Source: a virus
Strand: one strand, 5' to 3'
Length of the DNA stretch: 50,962 nucleotides
IMG/VR virus record: IMGVR_UViG_3300045988_055689
In this document: piece after piece, positions 1-50,962 of the stretch
Numbering within the stretch: the first letter of the stretch is position 1
How the letters are laid out: the number at the start of each line of letters is the position of its first letter
Notes under the pieces: generated by a model
Database searches by the model: none
What the model was told of the DNA's origin: nothing
Seen by the model: the letters and a program-made list of their open reading frames with translations, nothing else
Program-made: the position numbers and the translations under genes

Positions 1-119
1 CGGTTCAGCACATACAGGTCCGTAATTCCGTGCTCCTTGCACATCTTGATGATCTCGTCCATGATGTAGTTTTTGATATCTTCTTTCCAGAGGACAACCG
101 CCTGTATCGTTGCAGAGGC
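1..119. repeat. Terminal direct repeat, identical to 50844-50962 (assembly overlap of a circular molecule)
   Basis: Read directly: cggttcagcacatacagg...cgttgcagaggc occurs at both ends. A minus-strand ORF stays in frame across the junction. Confidence 0.95.
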
Positions 120-197
120 TACAGTGTTTCCAGCCTCGTCTGTTCTGACTTGCAAGGCTGGTTCTCCAATGTCAACATATTCTCCCGGGTTCTTCAT
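1..197 (-). CDS. Hypothetical protein, 5' part (83 aa in the circular genome; continues at 50843 and stops at 50789)
   Basis: ATG at 197 is preceded by GGAGGGGATGGA. The frame is continuous with the copy at the window end, giving MKNPGEYVDIGEPALQV...KEKMEKEAQP. Its stop overlaps the next ATG. Confidence 0.6.
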   Translation of the reverse strand, partial: MKNPGEYVDIGEPALQVRTDEAGNTVASATIQAVVLWKEDIKNYIMDEIIKMCKEHGITDLYVLN

Positions 198-211
198 TCC
201 ATCCCCTCCAC

Positions 212-775
212 TCAATCTTCTTTGATACGAACAGGAAGAACCATTTTAATGTCCTCCTTGTTGGTGCGGAGAAGAATAGGCTCTACATTGCTGCGGAACT
301 CCAAAATTACCGGCTGCCTAAAGCTTTCTCCAGCAGATACTTTTGCTGCCTGTAAAGCTGCCAGGAGGTAATTTCCGTTGAAGCCAATCCGGTATTTTAC
401 TTCGGTGGTCGGGATTACTTTTTCCCACTCGAATCCACTGTCCTGCGGCTGCGTGTAGCCAAAAGAAAACCCGCAGCACCGAATTACAGCTTCATTCCCA
501 TCTTCGGTCAAAGAAATTGTTGCGTACTGCTTCTGCGGAAGCTTGGTGTTGCTCTTGATGAACGCCACAAAGTCTTCGTCGCAATCACTGATAATTGAGT
601 GCTCCACAGACATCCGATAGCCATCAACGGCCATAGCCGCGACTTGATTTTCTGCTGCATGGAACTCCAGCTTAATGTATTGATTGCAAGGGCGGGTGGC
701 GCTATCGCTCACAAAAGACTTGGTGGCCGCAATCAAGCGGTTCAAGTCGTTAGTGTAAATCTTTGCCGACTTCAT
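212..775 (-). CDS. Short DNA polymerase III beta-clamp-like protein (DnaN C-terminal-domain-like)
   Basis: 187 aa. RIGFNGNYLLAALQAAK...EPILLRTNKEDIKMVLPVRI resembles the domain-III signature of beta clamps. It is only about half the length of DnaN. Confidence 0.55.
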   Translation of the reverse strand: MKSAKIYTNDLNRLIAATKSFVSDSATRPCNQYIKLEFHAAENQVAAMAVDGYRMSVEHSIISDCDEDFVAFIKSNTKLPQKQYATISLTEDGNEAVIRCCGFSFGYTQPQDSGFEWEKVIPTTEVKYRIGFNGNYLLAALQAAKVSAGESFRQPVILEFRSNVEPILLRTNKEDIKMVLPVRIKED

Positions 776-1041
776 GTGTTTTCCTCCAATCTTTGTAATT
801 CCTCCGCGCTCAGAATTGGTGTACGAGTATTCCAGGCGAGGCGGGCCCCGTATTCATTTTCAGATGTTGCCCCGAGAGATGCACATTCATCTTTTCCACA
901 GAAATACCACACCTCACCTCGTAGTGACCCTTCGCATATTGTGGTTTCTCCACAAAACGGGCACGGCAGCAGTACACCCGCCTCGCTCAGTCTTTTACTT
1001 GCCTCGTGGTCGCCCAGCAGGGCGCGTCTTTCATCTGTCAT
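772..1041 (-). CDS. Lar-family restriction alleviation protein (zinc ribbon)
   Basis: 89 aa. LPCPFCG...FCGKDEC...LAWNTR matches the Lar family pattern. It overlaps both neighbours by 4 nt. Confidence 0.6.
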   Translation of the reverse strand: MTDERRALLGDHEASKRLSEAGVLLPCPFCGETTICEGSLRGEVWYFCGKDECASLGATSENEYGARLAWNTRTPILSAEELQRLEENT

Positions 1042-1370
1042 GTCATCCTCCTGACTGGCTCTGCGTAAATCTCAACGGGTGTTTTCTTTCCGGCGCGGAA
1101 TCTGGACAGATATTCCCGGACCGTGTGCTCCTGAATTTCCAGGAAATTCGCACATTCCTTCACGCTGCCTTCAAACAGGTACTGCCCATCCCGGTCATAG
1201 AGCGCGTACAGGGTGCGGCATGCTTGGCCGCGGGTTCTGTCTATGCCAGCCTTCTTCCTGTAGTAGCTGACCGTCGAAGGGGCAGCGCCCACCGCTTTTC
1301 CGATCTCTCTGTCTGTGCATCCGCTCCGCGCCATTTCGAGCAGCCGCAGCAGTGTCTTACTGGTCATCAT
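1038..1370 (-). CDS. Helix-turn-helix DNA-binding protein
   Basis: 110 aa. The N-terminal stretch CTDREIGKAVGAAPSTVSYYRKKAGI is HTH-like. Confidence 0.5.
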   Translation of the reverse strand: MMTSKTLLRLLEMARSGCTDREIGKAVGAAPSTVSYYRKKAGIDRTRGQACRTLYALYDRDGQYLFEGSVKECANFLEIQEHTVREYLSRFRAGKKTPVEIYAEPVRRMT

Positions 1371-1692
1371 GTCGTCCGGCCTCCCACTCTCGGTAAATGG
1401 TCATGAAATCCTCCGCCCGAAGGGTGACAAGCCACTCCTCCCGACTGTGCCTGTGAAACACCACGGGAATCAAGGCGGCAGCCGCGTCTCTAACCGCCTG
1501 CTTCAATGCCTCCCGAACGTTCAGCCGTTCGACGGCCTTGCACTCGATATGTAGGCCTGGAAGCCCGATCACGTCCGCCGCCTCTCCGGTTTTTCCACAG
1601 TACTGTGCCGTTCTGCGGCACTCATAGCCGTGCTCCCGCAGGAAGTGGACCAGGCGAAGTTCACCCTCTTTTCCCTTGCGCTTGCTGTTCAT
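1357..1692 (-). CDS. PD-(D/E)XK Holliday-junction-resolvase-like nuclease
   Basis: 111 aa. KGKEGE...AADVIGLPGLHIECK has the motif spacing typical of Hjc-like phage resolvases. Confidence 0.55.
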   Translation of the reverse strand: MNSKRKGKEGELRLVHFLREHGYECRRTAQYCGKTGEAADVIGLPGLHIECKAVERLNVREALKQAVRDAAAALIPVVFHRHSREEWLVTLRAEDFMTIYREWEAGRHDDQ

Positions 1693-2447
1693 TTCACATA
1701 CCCCCAGGCGCTTTTATTTGTGGGTGTTGACGCTGGTTTCTGTCTAATAGCGCCGCCTTTGTCTTGTTCTTTAGCGAGCCAGCGGACAATAAAGGCCTTG
1801 ATTCCCCGGCTGGTTTTTCGTCTGTCTGGATTGGCATCCAGCCAGCCCCGCATTTCCCTTAGCTGCTGTATCACGTCGACAGCAGGGTACAGACCCGCCC
1901 ATTCTTGGCACTGCTCCACGGAAACAGGGAAAAATGTTCCGTCATTCAAGGGCAATTCAGCGGCTGGCGGCGTGGAGACGGTTTCCGGCTCCGCGCTATC
2001 TTCGGATTCGGATTCTCGATTCGGATTCGGATTGGATTCGGATTGGATTGGATTACGGGGACATTTGAAATCATCTGATATCATTTGATTGCAAGTGGTA
2101 TCATTTGATCCATTTGCGCATTCAGGCCCGGGGAATTTGCTTTTCTTTGCTCGGATTTGCTGGTGGACTTCCCAGGAAGGGAGCCGCAGGTAGGGCTTAC
2201 CGTCTACTTCATAGACCTCAACGCAGCCTACGGTCGCCAACGCTCGAAGCGCACTCTCGATCTCCTTCAAAGTCAAGCGTTCCCGGAGCGGGTAGAGTCT
2301 GGCCTTTAAGATAGCAGGCCGGGCGTCCATCCTCCCGAAATCATCGCAGTTGACAATCAAACGATAGAAAAATGTCTCCTGAAAATCCGTTAAAGCGGAT
2401 ATGCTGTCGCTTGTGCAAATAGATTCTTTTATGATCCTGTTTGGCAT
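1689..2447 (-). CDS. Phage replisome organizer / DnaD-like replication initiation protein
   Basis: 252 aa. The N-terminus IKESICTSDSI...FFYRLIVNCDDFGRMD...GKPYLRLPSWEVHQQIR and the C-terminus WAGLYPAVDV...WLDANPDRRKTSRGIKAFIVRWL are typical of Firmicutes phage initiators. An acidic repeat linker lies between them. Confidence 0.6.
   Translation of the reverse strand: MPNRIIKESICTSDSISALTDFQETFFYRLIVNCDDFGRMDARPAILKARLYPLRERLTLKEIESALRALATVGCVEVYEVDGKPYLRLPSWEVHQQIRAKKSKFPGPECANGSNDTTCNQMISDDFKCPRNPIQSESNPNPNRESESEDSAEPETVSTPPAAELPLNDGTFFPVSVEQCQEWAGLYPAVDVIQQLREMRGWLDANPDRRKTSRGIKAFIVRWLAKEQDKGGAIRQKPASTPTNKSAWGYVK
2004..2120. repeat. Candidate replication origin inside the initiator gene: (GGATTC/GGATTG)n hexamer array plus phased CATTTGA repeats
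   Basis: About 9 tandem hexamers lie at 2004-2056. CATTTG occurs at 2062, 2082, 2102 and 2111 (CATCTG at 2072). TATCATTTGAT is duplicated 20 bp apart. Confidence 0.4.
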
Positions 2448-2459
2448 CTCATCACCGCC

Positions 2460-2882
2460 TTAAAACGGCAGAGTGACATCATCTTCCAATTCTGCGAAGT
2501 CGCTAGCTGAAACGTCCACGCCGTTTTTGGCAGATGTATTCGAAGCGGACTTCTGATTATCCTGCTTCGAGTCTCCAAAGTACACGCTATTTGCCAAAAT
2601 CTCCGCACTTTTTCGCTTGCCGCCGTCCTTGTCCGTCCAGTCCCGGATTTGCAGGCGGCCCTCCACCACGGCCATGCGGCCTTTGGAGAAGTACTTGCTG
2701 ACGAACTCAGCGGTGGAGCGCCAGGCCACAATGTCGATGAAGTCCGTCTCCTTTTCGCCGCCTGGCGACTTGAAGTCCCGGTCCACGGCCAGGGTGAAGG
2801 ATGTAACAGCGGTGCCGCTCTGGGTGCGGCGCAGTTCTGGGTTTTTGCAAAGTCTTCCTTGCAAAACAATTTTATTCAGCAT
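2460..2882 (-). CDS. ssb: Single-stranded DNA-binding protein
   Basis: 140 aa. OB-fold N-terminus MLNKIVLQGRL...TSFTLAV...VAWR, and an acidic tail ending DDVTLPF. Confidence 0.9.
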   Translation of the reverse strand: MLNKIVLQGRLCKNPELRRTQSGTAVTSFTLAVDRDFKSPGGEKETDFIDIVAWRSTAEFVSKYFSKGRMAVVEGRLQIRDWTDKDGGKRKSAEILANSVYFGDSKQDNQKSASNTSAKNGVDVSASDFAELEDDVTLPF

Positions 2883-3376
2883 ACTTTCGCCCTCTTCTCG
2901 CTGATTTTTCGCTTTGTTTCATCTGAGAGGCGCTTCCCTGTGTGATGGAAAATTGTATGGGCACCAAAAGACATAAGGCATAGGTTCTCAATTCTGTTGT
3001 CGGTTTTGTCCCCATTCAAATGGTGAATACAGCAACCGGAAGGAACCAAGAACCCAGTTGCTTTTTCCCACGTAAGAATATGTTCCATGACATATCCGGA
3101 TTTGTCGGCTCTTGGATGCTCGGGTGCTAGGATTTGTCTATACCCTTTCGCCGTAATCCTTATCCCGCCGCGCCAGTTGCTTGCCCGCTCTCTTTTTCTG
3201 GCCTGAGACCGATTGACAAATTCAATTTCTTTGGATTTTCTCAGCCCAAGCTTATATGCCTTTTTATAAATCCCTTGCTTCGTTTTATTCGGGATTAACG
3301 TTGCAAGTGTTTCATTCGAAACAACATTATAATTTTGAATTAAAATCGAAATTTCTTCCGGTGTCCATGTTTTCAT
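2876..3376 (-). CDS. HNH homing-type endonuclease with N-terminal Myb/SANT-like region
   Basis: 166 aa. Contains CCIHHLNGDKTDNRIENLCLMSFGAHTIFHH. Confidence 0.8.
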   Translation of the reverse strand: MKTWTPEEISILIQNYNVVSNETLATLIPNKTKQGIYKKAYKLGLRKSKEIEFVNRSQARKRERASNWRGGIRITAKGYRQILAPEHPRADKSGYVMEHILTWEKATGFLVPSGCCIHHLNGDKTDNRIENLCLMSFGAHTIFHHTGKRLSDETKRKISEKRAKVC

Positions 3377-3439
3377 AGGGTGCTCACCTCTCTATAAGCC
3401 AATCTCTCCCGGGTCAGACGGCCCATGAGAGTGATATGG

Positions 3440-3658
3440 TTAAGCATTGGGTTCCTCCAATCTGTACTCGGCGTAGCTGACACGCTCGCCGTAACGGTTT
3501 TTTGCGGCAACCATGCGGCGGGTGATGCGGTGGCCGTCGTGCCGCAGATCCCAGATGCGGGCTCCTAAGCGGTAGCACCCCAGGTCTCCCAGCGCCTGCA
3601 TGGGATTGATAGAACCGAAGTCCTGCATATACTGCAAAACCCGCTCACACTGCGTCAT
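3440..3658 (-). CDS. Small winged-helix DNA-binding protein
   Basis: Start chosen at MTQCERVLQYM (ATGA overlap with the upstream stop). The sequence resembles small phage wHTH proteins. Confidence 0.45.
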   Translation of the reverse strand: MTQCERVLQYMQDFGSINPMQALGDLGCYRLGARIWDLRHDGHRITRRMVAAKNRYGERVSYAEYRLEEPNA

Positions 3659-3960
3659 GGGTTCTCCCCCTTCCGATAGATCATATCCGCTCGGTTCCAA
3701 TCAGGATAAAAGCCTTTCAAATAGGAAATTGCATGTACATACATGGTCTCCCGGTCACGGCCCTCGTCAAACTCCCTATGGCATTTCTGGCAGGCCGTAA
3801 CAACGTTTCTCTCAATACCAAGACCGCCCTGAGAGCGGCGTACAATGTGGGCAATGGGATCGCCGGGCCTCCCGCAGAAAATGCACAGGTGGTTGTCTCT
3901 CTCCCACACGGCCCGCTTGACCTTCGGAGATATGGATGTGGCCTTAGTGAGTCTGTGCAT
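3655..3960 (-). CDS. HNH nuclease
   Basis: 101 aa. Contains CIFCGRPG...AHIVRRSQGG...NVVTACQKCH. Confidence 0.7.
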   Translation of the reverse strand: MHRLTKATSISPKVKRAVWERDNHLCIFCGRPGDPIAHIVRRSQGGLGIERNVVTACQKCHREFDEGRDRETMYVHAISYLKGFYPDWNRADMIYRKGENP

Positions 3961-4477
3961 CCCATCCCTCCATCATCGCTGCTAGTCTCTCTGGCTGTAA
4001 AATCTCGATTCCCTGCTCTCTGCAGTCCTCAATGATTAGGTCGATTAGGCGGGACATCTGAACAGTGTCATAAGTGCTGGAACCATAGTAGAGCGTAACG
4101 TTGGTGCAGCCACTGATCTTACTTGGGAACGTCTCCGTCTGCCAGCCAATTCCATTGTGCCGCCAGCCATCCACCAACTTATCCACGGCATTATTTCGCA
4201 CGCAGACAGTCTCAGAATTTCCTCCGATGTCACGGATGTACCCCCGGTAAAGGTCTTCTTTCTTAACCTGCAGGACTTCCGCAAGCTTGTCCAGCAGCAC
4301 CCAGCAATAAGCGTTGGCGTCCAGGCTGCGGCGCTCTCTGTGGGGTTTGATGGTTACGTCGTAAGTCTTTCCGGGGCGGATGCTGCCGCAGACCTCCAAC
4401 GCCTCCCGGTGAGACACTTGAACACAAACCCAGGTGCCATCACTGTCCTGCTGCCAGCGTACGTTGTTCGTCTGCAT
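3944..4477 (-). CDS. ninB: NinB/Orf-family recombination mediator
   Basis: 177 aa. RERRSLDANAYCWVLLDKLAE and YGSSTYDTVQMSRLIDLIIEDCREQGIE parallel lambda NinB (RNRSLDQNRKLWACLGD, GQSTSRM..FAELLELIQAFG). Confidence 0.6.
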   Translation of the reverse strand: MQTNNVRWQQDSDGTWVCVQVSHREALEVCGSIRPGKTYDVTIKPHRERRSLDANAYCWVLLDKLAEVLQVKKEDLYRGYIRDIGGNSETVCVRNNAVDKLVDGWRHNGIGWQTETFPSKISGCTNVTLYYGSSTYDTVQMSRLIDLIIEDCREQGIEILQPERLAAMMEGWDAQTH

Positions 4478-5015
4478 TAGGCCACACTCCTTTTTTCAAG
4501 CAATTCGACAAATAAATCAGACGGGGCAAATATTCTGTCTTGACCCATTCCGCGTCGTATTGGATTGGGTAGTAGGAAATTCTGGCATCATCGATAGGGG
4601 AAAACCAGTTGAGATAGTCCTCTGGAAGCAGATGATATGCAACAATACGGCATTGCTTCTTTGCGCCGAACATCTCTGCTTGGCACTGCTGCCAATAGGC
4701 TTTTGATACTACAAAATGGTCCTTTCCATAAGTTTTTACCTCGCTGATTTCGTCCTTGGTCTCGCCATCCAGATTAATGCGAAGACGTAGCCGAGGAATT
4801 CTGATTTGACGGTCCATTTTCCGGATGCCGATATGTTCCAGGATTCTGTGTTCAAAAGCTGTTCCTGTCAGCATTGCATCTGTGGTAAAGTCCTCTTGTC
4901 GAATGCCCAGTTTTACCATCCACCACTTTTCAAATGTGGGTGTTTCCCAGCTCCCCACGATTTTTCCTGTATCGCTGGCACCAAACCAGCCAGACCTTTC
5001 ATGATCGTGAATCAT
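4440..5015 (-). CDS. YqaJ-like viral recombinase exonuclease
   Basis: 191 aa. WFGASDTGKIVG, TGTAFEH and DGETKDEISEVK form a PD-(D/E)XK arrangement as in YqaJ/lambda Exo-type proteins. Confidence 0.65.
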   Translation of the reverse strand: MIHDHERSGWFGASDTGKIVGSWETPTFEKWWMVKLGIRQEDFTTDAMLTGTAFEHRILEHIGIRKMDRQIRIPRLRLRINLDGETKDEISEVKTYGKDHFVVSKAYWQQCQAEMFGAKKQCRIVAYHLLPEDYLNWFSPIDDARISYYPIQYDAEWVKTEYLPRLIYLSNCLKKGVWPNADEQRTLAAGQ

Positions 5016-5656
5016 AATTGCTGAAGTTTCTGTTCTAGGGTAGCGATGTTGTTGAATTGCAACATCAGTGTGCGGAATTGCTTATCATTAAGATTCAGTG
5101 TCGACAAAAGGTCTCTATGGTCCAATCCAGCTTTCTCTTTTGCGGTAATCAACCGCTCAATGCGTTCTTTGATGGACCAAATACTATGTCCGCTCAAATC
5201 GTCACTATCCCGTTCTGTGTCCTTTTCTGTGGTCCACAGATTAAATCCGAGGCCTGTATGGATGGCAACGCCTTTGACAAACGCTCTTGCGTGGGCGTTG
5301 GAGATTCTAAGCTGATTGAGTGTATCTTCGTACACTACTAATGACCCATTCATCAGGGGCATATCCATCGTGAATACCAAATCATCAATGTGTACCTCAA
5401 CAGACACAAACCAGCATCCGGTCTTTCTTCCATCTTTATTTGCCACATCGGCAGAGGTAAAAAGATAGCTGCCCTCCAATGTTTTCAAAGGTGTAAAGTA
5501 AACAGTTTCTGCTCCGTTCTCATGGAGCATAGATTTGCAGGTGGCCCAGTTCAGATAAGGAACCTTGATTTTTTTCCCGTTATCGTCCTTCGCCTCTCGG
5601 TAATCGCAGCGAGGCAGTACATCAACCTGCACCATCTCATGGTATGGTTTCAACAT
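5012..5656 (-). CDS. Rad52/Sak-family single-strand annealing protein
   Basis: 214 aa. The VPYLNWATCKSML...FVSVEVHI pattern resembles Sak (DUF1071) annealases. It sits beside the exonuclease. Confidence 0.55.
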   Translation of the reverse strand: MLKPYHEMVQVDVLPRCDYREAKDDNGKKIKVPYLNWATCKSMLHENGAETVYFTPLKTLEGSYLFTSADVANKDGRKTGCWFVSVEVHIDDLVFTMDMPLMNGSLVVYEDTLNQLRISNAHARAFVKGVAIHTGLGFNLWTTEKDTERDSDDLSGHSIWSIKERIERLITAKEKAGLDHRDLLSTLNLNDKQFRTLMLQFNNIATLEQKLQQL

Positions 5657-5658
5657 TG

Positions 5659-5859
5659 TTATTCCTCCACTCTGACTACCGGTATGTCCATCATTCCGGC
5701 AATCTCATCTAAATTCGTGTCTATCCAGTCTAAAACGTAGTCTTTGAAACAAAATTTGCAGTAAATCTCCCCGTCTACGATGTAATACTTTTCGCAGTCA
5801 TCTTCCAGAACGGGGTTCAGGGTATGTGTGCACTGACTGCATTCTGGATATTTTTTCAT
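5659..5859 (-). CDS. Small Cys-rich (zinc-ribbon-like) protein
   Basis: Start chosen at MKKYPECSQC (ATGA overlap with the upstream stop). CxxC...CxxC pattern. Confidence 0.45.
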   Translation of the reverse strand: MKKYPECSQCTHTLNPVLEDDCEKYYIVDGEIYCKFCFKDYVLDWIDTNLDEIAGMMDIPVVRVEE

Positions 5860-6083
5860 CTCGCATCCTTCCGCTTTTGCTGTTTCCAAACCCCGCCGGA
5901 ACAATCGACAGAGCAGAATCGTTTTTGCCGTCGCTTCAAAACTGCGCCGCACACCTCACAGTACCGGGTTCCAATTGATGGATGTCCTTTTCTTGGCGGT
6001 GGGTCTCCAGGGTGAAGCAATTTCCATTGCCCGTAGGTCATATGGGCTTTACGTGCGGAAACCGAATCCTCAATCAGGCTCAT
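5856..6083 (-). CDS. Small zinc-ribbon protein
   Basis: Start chosen at MSLIED (ATGA overlap). Contains CEVCG...FCSVDC. Confidence 0.45.
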   Translation of the reverse strand: MSLIEDSVSARKAHMTYGQWKLLHPGDPPPRKGHPSIGTRYCEVCGAVLKRRQKRFCSVDCSGGVWKQQKRKDAR

Positions 6084-6586
6084 TCCTCGCACCACCAAAT
6101 ATCAGCCGTTTTCACGCCCAAAGATAAAGCCTCCTGGTGACCTTGTACCGCAATGTCCAGCCTGTTTCCCCGGATAGCAGGGCCGGTATCGTCCGCCCGC
6201 AGATACAGCATTTCGCCATTGTGCTCGATCATGATGGTGCTGCCCAGCGGAATCACGGCAGGGTCCACAGCGCAGCTCACATACGGAGTCACGCGCCGTC
6301 CGCTGGCGGTGATGCCGGAGCCTGTCCCGCAGATGTGGGGCCGTTCCTCGCAGCAGTAGAAGGTGATCGTCACGTCCTCCAGCTTGGTTGAGCGGGCCAG
6401 AAGTGCGCTTTCTATAAGCTCATTTTCAGCCGCCTCCAGCTCGTCCAATGTGATCTCCGGCATGGTGGCTTTTGTGTGTTCCGGGCGCGGAGGCTCCGCA
6501 TCCACATTCAGCGCCAGGAATCCAATTAACCAGATTGCCAGAAGCCCGACAAAGCAAAGATATGTAAGAATCTGCCGTCGCTTCAT
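6080..6586 (-). CDS. Membrane-anchored 3D-domain protein (RlpA/MltA-like double-psi barrel)
   Basis: Start chosen at MKRRQILTYLCFVGLLAIWLIGFLAL (TM helix). The C-terminus TFYCCEE...TASGRRV...VAVDPAVIPLGS...DTG.AIRGNRLDI is 3D-domain-like. Confidence 0.6.
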   Translation of the reverse strand: MKRRQILTYLCFVGLLAIWLIGFLALNVDAEPPRPEHTKATMPEITLDELEAAENELIESALLARSTKLEDVTITFYCCEERPHICGTGSGITASGRRVTPYVSCAVDPAVIPLGSTIMIEHNGEMLYLRADDTGPAIRGNRLDIAVQGHQEALSLGVKTADIWWCEE

Positions 6587-6678
6587 ACCCACCCCTCCAG
6601 CTTGTCCACCAAGCGGAACAGCCATCTTGTGGCTGTCCCTATCCCAATCAAAACGAAAACCAGTTCAATCGTTGTCAT
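6583..6678 (-). CDS. 31-aa membrane peptide
   Basis: Translated by hand: MTTIELVFVLIGIGTATRWLFRLVDKLEGWV. It is translationally coupled on both sides. Below the ORF-track size cutoff. Confidence 0.35.
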   Translation of the reverse strand: MTTIELVFVLIGIGTATRWLFRLVDKLEGWV

Positions 6679-6787
6679 CTTTCTCAACCTTTGTAACAGT
6701 AATTTCCGCCGTAACGCCTAATTGCTCCAGGCGCTTTGTCTTTAAGTAAATCAATGCCTTCTGAAAGCAGTCCAGATTTTCTTCCAT
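6665..6787 (-). CDS. 40-aa hypothetical protein
   Basis: Translated by hand: MEENLDCFQKALIYLKTKRLEQLGVTAEITVTKVEKDDND. Strong RBS GAGGAGG lies 8 nt upstream. Confidence 0.45.
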   Translation of the reverse strand: MEENLDCFQKALIYLKTKRLEQLGVTAEITVTKVEKDDND

Positions 6788-6835
6788 AGAAAACTAACCT
6801 CCTCAAGAACTTGGTAAATTTTATGTGATTGCGTC

Positions 6836-6933
6836 TTGTCCAATCCCTTCGGAAGTGATATAGTATAAAAGGGATTGTTTGTGCTGATTCAATCCTTACC
6901 CTCGTCGTGCTGCGAACACGGCGGGGGATTTTT
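6836..6933 (+). ncRNA. Candidate small antisense RNA (promoter + roughly 60-nt transcript + intrinsic terminator)
   Basis: Promoter TTGTCC-17-TGaTATAGT at 6836-6864. The 11-bp hairpin 6899-6909/6917-6927 has two G-U pairs valid only on the plus strand and is followed by TTTTT. There is no ORF. Confidence 0.4.
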
Positions 6934-7198
6934 AGGCATCCTCCGGGTATGCACTGGACACCAGCTCCTTGAGTTCCATCAAATGAATGCCAGGGTCATG
7001 TGCCGCCCGATCAAGAATCAATTCCTTCAACTTGGGGCCAGCTCCCTCTAGCGCCCTGCGATAATCTTCAAACGAATAATTCATATGTGCCTCCTCCCAT
7101 GTCCGGCCCTTCCAATCGCGGCAGAGATTATCAAACTCGCGGTTCACGTACCGGGCCATACCTCTTAATTCCTGAATTGTTGTCGGTTCCTTTTTCAT
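6932..7198 (-). CDS. Hypothetical protein
   Basis: 88-aa ORF with protein-like composition. Confidence 0.55.
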   Translation of the reverse strand: MKKEPTTIQELRGMARYVNREFDNLCRDWKGRTWEEAHMNYSFEDYRRALEGAGPKLKELILDRAAHDPGIHLMELKELVSSAYPEDA

Positions 7199-7219
7199 GT
7201 TAAAAATATCCTCCTATTC

Positions 7220-7325
7220 TTGCCAGAGGCCGGAGGATGTGATATACTGTCTCCGATACCTCGTGGCTCCTTCACGTGGTGTCATGGGCTGTCCTCTGTT
7301 ACCTCCAGAGGCAGCCCGCTTTTTA
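7220..7325 (+). ncRNA. Second candidate small RNA or leader (promoter + roughly 70 nt + terminator)
   Basis: Promoter TTGCCA-17-TGaTATACT at 7220-7248. The hairpin 7286-7298/7306-7317 is followed by TTTTT at 7320-7324. There is no ORF. Confidence 0.35.
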
Positions 7326-7354
7326 TTGTTCCCTTCGCCTGGATATGGTAGAAT
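7326..7354 (+). promoter_or_regulatory. Sigma-A-type promoter with extended -10 (TTGTTC-17-TGgTAGAAT)
   Basis: Read directly. It lies 23 nt upstream of the ATG at 7377. Confidence 0.5.
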
Positions 7355-7376
7355 GTGGGCGAAAGGGGGTATTAAA

Positions 7377-7562
7377 ATGAAGTCAAATTTTGATAAAAAT
7401 AAGTTGTCACAAGTGATACGAGAAAAAGCAAAAGATGCTGCACAGAAGAAGGTTTATGCCGTGGAGTGCCCTCACTGCCATTCAAAAGTTCAGATTACAC
7501 CAGGGGAGCATCCATGTCCCAGTTGTGGAAAGGCCATCAACTTAACTCTTAACTTCAACTGA
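7377..7562 (+). CDS. 61-aa zinc-ribbon protein (accessory)
   Basis: RBS AAGGGGG. Contains CPHC...CPSC. Confidence 0.55.
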   Translation: MKSNFDKNKLSQVIREKAKDAAQKKVYAVECPHCHSKVQITPGEHPCPSCGKAINLTLNFN

Positions 7563-7694
7563 TAAATTCTTGAGTAATCCGGCCAGGTCGCCTGCTAACG
7601 ACTTGGCCTCTTTTATTGTGTTCTCAAGCTGCTCTGCTTTATGCTGAGCTTCATCTACTCCGTTCAGAGTAACATTGAGTTTTACATCGGCCAT
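7542..7694 (-). CDS. 50-aa helical protein
   Basis: Translated by hand: MADVKLNVTLNGVDEAQHKAEQLENTIKEAKSLAGDLAGLLKNLSVEVKS. RBS GGTGAGGGGGTGAGAG. It overlaps the 3' end of the convergent gene by 21 nt. Confidence 0.4.
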   Translation of the reverse strand: MADVKLNVTLNGVDEAQHKAEQLENTIKEAKSLAGDLAGLLKNLSVEVKS

Positions 7695-7706
7695 TCTCTC
7701 ACCCCC

Positions 7707-7859
7707 TCACCATCCATAAGAAACGAATGTCATGTAAAAAATGATAGCCCACCCAAGCCACCATAACGCCTCGCCATTCTCCTTCTTATATTTAAAATAG
7801 GCGGCGACTGTTGCACATAAAATATAGATTATAAACACAATCGTTTTAAAAACCGCCAT
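7707..7859 (-). CDS. 50-aa two-helix membrane protein
   Basis: Translated by hand: MAVFKTIVFIIYILCATVAAYFKYKKENGEALWWLGWAIIFYMTFVSYGW. RBS CAGGAG. Confidence 0.4.
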   Translation of the reverse strand: MAVFKTIVFIIYILCATVAAYFKYKKENGEALWWLGWAIIFYMTFVSYGW

Positions 7860-7997
7860 TTCAATCTCCTGTTTGTCCTATGTCCTGATCGGAAAGCAAC
7901 TCGTCTACTGTTGCGACAAGGTAGAAGAATTCTTCTGAACAACCCGATCAAGTGCATCTCACCCAGAAGGTCAGCAGTCCACTTTGCTGGCATACCA

Positions 7998-8026
7998 TTG
8001 TCACCTTCTTTCTGTTTTGGTAGAAT
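7998..8026 (+). promoter_or_regulatory. Sigma-A-type promoter with extended -10 (TTGTCA-17-TGgTAGAAT)
   Basis: Read directly. Confidence 0.55.
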
Positions 8027-8047
8027 AGCCGCAAAGGAGGTATAAAA

Positions 8048-8479
8048 ATGGAAAATGAATTAGTTAATGCGATATCTATTAACACCACTATCATTGCATC
8101 TGTAGTTTCTATTGCTGCCGTTTCTATTTGCTCCGTTCTTTCGGCTTTCATAACCCAACGTGGAGCACGGAAAGCAAAACAGGCAGAATTGATACTTCAG
8201 GAGACGATTTCTGCCTATTACGAACTGCTGAAAGTAGGCGGTGAATTTTCTGATGCCTTCAATCAACAACAGGTGACCAGATTTATGGACGCTTATACAA
8301 AAGCGCTTCTGTTCGCGTCACCTGGATCTGCTGAACTGATACGCTCATATAAAGATAGCATCACACTTATTTCCACTATGAAATTGAATCCACCCCCAAA
8401 TTTTTCAAAGTTACTTTCTGAATATGAAGAAATTACAGAAAATTTGGTAATCTCTATGCAAAAAGATTTAAGAAAGTAA
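8048..8479 (+). CDS. Membrane-anchored helical protein of unknown function (accessory)
   Basis: 143 aa. RBS AAAGGAGG. N-terminal TM helix IIASVVSIAAVSICSVLSAFI followed by a helical soluble domain. Confidence 0.6.
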   Translation: MENELVNAISINTTIIASVVSIAAVSICSVLSAFITQRGARKAKQAELILQETISAYYELLKVGGEFSDAFNQQQVTRFMDAYTKALLFASPGSAELIRSYKDSITLISTMKLNPPPNFSKLLSEYEEITENLVISMQKDLRK

Positions 8480-8650
8480 GTCATGTACCATGACCACCAA
8501 GAGCATGACTGTCAGTATCAGTGACGGTAGCGCAATGAGCCAAGGTTTGTTGCTCTCCGGATGTTGCTTTATAATGTCGCATGATATTAGAGAAGAAAAC
8601 ATAAACGCTAATGACATGATTAGATAAATCAGTAAGCGCACTGTCAGCAC
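8468..8650 (-). CDS. 60-aa two-TM hydrophobic protein
   Basis: GTG start 9 nt after GAGGGGGGG. It converges on 8048-8479 with a 12-nt overlap. Confidence 0.4.
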   Translation of the reverse strand: MLTVRLLIYLIMSLAFMFSSLISCDIIKQHPESNKPWLIALPSLILTVMLLVVMVHDLLS

Positions 8651-8775
8651 TGATGCTTACCCCCCCTCATGCACCTTGATCTTCAGAATGTGCAAACAGC
8701 TCACGTTTTTTTGAAATTTAGCTTTTCCCTCCATGCTTTTCTGTGTTACAATCCAGAAAGAAGGGAGGTGAAACT

Positions 8776-9111
8776 GTGGAAATTAACCTAACAAAAGATG
8801 CAGATAAGGCTATTTGTTTGATTTATAAGGAATATCTCGCAAGGAGAGAATCCGGGGCATCGAAGAAGACTGCAAAAGATTTTTCTTCCCGCGACCAATG
8901 GCCTGAATCTTTTCCGAAAGATGCTGGATTCCCGGACTTTTTAGAATCGCTAAACGAACTCAAGTCGAAGGGGTTCGTGAAGAGATTTGTCCTCGGAGGC
9001 TTCCAACTTGAAGATGAAGGAATCATCTACATGGAACAGAGATTTCCGGGCGGTATTTCTCAAATCCTTGATTGGCTCGGCAAAATCAAGTCCGCTATTC
9101 CGTTTGCATAG
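8776..9111 (+). CDS. Hypothetical protein, possibly winged-helix-like (accessory)
   Basis: GTG start after GAAGGGAGGTGA. Extended -10 TGtTACAAT at 8744-8752. Confidence 0.5.
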   Translation: MEINLTKDADKAICLIYKEYLARRESGASKKTAKDFSSRDQWPESFPKDAGFPDFLESLNELKSKGFVKRFVLGGFQLEDEGIIYMEQRFPGGISQILDWLGKIKSAIPFA

Positions 9112-9274
9112 GGACTGCACCGTAATTCTCAATATCTACATTTTCAACGATGACTCGGAGCTCCACCTCCGGGTCTTCGCCTGCTTTTGCGATGATTTTG
9201 AACCCAGTGCAACACACGATCTCTTTTTCTCCAAGAAATATTTTGTCTTTTGTTACTCTAAAAGTGTCCATCAT
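9095..9274 (-). CDS. 59-aa hypothetical protein
   Basis: Start MMDTFRV after GAGGAGGTGAGA. It converges on 8776-9111 with a 17-nt overlap. Confidence 0.45.
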   Translation of the reverse strand: MMDTFRVTKDKIFLGEKEIVCCTGFKIIAKAGEDPEVELRVIVENVDIENYGAVPMQTE

Positions 9275-9283
9275 TCTCACCTC

Positions 9284-9331
9284 CTCAATCAATTTGCGTG
9301 TGCAGTTATTTTAGGCTTTGCTTCTGCTGCC
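9284..9331. repeat. Conserved 48-nt leader element, copy A (42/48 identical to 10131-10178)
   Basis: ctcaatcaatttgcgtgtgcagttattttaggctttgcttctgctgcc compared with ctcactcaatttgcgtgtgcggttattttatgatctgcttctgctgct. Both copies sit immediately 5' of small minus-strand genes. Confidence 0.8.
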
Positions 9332-9368
9332 CTCTATCATTGGAGGGCTTCCTTTTCTCTCTTGGTGC

Positions 9369-9405
9369 TGCTATCTTCTGAAAGAAGCTCGTCCACCGTC
9401 ACGCC
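9369..9405 (-). pseudogene. Relic of the 3' end of an XRE repressor gene
   Basis: tgctatcttctgaaagaagctcgtccaccgtcacgcc aligns with 10761-10800, the C-terminus of the 10732-10953 repressor, with one 3-nt indel and 3 mismatches. It reads ...GVTVDELLSEDSS and has no N-terminal part. Confidence 0.55.
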
Positions 9406-9409
9406 GTTC

Positions 9410-9438
9410 TTGTTCGCCTCCCGCGTCCGTGGTATACT
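9410..9438 (+). promoter_or_regulatory. Sigma-A-type promoter with extended -10 (TTGTTC-17-TGgTATACT)
   Basis: Read directly. Confidence 0.5.
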
Positions 9439-9455
9439 TGCGGTGAGGAGGCGAT

Positions 9456-9953
9456 ATGATGATTTTAATTGCTGTTTTGTGCATCATAGTTATTTACTGT
9501 TCTATCAATGCTGCACGGTATCTTCTTACAAGGCATTACCACAAATTGTTTTTGTCAAAGGATTTGCGGCTCCCTCAGTTCACTGCGCCGGTCGAACGAC
9601 TTTTTGATATTGCCGGAACTAATAAAATTTTTGCGTCTGGTGCTTATGCTGGTCAAAAAATATCCTATTGCCTATCCGTCCCGCAGTATGAAGTGTATTT
9701 AGACCGAACATTCCAACAAACCATGGGGATATTTAAGTTTCGAGCTGTAAACAGCTTTAATCCTTTTTATTGGTTCGGCTTACCCGGACGAACCTTAAAA
9801 TCGTTTAATATTTGCCTCCAAAATCCAATAAATGCAATCATTTCTGCATTGGTATGGGTTGTTAGCGTGGTTCTTGCATACAAGTTGGAAATTGCTTTGG
9901 ACAACGGCCTTCTCGAAGAATTACATGCAATCTGTCGTAACATTCTAAAATGA
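9456..9953 (+). CDS. Membrane protein of unknown function (accessory)
   Basis: 165 aa. RBS GAGGAGG. An N-terminal TM helix and a C-terminal TM helix (IISALVWVVSVVLAY). Confidence 0.55.
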   Translation: MMILIAVLCIIVIYCSINAARYLLTRHYHKLFLSKDLRLPQFTAPVERLFDIAGTNKIFASGAYAGQKISYCLSVPQYEVYLDRTFQQTMGIFKFRAVNSFNPFYWFGLPGRTLKSFNICLQNPINAIISALVWVVSVVLAYKLEIALDNGLLEELHAICRNILK

Positions 9954-10128
9954 AGTTGTGTGTCTCCTGCCTTCTTTTAAATGTCATTACATGTTCCAAC
10001 GCGGAAATTTCTGTCTCCATAGCTACACTTAATTTGAGTTTCAATATGTCCAATTCATCTGCATCCGGCGAAATTAAAAAGTGTTTGCCCGCAATAGTCG
10101 TTTCAACAAGATCATCCACAAATGTCAC
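9862..10128 (-). CDS. Hypothetical protein (start may be the second GTG at 10119)
   Basis: GTG starts follow GAGTGAGGGG. It overlaps convergent 9456-9953 by 92 nt, so its true extent is uncertain. Confidence 0.3.
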   Translation of the reverse strand: MTFVDDLVETTIAGKHFLISPDADELDILKLKLSVAMETEISALEHVMTFKRRQETHNFILECYDRLHVILREGRCPKQFPTCMQEPR

Positions 10129-10130
10129 CC

Positions 10131-10178
10131 CTCACTCAATTTGCGTGTGCGGTTATTTTATGATCTGCTTCTGCTGCT
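10131..10178. repeat. Conserved 48-nt leader element, copy B
   Basis: See 9284-9331. Confidence 0.8.
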
Positions 10179-10225
10179 TCTCCATAGCGATCACGCCCTC
10201 GGAGTAGCCCTACATGCATTCTTTC

Positions 10226-10254
10226 TTGCCCCTCATCCCTCGTCATGATAGAAT
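10226..10254 (+). promoter_or_regulatory. Sigma-A-type promoter with extended -10 (TTGCCC-17-TGaTAGAAT)
   Basis: Read directly. Confidence 0.5.
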
Positions 10255-10285
10255 ATAAGCAACAATAAAAAAGGGGGGAGAAGAC

Positions 10286-10663
10286 ATGGCCTATAGCCAC
10301 AAAGACATACCAAGTAAAACATTAAAATTGCTTGAATCTGTTTTAGAAAATGATGGGAAAATCCAAACACTTTTAGCTGTCAACGGCTGTTCCGATGATG
10401 AGAACTGGGCAAGAATCAATGAGTTAAAAGAGCTTGGGTTCATCTTCGAAGGCCAGGGCTATGATGATAATGGGAATCCGTGTGGAGGAGCATTATTTAT
10501 CACAAACGAAGGAAAAGCGTTCCTATCGGATGTAAAAGAAAACCGCTCTGCACGAAGACGTGAGATTGTTTCCAATGTCCTCATTTCGGCTCTGACAGCT
10601 GGCTTAGTAGCATGGGGACCCAGTATACTGAGCTGGCTACGAGAGCTGATATCGCAATCGTAA
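10286..10663 (+). CDS. Hypothetical protein with C-terminal TM anchor (accessory)
   Basis: 125 aa. RBS AAGGGGGGAG. The C-terminal stretch VLISALTAGLVAWGPSILSWL is hydrophobic. Confidence 0.55.
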   Translation: MAYSHKDIPSKTLKLLESVLENDGKIQTLLAVNGCSDDENWARINELKELGFIFEGQGYDDNGNPCGGALFITNEGKAFLSDVKENRSARRREIVSNVLISALTAGLVAWGPSILSWLRELISQS

Positions 10664-10678
10664 TCAACCTATCGAGCG

Positions 10679-10720
10679 CCCGTCTGTGATTCCGCACATC
10701 ACAGACGGGTTTCTTCCTTT
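10679..10720 (+). terminator. Intrinsic terminator (12-bp perfect stem, T-rich tail)
   Basis: cccgtctgtgat/atcacagacggg (10679-10690/10698-10709) followed by tttcttcctttt. Confidence 0.7.
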
Positions 10721-10731
10721 TGGGAGACATA

Positions 10732-10953
10732 TTATCTGTTACCTCCTCGAACACATTCCTTGCTATCATCCTCTGCAAGAAGCTCGTCCACGGTCACGCC
10801 AAAGTAGTCCGCTACTTTCTTGATTGTTTCAATGCGTGGAGAAGATGTCTTCCATTTTCCAATCGTTCCATTTCCAATCTCAGTAGCAGTCTCTAACGCC
10901 CAAACACTCACCCCTCTTTCGCTACAAAGGCGCTTTACATTATTAAAAAGCAC
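10732..10953 (-). CDS. XRE-family HTH regulator (Cro-like by size and orientation toward the early operon)
   Basis: 73 aa. GTG start after GGAGGTG. LCSERGVSVWALETATEIGNGTIGKWK is an XRE-type HTH. Confidence 0.75.
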   Translation of the reverse strand: MLFNNVKRLCSERGVSVWALETATEIGNGTIGKWKTSSPRIETIKKVADYFGVTVDELLAEDDSKECVRGGNR

Positions 10954-10983
10954 TTTTTCACCTCCCTATTTACTAGAAAAAAC

Positions 10984-11012
10984 TTGACGAACTTTAGAAA
11001 ATAGTCTATTAT
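10984..11012 (+). promoter_or_regulatory. Rightward switch promoter TTGACG-17-TATTAT with TAGAAAA operator half-site in the spacer
   Basis: Read directly. It points toward the 11163 gene. Confidence 0.5.
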
Positions 11013-11090
11013 TGTCTTGTCAGGATAAATAACTATTTCGAAAGCTCTAAGTGGTGGAGGGCTTGGTTTTTTGTACCCTCTGTACTTTCT

Positions 11091-11119
11091 ATAATACTAG
11101 AAAATTTTCTACCTGTCAA
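11091..11119 (-). promoter_or_regulatory. Leftward switch promoter TTGACA-17-TATTAT; spacer contains the 14-bp palindrome TAGAAAATTTTCTA (11098-11111)
   Basis: Read directly on the reverse complement. It points toward the 10953 gene and faces the rightward promoter. Confidence 0.5.
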
Positions 11120-11162
11120 GATATTTTTCTAGTATTTTTCTAGCTATTTTATGAGGTGTAAA

Positions 11163-11552
11163 ATGCTCACGAATGAGGAGATAGTTGAGAAAATTCGCGA
11201 ACTCGCAAGGCAAAAGAATACTTCTTTAACCGATATTGAAAAAAATCTCGCTTGGTCTAATGGAAGAATAGGAAAATGGAAGCATGCAAAAAAAGGTCCG
11301 CAAAAACAAGATTTAGAACTTGTATCAAGAGAGCTAAAAGTGCCCGTTGAAGTCATTACTGGAGAGCAAAAAGGAAAGCTCGCCTCCACACTTGGAGACG
11401 AGCTTGAAGAAGCCATTATTATTGGGCGAGATGGAAAGAAAATTAAACGGACTTATACAAAAGATCAAATGGACGCACTCAGAAAAGTCATTGATGTTAT
11501 GCCATTTGTCAACGACGAAGAGATATTTGATGGTTCGCTAGATGATTTTTAA
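11163..11552 (+). CDS. XRE-family repressor (CI/ImmR-like, with C-terminal extension)
   Basis: Start at MLTNEEIV. LARQKNTSLTDIEKNLAWSNGRIGKWK is an HTH. 129 aa. Confidence 0.7.
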   Translation: MLTNEEIVEKIRELARQKNTSLTDIEKNLAWSNGRIGKWKHAKKGPQKQDLELVSRELKVPVEVITGEQKGKLASTLGDELEEAIIIGRDGKKIKRTYTKDQMDALRKVIDVMPFVNDEEIFDGSLDDF

Positions 11553-12174
11553 TAAATGACTCAAACTGCTTGTAAACTTTCCATTCAGTTGATGATCTAA
11601 AAAAATAAGAATATCCTCTTTCGGCCATATACTGATCGTCTAGCTTATAAAGTTTCTTTAACCTTTCGCGGCATATGTTTGCAGCTTGCAAACTGACTCC
11701 GCAAGAGGATGCAATTGCATAGGTGCCATCTATTTTGAGCGCGCGCAGTATGCAAGCCGGGGTCAACAATTGAGCAGCAAACGAATTCGCTTCTATTTCA
11801 TCAGAGTCGTTTTTTGATCCCGGTTCTCTTCTGACTGCTCCATCTGTATTCGCGTGGCCGAGCGCAAAGTGTCCAATTTCATGCGCAATTGTAAAGTTTC
11901 GCCGTCCTTTTGACTGTTGTTGGTTGTAAAATGCTATTGCAAAATCATCTATTTGGAATAGGAAACCGTCCGCGCCGATTGCGTATTGCACAAGTCCAAA
12001 TTTTTGAATGATTCTATATCCTTGACTATATGAAAACAAACCAATACCTAAGCCTTTACAAACCTTTTGGAGATCAACCGGCAATTCGCAAATCCCGCAC
12101 TTTAGTAGGACATCCCAAGCTGTCATGTTATCCTCCGTTAGTCGAACATTTGTTCTTTTGTTGGATAATAGCAT
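11509..12174 (-). CDS. immA: ImmA/IrrE-family metallopeptidase (anti-repressor protease)
   Basis: HEIGHFALGH (HExxH) and EANSFAAQLLTP. Start chosen at MLLSNK; an alternative ATG lies at 12198. Confidence 0.8.
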   Translation of the reverse strand: MLLSNKRTNVRLTEDNMTAWDVLLKCGICELPVDLQKVCKGLGIGLFSYSQGYRIIQKFGLVQYAIGADGFLFQIDDFAIAFYNQQQSKGRRNFTIAHEIGHFALGHANTDGAVRREPGSKNDSDEIEANSFAAQLLTPACILRALKIDGTYAIASSCGVSLQAANICRERLKKLYKLDDQYMAERGYSYFFRSSTEWKVYKQFESFIKNHLANHQISLRR

Positions 12175-12361
12175 AACACCTGTAGATTTATAAATCAATC
12201 AGCATATTTTCACAATTCTTTCCATTTATATTTTGTATTGACCTATATCTAGTGGTCTTTACTTTTATACCACAATTTTACTTTTTAAAATAGGTTTCCA
12301 TTTTAGTGAAAAGCCGCCGTCAGGAATCCCCTGGCGGCGTGATCTTAGGAGGTGCGCATTT

Positions 12362-13702
12362 GTGAAACGGGCTGCGTTATATATTCGAGTCAGTACAGAA
12401 GAGCAGGCCCGGCACGGCCTATCTCTGGAGGACCAAAAAAACAACCTGACTCAATTTTCAAAATCTCACGGAATGAAGATTGCTGGCATCTATGAAGATG
12501 CTGGCATTTCCGCCAGAAAACCATACAAGAAACGCCCTGCTCTCTTGCGTTTACTTGAAGATTGTAAGGCTGGGAAGATTGATCTGATCTTGTTCATAAA
12601 GCTGGACAGATGGTTTAGAAATGTGGGGAACTACTATGCCGTTCAAGAAATCCTAGACCAATACAATGTATCTTGGCAGGCGACACAAGAGGATTATGAG
12701 ACGACAACCGCATCCGGACGGCTGAAAGTAAATATCATGTTGTCTGTTGCCCAAGATGAAGCAGATCGGACCAGTGAGCGCATTAAGTTCGTATTTGAGG
12801 GAAAGCGGGCGCGGCTGGAGCCTCTTACCGGGAATATACCTTTTGGTTACAAAATTGAAGGGAAGGCATTCAAAAAGGATGAATCTAAAGAGGCTCTTGT
12901 TAATGATTTCTTTAAGAAGTATCTAGCCTCCGGTTCTATTTCAAAAACTTCCGAATTTATCAGAGAAAAATACGGTATTTCAATGAGATACCATCTCATT
13001 GATAAGATGCTGCGCAGCACCACATATTACGGGAAATATTACAATATGGACGGAATGTGTCCTGCCTATATCACTAAAGAAGATCATGAGAAGATTCAGG
13101 CTATGCGGAGAAAGGTTGTCCGAAAAGCAAAGAACAATCGAACCTATCTGTTTTCTGGATTGGTGGTTTGCCCAGAGTGTGGGAACAGGATGGGCGCTCG
13201 CATTAACACAAAGCAGACGTATGTGTTCTATAACTGCAACGGGCATTATACAAAACAAAACGGATGCCAAAACCGCGTCAATCTGGGGGAAAGGAAAATT
13301 GAAGAGTATCTTCTTGCGACGGTAGATAACAAATTCCATGAGTACAAGGCCAATTTCTCTGCCCTTAAAAATGCAGAAATAAACAAGAGGGCACGCGCAG
13401 AAATCTCCGCCGCAAAATCAAAGTTAAATAAGTTGAAAGATTTGTATCTGAATGACATTATCACGCTCGAAGAATTAAAGGCTGACCGTGAATCACTTCT
13501 CGCAAAAATTAGTGATTTAGAGAAAGCTGCACTCCCTGAACAAAAGCAGGACTTTGAGAGCATTGATAGGGTGTTGATTGAAAACTGGAAGGAATCTTAC
13601 GACGGACTCAACCGAGAAGAAAAACGAGAATTTTGGCGGATTATTATCAAAGAAATCAAAATTTACCCTGATAGGCACATAGAATATTCCTTAAATGTTT
13701 GA
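12362..13702 (+). CDS. Large serine recombinase (phage integrase)
   Basis: 446 aa. GTG start after AGGAGGTG. AALYIRVSTEEQ resolvase catalytic domain, a recombinase domain, the CPECGN...YNCNG zinc ribbon and a coiled coil. Confidence 0.9.
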   Translation: MKRAALYIRVSTEEQARHGLSLEDQKNNLTQFSKSHGMKIAGIYEDAGISARKPYKKRPALLRLLEDCKAGKIDLILFIKLDRWFRNVGNYYAVQEILDQYNVSWQATQEDYETTTASGRLKVNIMLSVAQDEADRTSERIKFVFEGKRARLEPLTGNIPFGYKIEGKAFKKDESKEALVNDFFKKYLASGSISKTSEFIREKYGISMRYHLIDKMLRSTTYYGKYYNMDGMCPAYITKEDHEKIQAMRRKVVRKAKNNRTYLFSGLVVCPECGNRMGARINTKQTYVFYNCNGHYTKQNGCQNRVNLGERKIEEYLLATVDNKFHEYKANFSALKNAEINKRARAEISAAKSKLNKLKDLYLNDIITLEELKADRESLLAKISDLEKAALPEQKQDFESIDRVLIENWKESYDGLNREEKREFWRIIIKEIKIYPDRHIEYSLNV

Positions 13703-13719
13703 AAAATTTTTAATGAATT

Positions 13720-13770
13720 TTATTACTTAATATTTCTCCCTGTGTAGTTGCGATAATATTATGTAATAAA
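13720..13770. other. Candidate attP region (weak call)
   Basis: AT-rich spacer directly 3' of the integrase gene. It has an imperfect inverted repeat, ttaatatt (13727-13734) / aatattat (13755-13762). Confidence 0.2.
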
Positions 13771-13797
13771 ATCCCCGCCCTCACAAGAGAGCGGGGA
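13765..13797 (-). terminator. Intrinsic terminator ending the late/accessory minus-strand transcript
   Basis: tccccgc/gcgggga stem. On the minus strand it is followed by attttatt. Confidence 0.55.
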
Positions 13798-13803
13798 CTA
13801 TCG

Positions 13804-14565
13804 TCAGTGCTTCACGACAAACTCATAGTACCGAGCGAGTTTGTCCGGAGCGGCGTCCTGGTCGTCCAGAAACGCTTTCGCAATTTCGGCATAGAAGTCG
13901 ATGTTGCTGACATTGAGCTTCTTGGCGACCTTGCTGTAATCGGAATAGACCATGTTCATGGCCGCGTAGAACTCCGCAGGGTCGCAGTTGATACCGCGCT
14001 GCGTCATGATCTGGTTGGTCTGCTCCATCGTCCAGTGAGGGCCCGTGGTGCCGTCCTCGTTTTTCATTTCACGAGTCCACTCCTCCGCCATCTCTTTGCT
14101 GAACGGGGCGACGCCGGAGCCATAGCCGTGGCCGCTCACGCGCTCGCCTCCGCGGCGGTATGCCATCTCGTCACCGCGATAATCGTGGCTGAACTCAGGC
14201 GGGATTTTGTTCATCTCCCCCTCCATGGAAAAGCCAATCTTATTCATCGGACGCAGAGAGTAATCCTGGTCATAGTGGCGCATGGAACCATCCTGATAGA
14301 CCGGGGGCACGTAGGGCGTCATGCGGTAATGGGATTCCGGGCCATAGTTCCCGTGCAGGTGTTCGTCGTAGTAGCTCATAGGAGCATACCGGCCATTGTC
14401 ATAGTGTTCCCGGCCCCGGCGGTCACGGAATTTGTCCTCTACCCACATCTCGCTTTCACCGCGAGGCGCAAAGCGGCCGTCGGAATACCGACGATACCCA
14501 CGATCTTCCACATCGTAGTTCCTGCGGCTGCCGGACATCAGCATCATTCGTGTAGATTTTTTCAT
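13804..14565 (-). CDS. Arg/Tyr/Asp/Gly-rich protein with conserved-looking C-terminal domain (unknown function)
   Basis: 253 aa. The N-terminal ~150 aa are low complexity (RRNYDVEDRGYRRYSDGRF...). The C-terminus is EEWTREMKNEDGTTGPHWTMEQT...FYAAMNMVYSDY...KLARYYEFVVKH. Confidence 0.6.
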   Translation of the reverse strand: MKKSTRMMLMSGSRRNYDVEDRGYRRYSDGRFAPRGESEMWVEDKFRDRRGREHYDNGRYAPMSYYDEHLHGNYGPESHYRMTPYVPPVYQDGSMRHYDQDYSLRPMNKIGFSMEGEMNKIPPEFSHDYRGDEMAYRRGGERVSGHGYGSGVAPFSKEMAEEWTREMKNEDGTTGPHWTMEQTNQIMTQRGINCDPAEFYAAMNMVYSDYSKVAKKLNVSNIDFYAEIAKAFLDDQDAAPDKLARYYEFVVKH

Positions 14566-14577
14566 GAGACTACCTCC

Positions 14578-14973
14578 TTACGCCGTAGGGGCGGGAGCGG
14601 CGCCGCCGTCAATGCTGGCAAGGTTGTTATTGGGAGCGCAGCAAGGCTGGCCCAGCATCCGGAAAGAGCCGCCGGTGGGGGTAGTCACTACACAGACAGA
14701 GTAGCGGGTGCGGGTTCGAATGCCGCAGGCGGTGACCTGCGCACAGTTGCACTTGGTCAGCGGGTAAAGCGTAGTCCCCGTTCCAATTGTAACATATACC
14801 GGCGCATTGATGGTAGTGGTATCCGGAATAGCCTGGGCAACGACGATGCAGTACTTCTCTCCATTGTTATAAGCTCCGGCAGGTAGATTGATCTCCAAGT
14901 TCCCACCGGTAAAGGTGACGGCCTGGGAGAGGACCAGGCGATCACACAGCTTGCATACAGGCTTACAAGACAT
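14578..14973 (-). CDS. Cys-rich 131-aa protein (unknown function)
   Basis: Start at MSCKPVCKLCD after GGAGGAG. About 10 Cys, including CNC and CC pairs. Confidence 0.55.
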   Translation of the reverse strand: MSCKPVCKLCDRLVLSQAVTFTGGNLEINLPAGAYNNGEKYCIVVAQAIPDTTTINAPVYVTIGTGTTLYPLTKCNCAQVTACGIRTRTRYSVCVVTTPTGGSFRMLGQPCCAPNNNLASIDGGAAPAPTA

Positions 14974-14984
14974 ATTACTCCTCC

Positions 14985-15022
14985 AAAAAATCAGGGGCAG
15001 CAGACGTTCAGCCTGCCGCCCC
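14985..15022 (-). terminator. Intrinsic terminator/attenuator inside the low-complexity cluster
   Basis: A 10-bp stem (15022-15013/15003-14994) has one pair that is G-U only on the minus strand. It is followed by tgatttttt. Confidence 0.6.
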
Positions 15023-15067
15023 GAAATAGTCACGGCAAAGCCGGAAGATGTAAGTGGTTCTTACCGA

Positions 15068-15835
15068 TCAGCAGCCGCAGCCGCACCCATTATAAGTCCC
15101 GCAGTAGGGATAAGGCGCGGGCACCTGATAGGCCGGAACAGGCATGGGATTGATGCGACGAATGAGTTCCGCAGTCTGCGCTTCCTGATTTGCTGTAATA
15201 AAGGCGTTCTGGGCCGCCTGGGAGGCCGCCAGCTTCAGGGACTGATTCTCTGCCTGGAGGCTGGAAATCTTGTCCTGGCAAAGGTAATCCAAAATCGCGC
15301 GGGTATTGGCATTGTTGTTGTCCAGAATGTCGCGGGTGGTATTCTGGATGGTATTGCGGGTATCGCAGGCCTGGGTAGCCATATCATACCGGACTCCCTG
15401 AATAGCAGTCTGGGTATCGCAGCAGCACTGCGCCAGCTGTGCGCCCAGAGAGTTAAAGCCGGTCTGAGTTTGATAGCCCAGATTGCAGATAGCCGTATCT
15501 ACCCCGTGGAAGCCATTGGTCATGGTGTTGTTCAGAGCAAACGTGCTGTCGCAGATGCCCTGCTGGATGCCCTGAATTCCACGCTCCACACCGTTGAAGG
15601 CGATGGCTTCATGCACGTCGGCACGGGTTGCAAGTCCCTGGAGGCCGGGACTATCAGAAGCACCGCCGCCAAAACCACCGAAGCCGCCGAAGCCGCCGCG
15701 GCCCCAGCCGAACACCATAGCCAGAATGATGATGCCCCAAAGGCCTTCCCAGGCACCGCCGCCGAAACCGTTGTTACAATTGCCGCCGTTGGAATCGCTG
15801 CCCAGCGCATAGCCAGTCGCAAAATCGTTATCCAT
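15068..15835 (-). CDS. Gly-rich/TM N-terminus, Cys-repeat core, coiled coil, CGCGC C-terminus protein (unknown function)
   Basis: 255 aa. Contains GGFGGFGGFGGG around LWGIIILAMVFGW, repeated C-D-T/S motifs, and ends in CGTYNGCGCGC. Confidence 0.6.
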   Translation of the reverse strand: MDNDFATGYALGSDSNGGNCNNGFGGGAWEGLWGIIILAMVFGWGRGGFGGFGGFGGGASDSPGLQGLATRADVHEAIAFNGVERGIQGIQQGICDSTFALNNTMTNGFHGVDTAICNLGYQTQTGFNSLGAQLAQCCCDTQTAIQGVRYDMATQACDTRNTIQNTTRDILDNNNANTRAILDYLCQDKISSLQAENQSLKLAASQAAQNAFITANQEAQTAELIRRINPMPVPAYQVPAPYPYCGTYNGCGCGC

Positions 15836-15942
15836 TTGTAGATACTCCTTTTTCAGTTATTACATCGGGGCCGTACGCTCCCCGGATGTTTCCAAAGAGC
15901 GGTTTTTATCAAGACCCGAAAACTGAAAAGGATGGTATATAA

Positions 15943-16185
15943 TTATCTGCTGCTTGGAATCGTTACGCCAAGCTGCCGGGCGAGGTCATCAATGGATATC
16001 CCCCGCTCCTTTGCCATGTTCTCCGCGATCTGCTGAAGCTGCTGAGGGTTCTTCCCCTGAATGAGCCTCATAGCCTGTGCCGCCTGCGGGTTTTGCCCTG
16101 CCATCTGTTGGAGGAGCTGCATGGGATTTCTCCCAGCCCGCATCATTTGGAGCATAGCCATCATGGGATTATTCATCGGCATCAT
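15943..16185 (-). CDS. Met/Gln-rich 80-aa protein with three NP(M/Q)Q repeats
   Basis: MMPMNNPMMAMLQMMRAGRNPMQLLQQMAGQNPQAAQAMRLIQGKNPQQLQQ... Confidence 0.5.
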   Translation of the reverse strand: MMPMNNPMMAMLQMMRAGRNPMQLLQQMAGQNPQAAQAMRLIQGKNPQQLQQIAENMAKERGISIDDLARQLGVTIPSSR

Positions 16186-16654
16186 TTTTCTTTCCCGCCT
16201 TTCCGATAGAAGCGGGCTTTTTCAGCCTTTCTATCTCCTCTTTGAGATTGTTGATGGTGTCTTTCATATCCATAAATTCATCCAGAGGCGCGAAGGCAGG
16301 GACCGGATTCTCTGCCGGCTGTTCCCGTACCTGCTGCTGGCTATGGAACTCAAACACATCCGCCGCGCCGGTGTTGGTGTTAAATCGCTTCATATAGATC
16401 ACATTATGGGCCAGGTCCGGGAAAAACATGGGATTTCCCATGAAGTCAACCGGAACTCCCAGAGCTTCCTCCCTGGAAGCCACAGGGCGGCAGAAGAAGG
16501 TGGGCTGTGTGTTTACATTTCCCTGAGGCTGCACGGCCTGTGAGGGCTGTTGAGGCGGTTGCTGGGGCTGATATACTTGTAGTGCCGGGGCGAACGGAGT
16601 CACGGGATTGTAGCCTCCGTAAGCCGGGTAAGTATAGTTAGGGAACGCCATCAT
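16169..16654 (-). CDS. Pro/Gln/Tyr-rich N-terminus protein with coiled-coil Lys-rich tail
   Basis: 161 aa. Begins MMAFPNYTYPAYGGYNPVTPFAPALQVYQPQQPPQQP... Confidence 0.55.
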   Translation of the reverse strand: MMAFPNYTYPAYGGYNPVTPFAPALQVYQPQQPPQQPSQAVQPQGNVNTQPTFFCRPVASREEALGVPVDFMGNPMFFPDLAHNVIYMKRFNTNTGAADVFEFHSQQQVREQPAENPVPAFAPLDEFMDMKDTINNLKEEIERLKKPASIGKAGKKNDADE

Positions 16655-17013
16655 GCATACTCCTTTCTGTCATCATAAAGAAGCTCTATTTGTTTGATAA
16701 AGGTCTCCAGTCCGGAGAAATTTCCCGCTGCTGCATATCGCTGGCATATGTCCTCCGCTGAAGATGCTGTATATCCGCAGGCTACCAGCCGCTTGACAAG
16801 CTCAGACCCATTCACAAGCAAAATAACACGTCCTTTCAAACAAAAAACGGAGTCCGTGAGGAGGGCGGCGACGTGTACCAACCCTTGAATCCTCACGTCC
16901 TCCATGTCTCTATTGTCGCATAAAAAATCCCCGCATGGGTGGCATCCATGTGGGAATTGTGTGAAGTTATGTGAAAAGAATAATGAGCCGTCTGGTTGTG
17001 ACAAACGGCTCAT
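16651..17013 (-). CDS. Hypothetical protein (Cys/His-rich N-terminus)
   Basis: 120 aa. It overlaps the next gene by ATGA. Confidence 0.45.
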   Translation of the reverse strand: MSRLSQPDGSLFFSHNFTQFPHGCHPCGDFLCDNRDMEDVRIQGLVHVAALLTDSVFCLKGRVILLVNGSELVKRLVACGYTASSAEDICQRYAAAGNFSGLETFIKQIELLYDDRKEYA

Positions 17014-17063
17014 GTCCCTTTTCTGATAAGGCTATGTAGGTTATGTGACAGTTGACTTGAAAT

Positions 17064-17573
17064 CTACAAATTCAGAAACATGGGCGTACAGCCTTCAACA
17101 AACATATTTGATGGCATCTCCATATCTCCTATAAACTTATTAAAGCCGTTTCGCTGGTAAAATGAAACAGCTTCTGGCACAGAATATAAAACAACATGGC
17201 TTGCTCCGCATACAGACTCAGAAATTCTATATATCTCCATTATCAAATAGCATAGACACAAGTCACTCCAGTGTTGTTCTCCGGATTCATCTGTTAAAAA
17301 AACCTGATGTTGATACCTCTCATCTACAGCAAAAATCTTAACTTCAATAGCTGGAGTAATATTAAACTTTGTCCGGGAATGAACTATAATGCCGCTGCAT
17401 GATAATGACGCTATCCCTATAAGCTCTTTCTTATCGGCATCCGCCCAAAAGCAATAGGAAACAGCGTCACTATCTGTGAGCAATTTTTCTTCAAAATACT
17501 TATCAATTTCCCTGTGACCACATTTGAAGGAAACCCCTCTGATGTCATCTGATGTCGCAGATAGACAAATCAT
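17064..17573 (-). CDS. GNAT-family acetyltransferase, TacT/AtaT-like type II toxin candidate
   Basis: 169 aa. Contains SFKCGHREIDKYFEE and IFAVDERYQHQ. It overlaps a small upstream gene by 4 nt. Confidence 0.5.
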   Translation of the reverse strand: MICLSATSDDIRGVSFKCGHREIDKYFEEKLLTDSDAVSYCFWADADKKELIGIASLSCSGIIVHSRTKFNITPAIEVKIFAVDERYQHQVFLTDESGEQHWSDLCLCYLIMEIYRISESVCGASHVVLYSVPEAVSFYQRNGFNKFIGDMEMPSNMFVEGCTPMFLNL

Positions 17574-17773
17574 TTGCCAGAATCACGTTCCTCTTGTAAT
17601 ATACGAATTTGCGCATCTAGCTGTTCCAGCCGCACGGTATCTCCGCTTTCAGCCTCTGCTTTCCTCACCTTTCGAAAGGCGTTCAGAACAGCATCCGTCT
17701 TTTGCGTTAGTATTTTAGCGTCTTTTGCATCAATTCGAAAAGCCGTTTTAATAGGTGCTGCCAACAGTGCCAT
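17570..17773 (-). CDS. Small RHH-like protein, candidate antitoxin of the GNAT toxin
   Basis: Start at MALLAAPIKTAFRIDAKDAKIL after AAAGGAGGAAAGGGGG. The N-terminus has a beta-strand-then-helix pattern. Confidence 0.4.
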   Translation of the reverse strand: MALLAAPIKTAFRIDAKDAKILTQKTDAVLNAFRKVRKAEAESGDTVRLEQLDAQIRILQEERDSGK

Positions 17774-17943
17774 TTGAATGCCCCCTTTCCTCCTTTTAAT
17801 TATACTGGCTTCCTCCTGTGCCAATCATATCATCCTCCAATATTAAATGCAACATCAAACTGTAAATTTTCCCTAGTATTTGTTTACATTTGGGCTTTAT
17901 AAAAAAGTATACGCCACTATGCAATATTGTATTCTATTCGCTA

Positions 17944-17975
17944 TGGAAAATCCGCGGAATCTTAAGATTCCACGG
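17944..17975 (-). terminator. Intrinsic terminator after the sigma-r4-like gene
   Basis: A 10-bp stem (17952-17961/17966-17975) has one pair that is G-U only on the minus strand. It is followed by attttcc. Confidence 0.5.
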
Positions 17976-17981
17976 ACTTCT

Positions 17982-18230
17982 TCAAAAATATTTTAATTTC
18001 TCTGCGGCGTTTTCTACTTTTAGAAGGATTCGTGAAATCCTGCGGCTAATCGTAGAGCGCTCCCATCCAAACTCCGCGGCAATCTCAATCTGCGGGATTT
18101 GATCAATCAGGTAGCGTTTAGCAATGTCCGTGTCATCGTTTCCCAGGTTGGCTTCCCGAATAGCCGTCTCCATTTGAGAACGCATCAGGCTATCCAGACT
18201 ATCAGGCAATTTGACACGGGCAGCTGCCAC
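17982..18230 (-). CDS. Small sigma-70 region-4-like HTH regulator
   Basis: 82 aa. IAKRYLIDQIPQIEIAAEFGWERSTISRRISRILLKV resembles sigma region 4. Confidence 0.5.
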   Translation of the reverse strand: MAAARVKLPDSLDSLMRSQMETAIREANLGNDDTDIAKRYLIDQIPQIEIAAEFGWERSTISRRISRILLKVENAAEKLKYF

Positions 18231-18248
18231 AATTTCACGTCCTTTCGA

Positions 18249-19601
18249 TTAAACTTTTCCGAGCCACTTTGCGAAACGATAAAACATAATCGCAATCTGT
18301 CTCCGAGTAGGTTGACTGTTTAGCATCATGTCTCCATTGGCGTCTCCCTGCATGATACCTACGTCCTGCACCCACTGGACCGCCAGATCACTTTCAAAAG
18401 GCTTGTCCACAGTTTCCTCCTTCCAGGCAATCCCCAGATAGTTCAGGACGCCCTTTGCTTCCGCTTCCGCCAGTTTCTGCCGGTATGCGGAGTTTTTGAG
18501 ATTTGCGGTGTCTGTTTGATTGGTGTGGAAGCCATGCTCGATCAGAACAGCCGGAGCCACGGTACCTTTCAAGACATACAGCGACGGGTCCGCCACAATC
18601 GGTGTAGACCTGACAGTAATTCCGGCGTCTTTGACGGCCTCCAGGATATCCTTTGCCGCCTCATAGCCGCTCCCGCTGGTCTTGTAGACATATGCGCTCC
18701 ATCCGGAGGCAGAGGACCAGCCTCCATCTCCAGCGGCGTTGCTGTGCAGGCTCACGAACAAATCAAGGTCTTTGATGGCGTTTGCAATCGCACACCGCTG
18801 CGCAAGGCTGACTTCCCCGCCGCCAGTCCTGGTCATGGTGGCAGCAACGCTATGCCGCTCCAGGATGCTCTGAATGCGTTTCCCCATGTCCAGGGCAAAC
18901 TCATGCTCATAATAGGTTCCGTCCGGGCTTTTGTTGGCGAGGTTTCCCGCGTCATGGCCCGGGTCCAGGACCACCTTTTTCTTTTCCACAGTTGTCTCCC
19001 CTTTCTTGAGATAGACCAGAATCAAATCATGCACGTTCCTGCTGCTCTGGATGACCGCTCCATTGAAATAACACTGGCTGGAGCCGCCGCTATCCAGCAT
19101 AACCGCGGAATCCCATCCTGCCGCTGTCAGATCGTCCCTGAGCGCTTCCGGCGTCCGGGTCATACTCCCTCCGTCCCTCGTACAGTAAAGGGCCAGAGAG
19201 CCGCCCTTGATGCCGATAGCGGAGCGTCCCCGCTTTCCTCCCTGGCCCTCGTCATAAATCAGTTTGGAGATTGGCTTTCCGGAAACAACCAGCGGTGTGC
19301 AGGTGATATAATTACGCTGAGAGGCGTCCGGCAGCGTGTCCATAGAGATGTCCGGTCCCTCATTCCAGGAGTAGCCGAAGACTGTGTAATCCGGTTTGCA
19401 GAGTACCTTCCCATCTGCTTTCAGGTGGCAGTTGGGCCGGAACGTGGACATGTTGTAGAGCGTGCCGTTGAGGATGTAATCCGCCCCGGTCTCCCTCTGA
19501 ATTTGAGAGAGAGCGCGGCGAGCGGTGTTGATGTAGAGCTGGATGCGCTGGATGTCTTTCAGAGGGATTGTTACCGCCAGATGGTCAGGCATTTCCATCA
19601 C
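18249..19601 (-). CDS. Multidomain endolysin: phosphodiester-glycosidase-like N-domain + N-acetylmuramoyl-L-alanine amidase (Amidase_3) + SLH-like wall-binding tail
   Basis: 450 aa. Contains VMLDSGGSSQ, VVLDPGHDAGN...SLHSNA...IEHGFHTN and the C-terminal stretch MQGDANGDMMLNSQPTRRQIAIMFYRF. Confidence 0.8.
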   Translation of the reverse strand: MMEMPDHLAVTIPLKDIQRIQLYINTARRALSQIQRETGADYILNGTLYNMSTFRPNCHLKADGKVLCKPDYTVFGYSWNEGPDISMDTLPDASQRNYITCTPLVVSGKPISKLIYDEGQGGKRGRSAIGIKGGSLALYCTRDGGSMTRTPEALRDDLTAAGWDSAVMLDSGGSSQCYFNGAVIQSSRNVHDLILVYLKKGETTVEKKKVVLDPGHDAGNLANKSPDGTYYEHEFALDMGKRIQSILERHSVAATMTRTGGGEVSLAQRCAIANAIKDLDLFVSLHSNAAGDGGWSSASGWSAYVYKTSGSGYEAAKDILEAVKDAGITVRSTPIVADPSLYVLKGTVAPAVLIEHGFHTNQTDTANLKNSAYRQKLAEAEAKGVLNYLGIAWKEETVDKPFESDLAVQWVQDVGIMQGDANGDMMLNSQPTRRQIAIMFYRFAKWLGKV

Positions 19602-19788
19602 TCCCGGAGTTGCGCTTTTCGGCCTGGGTACCGAAGTAGAATGCGATCACCACGGTGAATACGGTGAGGAACTGCTCTGCCGTCACGCCGCCGGTACAGG
19701 TCAGGTAGGCGAACACCGCCGTGAGAATTACCGTGACAATGCTCTTGACGGCCAGCAGGTTTGACAGCCGTTTCTTCAAAAGCTCCAT
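19585..19788 (-). CDS. Holin
   Basis: 67 aa. Two hydrophobic helices and a charged C-terminus. It lies directly upstream of, and overlaps, the endolysin gene. Confidence 0.7.
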   Translation of the reverse strand: MELLKKRLSNLLAVKSIVTVILTAVFAYLTCTGGVTAEQFLTVFTVVIAFYFGTQAEKRNSGSDGNA

Positions 19789-19830
19789 GTGTTTTCCTTT
19801 CCGGGCAGCACAAAAGCCGCCCTGTCGTGC

Positions 19831-19858
19831 TTGACAAAGCGGCTTGATTTGGTATAAT
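19831..19858 (+). promoter_or_regulatory. Near-consensus promoter TTGACA-16-TGgTATAAT
   Basis: Read directly. No ORF with an RBS lies downstream. Confidence 0.65.
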
Positions 19859-19864
19859 GAATGT

Positions 19865-19953
19865 ACAAGGGCGCTGTTGTTTGACGGTTAGCCCCTCATA
19901 CGCTCAACTCTCGTTGACCGCTCGGGTAGCAGCCGGGCGGTCAACACGCTTTT
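19865..19953 (+). ncRNA. Candidate ~90-nt antisense sRNA (type I antitoxin-like)
   Basis: It starts after the consensus promoter. It ends at a 13-bp hairpin (19913-19925/19933-19945) plus TTTT (19950-19953). Its 3' end overlaps the convergent peptide ORF. Confidence 0.5.
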
Positions 19954-20024
19954 ATGGTCAGTATGTAGGCCGTAAAGACCGCGCACACTAAAATCCAAAG
20001 GATTTTCGCCAGAAGGCGTCCCAC
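19941..20024 (-). CDS. 27-codon hydrophobic peptide (type I toxin-like): (M)GRLLAKILWILVCAVFTAYILTIKAC
   Basis: GTG start 10 nt after GAGGGGAGGTGA. One TM-length hydrophobic core is flanked by basic residues. It has its own consensus promoter. Confidence 0.45.
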   Translation of the reverse strand: MGRLLAKILWILVCAVFTAYILTIKAC

Positions 20025-20104
20025 AATCGCATCACCTCCCCTCTACAGGGAAGTGGCTAACCGCCGTATACAACAGCGCCCAGGGCCTTTTTCAAGGCAG
20101 GTTT

Positions 20105-20133
20105 ATTCTACCAAAAGCGCCGCTTTGTGTCAA
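20105..20133 (-). promoter_or_regulatory. Consensus promoter TTGACA-17-TGgTAGAAT driving the small peptide
   Basis: Read on the reverse complement: -35 at 20133-20128 and -10 at 20110-20105. Confidence 0.6.
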
Positions 20134-20138
20134 TCTTC

Positions 20139-20162
20139 GCCGCCTGGATGGGTGGCTTTTTT
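20139..20162 (+). terminator. Plus-strand intrinsic terminator
   Basis: gccgcc/ggtggc stem with one G-U pair valid only on the plus strand, followed by TTTTTT. Confidence 0.45.
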
Positions 20163-20163
20163 C

Positions 20164-20484
20164 TTACTTCCGGGTCGCCTTAACCGCGTAGCCCAGCTCG
20201 TCATAGGTCACATCAAACCTGCCAGCATTGGTCTTCTGCTCCACGACCTGACCAGCCAGCTCCTTACGGCGGGACAGGTCGGGTTTATCCGGATAAACCA
20301 CATGCTCACCAGTAGCAGGTGTAAAGCCCTGCTCCATTTCCTCCTTCGTCCAGCCGCCGCCAGGGTTCTTGTTCGGGTCCAGAGAAAAGTTCGCGCCAGC
20401 CTCTTTCAGCTTCGCGTTGGCCTCCTCCACCGTGATCTTACCGGCCTTGTACTGCTCCATGATGTCGTTGATGGTCTTGTTCAT
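20164..20484 (-). CDS. Hypothetical protein
   Basis: Start at MNKTINDIMEQYKAGKITVEEANAKLKEAG after AAAGGAAG. 106 aa. Confidence 0.55.
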   Translation of the reverse strand: MNKTINDIMEQYKAGKITVEEANAKLKEAGANFSLDPNKNPGGGWTKEEMEQGFTPATGEHVVYPDKPDLSRRKELAGQVVEQKTNAGRFDVTYDELGYAVKATRK

Positions 20485-20537
20485 AATATGTACTTCCTTT
20501 CTTTTTCCGGCTGTGCCGGTTAATAACAAACTGTTGA

Positions 20538-20879
20538 TTAGGGGACAATCAGGTTTAGAACCGCGAGTGCCGCTGCTGTCAAAATGGAGGAAAGCACCGC
20601 GACAACCACTTTGCTTTTGATATCGCTCCATTGTCTTCCTGGCTTTTGCTGTTCCGCTTCCTGCCATGCGATCAGCTTGTCCAGCTTTTCCATGATATTG
20701 TCATACTGCTCATTCCGGGCGGCTTCTGCCTTTTCAAGCTCCCGGATGCGGTCGAACAGTTTTCCGTGGGTGTCTCTTGCCTGTTCCTGCAATTTCTCCA
20801 TCTGCTTTTCCAACATGTCCGCTTTTTGCAGGCCCAAACAATCCCGCTGTGGGTCTATGATACATTTTTCATTACTCAT
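20538..20879 (-). CDS. XhlA-like lysis-associated membrane protein (coiled coil + C-terminal TM)
   Basis: The architecture and the LEKQMEKLQEQ...VVVAVLSSILTAAALAVL pattern resemble PBSX XhlA. Confidence 0.5.
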   Translation of the reverse strand: MSNEKCIIDPQRDCLGLQKADMLEKQMEKLQEQARDTHGKLFDRIRELEKAEAARNEQYDNIMEKLDKLIAWQEAEQQKPGRQWSDIKSKVVVAVLSSILTAAALAVLNLIVP

Positions 20880-20924
20880 GGGCAGCACCGCCTATCTGTG
20901 GTATAATCTTTTTGAGGTGATGAT

Positions 20925-21119
20925 ATGGATATGGATTTGTATAAAGTTACTGTGATCTGTTCAAAGTGCGGACGAATGGCCCCTTTCACTCCGCCAGATG
21001 GTTCCAACATATGGGGTTCTTGGGACTGGCATCATCCCTGTTCCTTTTGCGGGGAAACCGCATGGGTTGCCCACGAACCGGTCCGGGACTGGAAAACTGG
21101 GAAGCCGATGGACCTTTAA
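20925..21119 (+). CDS. 64-aa zinc-ribbon protein (plus-strand moron in the late region)
   Basis: Extended -10 TGgTATAAT at 20899-20907. RBS GAGGTGA. Contains CSKCG...CSFCG. Confidence 0.5.
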   Translation: MDMDLYKVTVICSKCGRMAPFTPPDGSNIWGSWDWHHPCSFCGETAWVAHEPVRDWKTGKPMDL

Positions 21120-21209
21120 GGTTTGACGCGCATACTTGATCTCGCTTTTTATGAAAAAGCCTGTGTGATTTGCTTGTTGAAAATGTATGGACATTACGCC
21201 ATGGAGATT

Positions 21210-21707
21210 TCATGTTACTTTGTATACTCTTACATCAGAGCCAGGGGCGTTCATATCGGTAACATTTCCTGATAATGTCAGATATGAGCTATATCGCATA
21301 AAAATTAAGGTTCCCTGCACTGCGCTGAATGTAGTCCCACTTGCTGTGTTAGGTGTTATTAATACACTAGTTACAATAAGATTTCCCGCGTTCAAACTTG
21401 TATGATATATACTAATATTATTAGATATACCGTCGTTTATAATCGCGATCCTTTTCACGGCTGGCGCTTTAACAGATAGTGTACCCACAACATTAACACC
21501 GGACACGCTTGTAAATGTCTTTCCACTCGTTACATCTGCCGTAGTAGCGGTTCCCAGGTTTGCAAGCATATCACAAACTTCTGCCGTTCCAGTGATTATT
21601 TCACCGTTGCTATCTATGGCCTGTTTTCCGGCGGCTAGATTCTCCGCTGTTGCTGGATTAGACAGCTCCGGAAGAGATGTACCAATGATCATCTGATTTG
21701 CAATCAT
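21210..21707 (-). CDS. Tail fibre-associated protein (paralogous N-terminus to 25763-26590)
   Basis: LPELSNPATAENLAAGKQAIDSNGEIITGTAE and TSGKTFTSVSGVNVVGT are shared with the other gene. Confidence 0.5.
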   Translation of the reverse strand: MIANQMIIGTSLPELSNPATAENLAAGKQAIDSNGEIITGTAEVCDMLANLGTATTADVTSGKTFTSVSGVNVVGTLSVKAPAVKRIAIINDGISNNISIYHTSLNAGNLIVTSVLITPNTASGTTFSAVQGTLIFMRYSSYLTLSGNVTDMNAPGSDVRVYKVT

Positions 21708-21716
21708 GTGTCCTCC

Positions 21717-22406
21717 TTAGCTTTTAACATCAGTTATTACCACATACACCGTCAAATCCGCTTCCGGAACCGTCTGGCAGGTGAAGGTCAGATTATTGGC
21801 GGCTTGTCCGGTGCACAAGATTCCTGCGGCGAGGTAAGCGGCTTGCGAGGCAATAGCGGGCACAGGCTGAATCAGCTGCTTTGTCTCGTCTGCAAGTACT
21901 CCTGGAACAGTAATTGTCTGAGAATTGCTACTCCAGGCGGATGTGACCAAAGTAATTGGATATGCCTTTAGCTTTTGTTCTTGCAGAATTTGATTGAAAT
22001 ACGAAAGGCTAACAGGATTTGAATCCTGTGTCGGTTCTGTGGGAACTAACACATTTCCGTTGAAAGCGACATCAGCACTAAAAACAGCAGAGCCATAAAA
22101 GCCTGATTTCTCCATAAAAGCAACTGGTCCGGAAACGGTTCCGCCATCATTTCTGATCAAATATCGTGCGTCAGCTTCTTCCTGCGTGATGCCGCTCGCT
22201 GGCGCGTCTTGAGCCTGTGCATTTCCCTCAGCATCGAAGCCAACTACTTGTCCTTTGGTTCCACTGAGTTTATTCTGCTTGTTTTTTACTTCTGCAAGCG
22301 CTGTATTAAATTCATCTTCTGTGCCGGTATAGCCGCCATCCTTGGCGGATTCATAGGCCGATTTACCGGCCCCTGCCACCAGCTTTCCATTTACTTTGAT
22401 TGCCAT
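21717..22406 (-). CDS. Tail fibre protein
   Basis: The N-terminus GKSAYESAKDGGYTGTEDEF is typical of phage fibre proteins. Confidence 0.55.
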   Translation of the reverse strand: MAIKVNGKLVAGAGKSAYESAKDGGYTGTEDEFNTALAEVKNKQNKLSGTKGQVVGFDAEGNAQAQDAPASGITQEEADARYLIRNDGGTVSGPVAFMEKSGFYGSAVFSADVAFNGNVLVPTEPTQDSNPVSLSYFNQILQEQKLKAYPITLVTSAWSSNSQTITVPGVLADETKQLIQPVPAIASQAAYLAAGILCTGQAANNLTFTCQTVPEADLTVYVVITDVKS

Positions 22407-22561
22407 TGTTCAACTCCCTGCCTAGTCATCATTTCGCTTAGGGCGCTGTACTCCTCTGGGGTCAGCCTGTCCGCCGCCAGATACACATCCATCTTCTCCT
22501 GTAGGCCTTCCGTCCGGCCTCGGTCAATCAGCAGCTTGCAGAGATTGTATACAGTAGACAT
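22391..22561 (-). CDS. XkdX-like small tail protein
   Basis: Translated by hand, 56 aa: MSTVYNLCKLLIDRGRTEGLQEKMDVYLAADRLTPEEYSALSEMM... RBS AAAGGAAGG. Confidence 0.5.
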   Translation of the reverse strand: MSTVYNLCKLLIDRGRTEGLQEKMDVYLAADRLTPEEYSALSEMMTRQGVEQWQSK

Positions 22562-22579
22562 AGAGTCCTTCCTTTCGCG

Positions 22580-23878
22580 TCATAAGGTGGTAAGTTCCAG
22601 CATACACAGACGTTCCTCATGGTCCGCCAACATATCAAGCGTTAATATGGTTTCCTCTTCTTGATTTTGCGTATTATCAACATATACCCCAAGGTTGACA
22701 GCCAAGTTAAAAAATGCATCATCAGGAGTTTCACATACCCGCTTTTGAAGGGAATAAATTGTTGTAGCAGAGCTGGAAACCGCAAGAAATTTATCGTCTG
22801 CATAAATTATTTGTGTCCATGATTTTGAAGCTGGAAGTGTGCCAGCCGCCCACGTTATTCCATCTTTGCTGTAAGCAAAAGTATTTTTATTTGCGGCAAC
22901 AAACTGTCCATCACCAAATGTCAATACAGTGTAGGTATCAGTCGTCGGCAGTGCTTCCTGATTGAACCAGGAAATCCCGTCCTCACTATATGCTGCTTGC
23001 CCGTTATTACCAACGGCCACAAATTTTCCATTACCATAGGCAATTGCGAATTTATTATCACTAGTTCCTGTTACTACTGTGCCTTGCGTCCAGCTAACTC
23101 CATCTGTGCTGTAATAAGGTAATGTACCAAAAGCGACAAATTTTCCATTACCATAACCAAGCGCGTTCATACTAATATAACTGAGAGTTCCGCCGGAATA
23201 CCATGTAACTCCATCTTGGCTATACACAAAACGGGTATGGGACGAGTCAAGATAAAACGAAACAAATTTATCGTTTCCATAGCATAGGTTTTCAAATGTT
23301 CCTGTGTAAGGCATCGTTGTATGCGACCAATTTGTGCCATTCTCACTGTACAGGACAAGGTTGGTGGTAGGCCCTGTTACAACAAATTTACCGGCTCCAA
23401 AGGCGACCGCTCGCGCTTCAAACGGTACCGGAAATGCTGCATGCGTCCATGTGATGCCATCTGTACTCACAAAGGCCCCCATTGTGTACGCCCTGGAAAC
23501 TGCTACGAATACTCCGTTTCCATATGCAACGCCTTCGCAAAGTGCATCTGTTCCAAGAGTGCCTATTTTCCAGGACAAAGGCAGTTGATTATACATCTCC
23601 GCTGTCTCAGCGCTGAGAAGATCATCTTTGCTTAGAATAGGCCCAACAACATTATCCTCGACATAGCCAAGAATTTGCCCTGCGGAGCCGTCTGGGAGAC
23701 TGCCTCCGCCAGAACCAGACTCCTCCGTAAACTCAATCGTGTACGGGCCTGCTCCAAGGGATTCGGACATGGAAGCATTCCCGCTTCCGGCCACAGTAAT
23801 TGCCTGATTCGCTCTTGCGATTCCCTTGTCAATTTCCGGTCCCGTGTAGGCCCCGCTATACCCTTCCGTTGTCGGCAT
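22580..23878 (-). CDS. Beta-propeller repeat tail protein (putative receptor-binding protein)
   Basis: 432 aa with about 7 repeats of the (Y/F)G(N/A/D)GKFVA(V/F) motif. Confidence 0.55.
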   Translation of the reverse strand: MPTTEGYSGAYTGPEIDKGIARANQAITVAGSGNASMSESLGAGPYTIEFTEESGSGGGSLPDGSAGQILGYVEDNVVGPILSKDDLLSAETAEMYNQLPLSWKIGTLGTDALCEGVAYGNGVFVAVSRAYTMGAFVSTDGITWTHAAFPVPFEARAVAFGAGKFVVTGPTTNLVLYSENGTNWSHTTMPYTGTFENLCYGNDKFVSFYLDSSHTRFVYSQDGVTWYSGGTLSYISMNALGYGNGKFVAFGTLPYYSTDGVSWTQGTVVTGTSDNKFAIAYGNGKFVAVGNNGQAAYSEDGISWFNQEALPTTDTYTVLTFGDGQFVAANKNTFAYSKDGITWAAGTLPASKSWTQIIYADDKFLAVSSSATTIYSLQKRVCETPDDAFFNLAVNLGVYVDNTQNQEEETILTLDMLADHEERLCMLELTTL

Positions 23879-23879
23879 G

Positions 23880-24257
23880 TTATCCCTCCCTCATGCAGAG
23901 ATATGGCTCCCCATCAGCAGTAATGTAGGCTGTGCTGCCAACAGGGATGTAATAGTGGTTGTCGTTCCAGCTCCCGTCTTCCCCCTGTGCAAAGAGGGAA
24001 ATGCGATAGCTCCCATCTCCGTGTACCAGATAATCATCGTACACCTCGAAACTCCGCTGTGTGTTCGCCGGGGTGGCGGAGAAGGACGCGATCAGCGCCC
24101 CCTTCCCCACGCCGTACTCCTCCCCAGCCTTCGTAGCCCGGCACTCAAACGCCTGATAGGGAATATCCGACTGAAACGCCACAATGATATAATCAAAGCC
24201 AGACACAGCGGAGACCTTTTCCCCGGAAATAGAAAATGTCAGCTTTGGGGCCGCCAT
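23880..24257 (-). CDS. Hypothetical tail-module protein
   Basis: Start at MAAPKLTF (TAATG overlap with the upstream stop). Confidence 0.45.
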   Translation of the reverse strand: MAAPKLTFSISGEKVSAVSGFDYIIVAFQSDIPYQAFECRATKAGEEYGVGKGALIASFSATPANTQRSFEVYDDYLVHGDGSYRISLFAQGEDGSWNDNHYYIPVGSTAYITADGEPYLCMREG

Positions 24258-24919
24258 TATGCCACGCTCCAAATGCCTGCGGCGGTCTTGACGAAGACCT
24301 TGACAATCTTCACGCCGTCTCCGGTAGACGCGCTCTCCAAATCGGTTCCGTTAATCGTAACCTGGATATTGGTGGTGGCGGGATAATTGCCCTCGTTTCC
24401 GCTGGTGTTGATGGAGCCGCCAGTGGTGGGGATCAGTGTGCCCGCATCCTGCTCGCTGGAATTGGCAGGAACCACGCAAACCTTGTACTCGTCAAACTCC
24501 ACGTCGGAAGTGAAGTTGATGATGGAGGTGTTGAAGCCCGTAATCTTGGAAATCTTGCTCTTGTCCGGGCCGGTGACTGTGACCACGGGAACAGCGGTGT
24601 TGAGGGTAATATCGTCGGTAACTTCGGCGCTCTCGTTGCCCACATCGTCACGAACCTTGATGTGTACGGTTTTGAGGCCGTCCCCGGTGGTCAGGTTGAC
24701 GCTCTTACTGGTGGCGAAGGTCTCCCAGCTGGCGGACGCTTCCTCCGCAACACCATCAATTCCCCAAATTTTCATCTGGTAGCCGGTGGTCTGCTCGTCG
24801 CTGACTCCAATAGTCAGCTTTACCGCTGTACTGGTCGCATACAGTGCTCCATCATTGATTTGCAGTGTTAGGCCAGACGGTGCGGTAGTATCAAGAGTTA
24901 GGTTAAAATAGCTTGCCAT
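24257..24919 (-). CDS. Ig-like/fibronectin-like tail-module protein
   Basis: 220 aa with beta-rich, Thr/Val-rich composition. Confidence 0.45.
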   Translation of the reverse strand: MASYFNLTLDTTAPSGLTLQINDGALYATSTAVKLTIGVSDEQTTGYQMKIWGIDGVAEEASASWETFATSKSVNLTTGDGLKTVHIKVRDDVGNESAEVTDDITLNTAVPVVTVTGPDKSKISKITGFNTSIINFTSDVEFDEYKVCVVPANSSEQDAGTLIPTTGGSINTSGNEGNYPATTNIQVTINGTDLESASTGDGVKIVKVFVKTAAGIWSVA

Positions 24920-25063
24920 TTACTGACTCTCCTTTGTGTCAAGTTGGATATATACATAGGCCCCTGGCCTTTCATAAACATTCTCGCTGCCGGCCATGAT
25001 GGTTTTAATCCCCATCTCTCCCAGCATCAAGGTCTCTATGGTCTCTGTTCCTGCATAAATCAT
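24920..25063 (-). CDS. 47-aa hypothetical protein
   Basis: Translated by hand: MIYAGTETIETLMLGEMGIKTIMAGSENVYERPGAYVYIQLDTKESQ. RBS GGGGGTAG. Confidence 0.35.
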   Translation of the reverse strand: MIYAGTETIETLMLGEMGIKTIMAGSENVYERPGAYVYIQLDTKESQ

Positions 25064-25067
25064 TTTG

Positions 25068-25745
25068 CTACCCCCGAATCAGATAGAGCGTGGTTGGGTT
25101 CTTTATGGGAAGCTCCTCATATTCCTGCCTGTCCATCACACGAATCACTGATATCTCCGGAGATGATACATTGCCAGACCCAGAGCCGCCCAGAATCCAC
25201 TCCGCAGCGCCGTCCAGAATGCCCAGAAACTTTCCTTCGTCCTCTGGGGTAATCTCCGGCACTCCATCTCCGGGCGGTCCCTGTGGCCCCTCCGGGCCTG
25301 GTTCTCCGTCAAACTTTCCGGCATCCGCGTCATCCCGCACGCTCTGCGCAATCTTTTCCGCCTGTTCGGCGGCTTCTAAAATCTGACTGTACACATCTGG
25401 TGTGGGAGGCTGCGCGTTGCTGCCCAGCGACACGCCCTCCCGGATTTCTCCCAGCTGCGCCCAGATGGTGGGGAGAACGACTGTGCCGCCCTTTGTTCCA
25501 TATACGCCAACCGACAGGTTTCGTCCTGGATTCTCCAATACCTCCCACGGAATTTGGCACTCGTTGGAGTCGTCCAACACCACGGAAATTTGATCGTCGC
25601 CCGCGTGGAATACCGCCGTCCTGTCCAGGCCATCCCAATCCGAGTTGAAGGAAAATCGAACCGTGTAGACATTAACGGAACCACTGGTCACGCCCTCTTT
25701 TGCGCAGACTTCCAAATATATTTTGTTGGCTTGTAAATGGAACAT
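25068..25745 (-). CDS. BppU-like baseplate/fibre protein with short collagen-like segment
   Basis: Contains GEPGPEGPQGPPGDG. The N-terminal beta domain resembles baseplate upper proteins. Confidence 0.45.
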   Translation of the reverse strand: MFHLQANKIYLEVCAKEGVTSGSVNVYTVRFSFNSDWDGLDRTAVFHAGDDQISVVLDDSNECQIPWEVLENPGRNLSVGVYGTKGGTVVLPTIWAQLGEIREGVSLGSNAQPPTPDVYSQILEAAEQAEKIAQSVRDDADAGKFDGEPGPEGPQGPPGDGVPEITPEDEGKFLGILDGAAEWILGGSGSGNVSSPEISVIRVMDRQEYEELPIKNPTTLYLIRG

Positions 25746-25762
25746 GACGCCCTCCTCACGTT

Positions 25763-26590
25763 TCAGACATAGAAAAGGAGCACCTGATAAGGTCTGCCTT
25801 GTTCAAATTTGCACCTTGTACCGCTTGTCCTCTGATAAGGGACAAAGATATCCAGCATTCCAGTCTGCGTCATTCCAAGAACGACACTGGAATTGGATGG
25901 TGTTGGACTGCTTGTGGTTAAATACTCTATTTCTGATGTAATCATATAATCGTTTCCACACAAAGCGGAGCCTGTTCCAAAAATGGAAAGCATGAAAGCT
26001 GATCCATCTTCATAAGGAGCACCATTGCTTAAATAAACCATGACTGCTATCGGGAAACCGGTGCCTGCATATGTTACTCGAATTTGGTTGGAACCAGAGC
26101 CCGTTATTTCTGATGCAAGTATCTTGAAGAACTGTCCTGTACCACTCACCTTTACCCCCGCCTCGCTGGTAAAGGTCTTTCCAAATAGAACGTCTGCGGC
26201 GGTGGCGTTGCCGAAGTCAGATGCTGGAATACGAAAACCATATTGAATCGGAAAGCGCGCAACATGACCAGGATAATTACTATTTGAGTAATTGGCTACA
26301 CATTCAATATTTCCGTCTTTAAGAATGGGAGTATAACCACTTCCGGACAAAACAAAATTCGATGTTTCTACAAGCGTCCCCGTCACAATCTCGCCATTCT
26401 GGTCAATCAGTTGTTTCCCCTGTGCCATATCTGCCGCCGTGCCGGGATTTGTCAATGTTGGAAGCTGCGTCCCCGTCTCAATCGCCGCGATTCTCGCCGG
26501 GAAATCATTGGCAACAATAGGGTCGGACGAGCCCTCTTTTGCTCGAATGGCATTCGCAATCGCTTTCAGCTTGTCTCCCTGAGTACTCAA
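25763..26590 (-). CDS. Tail fibre protein (paralogous N-terminus to 21210-21707)
   Basis: TTG start overlapping the upstream TGA (TTGA). Contains LKAIANAIRAKEG and LPTLTNPGTAADMAQGKQLIDQNGEIVTGT. Confidence 0.5.
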   Translation of the reverse strand: MSTQGDKLKAIANAIRAKEGSSDPIVANDFPARIAAIETGTQLPTLTNPGTAADMAQGKQLIDQNGEIVTGTLVETSNFVLSGSGYTPILKDGNIECVANYSNSNYPGHVARFPIQYGFRIPASDFGNATAADVLFGKTFTSEAGVKVSGTGQFFKILASEITGSGSNQIRVTYAGTGFPIAVMVYLSNGAPYEDGSAFMLSIFGTGSALCGNDYMITSEIEYLTTSSPTPSNSSVVLGMTQTGMLDIFVPYQRTSGTRCKFEQGRPYQVLLFYV

Positions 26591-27201
26591 TAGCTCGCCT
26601 CCCAACTGTCCAGAATCGCCGCCTGAATAGAGGTATCTGTGTAGCTCTTCGCGGAGTCCAGAATCCCGTCCGCGTAAGTAAAAATATCCGTGTTCTTGTT
26701 CCCGGTATCATAGATGCTTTTCAGCATGTCGCCGGAGCCGATGCCGTCCGCGCCATTGTACACGGTAAATGTTCCAATCGCTTCATCGTCTGAATCGTAC
26801 ATCGTGTAGGTGTCTGTGGTTCCCGCCGCTCCGGTGCCGCTGGTGCGTGTGATGCTCTTTACAGACGTTCCCTGCGGGCCGACCGGCCCCTCCGCCTGAA
26901 TGGTAGTATCTTCATAGGCCCCGGTTCCGCTGTTCCACACCTGCCAGAAGCCCGTCTCCTCGTTCACCTGGGGCGGGTGGGCTGTTACCTGCGCCGCCGC
27001 TTCTGCGGTCTCTGCGGCCTCCTGCGCTCTTTTCGCCGCATCCACAGCCGCTTGTACATTGGCGTTAGCTGCTTCCTTGGCAAATGACGCAACCTGCGCG
27101 CCCGTCACTTTGGAAGCCACTCCCTGCTGCTCCGCGACAAAGAGGGAGTCATTGTCGATGCTCTCCACTGCCGGGAGCGTGCTGATATTTTTATCGGCCA
27201 T
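26587..27201 (-). CDS. Tail fibre/neck protein
   Basis: Start at MADKNISTLPAVESIDNDSLF after GAAGGAGG. An Ala-rich coiled segment is present. Confidence 0.5.
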   Translation of the reverse strand: MADKNISTLPAVESIDNDSLFVAEQQGVASKVTGAQVASFAKEAANANVQAAVDAAKRAQEAAETAEAAAQVTAHPPQVNEETGFWQVWNSGTGAYEDTTIQAEGPVGPQGTSVKSITRTSGTGAAGTTDTYTMYDSDDEAIGTFTVYNGADGIGSGDMLKSIYDTGNKNTDIFTYADGILDSAKSYTDTSIQAAILDSWEASY

Positions 27202-27574
27202 CCGGGTCCTCCTTCTCGAAAGCCACAATCCCCTCCAGCGCTTCCAATGCTCCAGGAGAAATGCGAATCATATCCGTGTACTTGGAAAGGTCCACCACCG
27301 GAAATGTAATGCTGTCCTCCTGGTCCATCATTTCATCTCGGCGCTTCAAAAATTCGTTTAGGGCCTCTGAGTTCTGGAACTTGTAGTTTCCATTTGCCTT
27401 GATCTCTCCACCCATGTCGCGGACCAACGCCTGGTCCATGTTATAGACCGTCAAATACTCTTCATCCAACCGGGATTTCAGCTTTGCAAGCTGTCTCGCC
27501 GTCTTAAAGGGAAACGGGATTCCCGCTAACTCCATCATGGCTTTATGCGCTTCTGTAATCTTTCTGGGGGTCAT
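27191..27574 (-). CDS. Hypothetical tail-module protein
   Basis: 127-aa ORF. Confidence 0.45.
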   Translation of the reverse strand: MTPRKITEAHKAMMELAGIPFPFKTARQLAKLKSRLDEEYLTVYNMDQALVRDMGGEIKANGNYKFQNSEALNEFLKRRDEMMDQEDSITFPVVDLSKYTDMIRISPGALEALEGIVAFEKEDPDGR

Positions 27575-28965
27575 ACCGTCAACTCCTCAATCTTTCTTTC
27601 CAACTGCTGAATTTTCGCCGTCAGCACCGCGACAAACTCTCCATAAGAAAGGCCATACCGCCCCTCTTCATCCACAGACAGAGCCGCGAAATCATCCAAC
27701 GGCATCCCGATTTCATTCAAAATATCCTCCACATCCTGCGCGATAAAGCCCAGGTGACGCTTGGCTTCTTTCCCTTTATAGAGAAAGCTCACTGGGTTCA
27801 GCCGGTCAAACAGAGAGATATATTTTTCAGCAACATCATACCGAATGTCATCCTTTGCGTTTCGGTCAGAAGTCACATTCAGCTCCACATCTGATGTAAA
27901 GCGGTTTGCGTACACATTGACGGCATTTCGGGTGTCCAGTGTAATATTGGTTGCCACAACGACCTCGCCATTATCGGTGGTCATACGAACGCCGCCGCTG
28001 GTGGCGACTACTTGATTTTCACTGACAGCTTCAATCATGCCCATGCCATAGGTGCGGGAGCCATTGTAATCGTAGCTGGTCACATATCCGATGTAACCGC
28101 CCAGGTCCGCTCTATCGCTTAAATCCTCGTAAACCCGCATCTCGCCGCCCAGCCGGATATATTCTGCGGAGACCTCGCCAGTCAAAATATTGTCTCCGGA
28201 AATCATGGTGGAGCCATCGGTCAGGCTGGACTCAAACACCACATCACCAGTAAATCGAATGACCTGCGAGGCAACCGTAACGCCGCCCACAGAGAGATCA
28301 ATATACGAGCGGTCTGTGCCGTTTTGCACCGTGAGTGTGATGTTGTTCACCTTTTGCGAAATCGTGGAAACCTGTCCATTCAAACCCTGCACTGTGGATG
28401 TAATGCTATCCAACTGAACGGAAATGCTGGACGACAGACCTTCAATCTCGTTTTCCACTTCCAGACGGATTTCTTCCGCCGTTTTTGTGATTGTGGAACG
28501 GGTCTCTGCAATCTTGCGATTAAACTCCTGCGTCATGGGACCTGCGGAAGGGTACTCGTCCTCAAGCTCTACTTCTCCGGGGGCGGAGATGCTTGGGAAT
28601 CCCTCTCCGTCGTCCTCAAGTCTGGAAATGAAAGAATACAGGCCGCTAACAGTCACGCCGTCTCCAAGTTCAGCCGACGGGTCCAAATTGGCCGCATCCG
28701 CGGTAAACGACTGATACTCATAGCCTTGCAGCTGTGAAAGAATCGCGTTGACCATCGTCTGGGTTGCGTGGGGACAGGACGCCGTGATTTCAAGACCTGT
28801 ATCATCCCCTGCTGTCAATACATTTTCATCATCCACCATCAGTGTCACACGGGAGATGGGCTTATATTTCCCGGTATTCTCAAAGCCTGTGATGTCCAGG
28901 CCAACAAAGAATTTCTCAGACAATGATTCTGTCACCTCCAAAGGTGATGGTGTCTCCATGTTCAT
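27571..28965 (-). CDS. Tail-associated fibre protein with C-terminal Peptidase_S74 intramolecular chaperone domain (true start uncertain)
   Basis: SDRNAKDDIRYDV...LNPVSFLYK...HLGFIAQDVE is the S74 auto-processing signature. The N-terminal region continues the Tal-like fold of the upstream ORF. Confidence 0.7.
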   Translation of the reverse strand: MNMETPSPLEVTESLSEKFFVGLDITGFENTGKYKPISRVTLMVDDENVLTAGDDTGLEITASCPHATQTMVNAILSQLQGYEYQSFTADAANLDPSAELGDGVTVSGLYSFISRLEDDGEGFPSISAPGEVELEDEYPSAGPMTQEFNRKIAETRSTITKTAEEIRLEVENEIEGLSSSISVQLDSITSTVQGLNGQVSTISQKVNNITLTVQNGTDRSYIDLSVGGVTVASQVIRFTGDVVFESSLTDGSTMISGDNILTGEVSAEYIRLGGEMRVYEDLSDRADLGGYIGYVTSYDYNGSRTYGMGMIEAVSENQVVATSGGVRMTTDNGEVVVATNITLDTRNAVNVYANRFTSDVELNVTSDRNAKDDIRYDVAEKYISLFDRLNPVSFLYKGKEAKRHLGFIAQDVEDILNEIGMPLDDFAALSVDEEGRYGLSYGEFVAVLTAKIQQLERKIEELTV

Positions 28966-29593
28966 CCACCAAATAATTTGTTTCCGAAGGGGCCGACAGA
29001 AGCGGAACCAGATACAGCGTGTTTGCGTCTGTTATCATCCAGTTCCCCGCATGGGCGGCGGCGATAAAACACAGCTCGTTCCGGATGGTGTAATCATTGG
29101 CCGGGTAGTCGATGGTGTAGTTGGCGTCCAGCGCCGTCCGGCTGTCCAGCGTTACTCCCAGAATGCGGCAGAACTCCGCAACAGCGTCCGGCATGGTCAT
29201 GGGAAATTCCAGGCTCTGGTCCGGCTCCCAAACCACCTCCGCCTTGCGCATGGCGTCATAGGCTTCCAGCGTCCAATAGCCGTCGTCCTCGCTCCTGCGG
29301 TTGGTGAAGAATGTGCCCTTCGGAATCCATTCGGAAACCTGTGTCCCATTTTTCAGGCGGATATACCGCTTGATGGTCGCCGCCTTTGGAATGTTGTCCG
29401 CAAAAAGGCTGATTTTCAAGCTGGCGGTGTATGCGTTGCCAATTCCGAAATCCTCAAACAGGCCGTTGCTGTAAGAGTGCTCCACTTCCTGATCTGGACC
29501 GTACTCAACGCCATTAATCTCAAACTTGTATTCCCGCTCTGTGTTTGGCATCCTCCAAAGGCTTTTCCACAGTTCGCTTGTCGTCTGTGCCAT
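28916..29593 (-). CDS. Tail-tip (Tal/gp27-like) N-terminal protein
   Basis: Start at MAQTTSELWKSLW. It sits between the Dit-like gene and the fibre gene. Confidence 0.5.
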   Translation of the reverse strand: MAQTTSELWKSLWRMPNTEREYKFEINGVEYGPDQEVEHSYSNGLFEDFGIGNAYTASLKISLFADNIPKAATIKRYIRLKNGTQVSEWIPKGTFFTNRRSEDDGYWTLEAYDAMRKAEVVWEPDQSLEFPMTMPDAVAEFCRILGVTLDSRTALDANYTIDYPANDYTIRNELCFIAAAHAGNWMITDANTLYLVPLLSAPSETNYLVDEHGDTITFGGDRIIV

Positions 29594-29595
29594 AG

Positions 29596-29964
29596 CTACA
29601 CCTCTATGATATTGAAAGACGCTCCCTCCCAAATATCAGTATCGCCGTCCCATACTTCACTGATATTGGCGCTGAACGAGGAACAGTAAAATGTCTTGGT
29701 CATGGTACCATGTAGATCACGGTATGTAGCTGGAAATGTGGCGGAGCTTAAATCGTCATCCAACTGCGCTAAAAGATTTTGGTTCATTTCCAGCATGGTA
29801 TAAGACAGCTTTCGCTTGGTTGTAATTTTATGGCGGCGCATTTTCCCATTTTTTGTGCGGATCGTTTTATCGCTGTCTAGGTCCTCCCTGCTCCAGCCAA
29901 AGCCTTTGCTCTTCACATATGGGGAATAGTCGTGCCCGTTAATTTTCAAAATCTCCATATCCAC
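29596..29964 (-). CDS. Short distal-tail-protein-like protein
   Basis: 122 aa, immediately 3' of the tape measure gene. Confidence 0.4.
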   Translation of the reverse strand: MDMEILKINGHDYSPYVKSKGFGWSREDLDSDKTIRTKNGKMRRHKITTKRKLSYTMLEMNQNLLAQLDDDLSSATFPATYRDLHGTMTKTFYCSSFSANISEVWDGDTDIWEGASFNIIEV

Positions 29965-29965
29965 C

Positions 29966-32302
29966 TCAGAAGTTTAGAACCGGCTTTCCGGCTTGCTGTG
30001 TCATGCGATTGATCTGCGGAACGATGACCTTTGCAAGTGTACGGCCGTCCACCACAAGGTTGATTGTCTGCGTTCCGCCAGATGTAATTCCAATTTCTCG
30101 CATTGCCTGCACCAACGCCTGCTGAATCGTATCAAGCGGCGCTTCAATGTTGGTTCCGCTCCGCTGATCTCCTAAAACTGCTAGAAATTCGCGGTTAGGG
30201 GGAATGACGGCACCAGTAGCTAATGCAGGAACTGAACCGCGCGGCAAAGATATATCTCTAGTTGCGGCTCGGTAATTTACAGAATACTCAGCAGAAACCT
30301 TTTTTTTCGTTCCGCTGAATTGACCTGTAATCCATCCAACTTTTTCTGATACCCAGCTAGAAACACTGGTCCAAATACTTTTTAAACCATCCAGCAGTCC
30401 ATTTAAAATGTCTTGTCCAAGCCCTTTCCAAAAGTCCAAAGTAAAATACTGAGCAACATTTGTTTTCCACCAATTTTTGATATTTGCCCACACTTCTTTG
30501 AACTTATCTAAAATGAAATTCCAGTTTGGTGCAATCTCAGAAAAGGCAACTGCGCCGATTCCAGCAAGCATCATACCAATACCAACGCCTTGCATCCCAG
30601 GTACAAACATCATAATTACGCCAATTACAAAGAGGAATCGACCTATTTCATGCAAAATATTCGATAATGCCAAAATAACATCTGTTTTTAAGAGGTCCCA
30701 ATTAAGTGCAGTTTCGCCTACAGCAAATAAGGAAATTCCGGCAATTAAGAATCCAACGCCAAGTGCAATCCTTCCAACGCAAAGAAATACAACACCAATA
30801 ATTGCAAGCATTTTCCCAACTTCTACTGCAATGTTGCTTAGAACTGTTACAATCTTTTGCTGCAACGTCATGCCATTATCATCTTCCACAGAGGCTACTT
30901 CAAACAATGCAATGCCTGCAATTATGAGCGAAACCCCTTGCAATAGTTGTCCCATACAAATTAGAACTACTCCCAAAACAGCAATGAGAGGGCCTATTAC
31001 TTTTGCTGCTTCCAGCAGTCTTAACTTGATATTTTCCGCAAAATTACCTTCATCTCCTGCTGCTGCGCCCACAGAAAATATAGAAATTCCCGCTAGAATC
31101 ATGCCAATTCCAACCAAAAAATGGCCTGTAATAACAAGAATTACACCTATAACCGCAATAAACGCTCCAACAATTTCAAGAATTGTATCTAGCCCTCTTT
31201 CCACTAAAGCTGCTGCCAATCCTGGATTTGATGTTGCTGCATCCCAGATTGCAAGGGCACCCAGCACCATAAGACCAATTCCCAGAAGAACATGAACTCC
31301 TGTAAAAGTGAGAATTGCGCCTAGTGCCAAAAGCGCTGCACCCGTAAACAATTCAACAATCCCCAACAATTGGTCACTGATCGAACCGCGAAAATCAGGT
31401 GAAATCGTATCTAAAGAACCAGTCCCCCCACCAGAACCGATAGAAGAGCTATTAGATAACTGATTGATCTCGTCAAATCCAGCCAATGATCCAGCAGCTT
31501 TTTCCGCCGCAGAACCCACACTCTCTATTGCATTTGCCTCGTTATAAAGGTTTTCTGCTGCTTCCGCAGACTGTTCAGCTGTTGTACCAAAAAGAGCAGA
31601 AACAACTTTTGCAACCGCAGAAACTATCCTAGATAGCACATTTACAAATGCTGTAAATGCTGGTATAATCACGTTTACTAAGGGCTGTACTAATGTAAGG
31701 AGGGCTCCCTTTAATCTACCGATGGCCGCAGTCGCTTCATCATTGGTTTTAATGACCTTTCCAAACCATTCTCGCAGAGAGGCAAGTCCCTGAGAGATCA
31801 CTGTAAAAATCAACGCGCTTCGTACCACTTCTCGTAGTCTCATGGAAAACTTTCCTGCGTTCTTTTGCATCCGCTCCATGGCCTGTGACATTCTTTCTGT
31901 GTTTGGTCCAGAAGATGCAAGTTGTTTTTGAATATCTCCCGCTCTTTCTTTGGTCAGATTAAGGGCAATGTTGCTTTTCTCAATAGAAGCATCATAGCTT
32001 TCTACCTTTTTCTGCACAGCATCCCATTCTTTTTGGAGCTGCTTTACCTTTTCTGCCTGTTGATTGATACTAGAAGATGTGAAAAACTCGCCACCGCTTT
32101 TCATGCTTTCTAGTTTTGCTTTTGCAGCATCCAGCTCTGCACCAAGCTGCTTAGATTGTTCAATCAACGGCATTTGTTGTTGCTGCTTAATATAAATCTG
32201 GTCGTTTAAACTCTCAATTTTTTTGTTTAGTTTGTTCAGTTCTTGTTGCGCCTTTTTATTATCAAGATCAACATCAATTACGATAGAGCCATCAGCGGCC
32301 AT
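29966..32302 (-). CDS. Tape measure protein
   Basis: 778 aa. N-terminal coiled coil and five to six Gly/Ala/Ile-rich hydrophobic repeats (for example LVGIGMILAGISIFSVGAAA). Its position in the tail module fits. Confidence 0.85.
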   Translation of the reverse strand: MAADGSIVIDVDLDNKKAQQELNKLNKKIESLNDQIYIKQQQQMPLIEQSKQLGAELDAAKAKLESMKSGGEFFTSSSINQQAEKVKQLQKEWDAVQKKVESYDASIEKSNIALNLTKERAGDIQKQLASSGPNTERMSQAMERMQKNAGKFSMRLREVVRSALIFTVISQGLASLREWFGKVIKTNDEATAAIGRLKGALLTLVQPLVNVIIPAFTAFVNVLSRIVSAVAKVVSALFGTTAEQSAEAAENLYNEANAIESVGSAAEKAAGSLAGFDEINQLSNSSSIGSGGGTGSLDTISPDFRGSISDQLLGIVELFTGAALLALGAILTFTGVHVLLGIGLMVLGALAIWDAATSNPGLAAALVERGLDTILEIVGAFIAVIGVILVITGHFLVGIGMILAGISIFSVGAAAGDEGNFAENIKLRLLEAAKVIGPLIAVLGVVLICMGQLLQGVSLIIAGIALFEVASVEDDNGMTLQQKIVTVLSNIAVEVGKMLAIIGVVFLCVGRIALGVGFLIAGISLFAVGETALNWDLLKTDVILALSNILHEIGRFLFVIGVIMMFVPGMQGVGIGMMLAGIGAVAFSEIAPNWNFILDKFKEVWANIKNWWKTNVAQYFTLDFWKGLGQDILNGLLDGLKSIWTSVSSWVSEKVGWITGQFSGTKKKVSAEYSVNYRAATRDISLPRGSVPALATGAVIPPNREFLAVLGDQRSGTNIEAPLDTIQQALVQAMREIGITSGGTQTINLVVDGRTLAKVIVPQINRMTQQAGKPVLNF

Positions 32303-32337
32303 AAGATCACCACCTTAATTTTTTGTGGAGGGGAAAA

Positions 32338-32985
32338 ATGGATGCTATTTTAGGTCTTTTATCAATTCTTGGTTTTTTTGTTTCATTTCTCTTGTTTGTG
32401 GTTGCTTTTCTAAGAAAGAAAGCGAAAAAGAAATGGGCAATCAATATGGCTGTTTTTTTTGCTGTTTTTCTCTTTGCTATCTCTTGGCCTTCTGAACAAA
32501 CAAATACAGAAAACAACACTTCCAGTCAGCCCGCAGATGATAGCAAGCAGTTGGAAACAACTGGACAGAGTGTTGGGATTGATGGGGTTTTAAAAGGAGA
32601 CTGTTTTGATATCTCCATTGTAGATATCAAGTGGACTGATGCACTTGATACTTCTTTGGGAAAGATTACACCAGAAAATGACGGGAATGCTCTACTTTGT
32701 ATAACTTTTTCTGCAAAAAACACGACTGATGGCACAAAGAATGTCGCAAGTGCAGGTTTTAACGCCTATGTAGATGGGAAAAAAATATTGCCACGGGTTG
32801 TAGTTGGAAGTGTTAACGATAAAATGGTGTTTGTGGGTGCCATTTCATCTGGAATGGAATTGGTTGGCTATTCCGTTTGGGAGCTTCCGACAGACTGGAA
32901 AGAGTTTCAAACATCTTACATAGACGCCGGAACAGCGTTGGAGAGCGAACAGCATTTTTTAATTTGTAAAGAGGACATAAATTAG
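32338..32985 (+). CDS. Membrane protein with DUF4352-like extracellular Ig-like domain
   Basis: Start at MDAILGLLSILGFFVSFLLFVVAFL after GGAGGGG. Two TM helices are followed by a beta-rich domain. Confidence 0.5.
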   Translation: MDAILGLLSILGFFVSFLLFVVAFLRKKAKKKWAINMAVFFAVFLFAISWPSEQTNTENNTSSQPADDSKQLETTGQSVGIDGVLKGDCFDISIVDIKWTDALDTSLGKITPENDGNALLCITFSAKNTTDGTKNVASAGFNAYVDGKKILPRVVVGSVNDKMVFVGAISSGMELVGYSVWELPTDWKEFQTSYIDAGTALESEQHFLICKEDIN

Positions 32986-33032
32986 CAAAATCTCTACCGT
33001 TTCAATATGGAGTTGTTAAAAAACCAAGTTTC

Positions 33033-33061
33033 TTGACAGCTACCCGGCCAACCCGTATAAT
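33033..33061 (+). promoter_or_regulatory. Perfect consensus promoter TTGACA-17-TATAAT
   Basis: Read directly. Confidence 0.65.
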
Positions 33062-33082
33062 AGCTACCAAGAGGTGATCGGG

Positions 33083-33328
33083 ATGTTAGATGAAAAGGAT
33101 TTAGAAATTATTGCAAGACTAAATCAAGAATCCGAACGGCGCATGATGGTCATGATGGAGTCCTATTTTGAACCCAAATTCCAAGTTCTTTCAGAGCGGC
33201 TTGACGACATTGAAAAGAAGCTGATTCCACAAGAAGCTATGGACATTATGGAAGATCGCGTGGATGATCTTGAAAAGACGGTGGCTATACATACCCGGCA
33301 AATTGAAGAATTGAAAAAAGCTCAGTAA
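33083..33328 (+). CDS. 81-aa coiled-coil protein
   Basis: RBS AGAGGTGA. The sequence is helical throughout. Confidence 0.5.
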   Translation: MLDEKDLEIIARLNQESERRMMVMMESYFEPKFQVLSERLDDIEKKLIPQEAMDIMEDRVDDLEKTVAIHTRQIEELKKAQ

Positions 33329-33336
33329 TGAATTCC

Positions 33337-33936
33337 TCAGACGGTGCCTGTTTCGGGTGCCGTCTTACTTTTTGTCCATGCCTTCAAAAGCTGTTGCTCC
33401 GTATCGGTGTACTGTGTTTTTAGGTCAACAATATCCCGGTTTTTCCTATAAAACTCTTTGTCTGCTTTATCCAACGGTTTTCCAAGCGCTCTTTTTTCCC
33501 GAATACGAATGATCTGCGCAAATAAGCAGTCCCCAATTTCCATGTAGGCACCTAGCCAAGTCCACCAATGGACTCCTCCTGTATTGGTCTGCGGATCATA
33601 TTCTTTTGCCCGCACTTCATATCCAAGGACTCGGTTGATTGGGGCAACAATCATAGAAAAATCATGTTTCCAGGAAATCAGCTGCGGCTGTTTTTGTTTG
33701 GATATTTCTTCTCTTCCACCGTTAATAAAGCGAAAGCACTCCTGAATCGCCGCGTCATAATCCGTCAGTTGGTCAAATTCCACATAGAAGATTTGGAGCA
33801 CGGCAAGAGCTCGTTCTTGATCGTTGAAATCTGGGTCGTTCAGAATTTCAAAAATGTCAAGGATGACACGATAATCATAGCGAATAGCAAGCTCTTCTCC
33901 GTCTATTTCAACGGTTTTTGGCAGCCCATAACTCAT
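33337..33936 (-). CDS. Gp15-family tail assembly chaperone-like protein
   Basis: 199 aa. Its position upstream of the tape measure fits, and the sequence resembles the listerial phage Gp15 family. Confidence 0.45.
   Translation of the reverse strand: MSYGLPKTVEIDGEELAIRYDYRVILDIFEILNDPDFNDQERALAVLQIFYVEFDQLTDYDAAIQECFRFINGGREEISKQKQPQLISWKHDFSMIVAPINRVLGYEVRAKEYDPQTNTGGVHWWTWLGAYMEIGDCLFAQIIRIREKRALGKPLDKADKEFYRKNRDIVDLKTQYTDTEQQLLKAWTKSKTAPETGTV
33339..33374 (+). terminator. Plus-strand intrinsic terminator embedded in the 3' end of the convergent chaperone gene
   Basis: A 10-bp stem (33339-33348/33356-33365) has two G-U pairs valid only on the plus strand. It is followed by tactttttg. Confidence 0.5.
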
Positions 33937-33951
33937 ACCGTGCTCCTTACT

Positions 33952-34383
33952 TTAGCTTCTTTGATACTTTTGGTACTTGTTCAGATACTTTTGGAGCTTG
34001 GGATTCGTGGCTTTCTGTTCGCGCGCGAATGAAGTATCAATTTCATCCATCACAGCCAGCATGAGATTACACCACACCGGAAGCCCGTTTGCCAGAGCAT
34101 AAACATTCATACCGCCAAACAGCACATCGCAAACCGCGTTGCCAAACACGCCGTCAATGATACCGCGCATTTCAGCATCCCGCTCTTTTGCAAAGTCAAA
34201 GATTTCCCGCTTGTCTGCAATTTTTTCAATTTGTGCTTTATACCCTTCCTGCTTTTTATCCAGTTCTTCAAAAGCGGAGTAAAGCTTTTCCACAAAGTTG
34301 CTGTCAGTCGGGTTAAAAGACACCTCACACTTTCCATTCAGGGAATATGTAACAAGTCCGCTGTCAAAGCTTAGTTCTTTCAC
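33952..34383 (-). CDS. Tail assembly chaperone-like protein
   Basis: 143 aa, between the major tail protein gene and the Gp15-like gene. Confidence 0.4.
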   Translation of the reverse strand: MKELSFDSGLVTYSLNGKCEVSFNPTDSNFVEKLYSAFEELDKKQEGYKAQIEKIADKREIFDFAKERDAEMRGIIDGVFGNAVCDVLFGGMNVYALANGLPVWCNLMLAVMDEIDTSFAREQKATNPKLQKYLNKYQKYQRS

Positions 34384-34386
34384 GTC

Positions 34387-34914
34387 TTACACCTCGTCTG
34401 GAGTAAAAGTCACCTTAGCGCCGGAAACAGACGCCGTTCCGGTGGTTCTTGTACCACCCATGGTCACATCATAGGGCATTCCAACAGAGCCGCCGCCCTC
34501 GCCGCCCAAGCTGGACGGCTTAACCATACAGGCGGAATATCGCTCCGCAAACGCGGCGGTTTTGGCTGTGCCGGCATATAGGTGGACAATCAGCATATCC
34601 TGGTTTGCGAGAGCAGCAGCATTCTGCTCCTTGATCGCCAAATTCCAAATCTTTGTAATGGCGGCATCTCCAGCATCCAGCTCACTGGGGTCAAAGCTCT
34701 GTGTGATGATCGGCTTTTTCATGCTGGTTCTGGTGGTACCCAAGATATCCTTTGCAGATTCCTCCTGCCAGTCATATTCCATAGAGCTATCTGTGACGCG
34801 GGTTCCCAGAGGGCTCCACTCCGGGGTCGATTCTTCTCCGGTGTTCAGATAAGCAATCAGCAATTCTCGGTCTACAGTTTGACCAGCCGTCGTATTAAAT
34901 TCCATATCAGGCAT
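34387..34914 (-). CDS. Major tail protein
   Basis: Start at MPDMEFN after AAAGGAGAG. Position and composition fit a major tail protein. Confidence 0.55.
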   Translation of the reverse strand: MPDMEFNTTAGQTVDRELLIAYLNTGEESTPEWSPLGTRVTDSSMEYDWQEESAKDILGTTRTSMKKPIITQSFDPSELDAGDAAITKIWNLAIKEQNAAALANQDMLIVHLYAGTAKTAAFAERYSACMVKPSSLGGEGGGSVGMPYDVTMGGTRTTGTASVSGAKVTFTPDEV

Positions 34915-34928
34915 TGGTTTCTCTCCTT

Positions 34929-35405
34929 TCAAACGCCGACTTCATAAGTCAGGCGCATTAAAATTTGATAGTCTTCATAGCCGCTTTCAAGTGCGGCCAG
35001 CTTTGCGGCCTGTGTGGTAGGCTCCACTTTCAGTGCGCGGATTCCCTCTCCAAGCTCCGGTTTATTCGTTCTGGCCCAGTCTCCGAATCTGTTCAACAGC
35101 TCGACAGCTTCTAATCGTGCATCTATGCTGTCTCCCGGTTTGATTCGATAGAGCATTTCAAACTGATATTCCGCTTGATATCCGCCCAGAATGTATTTGC
35201 TTGTAATGTAAGTTCCCGGAATCGTGGAGAGAGTCATTCCTACCTCAGCGGACTTTGCCATGTCCACATCTAAAAATTCATAGTTGATGATGGCAACAGG
35301 CTTGTCCGGAAAGGTATTTGCCCAAACCAGCATAGAACGGGAAATTGTTTGAACCTCTGCCGCCGCAGCCAGCACTTTAGGCTGTTCTTTTTTATCAGAG
35401 ATCAT
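34929..35405 (-). CDS. Head-tail joining protein ('minor capsid 3'-type, tail terminator-like)
   Basis: Third of three consecutive small genes between the connector and the major tail protein. Confidence 0.4.
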   Translation of the reverse strand: MISDKKEQPKVLAAAAEVQTISRSMLVWANTFPDKPVAIINYEFLDVDMAKSAEVGMTLSTIPGTYITSKYILGGYQAEYQFEMLYRIKPGDSIDARLEAVELLNRFGDWARTNKPELGEGIRALKVEPTTQAAKLAALESGYEDYQILMRLTYEVGV

Positions 35406-35805
35406 TCTTCACCGCCTTGTCTGCTACTCGCACCCACTTCTCAAGGTTTTCTGACTTGCTAGCCTCGACCCAGTGGGATTGGGCCTGTGCGTGCATCGAT
35501 TTGTTAAAAACCAGGTCCTTATCTGTGACCACCTTTGTGCCGCCTTTTGGCGCGTAGCTGCTTCCCGTCTCGGGATCAACCATCAATTTCCCGTAATATA
35601 GCATCCTGGATTCTGGCCCTGGATATATAATGCGAGGCCCGTCTACTTTTGTTCTCCTATCCAAGTCTCCTGTTAAGGCAGGAACGTAAGGAGACGTGTC
35701 CTTCCGGATTTGAATAGCAAGAGTGTGTTCAGCTTTTGAAGATGCTTGCATCAATTTATCCTTGATTTCCTCCAGGCCTTTGGTGTGTACCGTGAGTCTC
35801 AGCAT
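35395..35805 (-). CDS. Head-tail joining protein ('minor capsid 2'-type)
   Basis: Start at MLRLTV. Contains DTSPYVPALTGDL. Confidence 0.45.
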   Translation of the reverse strand: MLRLTVHTKGLEEIKDKLMQASSKAEHTLAIQIRKDTSPYVPALTGDLDRRTKVDGPRIIYPGPESRMLYYGKLMVDPETGSSYAPKGGTKVVTDKDLVFNKSMHAQAQSHWVEASKSENLEKWVRVADKAVKNDL

Positions 35806-35806
35806 T

Positions 35807-36259
35807 TCAAGCACCTCCCACTTGAAAGTGCGACATATCTCCGCCAAAATCCTTGAAGTCCACCTTACTCACATCGTAGACGTTATCATATGCCGCTTTG
35901 ATGGTCTGCACCGTCCAATCCGGGTGTACGGCCTCCCCTTTGACGAAAAAGCAGTCGCGGCTTACAGAGAGCGTCCACAGGCTGTCCTTGTCGTCAGCGT
36001 TCCAAAATTCTCCTGGTCCGACATACCGCTTCTTTCTGCCTGTTAAACCATCCACAGCATCAACATTGACCGGGATATACAAGGTAACGGCGTCCGCCCC
36101 TTCCAGGCCGCTCTTGTTCACATTAGCGCCCTTGGAGGCGTCCAGGAGTACACCACGCAGAACAGTGATGTGATTGACCAAAGTAGGATCAAATTTGTTT
36201 TCCGGCAGCTCTATACTCTTCGTGTTATAGAGTGTAACAACGTGCGGAAACATGCTCAT
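35807..36259 (-). CDS. Head-tail joining protein ('minor capsid 1'-type)
   Basis: 150-aa ORF. Assigned by position. Confidence 0.4.
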   Translation of the reverse strand: MSMFPHVVTLYNTKSIELPENKFDPTLVNHITVLRGVLLDASKGANVNKSGLEGADAVTLYIPVNVDAVDGLTGRKKRYVGPGEFWNADDKDSLWTLSVSRDCFFVKGEAVHPDWTVQTIKAAYDNVYDVSKVDFKDFGGDMSHFQVGGA

Positions 36260-36678
36260 GCGTAGTACCCCTTCGCTTTCAAAAGCCCTGTCCCGGCCAG
36301 ATACATCTTTGCCGTGGACATAAGTATCTCCTGTGCGCTTTCTGCTGCGCTCAGCGCATCTTTGGCGCTTGCCCCCCCGGAACGATAGGTTTTGGACCAG
36401 TTTCCAACGGTTTGGCTTTGTAGTTCCCCGGAATCTCCGACAGACGCAGATAAGCTTTTGCTTGCCGAGCTCCTTGCCGCGTCAATCGTCTGATAAGCTT
36501 CAGCGATTGCACAACACGCCATTTTTACTGCGTCAATATCTGCGTGTTTTTCAGCTCTTCCTGCTGTGCAGTAGTCAATATAAGAACTTGCCCGAAGCGC
36601 GAGTCTCGGAAAATCAGATGGCTCAATAGATTTCCCGAAGTACACATACGAATAGAACTCGTAGCTTGCATAAATCAT
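36256..36678 (-). CDS. gp6-like head-tail connector
   Basis: 140 aa. The N-terminus YASYEFYSYVYFG...PSDFPRLALRASSYIDYCT is typical of this family. Confidence 0.5.
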   Translation of the reverse strand: MIYASYEFYSYVYFGKSIEPSDFPRLALRASSYIDYCTAGRAEKHADIDAVKMACCAIAEAYQTIDAARSSASKSLSASVGDSGELQSQTVGNWSKTYRSGGASAKDALSAAESAQEILMSTAKMYLAGTGLLKAKGYYA

Positions 36679-36824
36679 GAAACGGTCCTCCGGAGTACCG
36701 CTAAAATATCGGCCTTTTTCATGGAGCTGTTGACACCCTCCACGCTGTTCTCCACAGCATAATCAAGCATTTCTGCCCGTGTCATGCTGGAGAAGTCAGG
36801 CGTGGAGAGTGAAGCCGCGCTCAA
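36675..36824 (-). CDS. Small HeH/Rho-N-like protein
   Basis: Translated by hand: ...MTRAEMLDYAVENSVEGVNSSMKKADILAVLRRTVS. TTG start at 36824 or ATG at 36785. Coupled to the next gene by ATGA. Confidence 0.4.
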   Translation of the reverse strand: MSAASLSTPDFSSMTRAEMLDYAVENSVEGVNSSMKKADILAVLRRTVS

Positions 36825-36832
36825 CAGCTCAT

Positions 36833-37876
36833 TTAACCCCCCGAGGCAGCGTCTGGATTTACAGAGGCCACAAACAGGCCGTTGGGATCAGGAAGGACCG
36901 GGATAAACAATCCGGTGGCCTTCGTCCACACCGCTACAGGGTCAGGCGTCGCCCATTGGGTGATCGTAATGTACTGATCGGCGGACTTTTCGTTGTACTG
37001 TCCATATTCCGCCTCTTCGGGAGACACGCCCCACAAGCCAACACCCACTTGCGGAACTGCGGTGAAAGTGATCTTATCCTCCGGATAGAAGCGATGCGTC
37101 GTCTCGGTGCCGTCCGCCTTCTGAGTCTTATATCGCAGATCATAGGTTGTAATGGTCCCAAACCCGAAGAGCTGCGAGAACAGGCCACGTAGACGCTCGC
37201 TGGGAACATAGGTCCCCTGTCCAACAGAACCAAAGATCAGGGTCTGAATGCCCTTGTTGGTCGCTAACTTACGGACTACCTTGTTAGAGGTAATCGCCTC
37301 GTTGATGGTGTACCCCATCTCAGCGGCTTGGTCCACAATGGCTTGAATCTGTCCAACGATATCTGCATCCGCAGAGAGGTCTAAATCAAAGGACAGGTTT
37401 TCGGCAGGAACTTTATAATCAACGGTCATCTTCAAACGATTCTCATTGACGTTCATCTTGCCGGTGGCAAGCACGTCCATCTTTGCAACCTCAGTACGGA
37501 CCTTCACTGCATCCGCCATCATCCGCATGTCATCAAAAACATAGCGCACAATGGCGGCATCAGCATACACTCCGGATTCACTCAGGAGCCGAATACGTTC
37601 AGTCTGGTTGATCTTGCGCTTAATCAGCAGCTTTTCGACCTCCATCTTGTCAAAGGTAGGCCGGGACCCGATCTCCGCCTCCGTGTCAAAGGCGTGGACG
37701 GTAGCCATCACGGGCAGGGTAGCGCCATTGGCCAGCCGCATATATTCCGCCTTGAGGTTTTCAGTCTTCTGATCGGGGAAAAGCCGGTCGCCCAGGTATG
37801 CAGGACGGGCAACGGACAGGTTCTGAGAAAAGTCCAGCCTGTCAGCATCGGAAATCAACGTTAAAATATCAGCCAT
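36833..37876 (-). CDS. Major capsid protein (gpE-like family)
   Basis: 347 aa. Contains ARPAYLGDRLFPDQKTENL...ATVHAFDTEA. Confidence 0.75.
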   Translation of the reverse strand: MADILTLISDADRLDFSQNLSVARPAYLGDRLFPDQKTENLKAEYMRLANGATLPVMATVHAFDTEAEIGSRPTFDKMEVEKLLIKRKINQTERIRLLSESGVYADAAIVRYVFDDMRMMADAVKVRTEVAKMDVLATGKMNVNENRLKMTVDYKVPAENLSFDLDLSADADIVGQIQAIVDQAAEMGYTINEAITSNKVVRKLATNKGIQTLIFGSVGQGTYVPSERLRGLFSQLFGFGTITTYDLRYKTQKADGTETTHRFYPEDKITFTAVPQVGVGLWGVSPEEAEYGQYNEKSADQYITITQWATPDPVAVWTKATGLFIPVLPDPNGLFVASVNPDAASGG

Positions 37877-37892
37877 TTGTCAATCCTCCTTG

Positions 37893-38456
37893 TTAGACGC
37901 CTGCGGAAGTCCAGACGGGATAGAGCTTTGCATCCTTGGTCATCTTGACCGATGTAACCGCAGGCCCGCCGCTGGAGAGCGCCCATCCGGTTTGTGTATT
38001 GCTCGCTTTAGTCAGCGGATAATCGGTTGATACAGGGGCATAACTGCCCTCCTGGTATTCATGGGTATCAACCGGAGGCGTGCCTGTACCATCGTCCTTT
38101 TCATAGGTCAGGCAATATCCCCTGGTAACTTCGGGCGCATCCGCAAACACAATCCCAGCCGTTTTCAGCGGTGTCTCGGCGGCACTCTGGATATTCAGGC
38201 GTTCTTTCAGAACACGGCCAGCCAGCATGACGCTCCCTTCGTGGTCTCCGTGGGTGACATCCACATCGTCAAAAACGATACCCACGGCGCTCCCATCATT
38301 GGACGGGAACACAGTTCCGGCGGCAACAATTTTGTTTCCATACTCATCCGCCACGCCCATAGAAGCTGGAATCTGATAGGTTTTCAGGACAAGCCCAACT
38401 TCGCTTTCCAGGAAGTTCGGCCGAAAAGTGCCATTCACTCTGTAAAAATGAGACAT
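37893..38456 (-). CDS. Head decoration-like protein
   Basis: Located between the scaffold and major capsid genes. Start at MSHFYRV. Confidence 0.4.
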   Translation of the reverse strand: MSHFYRVNGTFRPNFLESEVGLVLKTYQIPASMGVADEYGNKIVAAGTVFPSNDGSAVGIVFDDVDVTHGDHEGSVMLAGRVLKERLNIQSAAETPLKTAGIVFADAPEVTRGYCLTYEKDDGTGTPPVDTHEYQEGSYAPVSTDYPLTKASNTQTGWALSSGGPAVTSVKMTKDAKLYPVWTSAGV

Positions 38457-38461
38457 TCGTT

Positions 38462-39055
38462 TCACTCCTTCGTAGTATTTTGAGTTGCGTACATTTGATT
38501 GAACTGCTTGGCGTACATGGCTCCTTTGCTCTCGTGAGCAGGAGGCCCGCCAGGGCCAACAGGCTTTACAAACGACGGGGCGGGCTTGTCTCCCTGGAAC
38601 GCAGCTGGGTCGCTATCTTGCTGCGCCTTCAGGTAATCTTCAAACCCTTCCAGAGCCCCGTTTTTGAGCGTCAGGCGGTTGGCGGTAAGGTCCGCCACAA
38701 ACGCCTTTTCCGCAGCTTTAGAACTGAACTTTACACCCTTGTCGGCAATCGCATGATTGACAGCATCTGCATAGTCACGATCTGCAATCTGCTTCTGATA
38801 CTGCTCTGTCTCCGTGGTGTACTTGGTCTGCAGGTCAGCTAACTGCTGCTTGATGCCATCCACATCACCGGCAGATTTTTTTAACTTCTCAATATCCGCA
38901 TCTCTCTGTGAAAGTTGTTCCTGAGACGCTTCAAGGTCTACCTTTGCTGTATCTGCCGCCTTTTTATATCGTTCAATGTCTTTCCCGTTGATCGCCAAAA
39001 CCTTTGTCGCTTGTTCCTCTGTCAGTCCAATTTCAAGCAGTTCTTCTGTTTTCAT
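38462..39055 (-). CDS. Scaffolding protein (GP20-like)
   Basis: Start at MKTEELLEIGLTEEQATKVLAINGKDIERYK. Long coiled coil. Confidence 0.65.
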   Translation of the reverse strand: MKTEELLEIGLTEEQATKVLAINGKDIERYKKAADTAKVDLEASQEQLSQRDADIEKLKKSAGDVDGIKQQLADLQTKYTTETEQYQKQIADRDYADAVNHAIADKGVKFSSKAAEKAFVADLTANRLTLKNGALEGFEDYLKAQQDSDPAAFQGDKPAPSFVKPVGPGGPPAHESKGAMYAKQFNQMYATQNTTKE

Positions 39056-39176
39056 GCGTTCTCCTTTGCGGCTAGGCTTTTTAGGTCGTTGCCGTGACCT
39101 ACCGCCCCGCACTTTTAGGCTTGCGGATAGCCAAATTTAATTGAATCTCCCGTAGTTTAGCGACTTCGGGTCGGTC

Positions 39177-39221
39177 AAAAGAAAAAGGGTCAACCACCGA
39201 GAAATCCTCGGTAGTTGACCC
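39177..39221 (-). terminator. Strong intrinsic terminator between the portal-MuF block and the scaffold/capsid genes
   Basis: A 15-bp stem (39221-39207/39201-39187) has one pair that is G-U only on the minus strand. It is followed by tttttctttt. Confidence 0.7.
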
Positions 39222-39241
39222 CAACGGTCCTTCCCCGGCCC

Positions 39242-39397
39242 CTATCGGTCGGGGGAGCGATATACTGTTTTTTTCTTTTCCTCGATGATGAGAAATCCAC
39301 TTTCTTTTTTTCGAATAATCGCGTCATTCCCACGGTCAAGAATGGCCCCAATTATGGCCCACGCTTTAATAGTTTCTTTGTTTGTTTTTTCATCCAA
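39242..39397 (-). CDS. 51-aa hypothetical protein (weak call)
   Basis: TTG start overlapping the upstream stop. The RBS is poor. Confidence 0.25.
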   Translation of the reverse strand: MDEKTNKETIKAWAIIGAILDRGNDAIIRKKESGFLIIEEKKKTVYRSPDR

Positions 39398-39599
39398 TAA
39401 TCTCGATGCGCTCAATCTCGTCCTCCGTAAATCCAATCAACAAGCCGTGTTCATTCTCCACATCGAACTCCAGAAATTCATTTCCATCATCATCAAAATC
39501 GTAGTCATACCCATAGAGTTCCCCGGTCGTTACACGTCCACTTGTGGAAAAAACTTTAATTTTCTTCCCAAAGTAAATCGTGGGATCGTTAATTATCAT
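39390..39599 (-). CDS. 69-aa acidic protein, candidate immunity protein for the MuF C-terminal domain
   Basis: Start at MIINDPTIYFGKK (ATGA overlap with the MuF stop). The core YDYDFDDDGNEFLEFDVENE is acidic. Confidence 0.5.
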   Translation of the reverse strand: MIINDPTIYFGKKIKVFSTSGRVTTGELYGYDYDFDDDGNEFLEFDVENEHGLLIGFTEDEIERIEIIG

Positions 39600-41158
39600 T
39601 TTTTCCACCCCCCTGAAAACGGAACACCATGCGTACCGCTTTTGCTGTAATGGATTTTGATACTTCTTGCAATTATTATATCACCGTTTCTGTTAACTGT
39701 ATAGCCAATTTCTTTTCCGGCATCAATAATTTCTGTGTTTTTCCACTTTGTAAAATCATCTGTAAGATTGATTTTTCCGCTACCTGCCTTCGCGTTTATG
39801 ATCGCTTGCAACTCCTCCACAGAAACCGTTATCACGCTTCTGCCCGGTGTAGCAGTGCCGGCCATATGCCGCGCCTGTTTCTCCGGATTGATCTCTAATG
39901 GATATTCACCGTTGCGGATCGCCTGCCTGATTGGCGCTTCTGCATCACGCTGCACTTTGAGTGCCGAGGCGGTTTGTTCGGATTCAATATCCGTATAGGT
40001 AACCTGCATCCTTTCCCGCTGCAATGGCAAACCCGCAGCTTCGCTAAAATCTCTGTATTCCTTGTTCAGACGCCGGATGCGGGCTGTCACCGTCTGGGCG
40101 TCCTCTTCAAGCCCTGCCGCCTTATATGCAGTCTGTTCCCGCTTCAGCTTTCGGATGGTCCGCTCGATCTGGCGTTGCTTTTGTGTAGCTTCATAAGCTG
40201 TATAACGTTTGCCCTCAAACTCCACATCATGCCCGTCGTCAATGTGTTCCAGTTCTTTGTCGGTATACGTCCGCTCCATCACGCCGTCTACAAAAGCGGT
40301 CCTGATATGACGGCAGTTGGCTCCCTCTAAACCATCCACATAGCCAAGTCCGCATACTTCATAGATACTTGGGTATTTGTCTCCGGTTCTAACAGAATAC
40401 ACCCGGCCCTGCCACGCTTTATGGTTCTGCCATCCAGTACCTTGATCTCGTGCCCCGATGTGGGCTGATACTTCAAAATATGGCGTTTCTAAGTATTCCG
40501 CACTCTGCTCCGTGTATTTGGCACAGAGCTGGGAGACGCCCGTCATCACTGCTCGGCGGGCTGCTACGTCGATTTGGTCCCGGTGTCCGCTCTCATAAGC
40601 CACGATCTTGATGCCGCTGTCTGCAAGCTGCTTAACAGTATTTCTAATAGCTTGGTTATAGCTGACTGCTCCGCTCATAACCTGCATCTCCGCGTTATCC
40701 AGCGCCCATTGATAAGCACGGGCTGGTGTCAGCATCGTCCGCCCACTGTCCACCAGAAAGCCCATGGATCGGGTCAGGTTGCTGACCTCTCTTTGTGCCT
40801 GCGCCGTAATCGCGGCAATATCCATAGCGCTTACCAATGTCTCAGGAGCCGTCATCCCCGCAAGGTCTATGACCTCTTTGTAATACCGCTGGTTACGTTC
40901 CACCACGTCCTCCAGCAGTCTATTGAGCCGTTGCTCGCTGATATTGGCCGTTCGCTGGATGGCCCTCTCTATCTCTTTTAGGCCAATTCCATGTGACCGC
41001 AGAGCCCGGATATCCTGCACCGTGACCTCATTCAGTTCTCCGGCCAGTTTCAGACGAGAGCATATTTCATCAAGGAGCGTCTCTTCCAGGCTTCGGAACA
41101 ACTCCGCTAATTCTTCCGGAAGCGCATCCAAAACTTCTGGAGAAAACGGGTATCTCAT
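39596..41158 (-). CDS. MuF/SPP1 gp7-like head morphogenesis (minor capsid) protein with C-terminal toxin-like extension
   Basis: 520 aa. The N-terminal ~380 aa are typical MuF/minor capsid 2. The C-terminus is PEKQARHMAGT...GRSVITVS...AGSGK...IKIHYSKSGTHGVPFSG. Confidence 0.7.
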   Translation of the reverse strand: MRYPFSPEVLDALPEELAELFRSLEETLLDEICSRLKLAGELNEVTVQDIRALRSHGIGLKEIERAIQRTANISEQRLNRLLEDVVERNQRYYKEVIDLAGMTAPETLVSAMDIAAITAQAQREVSNLTRSMGFLVDSGRTMLTPARAYQWALDNAEMQVMSGAVSYNQAIRNTVKQLADSGIKIVAYESGHRDQIDVAARRAVMTGVSQLCAKYTEQSAEYLETPYFEVSAHIGARDQGTGWQNHKAWQGRVYSVRTGDKYPSIYEVCGLGYVDGLEGANCRHIRTAFVDGVMERTYTDKELEHIDDGHDVEFEGKRYTAYEATQKQRQIERTIRKLKREQTAYKAAGLEEDAQTVTARIRRLNKEYRDFSEAAGLPLQRERMQVTYTDIESEQTASALKVQRDAEAPIRQAIRNGEYPLEINPEKQARHMAGTATPGRSVITVSVEELQAIINAKAGSGKINLTDDFTKWKNTEIIDAGKEIGYTVNRNGDIIIARSIKIHYSKSGTHGVPFSGGWKK

Positions 41159-50792: not shown

Positions 50793-50962
50793 GGCTGGGC
50801 CTCCTTTTCCATCTTCTCCTTGATAGCCGACAGGATGAAATCCCGGTTCAGCACATACAGGTCCGTAATTCCGTGCTCCTTGCACATCTTGATGATCTCG
50901 TCCATGATGTAGTTTTTGATATCTTCTTTCCAGAGGACAACCGCCTGTATCGTTGCAGAGGC
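50789..50962 (-). CDS. 3' part of the junction-spanning gene (same gene as 1-197)
   Basis: In frame with the copy at the window start. The stop is at 50789-50791. Confidence 0.6.
   Translation of the reverse strand, partial: ASATIQAVVLWKEDIKNYIMDEIIKMCKEHGITDLYVLNRDFILSAIKEKMEKEAQP
50844..50962. repeat. Terminal direct repeat (copy of 1-119)
   Basis: Identical sequence read directly. Confidence 0.95.

Follow-up and report, generated by a model that had tools for sequence, protein, structure and literature searches.

The window (the whole stretch of DNA analysed, 50,962 nucleotides) comes from a temperate siphophage of gut Clostridia, and its region at 7220-10730 forms the cro-proximal part of the early lytic operon, which runs leftward, immediately downstream of the lysis-lysogeny switch. 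On balance, and with modest confidence, we read it as a multiply interrupted noncontiguous operon or moron stack, in which five antisense cargo genes serve the lysogen and are switched by transcriptional collision. The five plus-strand and four convergent minus-strand ORFs in these 3.5 kb, described in an earlier sequence-only reading, were reproduced with their coordinates (Table 1), their 3' overlaps (21, 12, 17 and 92 nt) and, on reading the sequence, a GGAGG/GGGGG-type ribosome-binding site (RBS) before the start of every plus ORF. The idea that each plus gene overlaps a convergent minus gene holds for four of them but not for the fifth (10286-10663), which has no overlapping partner and stops 69 nt short of the convergent XRE gene.

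The cI-like gene (11151-11552) and the integrase gene (12362-13702) lie on the plus strand, like the cargo genes, and cro and the recombination genes on the minus strand; a scan found no strong minus-strand promoter or terminator between 10732 and 7198. The small minus-strand ORFs belong to the cro-driven early operon (putatively a single transcript), and because the plus genes share the repressor/integrase strand, the arrangement amounts to one early operon with five antisense, self-promoted interruptions. This supports the proposal of accessory, self-promoted cassettes that lie on the lysogeny strand and oppose the leftward early operon. The GC content (0.43 vs 0.49-0.51 in the remaining phage) is not specific to the plus cassettes, since low GC spans the entire switch and lysogeny module (7.2-13.7 kb), minus genes included.

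Table 1. Features of the region in window coordinates; promoters and terminators were called by consensus match only.
Feature	Position	Strand	Details
P7220, upstream tandem promoter	7220..7248	+	TTGCCA-17-TGaTATACT; scan
P7326	7326..7354	+	TTGTTC-17-TGgTAGAAT; ATG 22 nt past -10 end
Cargo gene 1, 61-aa CxxC...CxxC zinc-ribbon protein	7377..7562	+	phrog_9188, E 4e-12
Early-operon gene, 50 aa, predicted coiled-coil-like	7542..7694	-	phrog_19236 (E 5e-9), phrog_5996
Intrinsic terminator, plus unit 1	7581..7618	+	-18.8 kcal/mol, z -4.6
Early-operon gene, 50-aa membrane peptide	7707..7859	-	phrog_28739, E 1e-6; AGGAG RBS
HTH early-gene remnant (pseudogene)	7862..7993	-	N-terminal piece MPAKWTADLLGEMHL...; frame-shifted C-terminal piece ...VATVDELLSDQDIGQTGD, then stop
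P7998	7998..8026	+	TTGTCA-17-TGgTAGAAT; ATG 21 nt past -10 end
Cargo gene 2, 143 aa, orphan family	8048..8479	+	one N-terminal transmembrane segment, rest helical
60-aa peptide, two transmembrane segments	8468..8650	-	12-nt overlap with the convergent cargo gene 2
P8744, extended -10 of cargo gene 3	8744..8752	+	TGtTACAAT; no good -35
Cargo gene 3, 111-aa winged-helix protein	8776..9111	+	within 8743-9111; phrog_750, E 7e-24
Early-operon gene, 59 aa	9095..9274	-	GAGGAGG RBS; 17-nt 3' overlap with cargo gene 3
Conserved spacer, normally after XRE/cro stop	9283..9330	.	90% identical to 10130-10177
Intrinsic terminator, end of plus unit 2 (143-aa and 111-aa genes)	9329..9358	+	-14.4 kcal/mol, z -3.9
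XRE/cro gene 3'-end remnant	9331..9405	-	...GVTVDELLSEDSSTKREKEALQ, then two stops
P9410	9410..9438	+	TTGTTC-17-TGgTATACT; ATG 17 nt past -10 end
Cargo gene 4, 165 aa, orphan family	9456..9953	+	hydrophobic residues 1-19, 124-142
85-aa ORF, doubtful coding status	9862..10119	-	92-nt overlap with cargo gene 4; 88 aa if start 10128
Second post-XRE spacer copy	10130..10177	.	cargo-5 cassette between spacer and its XRE gene
P10226	10226..10254	+	TTGCCC-17-TGaTAGAAT; ATG 31 nt past -10 end
Cargo gene 5, 125 aa, rare family	10286..10663	+	PadR/MarR-like winged helix, then long C-terminal helix
Strong one-directional terminator, gap between cargo gene 5 and XRE 3' end	10678..10720	+	-25.5 kcal/mol, z -4.3
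Cro-like XRE HTH gene, 73 aa	10732..10953	-	HTH_26; first gene of leftward early operon
Plus unit 1		+	P7220/P7326 > 61 aa > T7581
Plus unit 2		+	P7998 > 143 aa > P8744 > 111 aa > T9329
Plus unit 3		+	P9410 > 165 aa > P10226 > 125 aa > T10678

The four full promoters and the lone extended -10 at 8744 were confirmed, and a sixth plus promoter, P7220, had been overlooked. Three of the -35 hexamers match the consensus at 3 of 6 bases. The motif TGNTANAAT occurs 15 times in the whole window against 6.8 +/- 2.6 in shuffled sequences (none of 100 shuffles reached 15), six of 15 plus-strand extended -10 motifs (TATACT variant counted) fall within the 3.5 kb that make up 7% of the window, and the extended -10 ends 17-31 nt before the start codon in all five cargo genes; the plus ORFs, their RBSs, their extended -10 promoters and the four 3' overlaps are not due to chance. 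A compact predicted sigma-A promoter of the extended -10 type, a leader of 10-25 nt and a strong RBS precede each cargo gene. Folding analysis found no terminator after the stops of the 143-aa and 165-aa genes, and the five genes fall into three predicted transcription units, all of which end in a one-directional terminator. That of unit 1 lies within the coding sequence of the minus ORF 7542-7694 and would act one way only, because on the minus strand no T-run follows the stem.

Comparison with relatives (loci designated L) indicates that cargo is acquired, lost and swapped, with breakpoints mostly at gene 5' ends. The segment 7190-7376 is kept at 91-96% in L008, L012 and L014 and the cargo downstream differs: P7326 and its RBS precede a 235-aa protein in L008 (7374-9282 replaced) and a 155-aa protein with a transmembrane segment at its N-terminus in L012 (7377-7690 replaced). 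In the latter the 7542..7694 gene, whose RBS lies within the end of the upstream gene, was replaced jointly with cargo gene 1, and the 7707..7859 gene, encoding a hydrophobic segment, was kept. L014 does not have the 125-aa cassette at this site, and L073-75 have only 8048-8664 in common with the window. The otherwise unrelated L073 locus is also interleaved (gene order -69, +143, -63, +107, -49, +178, -48, -103 / +118), with promoters of the TTTACC-17-TGnTAnAAT type.

Leftover HTH/XRE gene fragments mark old exchange junctions. The 7862..7993 remnant has intact counterparts in L079 (97 aa) and L008 (58 aa, ending ...GVAVDELLSDQDAG); unaligned ORF translations suggest that the same upstream sequence as at P7998 lies, in L079, within the opposite-strand HTH gene. 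Within the second remnant, 9366-9405 is 85% identical to 10761-10800; its intact homologues in L012 (at the window's remnant site) and L014 share the C-terminus ...DELLSE(D/N)(S/T)ST(K/N)REKEALQ and are contiguous with the 9283..9330-type spacer. The equivalent of the second spacer immediately abuts the XRE 3' end in L014. The window's own XRE gene has a C-terminal tail unlike that of its relatives past ...DELLAED.

Whether the pairs move as units, a question raised by the earlier reading, depends on the pair. The 143-aa/60-aa pair recurs with an identical 12-nt overlap in different contexts in L073, L074 and L079, and L075 carries the same block (78% at the DNA level); in L078 the 60-aa gene persists alone, the 143-aa gene being deleted. 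This pair travels as a unit, and comparison with diverged relatives puts both members under purifying selection (dN/dS 0.16 and 0.08, respectively, vs L074). All cargo genes assessed in this way, those for the 143-aa, 165-aa (0.18 vs L014) and 111-aa proteins, are under purifying selection. The 60-aa ORF was missed by the gene caller of the metagenome records. The 85-aa ORF was predicted by the metagenome gene caller, yet it shows no sign of purifying selection (dN/dS 0.92 vs L014) and its coding status is doubtful; its start is more likely at 10119 than at 10128.

For phrog_750, the best-sampled family (37 homologues; the model of cargo gene 3 has a winged-helix fold, AlphaFold2 pLDDT 83), the claim that every pair works as one unit does not hold: the 59-aa partner has a 46%-identical homologue in the same position in L018, but the convergent partner is unrelated in three of the four other loci compared (L019, L010, L011). 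What the family retains among Firmicutes phages is its antisense, cro-proximal position, found beside cro in all the phages that were looked at closely (Staphylococcus, Paenibacillus, Blautia, Clostridia; antisense-embedded in phiSLT, Montmirail, Wanderer, L018 and L019-21) and in most of 46 genome loci in a crude ORF-strand scan. TGnTAnnnT lies 20-55 nt upstream in 22 of 51 phrog_750 loci, vs 5.6% of control positions. The 3' overlaps alone suffice to explain why pairs are transferred jointly: with 3' ends fused, recombination is safe only at the 5' ends, and convergent genes would therefore travel together. The overlaps themselves would chiefly reflect compaction.

Most products are, as proposed, membrane-anchored or very small; hydropathy showed hydrophobic 19-mers in the 143-aa (residues 15-33), 165-aa and 125-aa proteins and in two minus ORFs. 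The suggested identity as defence, abortive-infection, exclusion or toxin-antitoxin genes found no backing: no cargo product had an above-threshold match in PADLOC, Pfam, NCBIfam or PDB sequence searches, and none matched a known defence, toxin-antitoxin or exclusion family. Cargo gene 1 gave only below-threshold zinc-ribbon matches in Pfam (its 80-aa homologue in L078 is likewise on the lysogeny strand), cargo gene 2 had no family, PDB or phage match, and a search of 5.8 billion proteins turned up only near-identical homologues of cargo gene 4. Cargo gene 5 had 10 matches among 1.84 billion representatives; its model (AlphaFold2 pLDDT 80) retrieved PadR/MarR folds in Foldseek (E 2e-4 to 1e-2), and the hydrophobic end of its C-terminal helix (residues 98-116) is probably transmembrane. 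A 126-aa protein with a similar layout (25% identical) is encoded elsewhere in the L014 region.

The switch has divergent promoters (11119-11091, minus; 10984-11012, plus), and operator-like ACTAGAAAA repeats occur in this region only at 10972-11133. Because a search of the region found no switch-operator motif at the cargo promoters, these may fire constitutively. The analogy with 80alpha, phi13 and phi80 predicts a lysogen with a repressed early operon and active cargo promoters, yielding membrane (143, 165 and 125 aa), winged-helix (111 and 125 aa) and zinc-ribbon proteins that would benefit the lysogen; the most plausible roles are superinfection exclusion or regulation, a guess from the membrane anchors and winged-helix folds. 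Cargo read-through would lay antisense cover over the small early genes and damp leaky lytic expression. Upon induction, the cro promoter would drive strong leftward transcription that meets the plus units head-on and turns the cargo off. That the cargo is expressed in the lysogen, and that its transcription and lytic transcription exclude each other, are predictions of this analogy, and lysogen specificity hinges wholly on the collision model, since constitutive promoters would fire in lytic growth too.

The earlier roadblock idea has a studied counterpart, a noncontiguous operon in which RNA-polymerase collision was examined experimentally (PMC11087260). In S. aureus 80alpha, antisense ith-1, orf11 and orf19 switch transcription upon induction (PMC11087260; PMC11034616); a noncontiguous operon is also found in phi13 (PMC9694928), and phi80 Tai/Ati is comparable (PMC11364771). 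All three match the layout seen here, an early operon with antisense self-promoted genes; in 80alpha, gp11 and gp10 overlap by 26 nt. To call this an undescribed system was thus an overstatement: its cargo proteins are uncharacterised, but Staphylococcus phages and phi80 already provide examples of the architecture ("noncontiguous operon" or moron), which is here unusually dense.

The anatomy of region 7220-10730 matches that of a noncontiguous operon, i.e., an operon whose genes are split by an antisense gene that has a separate promoter (PMC11087260, PMC9694928, PMC11034616), with precedents in the phages 80alpha and phi80; therefore, the region is read here as an early operon that is interrupted five times. 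It is an unusually dense case of a known architecture with uncharacterised cargo and, on present evidence, not a new kind of system. The sequence-only reading had singled out the region as a candidate for an undescribed system, a label that goes too far, as the architecture is already known from noncontiguous operons.

The window is the genome of a temperate phage (~51 kb, with an apparently circular assembly), and near-identical ~51-kb contigs were found repeatedly across many human-gut metagenomes. The phage integrates, because a serine integrase adjoins host DctQ/DctM genes in one contig. Isolated phages gave only faint DNA matches (the best named one being 45 nt to a Flavonifractor phage), megablast of the region recovered no close isolated phage, and the closest relatives of its 111-aa protein (family phrog_750) sit in Oscillospiraceae and Clostridia MAGs. 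At the lysis-lysogeny switch, two consensus promoters diverge (TTGACA-17-TATTAT to the left, TTGACG-17-TATTAT to the right) and operator-like ACTAGAAAA repeats cluster. Because the cI-like gene and the integrase gene lie on the plus strand, and the cro-like gene and the genes for the 3D-domain protein, SSAP, exonuclease and SSB on the minus strand, the plus strand is taken as the lysogeny strand and the minus strand as the early lytic strand.

The cI-like gene and an ImmA-like (Peptidase_M78) gene (11509-12198, minus strand) converge with a 44-nt overlap, where an immR-immA operon is usual; the ImmA-like gene is served by a separate promoter-like site (12194-12165, extended -10), and the convergence forms a further antisense arrangement, at the switch itself. 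Right of the switch (~12300-17600), the integration and cargo modules vary among the near-identical genomes L002-L006 (L-numbers denote the loci and genomes compared with the window): a tyrosine integrase replaces the serine recombinase in L002, an NYN-domain gene is present in L003 and L005, and a SocA_Panacea-domain gene plus a 124-aa gene in L004. An HNH_3 endonuclease gene (166 aa; 2876-3376, minus strand) sits between the SSB gene and an HTH_39 gene in the window and is shared with L001, L002, L005 and L006 and missing from the otherwise near-identical L003, L004 and L007, the pattern expected for insertion of a mobile (homing) endonuclease.

All ORFs, RBSs, promoters and overlaps listed in the sequence-only reading were found in the sequence. 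The window contains 15 copies of the extended -10 motif TGNTANAAT (6.8 +/- 2.6 in shuffles) and, with the TATACT variant included, 6 of the 15 plus-strand extended -10 motifs fall within the region, which makes up 7% of the window. Each antisense plus-strand gene thus has its own predicted promoter: the extended -10 ends 17-31 nt 5' of all five start codons, which leaves a very short, RBS-bearing leader, and a sixth plus-strand promoter (P7220, 7220-7248) stands in tandem with P7326, the promoter of the 61-aa gene. The operator motif of the switch is absent from these promoters. Three strong plus-strand terminators were identified, and none was found 3' of the 143-aa and 165-aa genes; the five genes therefore form three plus-strand units, and the transcripts predicted for units 2 and 3 would be antisense to the entire 60-, 59- and 85-aa ORFs. 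On the minus strand, a scan from cro (10732) to 7198 found no convincing promoter or strong terminator, and leftward early transcription should read through the plus-strand terminators because the minus strand lacks a T-run at these sites.

Nearly all genes of the genome are on the minus strand, yet extended -10 motifs number 15 on the plus strand and 7 on the minus strand; the outlying plus-strand motifs (15772, 16569, 17155, 19304, 19850, 20899, 24185, 30845 and 31661) may flag more antisense units, e.g., near the plus-strand ORFs 16061-16543 and 32323-32985. Between two minus-strand early genes, the segment 6836-6936 of the plus strand has an extended -10 promoter (TTGTCC-17-TGaTATAGT) and, ~35 nt on, a strong terminator (6899-6927), predicting a plus-strand RNA of ~60 nt that would fold into two hairpins (-28.6 kcal/mol, z -4.3); the segment is kept in L013 and L014 and had no Rfam match. 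In L014 (3589-4137), the conserved P7220 has no downstream plus-strand gene and points into a gene for a 140-aa minus-strand membrane protein; judged from this layout, it may serve as a dedicated antisense promoter.

The five plus-strand genes alternate with the minus-strand genes, so that co-oriented gene sets flank opposite-strand genes as in noncontiguous operons. The minus ORFs carry good RBSs; 7542-7694, for instance, starts 12 nt past the stop of 7707-7859. That these small ORFs are genuine and conserved stood up for both 50-aa ORFs (PHROG matches), for the 59-aa ORF (a diverged homologue in L018) and for the 60-aa ORF (dN/dS 0.08; missed by the metagenome gene caller); it is doubtful for the 85-aa ORF, with a dN/dS of 0.92.

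Features of the proposed interrupted early operon and the adjoining switch, ordered from left to right
Feature	Coordinates	Strand	Description
3D-domain protein, SSAP, exonuclease and SSB genes	left of cro-like gene	-	
Early gene	6932-7198	-	
61-aa gene	7377-7562	+	zinc ribbon; phrog_9188
50-aa ORF	7542-7694	-	
Terminator	7581-7608	+ only	-18.8 kcal/mol; within coding sequence of minus ORF 7542-7694
50-aa ORF	7707-7859	-	
Broken HTH gene	7862-7993		intact form in L079 and L008
143-aa gene	8048-8479	+	one N-terminal transmembrane segment, remainder helical; orphan family
60-aa ORF	8468-8650	-	
111-aa gene	8776-9111	+	phrog_750; winged helix (AlphaFold2 pLDDT 83)
59-aa ORF	9095-9274	-	
Post-XRE-stop spacer, two copies	9283-9330, 10130-10177		90% identical
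Terminator	9329-9348	+ only	-14.4 kcal/mol
XRE gene 3'-end remnant	9331-9405		ends ...GVTVDELLSEDSSTKREKEALQ, then two stops
165-aa gene	9456-9953	+	two hydrophobic segments; orphan family
85-aa ORF	9862-10119	-	
125-aa gene	10286-10663	+	PadR/MarR-like winged helix, then long helix ending hydrophobic
Terminator	10678-10710	+ only	-25.5 kcal/mol
cro-like XRE gene	10732-10953	-	
Switch	10954-11150		
cI-like XRE gene	11151-11552	+	
Integrase gene	12362-13702	+	

Searches of Pfam, PHROGs, PADLOC and NCBIfam with all ten products returned only uncharacterised PHROG families and sub-threshold zinc-ribbon matches. Defence protein models (PADLOC-DB v2, Pfam, NCBIfam) gave nothing significant, the only PADLOC matches being at chance level (E about 0.01; note that the PADLOC 2023 models are older than the descriptions of Tha and Tai), toxin and antitoxin families (Pfam, PADLOC, NCBIfam) and Rfam gave no match for the products of the region, and an Rfam search of 6000-12500 was likewise negative; the earlier suggestion of defence, TA-like or exclusion products is thus left with no family match in Pfam, PADLOC or NCBIfam. 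The 125-, 165- and 143-aa families were near-orphans in deep protein searches (the 125-aa family has only 10 relatives among 1.84 billion representatives), a PDB sequence search found no match for these three proteins, and tblastn against 50,697 phage records found none for the 61-, 143-, 165- and 125-aa proteins. The 111-aa model weakly matches JetB/MukE and MarR-type domains, and the 111-aa and 125-aa models are both winged helices (JetB/MarR/PadR-like), with weak matches (E 2e-4 to 0.1) that speak to fold, not function. A paralogous relationship of the two winged helices was not supported (hhalign probability 18.6%).

Of two leads that stand out, the first is the widespread 111-aa protein, which matches the phrog_750 profile with E 7e-24 (residues 3-110 on positions 4-115 of 116); its homologues include phiSLT orf121 of S. 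aureus and gp41 of the Paenibacillus phage Wanderer. By tblastn, the family was found in 82 phage records, mostly of S. aureus Triavirus, with others from Listeria, Streptococcus, Paenibacillus, Lacticaseibacillus and Blautia, and it is also present at 46 genome loci of Clostridia and Bacilli (the ORF-based strand analysis of these loci is crude and noisy and is taken as a trend only). In every inspected case, the gene is on the cI strand, inside the cro operon and close to cro (one to a few genes away); in most cases it runs 4-26 nt into the 3' end of a small convergent ORF, and in most it has a -10 element of its own. In L018, the 111-aa protein and its 59-aa partner are conserved together, at ~50% identity. 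We considered phrog_750 and its convergent partner of ~60 aa as a conserved pair and rejected this, the partners being unrelated in three of the four other loci compared (L019, Montmirail and Wanderer, also listed as L019, L010 and L011). Since the partner ORF is not conserved, the conserved trait is position and orientation, not the pair; the tails of the minus ORFs vary among relatives, and the C-terminus of phrog_750 is strongly conserved. A literature search on phrog_750 found nothing.

In a Lachnospiraceae subgroup (L010, L027, L028, L030, L032-L036, L043, L046, L047, L060-L062, L066 and L067), the phrog_750 leader has a conserved inverted repeat right after the -10 (TATACT GTACTTACAGGC...GCC..GCCGAGTAC), roughly 15-55 nt before the start codon; it might act as an autoregulatory operator or form an RNA hairpin. 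The window copy is without this repeat.

Comparison with relatives revealed exchange of the cargo at defined boundaries. L008 (GCA_037068825.1) is 99.7-99.9% identical to the window on both sides of 7374-9282, which is replaced, and the P7326 promoter and RBS, the same as in the window, there serve a 235-aa protein, which matches DUF4145 below threshold; this match is the only one that the alternative cargo of relatives gave in the searches for defence proteins. In L012, exactly 7377-7690 (from plus-strand start codon to minus-strand start codon) is swapped for a 155-aa membrane protein and a 66-aa minus ORF, and the XRE/cro gene is intact where the window keeps a 3' fragment only. In L014, the 165/85 block adjoins an intact XRE gene and the 125-aa cassette is missing at that place. 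L073-L075 share with the window only 8048-8664 (78% identity), from the plus-strand start codon to the minus-strand RBS. The otherwise unrelated L073 has the order -69, +143, -63, +107, -49, +178, -48, -103 (cro-like) and, beyond, +118 (cI-like), with promoters of the same kind as those of the window in front of its plus-strand genes; the interleaved layout is therefore not unique to this phage. A stretch of ~430 bp in L008 (6348-6784), between two minus-strand early genes, has no convincing ORF; it may represent a decayed gene or encode a non-coding RNA.

From the XRE and HTH remnants and the two spacer copies, we infer an insertion of the 125-aa cassette (~10180-10730) at the extreme 3' end of the cro-like gene of the window, in place of its last ~11 codons, and further that the blocks to its left are switch-proximal segments stacked via recombination at conserved XRE and promoter sequences. 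The repeat AAEA.KITAHAN (followed by a stop) was considered as a C-terminal XRE tail and rejected; because the intact XRE genes of L012 and L014 stop at ...EALQ, it is an intergenic spacer.

The second lead, the 143/60 pair, always keeps its 12-nt overlap and recurs in several neighbourhoods (L073, L074 and L079; L075 contains the same DNA block), in L079 with the 60-aa gene as the first gene past the switch. Purifying selection acts on both, and both products are membrane proteins; L078 has lost the 143-aa gene by deletion and retains the 60-aa gene. The 3' overlaps are most simply explained as compaction, and as a consequence of them the convergent genes are swapped together. The expectation that the pairs move as units accordingly holds for 143/60 across contexts and breaks down for phrog_750, the association being kept for 143/60 in L073, L074 and L079, partial for 111/59 (L018 only) and lacking for phrog_750 in L019, L010 and L011.

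Under the interrupted-operon reading, the lysogen would make the cargo, and after induction early transcription running head-on against it would silence it; antisense read-through would additionally damp leaky early expression in the lysogen. A more specific proposal is that each pair is of the Tha/Ith or Tai/Ati type, in which the plus-strand gene is a lysogen defence or exclusion gene and the minus-strand gene an early-made inhibitor that lets the induced phage escape. The layout is the same as in these systems, whose authors predict further pairs on noncontiguous operons (PMC11087260, PMC11364771), and the 143/60 pair, with its constant overlap, selection on both genes and a loss in L078 that would be tolerable if the 60-aa protein is an inhibitor and not a toxin, makes the idea attractive, as does the co-conservation of 111/59. 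It fails as a general rule, because phrog_750 changes partners, the 85-aa partner is not constrained (dN/dS 0.92), the 125-aa gene has no overlapping partner, physical overlap by itself predicts co-transfer, and none of the products resembles a known defence protein (Pfam, PADLOC, NCBIfam); as an account of every pair, we regard it as rather unlikely. Equally doubtful for the time being is a fuller version, in which the cro-proximal region would be a rack of lysogeny-strand immunity genes silenced by early lytic transcription, with 143/60 as a new exclusion or defence gene plus its cognate early-lytic inhibitor and phrog_750, antisense beside cro from Staphylococcus to Clostridia, as a general lysis-lysogeny regulator or guard not recognised before.

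The alternation might also be a recombination scar, left by serial exchange at conserved XRE/cro sequences, with the plus-strand genes as leftover lysogeny modules that have no regulatory role or function. XRE and HTH gene remnants adjoin the plus-strand promoters, the 143/60 pair lies directly at the switch in L079, and the breakpoints fall at conserved boundary sequences. The scenario accounts for how the region arose and, in this respect, fits with the interrupted-operon reading; it is a true rival only in its "no function" part. A pure scar does not explain selection and conserved orientation: three cargo genes and the 60-aa gene are under purifying selection, sets of promoter, RBS and terminator are kept intact, the antisense position of phrog_750 is conserved in distant genera, and the interleaved layout is seen again in unrelated loci. 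We consider a scar of this kind improbable. Similarly, little credence is given to the view that the plus-strand genes are constitutive or lytic-phase genes (e.g., for host takeover or early regulation) that are on the other strand by chance. Their promoters should work on an incoming genome too, because they have no recognisable operator, and winged-helix and zinc-ribbon proteins could be regulators, but a head-on position against the strongest early unit would be a poor layout for early lytic genes, the genes share the strand of cI and int in all relatives examined in detail, and the analogous antisense genes of 80alpha switch with induction. Least credible, and very improbable indeed, are TA-like pairs, e.g., of type I with the small hydrophobic minus-strand peptide (60 or 50 aa) as toxin and the convergent plus-strand transcript as antisense antitoxin, for although the genes are convergent with no terminator between them and with 3' overlap, a convergent overlap layout shared by the type I systems txpA/RatA and bsrG/SR4 of Bacillus subtilis prophages, this is contradicted by L078, which keeps the 60-aa gene without its 143-aa partner and promoter (lethal were it a toxin, and contrary to obligate TA linkage), and by protein-level selection on the "antitoxin" strand, which encodes conserved proteins and no small RNA, and the hydrophobic peptides lie in the early lytic operon without their own promoter (homology stops 14 nt upstream of the 60-aa start) and match no toxin-antitoxin or Rfam family.

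If the logic of the interrupted operon is true, the noncontiguous-operon strategy, worked out in S. aureus phages and phi80, would be far denser in gut Clostridia phages, and one lytic transcript would shut off five cargo genes together. A rule that helps to read phage mosaicism also emerges: convergent 3'-overlapping genes are swapped as one unit, and the breakpoints lie at the 5' ends. Concrete and cheap targets for experiments are phrog_750 beside cro, the co-inherited membrane pair 143/60 and the three orphan cargo genes outside current defence catalogues.

The moron concept was reportedly developed by Hendrix and colleagues for lambdoid and HK97-like phages. The three plus-strand units resemble morons (transcriptomic overview in PMC7067206) in being autonomous promoter-gene-terminator units (terminators -14 to -25 kcal/mol), present, absent or replaced among relatives at one site (L008, L012, L013 and L014), with prophage expression expected; classical morons are intergenic, mostly in the late region and often in the same orientation as their neighbours, whereas those of the window are antisense, overlapping and exchanged as convergent units. 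At the switch of the Pseudomonas phage Fc02 (olg1/olg2 and gene 10), a small lysogen-expressed gene adjoining the repressor likewise overlaps an opposite-strand early lytic gene, and exclusion activity was proven by experiment for both Fc02 genes (PMC9936078); unlike the phage studied here, Fc02 is Mu-like (Beetrevirus), and its proteins are unrelated. Excludons, with opposite-strand transcription that overlaps and is made mutually exclusive by interference and RNase III (PMC7154746; ExcludonFinder, PMC12288877), are defined by long overlapping untranslated regions in transcriptomes, whereas the present case is described from DNA anatomy. In phi80 and relatives, a reverse-orientation gene interrupts a lytic operon as it does here, the constitutive immune gene Tai being in the Q-dependent late operon, which holds its counter-defence gene, and targeting tail assembly (PMC11364771); the cassettes of the window are in the early operon.

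The closest likeness is to the noncontiguous operons of S. aureus (Saenz-Lahoya 2019; Rostol 2024, PMC11087260; Iturbe-Sanz 2024, PMC11034616; Rohmer 2022, PMC9694928). Direct RNA sequencing of 80alpha revealed four such arrangements (PMC11087260, PMC11034616), with ith-1 nested in the cI/tha-1 operon and two others, orf11 and orf19, inside the cro-driven lytic operon, where their transcription switches on induction; at ith-1/tha-1, the architecture couples immunity to the life cycle via polymerase collision and an inhibitor protein (PMC11087260), and S861 and orfC are the counterparts in phi13 (PMC9694928). Both sets of phages have self-promoted antisense genes within an operon close to the lysis-lysogeny switch, 3' overlaps (26 nt for gp10/gp11 of 80alpha, 12-92 nt here) and a proposed mutual exclusion of lysogenic and lytic transcription. 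The phage of the window differs in its gut Clostridia hosts, in cargo without a Tha or Ith homologue and in density, with five antisense genes in 3.5 kb compared to four noncontiguous operons in the 43.9-kb genome of 80alpha.

Follow-up and report, generated by a model that had tools for sequence, protein, structure and literature searches.

A viral sequence of 50,962 nucleotides (IMG/VR record IMGVR_UViG_3300045988_055689; hereafter the window) carries, at the locus analyzed here, one copy of a portable phage accessory cassette with its own regulation. Its products may form a late-expressed, membrane-anchored stalk-and-knob complex that acts at the cell envelope, an interpretation that we favour tentatively and do not hold to be probable. 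The cassette runs from a gene for an HTH regulator via a structured RNA leader with terminators to g1, g2-g3-g4, a hairpin and g5-g6 (Table 1), in the orientation of the late genes.

Table 1. Genes and RNA elements of the cassette in the window
Feature	Position	Strand	Properties
HTH regulator, 82 aa, sigma-70 region-4 / GerE type, heads the cassette	17982..18230	-	Pfam, PHROG and HMM matches
Terminator-like hairpin	16983..17013	-	-18.1 kcal/mol, z = -6.2
Conserved hairpin with T-run	~16922..16954	-	fold -16 kcal/mol, z = -2.6
RAGATH-31 structured RNA followed by U-run; cassette leader	16849..16903	-	Rfam RF03101
g1, re-called, 56 aa	16651..16821	-	TTG start at 16821; RBS GAAAGGA at 16831-16837
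g2, 161 aa	16169..16654	-	PHROG 21718, function unknown
g3, 80 aa, Met/Gln-rich helical protein	15943..16185	-	NPxQ repeats, HTH-like C-terminus
g4, 255 aa, anchor/core gene	15068..15835	-	PHROG 16490, E 1e-81
Strong GC hairpin with T-run	14985..15022	-	-25.5 kcal/mol, z = -5.3
g5, 131 aa, Cys-rich beta-sandwich 'knob'	14578..14973	-	N-terminal CxxxCxxC motif
g6, 253 aa	13804..14565	-	C-terminal DUF7841 (residues 149-248), Pfam PF25223, E 1.7e-35
Intrinsic terminator closing the cassette	13767..13798	-	13-bp stem and U-run, -24.7 kcal/mol, z = -6.0

A conserved five-gene unit with its own regulatory elements

All six open reading frames listed in a preliminary description of the sequence were recovered on the minus strand, and five of them, g2 to g6 (13804-16654, minus strand), are real genes, whose colinear order is retained in nearly all of 83 related loci. 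Of the six-gene operon that had been proposed these five genes stand, but its first member, an ORF of 120 aa, was mis-called and is mostly a structured RNA leader. Genes g1 and g2 overlap, as do g2 and g3, and gaps of 107, 94 and 12 nt separate g3 from g4, g4 from g5 and g5 from g6, respectively. Gene order and gene sizes are constant throughout the related loci, in line with the earlier view of the module as a coherent unit: g2 is present in 77 of the 83, the next slot is filled in 76 (by g3 in 36 and by the non-homologous alt3 in 40), the gene 3' of g4 encodes a small beta-sandwich protein in 77 (the Cys-rich g5 or the BclA-C-like alt5), and the gene after that carries an Arg/Tyr/Asp-rich region in 76 (g6 or alt6).

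Residue counts reproduced the compositional biases ascribed to the individual proteins (20 Pro and 14 Gln in g2, 13 Gln and 12 Met in g3, 37 Gly and 12 Cys in g4, 10 Cys in the 131 aa of g5, and 23 Arg, 22 Tyr and 20 Asp in g6). The stronger claim of extreme low complexity holds for g2, g3 and g4, whereas g1, g5 and g6 are biased but not low-complexity by a SEG-like entropy measure. The biases are conserved across the 83 loci, even between slot alternatives that have no detectable sequence homology, and are therefore not due to chance. That the module is unannotatable was likewise borne out: its proteins fall into PHROGs of unknown function and DUF7841, and searches of PDB, NCBIfam and PADLOC gave no match to a solved structure, a named protein family or a defence family. 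The copy in the window indeed has no enzyme-like gene, but about half of the related cassettes encode c126, a protein of ~126 aa in which an Asp-Cys and a His are invariant and an Asp is nearly invariant, in the residue order of papain/C39; neither Pfam Peptidase_C39 nor any PDB chain was matched by c126.

The regulator gene, the start of which overlaps the end of the endolysin gene, matches Pfam Sigma70_r4 (E 1.3e-3) and a 'sigma factor' PHROG (6e-6), and is itself matched by the HMMs of two regulator families that precede the cassette elsewhere (c69, E 5.9e-7; c71, E 5.3e-5), the first of which has a Pfam GerE match above threshold. At least 34 of the 83 loci have a related HTH gene in front of the cassette, and this sigma-region-4-like gene, which had been noted as lying just upstream, belongs with the module.

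The 120-aa 'Cys/His-rich protein' (16651-17013) is not real: conservation at the protein level is confined to the C-terminal ~56 aa. Further upstream the ORF is broken by stop codons in two related loci (L006 and L004) though the DNA is conserved, and what appeared to be the Cys/His-rich part is a non-coding leader with two terminator-like hairpins and a RAGATH-31 RNA. The first hairpin lies just 3' of an inserted GNAT gene and falls where the spurious ORF was annotated to start; the second, in relatives located directly 3' of the regulator gene, has a stem that is preserved in the alignment despite sequence changes in L004, L006 and L039. The RAGATH-31 match extends over the full model length (79.5 bits, gathering score 71.8; E 5e-15; fold z = -4.3), with compensatory changes in L004 and L006. 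The re-called g1 is a small helical protein that is present in only 7/83 loci (L004, L006, L007, L010, L012, L039 and L043), and the alignment with these homologues of 49-79 aa is limited to the 56-aa part.

The terminator or attenuator hairpin reported before g5 is genuine (14994-15022, followed by a T-run) and adjoins the g5 RBS on its 5' side. An equivalent hairpin was found in nearly all loci shown with a g4-g5 gap of 20-400 nt (median gap 85 nt), with stems that vary in sequence and flanks (UCGGGG…CCCYUGA) that are conserved. It may have an attenuating or stabilising role at the g4-g5 junction, and would then render g2-g4 more abundant than g5-g6.

The cassette proteins

The g4 family comprises more than 8000 clusters at 90% identity. 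In the protein a polar N-terminus precedes a hydrophobic segment (residues ~26-45) with Gly-rich flanks; there follow a helical rod of ~160 residues, in which a CCC motif is conserved, and a tail that is first Pro-rich and then Cys/Gly-rich (…CGCGC). Most of the 83 homologues retain both the hydrophobic segment and the Cys tail, which are absent only from a few 5'-truncated ORFs. The AF2 model has helices at residues 32-42, 69-76, 82-108 and 114-228 and is of low confidence (pLDDT 51), which counts against the stalk reading; the hydrophobic segment is a candidate anchor. In 37 homologues g4 opens with an LSxxD(I/V)AAVT(G/R)-type motif that resembles double-glycine leaders, and c126 occurs in 27 of these 37 loci versus 1 of the 15 loci with a 'DFATGYALG' N-terminus. 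The g4 of the window is of the latter type, without the leader-like motif, and c126 is likewise absent there.

The most conserved protein of the cassette is g5, with 63-84% identity in closer loci where g4 is at ~50%; C3, C7, C42 and C112 are invariant and C10, C77, C83 and C111 are found in at least 90% of the sequences. Its AF2 model is all-beta (pLDDT 73.6), had no significant PDB match in a Foldseek search against solved structures, and in BFVD matched homologues and, more weakly, C-terminal knobs of tail or collagen-like fibres as well as a 294-aa crAss-like protein named as DUF7841-containing. BclA_C matches below threshold were obtained for 8 of the 37 members of alt5, the alternative that is present in about half of the cassettes. 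The N-terminal part of g6 is Arg/Tyr/Asp-rich and disordered, the centre of alt6 is similarly R/Y/D/G/S-rich, and in crAss-like phages DUF7841 comes with an R/Y-rich tail.

In g2 a Pro/Gln/Tyr-rich N-terminus (family median for P+Q+Y 44%, against a background of 11%) is followed by a conserved core of ~50 aa, a C-terminal coiled coil and a basic/acidic tail; the gene lies two genes upstream of g4 in 71 of its 77 loci. M+Q amounts to 26% in both g3 and alt3 versus 6% in the background, and the g4 proteins of Bacteroides and crAss-like phages have an equivalent Met-rich stretch fused ahead of their hydrophobic segment. The g3 protein is a probable partner of the g4 N-terminus.

Occurrence and genomic position

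Gut Clostridia phages that differ in their lysins and integrases share the conserved gene order of the cassette, and the cassette was found in podo-, sipho- and myovirus-type genomes. Its closest named relatives are from Dysosmobacter, and further copies reside in genomes assigned to Agathobaculum desmolans, Subdoligranulum and Christensenella, lineages that are described as non-spore-forming. Genes for g4 and DUF7841 recur in crAss-like phages (g4 HMM E 1.6e-13 in cr4_1 and 1.9e-10 in cr10_1), one of which, cr4_1, has g5 too (HMM E 1.5e-6), and in the cultured Bacteroides uniformis phage C3_41T2LP (g4 HMM E 2e-39); DUF7841 matches in these phages range from E 5e-16 to 4e-31. An in-frame TAG codon, as is typical of late lytic genes, is present in the g4-like gene of cr4_1, and depositors labelled crAss-like g4 homologues 'outer capsid protein/viral fiber' or 'spike protein'. 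Beside the module of cr10_1 lies a gene for a separate protein of 200 aa that has coiled-coil-type Pfam matches and a hydrophobic stretch at its N-terminus and is spanin-like by eye. Genome-derived loci, phage-record matches and named BFVD homologues trace to gut Clostridia/Bacteroidota or faecal material, in a collection that was not habitat-sampled.

Lysis genes are the commonest identifiable upstream neighbours, and the position between lysis genes and the integrase/repressor region, in keeping with the slot between lysis genes and attP pointed out for the window at the outset, is the commonest among related cassettes; an unrelated phage has the same cassette between a holin/CHAP lysin and a tyrosine integrase. 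The cassette also occurs upstream of scaffold/major capsid genes (at least 4 loci), inside head-gene clusters, among early or recombination genes (XP41-N3 and C3_41T2LP), just 5' of tail genes (crAss-like phages), and in phages without an integrase among the genes shown. Given the placements in head clusters and beside early or recombination genes, the link to lysis genes is positional and not universal. Self-containment with an own regulator and terminator, a place between late genes and the attachment/integrase region, and a position that varies between phages are shared with lambda-type morons and stf/tfa at the end of the late operon; the cassette is much larger (5-7 genes), however, is conserved among phages whose hosts belong to two bacterial phyla, and is not confined to phages with a visible integrase.

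Candidate functions

In the reading that we tentatively favour, g4 would oligomerise into a membrane-anchored coiled-coil stalk, the Cys-rich tail of which may capture the knob g5, via disulfides or metal, along with g6; the argument for the g4-g5 contact is the adjacency of the two genes and their shared Cys-richness. The Met/Gln-rich g3 might shield or handle the hydrophobic N-terminus of g4, and g2 could be a further coiled-coil partner. The complex would be made late in the lytic cycle and act at the cell envelope, not on spores, and may support egress or lysis or exclude other phages. Late expression is suggested by the in-frame TAG in the crAss-like copy, the neighbouring lysis genes and the late-gene orientation; the own regulator, leader and terminator equally fit prophage expression. 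Signal peptides were detected in none of g2, g3, g5 and g6, so that an outer-face complex would depend on lysis or on an unknown route of export. Among known systems the spanins (Rz/Rz1) of phages of Gram-negative bacteria come close, with a membrane-anchored coiled-coil protein with conserved cysteines beside holin and endolysin, a Pro-rich, Cys-containing partner region, and a length that suits the crossing of an envelope layer. In contrast to spanins, the cassette has five components, mostly monoderm Clostridia as hosts, a frequent location away from lysis genes, and a g5 sequence with no evident lipoprotein signal; in cr10_1 it also has the separate spanin-like protein beside it.

It is rather unlikely that the cassette encodes an accessory fibre of the virion or a decoration of its capsid, comparable to lambda Stf/Tfa or phi29 head fibres, with g4 as coiled-coil shaft, g5 or alt5 as distal knob, and g2, g3 and g6 as assembly chaperones or adaptors. 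The weak resemblance of the g5 model to fibre knobs, the BclA_C/C1q-like character of alt5, the depositor labels, the capsid genes downstream in some loci and the crAss-like copy, which precedes tail genes and has recoded TAG codons as in late genes, are all in its favour. A strongly hydrophobic, poly-Gly-flanked Trp/Ile/Leu/Phe segment as in g4 would be unusual for a soluble fibre, though, attachment would have to be independent of virion morphology, the conserved hairpin between the shaft and knob genes speaks against a 1:1 ratio, the high conservation of g5 sets it apart from typical receptor-binding tips, and the setting in XP41-N3 and C3_41T2LP does not fit. We regard it as more doubtful still that c126 removes a double-glycine-type leader from g4 and thereby uncovers a membrane-inserting hydrophobic peptide rich in Gly, with a bacteriocin-, holin- or fusogen-like action and g3 as holdase. 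Like the precursors of class II bacteriocins, which are processed by C39 peptidases, many g4 homologues combine a leader-like motif with a Gly-rich hydrophobic peptide and co-occur with the small Cys-His-Asp protein, and Met-rich g3, or a fused Met-rich domain, adjoins the hydrophobic segment. The association of motif and c126 may, however, just reflect the shared ancestry of sub-lineages, both are missing from the copy in the window, C39 homology was not detected in Pfam or PDB, the cassette has neither ABC exporter nor immunity gene, and a 250-aa protein with a long rod is unlike known class II bacteriocins.

A function driven by low complexity, without a defined fibre, is improbable; it would involve a membrane-tethered condensate that organises infection, or a Met/Cys-rich redox or metal buffer by which infected anaerobes, or particles after their release, are shielded from oxygen or thiophilic metals. 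Biased regions (P/Q/Y, M/Q, G/F, R/Y/D) are conserved in 4 of the 5 proteins, even where homology is lost, the Met-rich and CxC/CCC motifs are of a type that is typical of Cu(I)/Zn ligands, and the gut or faecal origin of the material (with the above caveat on sampling) would suit such a role. Nevertheless, the idea has no known precedent and proceeds from composition, and strong purifying selection acts on the folded parts (the g5 sandwich, DUF7841 and the g2 core), a sign of specific interactions. Hardly credible, finally, is the initial proposal of lysogenic conversion, in which the spores of the lysogen incorporate the proteins into their coat or exosporium. It drew on Cys-rich, Tyr/Asp/basic-rich and Gln-rich compositions that recall such layers, and the integrase-adjacent position, the GerE-type HTH of some cassettes and the BclA_C matches of alt5 agree with it. 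As in the BclA filament of the Bacillus cereus group and C1q-TNF-like knobs, a small jelly-roll knob follows a fibrous shaft, alt5 matches BclA_C (PF18573) over the whole domain, and the Cys-rich partners recall the ExsY/CotY basal layer; the endospore appendages Ena1/Ena3 (DUF3992) share small Cys-rich beta-sandwich subunits with an N-terminal Cys motif, no signal peptides and presumed cysteine cross-linking. Yet the BclA_C matches are below the Pfam threshold and concern alt5, not the g5 of the window, the shaft is separate, alpha-helical and anchored by a hydrophobic segment, collagen-like repeats are absent, and no window protein matched a coat or exosporium family, Pfam DUF3992 or, by Foldseek, a solved structure. 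Moreover, g4 and DUF7841 are carried by crAss-like phages, with late-gene-type recoded TAG, and by phages of Bacteroides, i.e. hosts that do not sporulate, and the cassette extends to the lineages named above that are described as non-spore-forming; a general spore-surface role thus fails and is largely refuted.

Whatever its function, the cassette is a portable unit common to thousands of gut phages, of Clostridia as well as Bacteroides, and culturable phage-host pairs exist for it.

Cassette layout and genomic setting

The six minus-strand ORFs between 13804 and 17013 (g1 to g6, see table) form a phage unit that is real and coherent, occurs very widely and is novel as a system. ORF and composition checks recovered all six at the positions and with the compositions given in the preliminary description, and the coherent module that it saw in them recurs elsewhere. 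Related loci were fetched through g4 (80 genome and 3 phage loci) and their ORFs sorted by iterative HMMs; across these 83 loci the layout is nearly invariant, i.e. HTH regulator, g1-like protein or c126 (an accessory protein), g2, g3 or alt3, g4, g5 or alt5, g6 or alt6, and c106, in which the alt proteins are replacements within the respective slots. The slot alternatives combine freely among loci, and hhalign detected no homology between g3 and alt3, g5 and alt5, g6 and alt6, or g1 and c126. Composition is shared: Met and Gln make up 26% of g3 and alt3 alike (background 6%), and an Arg/Tyr/Asp-rich region is common to g6 and alt6. In public metagenomes g4 (over 8000 relatives when clustered at 90%, none of them named) and g5 (over 5000) each form thousands of sequence clusters, and the cassette is therefore an unexplained unit of several genes that recurs among gut phages.

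The window is a Caudoviricetes contig of 50,962 bp; its proteins have identical counterparts entered as 'MAG TPA: Caudoviricetes sp.' and closely related ones in Dysosmobacter hominis (Oscillospiraceae). The cassette also occurs in an unrelated phage backbone, where it is flanked by a Phage_holin_5_2/CHAP lysin and a tyrosine integrase. Among sampled neighbours, the commonest identifiable ones are endolysin domains upstream, and integrases and CI-type HTH proteins downstream; a minority of cassettes precede scaffold/capsid genes or stand among early genes. In relatives the leader comes straight after the HTH gene, and the AT-rich GNAT pair that lies between the two in the window is therefore an insertion. 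With its 4-base overlap within a stretch of 39% GC the pair looks like a GNAT/RHH-type toxin-antitoxin candidate, in which only the acetyltransferase has profile support (PHROG 1758, E 1e-10; weak Pfam GNAT matches).

Several further features were observed in the window. A 229-aa ORF adjoining the integrase (11509-12198, minus strand) carries a HEIGH motif, seen by eye (…FTIAHEIGHFALGH…), which is suggestive of a putative ImmA/IrrE-type metallopeptidase of the lysogeny switch. The promoter scan, which covered sigma-70-type promoters only, found a 12/12 consensus match with extended -10 just upstream of the holin (19831-19858, plus strand), followed about 55 nt further on by a 13-bp terminator-like hairpin (19913-19945, plus strand); the late genes of the phage lie on the other strand, and promoter and hairpin may specify a short antisense or divergent RNA. 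Two Rfam RNAs were found on the minus strand, namely the cis-regulatory GP20-b in the head-gene region (39073-39132; 60 bits, gathering score 36.2) and int-alpA (44797-44867; 40.8 bits, gathering score 35.8).

Features of the cassette and its surroundings in the window, with occurrence among the 83 related loci
Feature	Position	Strand	Remarks
Holin-sized ORF	19585-19788	-	First in minus-strand reading order
Amidase endolysin	18249-19601	-	After holin-sized ORF
Sigma-region-4-like HTH, 82 aa	17982-18230	-	After endolysin; HTH regulator (families sig82/c69/c71) is an optional first gene, in at least 34 loci
AT-rich pair: 84-aa ORF and 169-aa GNAT-like acetyltransferase	17064-17824	-	Between HTH and leader
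Terminator hairpin of upstream GNAT gene	16983-17013	-	Inside DNA of the mis-called ORF
RAGATH-31 RNA (Rfam RF03101)	16849-16903	-	79.5 bits, gathering score 71.8
g1 (re-called)	16651-16821	-	Slot after regulator holds g1-like protein or 126-aa c126
g2	16169-16654	-	77 of 83 loci
g3	15943-16185	-	g3 in 36 loci, alt3 in 40
g4	15068-15835	-	83 loci
Two-hairpin spacer motif	14974-15067		Also in related loci L010 (8769-8839) and L004 (3859-3942)
g5	14578-14973	-	g5 in 37 loci, alt5 in 40
g6	13804-14565	-	g6 in 16 loci, alt6 in 60
c106			Optional last gene
Serine integrase	12362-13702	opposite to cassette	Beyond terminator closing the six ORFs

Proteins and RNA elements of the cassette

The 120-aa gene initially called at 16651-17013 has to be corrected. 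A comparison by tblastn and HMMs showed that conservation at the protein level is confined to the final ~56 residues, whose homologues measure 49-79 aa, and the upstream part of the ORF contains stop codons in two related loci (L006 and L004), yet is conserved as DNA. The re-called g1 has 56 aa and a TTG start at 16821 that is preceded by GAAAGGA. The leader DNA contains a second hairpin with a T-run, the stem of which is kept despite sequence changes in three other loci according to the alignment, and a RAGATH-31 RNA, where the match covers model positions 1-54 of 54 and compensatory changes are seen. Leader hairpins and RAGATH-31 fold far better than shuffled sequence. An exact-pattern search found RAGATH-31 in only 2 of 85 loci, so that it is not universal to the cassette. 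Elsewhere, other RNAs were found no more than a few kb away from the cassette, namely a type II hammerhead ribozyme (L013, 12283-12354, minus strand), RAGATH-21 (L014, 11126-11194, plus strand) and a skipping-rope RNA (L030, 1004-1099, plus strand), and the RAGATH-type RNA therefore differs from locus to locus.

The 'extreme low complexity' ascribed to all six products holds within the window only for g2, g3 and g4 on a SEG-like measure; by the same measure g5 (Cys) and g6 (Arg/Tyr/Asp) have a compositional bias without low complexity. Across its family, g4 (PHROG 16490, function unknown, E 1e-81) has 29% Gly in the N-terminus and 13% Cys in the tail, and most of the 83 homologues keep both a Trp/Ile/Leu/Phe-rich segment between Gly runs and a PxPAY…CC…CGCG tail; only a few ORFs, truncated at the 5' end, lack this anchor segment and the tail. 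The AF2 model places helices at 32-42, 69-76 and 82-108 and one spanning 114-228; its confidence is low (pLDDT 51) and the helices are therefore a statement on secondary structure only. The g4 of the window starts with MDNDFATGYALG and has no double-glycine leader motif, while 37 related g4 proteins carry a motif resembling one. The accessory c126 (about 126 aa, PHROG 3754; Asp-Cys and His invariant, an Asp nearly so) is found in 27 of these 37 loci versus 1 of the 15 with a window-type N-terminus. It occurs in about half of the cassettes, before g2 or behind the last gene (e.g. L009, 6135-6521; L017, 2522-2926), and has no homologue in the window; its profile matched neither Pfam C39 nor a PDB chain.

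The most conserved product is g5 (63-84% identity in the closer loci, versus about 50% for g4), with invariant cysteines and an N-terminal CxxxCxxC motif. It is modelled by AF2 as an all-beta sandwich (pLDDT 73.6) for which Foldseek found nothing significant in the PDB (best E 0.29). In BFVD the model matched homologues, weakly the knobs at the C-terminus of tail and collagen-like fibres (E 1e-4 to 1e-2, TM about 0.45-0.5), and a 294-aa crAss-like protein named DUF7841-containing, which is possibly a g6-g5 fusion. A profile search for fusions among 1.84 billion representatives recovered g5 relatives as stand-alone proteins of about 130 aa throughout: three of the several long matches listed were checked and resemble mis-assembled chimeras, and the long members of the g5 cluster are g6 proteins rather than extended g5. 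Of 37 alt5 members, 8 have BclA_C matches that extend over the entire domain, each at 30 bits or less versus a cut-off of 38. Residues 149-248 of g6 constitute a DUF7841 domain (Pfam PF25223; 122 bits, gathering threshold 25.2, E 1.7e-35).

The strong hairpin noticed earlier between g4 and g5 (14994-15022) was confirmed. In nearly all displayed loci where the gap after g4 measures 20-400 nt, this spacer (median 85 nt) has a strong GC hairpin immediately ahead of the following RBS, in most cases accompanied by a T-run; the stem sequences differ among loci and the flanks are conserved. RNAalifold yielded only 4 pairs for this spacer because MAFFT misaligned the variable stems, and individual folds support the hairpins instead. 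The observed order is a small CCGGC/CCCCG hairpin, 'UGAY', a long GC hairpin with UCGGGG…CCCYUGA flanks, and the RBS of the next gene. This two-hairpin motif may be an undescribed cis-regulatory RNA, and the hairpin suggests an attenuator or stabiliser that sets the levels of g2-g4 against those of g5-g6.

Relatives in phages of Bacteroidota

DUF7841 proteins with Arg/Tyr-rich tails occur directly behind the holin in crAss-like phages of the Suoliviridae; the genes that follow encode a homologue of g4 (HMM E 1.6e-13 and 1.9e-10) and, in one such phage, cr4_1, one of g5 (E 1.5e-6). In the cultured phage C3_41T2LP of Bacteroides uniformis, a g4 of almost full length (E 2e-39) is succeeded by a beta protein of 180 aa that contains Cys, a protein of 177 aa with a coiled coil at its C-terminus, a 77-aa peptide rich in Arg, Tyr, Asp and Glu, and a DUF7841 protein (E 5e-16); the comparison of g5 with the 180-aa protein by hhalign was not significant. 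The g4 proteins of these Bacteroidota phages carry a fused Met-rich, g3-like stretch ahead of their hydrophobic segment, which ties g3 functionally to the g4 N-terminus. The single in-frame stop of the g4-like gene of cr4_1 is a TAG (locus L084, 4870-4872), and the gene two positions downstream (L084, 6039-6605) has seven in-frame stops, TAG among them; the codons indicate that TAG is recoded in this region of the genome. In recoded phages, in-frame TAG is a feature of late lytic genes. Since the cassette spans hosts from Bacillota and Bacteroidota, its function would be linked to the life cycle of the phage or to the gut as habitat and not to one type of envelope.

Known systems and possible functions

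The module had been called unannotatable, and profile searches of its products (Pfam, NCBIfam, PHROG) indeed returned only DUF7841 and matches of unknown function, DUF7841 being the sole match in Pfam and NCBIfam. Sequence searches of PDB chains with g4, g5 and g6 and with profiles of g2, g6, c126 and alt5 gave nothing significant, and no defence model of PADLOC-DB was recovered, the sole match (12.7 bits) pairing the coiled coil of g4 with the ZorA tail. No mention of the cassette protein families, and no proteomics of any cassette-carrying phage, was found in the literature searched, nor was functional information in that on DUF7841, RAGATH-31, BclA with prophage, or phage C3_41T2LP. DUF7841 and RAGATH-31 aside, the known families tested admit none of these proteins.

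The intuition that the compositions reflect a structural assembly is nevertheless reasonable: the simplest reading of anchor, rod, Cys tail, knob, adaptor and Met-rich partner is a membrane-anchored stalk-and-knob complex. We tentatively prefer a role at the envelope, in the support of egress or lysis or in exclusion, with the genes expressed late. Spanins come to mind, as g4 combines an N-terminal hydrophobic segment with a rod; unlike spanins, which pair an inner-membrane coiled coil with an outer-membrane lipoprotein in a diderm host, no cassette product shows a lipoprotein signal by eye, and most host assignments are Clostridia. Somewhat doubtful, in our estimate, is the further-reaching proposal of a previously undescribed envelope apparatus of peptide, stalk, knob and adaptor, common to gut phages of Bacillota and Bacteroidota. 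Here, a latent Gly-rich membrane-insertion peptide would be held by the Met-rich partner, a coiled-coil stalk of about 20 nm would bear a cysteine-linked knob with an Arg/Tyr-rich adaptor, and the cassette's own HTH regulator and the RAGATH-31 leader RNA would exert control over what would be a new egress, membrane-fusion or exclusion device.

A fibre or decoration of the virion, together with chaperones, is unlikely, although the predicted fold of g5 weakly resembles fibre knobs. The N-terminal CxxxCxxC of g5 recalls the N-terminal Cys connector of Ena endospore appendage subunits (DUF3992 jelly-rolls), but g5 has neither a Pfam DUF3992 match nor a significant Foldseek match to the PDB. That g4 is a membrane-active effector matured by leader removal would explain why c126 tracks the leader-like g4 N-terminus; we consider it improbable, as the window has neither c126 nor the double-glycine leader of class II bacteriocin precursors, and the C39 domain and ABC exporter of C39 peptidase systems are lacking, c126 having no C39 match and no transporter being seen in the cassettes. 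The compositional biases common to slot alternatives without detectable homology would fit a composition-driven condensate or a redox/metal function, to which we assign a very low probability. Least probable is spore conversion, the role at the spore surface on which the preliminary description had speculated: it is favoured by the sub-threshold BclA_C matches, which occur only in alt5, but no product belongs by sequence to a coat or exosporium family (BclA, ExsY/CotY, GerQ, CotC-type). Nor is the cassette restricted to endospore formers; Bacteroides forms no spores and the core (g4 and DUF7841) is present in crAss-like phages, so that the spore surface cannot be the general function of the cassette.

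Few accessory phage modules cross the divide between hosts from Bacillota and Bacteroidota, and this cassette does. Culturable carriers exist, namely phage C3_41T2LP and prophages in isolates of Dysosmobacter and Agathobaculum, which makes direct testing possible. At the same time the cassette places the orphan Rfam RNA RAGATH-31 in a genomic context with a candidate partner among proteins, and does likewise for a Pfam domain of the DUF type.

Follow-up and report, generated by a model that had tools for sequence, protein, structure and literature searches.

A probable new family of type I toxin-antitoxin-like modules with a 3'-overlapping antisense RNA in Oscillospiraceae and their phages

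Toxin-antitoxin (TA) systems of type I are difficult to detect by homology. In the txpA/RatA and bsrG/SR4 systems of Bacillus subtilis, the antitoxin RNA and the toxin mRNA overlap at their 3' ends and the action of the antitoxin depends on RNase III, with an additional effect of SR4 on the SD region. In hok/Sok and aapA1/IsoA1, the antisense RNA targets the 5' region of the toxin mRNA, which is activated by trimming of its 3' end. The par locus (fst/RNAII) of the Enterococcus plasmid pAD1 has repeats that are direct in the DNA, so that each of its RNAs has a 5' end complementary to that of the other, and its antitoxin covers the start region. The sizes of the B. subtilis toxin peptides and their location on prophages, together with the size and effects of Fst, are treated in PMC10730256, and the folding of the Helicobacter aapA1 toxin mRNA is the subject of PMC6733600. 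Within Clostridia, essentially only the type I TA systems of C. difficile are known (PMC6563280). They are carried by prophages and are reported to contribute to the maintenance of mobile elements (PMC7699646, PMC5961336, PMC6563280), with five modules within phiCD630-1 that, according to the title of PMC7699646, help maintain such elements. The toxins, of 30-56 aa, are hydrophobic at the N-terminus and rich in lysine at the C-terminus (PMC6563280); Oscillibacter, Flavonifractor and Ruminococcus-type taxa go unmentioned in that review.

The window analysed here is the whole stretch of 50,962 nucleotides of viral DNA in the IMG/VR record IMGVR_UViG_3300045988_055689. Its phage lysis gene cluster contains a cassette of ~355 bp (about 19808-20162), with XhlA-like and 106-aa genes on one side and 67-aa and endolysin genes on the other (Table 1). 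We consider it probable that this cassette represents a new family of type I TA-like modules with a 3'-overlapping antitoxin RNA. An original prediction had read the locus as type I TA-like, with a convergent cis-antisense sRNA and a peptide mRNA folded back on itself. All the features that it listed were found where it had placed them, and every sequence-level test that we ran agrees with this main reading. Consensus-type promoter sites numbered 2, versus 0.7 expected in shuffles, and it is mainly because the features are conserved in ~70 related copies that they can be taken to exceed chance. The cassette would also constitute a strong bidirectional promoter/terminator unit that interrupts phage lysis operons.

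Table 1. Predicted features of the cassette, with positions in the window
Feature	Position	Strand	Description
Peptide mRNA promoter	20133-20105	-	TTGACA-17-TGgTAGAAT; 11/12 consensus, TG extension
Full-length peptide mRNA	20098-19808	-	~291 nt; both ends predicted from promoter and terminator
Hairpin at predicted peptide mRNA 5' end	20085-20098		On the plus strand, terminator-like with T-rich run
Leader boxes	20055-20081	-	Predicted to pair with 19869-19893 of the mRNA's own 3' UTR
SD-sequestering hairpin	20034-20054	-	CACUUCCCU / GGGGAGGUG; 20054-20047 with 20041-20034
Peptide ORF	20024-19941	-	27 codons, (M)GRLLAKILWILVCAVFTAYILTIKAC, GTG start; present in window and conserved
Peptide mRNA intrinsic terminator	19808-19845	-	Stem 19845-19833 with 19826-14, then UUUUGUG
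sRNA (putative antitoxin) promoter	19831-19858	+	TTGACA-16-TGgTATAAT; 12/12 consensus, TG extension
Short sRNA	19865-19953	+	~89 nt, ends predicted; 5' hairpin, unpaired linker, hairpin T1
sRNA 5' domain	19869-19894	+	Boxes GGGCGCTGTTGT and GACGGTTAGCCC; local hairpin
Linker	19895-19912	+	18 nt; unpaired in both predicted RNAs, hypervariable among family members
Hairpin T1 and tail	19913-19953	+	19913-25 with 19933-45, 13 pairs; tail ACGCTTTT
Terminator T2	20139-20162	+ only	GCCGCCT GGAT GGGTGGC + T6; directly past the stop codon of the upstream gene

A search for related copies of the peptide and the repeat arms recovered ~70 homologous modules, on 16 viral contigs, about 50 genome contigs and one GenBank gut phage contig, with both peptide and arms conserved. 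The modules on genome contigs belong almost entirely to Oscillospiraceae-type Clostridia, and the carriers include Flavonifractor, Lawsonibacter hominis, Oscillibacter ruminantium, Colidextribacter, Acutalibacter and Hominicoprocola. Comparison with the GenBank phages by blastn gave only two short partial matches, one of which (L001) contains a diverged copy of the cassette. In the public protein collection, with N-terminally extended natural ORF versions of the peptide as queries, the relatives formed 93 clusters, all unnamed or "hypothetical" and none with a Pfam domain. Several copies can be present in a single genome, and tandem arrays were also found (four copies in L092). The surroundings are many and unrelated, with mreB, divIVA-like, comF-like, V-ATPase and methyltransferase genes among the neighbors, and 15 modules adjoin an endolysin gene. 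No conserved partner gene travelling with the cassette was found among the flanks of the related modules. The cassette is missing from 79 of the 80 best loci that carry a 67-aa gene homologue, and in the closest cassette-free relatives the 67-aa gene directly abuts the upstream gene, i.e., the cassette is inserted into an otherwise tight stop-start junction. We also found the central segment swapped between otherwise identical flanks, for example between the window and L009. Judging from this distribution, the cassette is an autonomous multicopy insertion.

These data bear on the role of the cassette in lysis. The original prediction had offered, as an alternative, that the sRNA times holin expression, and one could extend this to a dedicated lysis regulator in which the plus-strand RNA or the minus-strand terminator sets the timing of the 67-aa gene and the endolysin. 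The gene in question has the position and the two hydrophobic segments that fit a holin, but it matches only one PHROG family, of unknown function, so that this part of the assignment is less secure. The location between the XhlA-like/106-aa and the 67-aa/endolysin genes speaks for such a regulator, and the predicted minus-strand terminator, which stops ~20 nt short of the 67-aa gene's ATG, must affect local read-through into the lysis genes somewhat. However, a short sRNA without complementarity to the 67-aa gene, the absence of the cassette from nearly all the loci with a homologue of this gene, the gene junction that closes up in cassette-free relatives and the presence in non-phage contexts all argue against it. 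Since the cassette is autonomous and is also found beside mreB, divIVA-like and V-ATPase genes, we do not regard it as a holin timer, and a dedicated function in lysis seems most improbable.

The minus-strand ORF of the original prediction, with its GTG start and RBS, was confirmed, with GGAGG (SD) at 20039-20035, 10 nt 5' of the start codon. Interruption of the ORF in relatives had been named as evidence against the prediction; in the family, the ORF and an SD-like motif are intact in 65 of the 66 unique modules (L012 alone is broken) and the substitutions follow a coding pattern. Entropy at codon positions 1, 2 and 3 is 0.81, 0.48 and 0.87, respectively, and the median dN/dS is 0.56. Arg5, Arg11 and Ala30 are invariant despite synonymous changes at the third position, and the Ala-Cys end is preserved across GCG/GCT/GCA and TGT/TGC codons, with an invariant C-terminal Cys. 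At Pro28, none of the three codon positions varies. It should be noted that the conservation of the C-terminal codons is confounded, the same bases serving as the tail of T1. The intact frame and the substitution pattern indicate that the ORF is genuinely coding. Across the family its product ranges from 27 to 31 aa and is annotated as unnamed or "hypothetical." As had been proposed, a single hydrophobic helix is predicted for the 27-residue peptide of the window, whose N-terminus is basic and whose hydrophobic core leads to IKAC at the C-terminus.

Both proposed promoters are present and conserved. The site on the minus strand matches the consensus at 9-12 of 12 positions in 61 of the 65 modules, while the one on the plus strand, previously described as near-consensus, is conserved in 65/65 (12/12 in 60 and 11/12 in the remaining 5). 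By these consensus scores the sRNA promoter is the stronger of the two across the modules. The peptide promoter, moderately strong, would yield an mRNA of ~291 nt, for which we predict a terminator of its own ahead of the holin-like gene, a feature that had been missed. Its stem wraps the -35 box of the sRNA promoter, and a hairpin followed by a U-run is found around this box in about 40 of the 66 related modules, with differing stem sequences. For this terminator and for T2, fixed-column pair counts (70-80% paired) were uninformative because the hairpins differ in length and are left unaligned by MAFFT, and they were replaced by per-sequence folding and scanning.

Within the peptide mRNA, the SD lies in a stable local hairpin of its own, which was absent from the original prediction. 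In all the states that were modelled, P(unpaired) is at most about 0.01 for most SD bases, and the hairpin is 96-98% paired across the modules, with compensatory changes (CG43-45/UA17 and UA29-33/CG18). The leader had been described as an inverted repeat of the 3' UTR, and we found 19869-19880 to be 12/12 complementary to 20070-20081 and 19885-19896 to be 92% complementary to 20052-20063. The conserved boxes were also sought elsewhere in the window as possible trans targets, and none was found beyond these two arms. Folding of the transcript 20098-19808, a check that the prediction had proposed, gave closure of the 5' and 3' ends in the MFE structure (-134.9 kcal/mol, z = -7.4); none of 200 shuffles was as stable. 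In the alignment, the two leader/3' UTR helices have 92.8% and 99.7% of cells paired, versus at most 62% when slid, and the observed covariation score was reached by 0 of 500 shuffles. The variation is nearly all wobble-compatible in the mRNA sense only and mostly one-sided, with true double changes in 1-2 pairs (one pair is CG40/UA13). In the divergent L188, box A is GCGCTGTAC in both arms, with matching changes. The near-invariance of the boxes could also stem from a protein-binding site or from gene conversion rather than from selection on leader/3' UTR pairing. As a whole, the conservation supports selection of the mRNA structure, i.e., the SD hairpin and the fold-back potential, on the minus strand.

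The plus-strand promoter would yield an antisense sRNA whose short form, of ~89 nt, ends at T1 (predicted fold with an MFE of -37.8 kcal/mol, z = -4.3). This short form falls entirely inside the mRNA, covering the 3' UTR and the last 4 codons, and the 89 bp of perfect complementarity would form a duplex of -197.7 kcal/mol. The 5' domain of the sRNA and the mRNA leader are nearly identical in sequence and have the same sense. The sRNA 5' hairpin has 97% of cells paired across the alignment, and its pair 19877/19884 appears as UA38/CG14/UG9, the G·U forms being valid on the plus strand only. T1 is even better preserved (99.4% of cells paired, 7 of 13 pairs altered on both sides), with U·G pairs in 27 and 35 sequences at which the minus strand would have mismatches. 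These compensatory and strand-only G·U pairs support selection of the sRNA hairpins as plus-strand RNA. Between them, the linker is likely the nucleation and specificity region. The 3' arm of T1 contains the stop codon of the peptide, and its tail corresponds to the Lys-Ala-Cys codons.

The 13-bp hairpin at which an RNA of ~90 nt had been proposed to end is present (19913-19945, then ACGCTTTTAT), but the length of the sRNA is uncertain because the U-tract is weak, with 3-5 T in the 12 nt 3' of the stem, and a gap of 4 nt between the stem and a run of 3-4 U makes T1 poor as an intrinsic terminator. Read-through forms would stop at the hairpin 20085-20098, an element not included in the original prediction and with equivalents in some modules, or at T2, which would halt antisense read-through. 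T2, which had been proposed as a second plus-strand terminator with a strand-specific G-U pair, consists of a stem (20139-20156) followed by T6 and has two such G·U pairs, which become A·C mismatches on the minus strand. Roughly 30 of the 66 modules have a GCCGCC...GGCGGC terminator with a T-run at this position, and further modules have plus-strand terminators of other kinds. We also looked for a plus-strand ORF in the sRNA. The sole ATG, at 19857, falls within the -10 box and shows no conservation, in agreement with the earlier statement that no ORF follows this promoter.

The structural data also bear on a very different interpretation, in which the cassette would be a DNA element without coding function, mobile or structural (an inverted repeat of MITE-like type or a bidirectional promoter/terminator insulator), and the ORF would be incidental. 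A large imperfect inverted repeat spanning promoter and boxes on both sides, nearly invariant boxes, a central segment that is exchanged between identical flanks and an insertion found in many contexts are all what one would expect of such an element. However, the repeats are internal and not terminal, the ORF is almost always intact, with a coding pattern and synonymous changes at invariant residues, and the strand-specific G·U covariation points to selection on RNAs from both strands; an unsystematic look for a transposase or a target-site duplication revealed neither. We find this interpretation hardly credible. It was rejected on the evidence of coding and covariation, and holin timing on that of autonomy.

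The type I TA reading rests on a coding gene for a hydrophobic peptide, an mRNA fold that occludes the RBS and a predicted cis-antisense RNA with its own conserved promoter and 89 complementary nt. A point against it is that the SD hairpin persists in every modelled state. Five family peptides, compared with Pfam and NCBIfam at E values up to 10, matched none of the toxin families (Fst/Ldr, Hok/Gef, TxpA/BsrG, Ibs, TisB and others). An Rfam cmscan of 19000-21000, also at E up to 10, gave three chance-level matches elsewhere in the stretch, none of them relevant, and neither the peptide motifs nor type I TA in Oscillospiraceae led to a relevant paper in a literature search. With no match in Pfam, NCBIfam or Rfam and no paper found, the family appears to be undescribed.

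In the mechanism that we envisage, the peptide mRNA would be poorly translated owing to three locks, the SD hairpin, the GTG start and the closure between leader and 3' UTR. Pairing with the sRNA would begin at the 18-nt linker, and possibly also at the complementary T1 loops, and would then spread, displacing the leader from the 3' UTR. The resulting long duplex would mark the mRNA for cleavage by an RNase III-type enzyme and decay, as in the 3'-overlap systems of B. subtilis prophages. If the cassette were lost or sRNA synthesis halted, the closed mRNA, more stable, would outlast the sRNA, and the peptide would damage the membrane. The toxicity of the peptide and its neutralisation by the sRNA are inferred, and so are the transcripts, the RNase involved and a biological role that might be to maintain the prophage or locus or to exclude phages.

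A small membrane protein that is not toxic and whose level is set by a cis-antisense RNA, that is, an antisense-controlled gene and not an addiction or killing module, would be compatible with all these findings, including the selection for coding, the two promoters and the antisense RNA. It might serve a membrane complex as regulator or accessory subunit, exclude superinfecting phages or modulate lysis. Fifteen of the modules adjoin an endolysin gene, and the C-terminal Cys, which is invariant, and the conserved Arg residues could reflect a defined interaction and not general damage to the membrane. Against this, the triple translational lock combined with a stronger antisense promoter is a signature of type I TA systems and not of housekeeping small proteins, as are the tandem multicopy arrays, the unrelated insertion loci and the mosaic exchange, and no conserved partner gene accompanies the cassette. 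We therefore see the non-toxic protein as rather unlikely and retain the type I TA reading.

A more speculative extension of the type I TA reading, which we put forward tentatively and think may well be wrong, is that the toxin mRNA contains a built-in mimic of the antitoxin, derived from an inverted duplication of the promoter and the ~30-nt 5' domain. The mRNA leader and the sRNA, sharing their 5' sequence, would be rivals for a single 3' UTR site, and mRNA closed on itself would form a dormant reserve that resists the antitoxin. Where there are several copies, the hypervariable linker would decide which sRNA invades which mRNA, and the near-invariant boxes would bind a host factor or be points of crossover at which loci exchange their toxin cassettes, as found for the window and L009. 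If true, this would be a form of regulation that has not been described in type I TA systems.

The cassettes would add a well-defined family (~70 loci and 93 protein clusters) in Oscillospiraceae, which are major and poorly tractable gut commensals, and in their phages. As the RNA architecture is backed by covariation, it is directly testable, and it would be a compact natural case of an mRNA that is closed 5' to 3' and is also the target of an antisense RNA at its 3' side.

Among the described systems, the TA loci of C. difficile located on prophages or adjacent to CRISPR (CD0977.1-RCd11, CD2517.1-RCd8) are similar in their Clostridia-class gut host and prophage location; in contrast to their toxins, the peptide of the cassette has its basic residues at the N-terminus and ends in (P/I)KAC. 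The original prediction had likened the layout to txpA/ratA, bsrG/SR4 and fst/RNAII. The par locus does share convergent genes with a common 3' hairpin, repeat blocks at both 5' ends and a membrane-located peptide of ~30 aa, but here the resemblance stops, for the repeats of the cassette are inverted and its peptide has no Fst/Ldr family match. GGGCGCUGUUG...CGGUUAGCC occurs with the same sense in the two RNAs, which therefore share their 5' sequence and cannot pair there. The hok-type fold-back that had been suggested stands as regards the 5'-3' closure of the full-length mRNA, which, as in hok/Sok and aapA1/IsoA1, would be an inert form with an occluded SD. However, the peptide is unrelated to Hok (no Pfam Hok match) and the antisense RNA of the cassette targets the 3' UTR itself and not the 5' leader, so that leader and antitoxin would compete for one site. 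The likeness to txpA/RatA and bsrG/SR4 holds, with a convergent cis-antisense RNA directed at the 3' end of the toxin mRNA and not at the ribosome-binding site, an SD partly or fully sequestered in the toxin mRNA, a Gram-positive host, a prophage location and a membrane peptide (~30-60 aa in these systems). The cassette differs from them in its host clade, Oscillospiraceae, in a peptide and an RNA without sequence similarity to theirs, and in an mRNA leader that is a near copy of the 5' domain of the antitoxin and addresses the same site in the 3' UTR.

The cassette of ca. 355 bp probably represents a new family of type I toxin-antitoxin-like modules, a class suggested by sequence and supported by the conservation of its promoters, ORF, sRNA and mRNA. 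The elements described in the original prediction (both promoters, the GTG-started ORF of 27 codons, the two plus-strand hairpins, with G·U pairing valid only on that strand in the second, and the inverted repeat between leader and 3' UTR) were all found, and the SD-locking hairpin, a third terminator-like hairpin on the plus strand and the peptide mRNA terminator had been overlooked.

Features of the cassette and of its gene neighbourhood (window positions)
Feature	Position	Strand	Remarks
XhlA-like 116-aa protein	20538-20888	minus	phrog_937 ("hemolysin"); weak DUF2951; first in transcription order
106-aa protein	20164-20484	minus	between 116-aa gene and cassette
Terminator T2	20139-20156 + T6	plus	two G·U pairs (A·C mismatches if read on minus)
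Peptide mRNA promoter	20133-20105	minus	TTGACA-17-TAGAAT, TG extension, 11/12
Third terminator-like hairpin	20085-20098	plus
Inverted repeat 1	19869-19880 with 20070-20081		12/12 complementary
Inverted repeat 2	19885-19896 with 20052-20063		92% complementary
SD-locking local hairpin	20054-20047 with 20041-20034	minus	from folding
SD GGAGG	20039-20035	minus	10 nt upstream of peptide start
Peptide ORF	20024-19941	minus	27 codons, GTG start
Hairpin T1	19913-19945	plus	13 pairs
sRNA promoter	19831-19858	plus	TTGACA-16-TATAAT, TG extension, 12/12
Peptide mRNA terminator hairpin	19845-19814, then UUUUG	minus	encloses -35 of plus promoter
67-aa protein	19585-19788	minus	phrog_13256, "unknown function"; two hydrophobic segments; after cassette
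Amidase_3 endolysin		minus	after 67-aa gene, last in transcription order

When GenBank phages were searched with blastn, one short match fell over the sRNA region; it lay in a human faecal phage contig (L001), where the entire cassette is present in diverged form among different neighbouring genes. Both promoters and the two boxes (short conserved blocks of the sRNA 5' domain, inverted in the mRNA leader) recur in this copy, as do the SD hairpin, the outer plus-strand terminator, a peptide with a KAC terminus and T1, which bears a compensatory change. The two-box pattern retrieved 16 viral contigs and 89 genome stretches, and an nhmmer profile, by which true modules were split from single-arm chance matches in other phyla, left 73 near-full-length modules (66 unique). 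The genome matches belong almost throughout to Oscillospiraceae-type Clostridia, i.e., Flavonifractor, Lawsonibacter hominis, Oscillibacter ruminantium, Colidextribacter, Acutalibacter, Hominicoprocola fusiformis and several Candidatus genera of chicken and human gut origin. A "Bacteroidaceae" bin (L095) and an 11.9-kb contig deposited as Odoribacter splanchnicus (L005, IMGVR_UViG_2920466384_000001; P0046; locus tag GKD75_21545) are probably contaminant or mis-binned contigs and not a broader host range, since all other hosts are Oscillospiraceae-type. No family match was obtained for the peptide in Pfam or NCBIfam or for the RNA in Rfam, the peptide's 93 relatives in a collection of 5.8 billion proteins are all unnamed or "hypothetical," and the literature searched gave no match to the peptide motifs. 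A review of Clostridia type I systems (PMC6563280) does not mention these carrier taxa.

In 65 of the 66 unique modules the peptide ORF is unbroken and follows an SD-like motif (55 ATG, 5 GTG and 5 TTG starts). The family consensus is MG.GRW.K.LRF.VC, ca. 12 hydrophobic residues and YI(S/A)PKAC; a shorter subfamily, which includes the window peptide, ends in YIL(T/S)IKAC. Among 38 unique ORFs of 31 codons, entropy at codon positions 1/2/3 was 0.81/0.48/0.87 and the median dN/dS 0.56; Arg5, Arg11 and Ala30 are invariant with varying third positions, and Pro28 is invariant at all three. The C-terminal Ala-Cys is retained through synonymous codons (GCG/GCT/GCA and TGT/TGC). These patterns indicate a translated gene. 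The sole broken ORF (L012, 3526-3907) has a 1-nt deletion leading to a premature TAA and the loss of YISPKAC, with both promoters and the RNA elements intact, and could be a real toxin inactivation or a sequencing error.

Within 19300-20700 the promoter scan found exactly two sigma-70-type promoters (0.7 expected from shuffles). The antisense one is, judging by its scores, systematically the stronger, because it reaches 12/12 in 60 of 65 modules (11/12 in the remainder) and the peptide promoter 9-12/12 in 61 of 65. T1 is 99.4% paired across the family, with 7 of its 13 pairs showing changes in both partners (AU42/GC21, GC32/AU31, UA46/CG15). Its 3' arm contains the peptide stop codon, and all three stops occur with the opposite arm changed to match. 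Two T1 pairs are U·G in 27 and 35 sequences, which would mismatch on the minus strand, and the sRNA 5' hairpin (97% paired; one pair UA38/CG14/UG9) also has plus-strand-only G·U pairs, which argues that selection acts on a plus-strand RNA. In the divergent member L188 (1374-1725) the ORF stops after QKVS, 17 nt short of T1, and the nucleotides coding for K-A-C-stop elsewhere persist as the T1 tail, so this tail appears to be retained for the RNA when noncoding. As the T1 tail of the family is weak (3 to 5 T within 12 nt, 4 nt from stem to run), a read-through antisense RNA ending at the third hairpin or T2 is plausible. By our reading of per-module scans, a GCCGCC...GGCGGC terminator with a T-run lies past the peptide promoter in roughly 30 of 66 modules.

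The proposed fold-back of the peptide mRNA was reproduced in the minimum free energy structure of minus-strand RNA 20098-19808 (-134.9 kcal/mol, z = -7.4; none of 200 shuffles as stable). Its leader/3' UTR helices are 92.8% and 99.7% paired across the family (a slid partner gives ≤62%), with a covariation score matched by none of 500 shuffles. Variation there almost wholly keeps pairs in the mRNA sense only (UA44/UG16, GC43/GU16, GU37/GC24, UA46/UG16), and one pair is CG40/UA13. L188, a distant member from the protein search, has box A as GCGCTGTAC in leader and sRNA alike, keeping the helix. The SD hairpin is 96 to 98% paired (CG43-45/UA17 and UA29-33/CG18). The mRNA would end at its terminator hairpin, ca. 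20 nt before the next gene's ATG; a strong minus-strand hairpin and U-run around the sRNA-promoter -35 were read in the folds of ca. 40 of 66 modules.

The neighbouring genes form a minus-strand phage lysis cluster, in which the 116-aa and 106-aa proteins suggest a PBSX-like arrangement split by the cassette. The 67-aa protein owes its "holin" label to two hydrophobic segments and an overlap with the endolysin start; Pfam and NCBIfam gave no match. The cassette lies directly before this gene, and the sRNA had alternatively been proposed to time holin expression. However, relatives of the 67-aa protein are encoded in >580 viral loci, and the cassette is present at only 1 of the best 80, which makes this unlikely. 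In the closest cassette-free relatives, the upstream stop directly abuts the 67-aa gene's ATG (GAGGAGGGCTGATATGGAG), and cassettes elsewhere neighbour mreB, divIVA-like, comF-like, V-ATPase B/D and methyltransferase genes. By this comparison of loci, the cassette is a self-contained insertion, with its own promoters and with terminators on both sides, foreign to the conserved design of the lysis cluster. Directly after the endolysin gene there is a low-GC island (ca. 16900-18300; 0.38-0.44 versus ca. 0.55 in the flanks) that holds the gene of a 169-aa protein whose matches to GNAT acetyltransferases are weak (17064-17573, minus strand), an 84-aa ORF overlapping its start (17570-17824) and a short sigma-70 region-4-like protein (17982-18230). 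The GNAT-like gene and its small upstream ORF resemble in arrangement the type II toxin-antitoxin pairs of the GNAT type, with no family match at curated thresholds.

Several genomes are multicopy. Head-to-tail arrays of 2 to 4 complete modules with a period of ca. 400 nt (four in L092, 114-1658; two each in L055 and L022; also L085) differ between copies in linker and peptide, and several MAGs have copies on at least three contigs. In four viral contigs (L009, L011, L014 and L017), flanks, promoters and boxes are nearly identical to the window, and the central ca. 190 nt (linker, T1, ORF and SD hairpin; window 19895-20054) is a different family variant, whose peptide is MGHGRWMKVWRFLVCLLIVLWIMIYISPKAC. 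The pattern suggests that recombination at the conserved boxes has exchanged cassettes. The boxes themselves, GGCGCTGTTG and CGGTTAGCC (19869-19894 and 20055-20081), are near-invariant in all related loci, against free divergence of the ORF, linker and stems. Complementarity of a cis-antisense pair does not call for a fixed sequence; the invariance may reflect a host-factor site, gene conversion between the arms or a three-way pairing constraint.

The anatomy comes from sequence and folding; the dynamics we infer. We modelled the mRNA as a nascent transcript, in its closed form and with masking of the 3' UTR to mimic bound sRNA; the SD was paired in every state (unpaired probability of most bases ca. 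0.01 or below). With the 3' UTR masked, the leader is predicted to refold into an sRNA-like 5' hairpin and the start codon to open somewhat. The closed mRNA would be the stable, inert form. The 18-nt linker (19895-19912), unpaired in both predicted RNAs and hypervariable across the family, tandem copies included, is the obvious candidate for the nucleation and specificity site of sRNA-mRNA pairing. Full pairing computes to an 89-bp duplex, which may trigger decay by analogy with the Bacillus subtilis 3'-overlap systems.

Among known systems, the antitoxins of txpA/RatA and bsrG/SR4 overlap the toxin mRNA 3' end, as predicted here, and that part of the proposed layout holds. The likeness to fst/RNAII does not, because the 5' repeats of par/fst are direct and those of the cassette inverted. 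The toxin mRNAs of hok and aapA1 are closed by 5'/3' pairing, also predicted here. What distinguishes the cassette, as deduced from its sequence, is that the leader and the putative antitoxin have the same 5' domain and would compete for the same target site.
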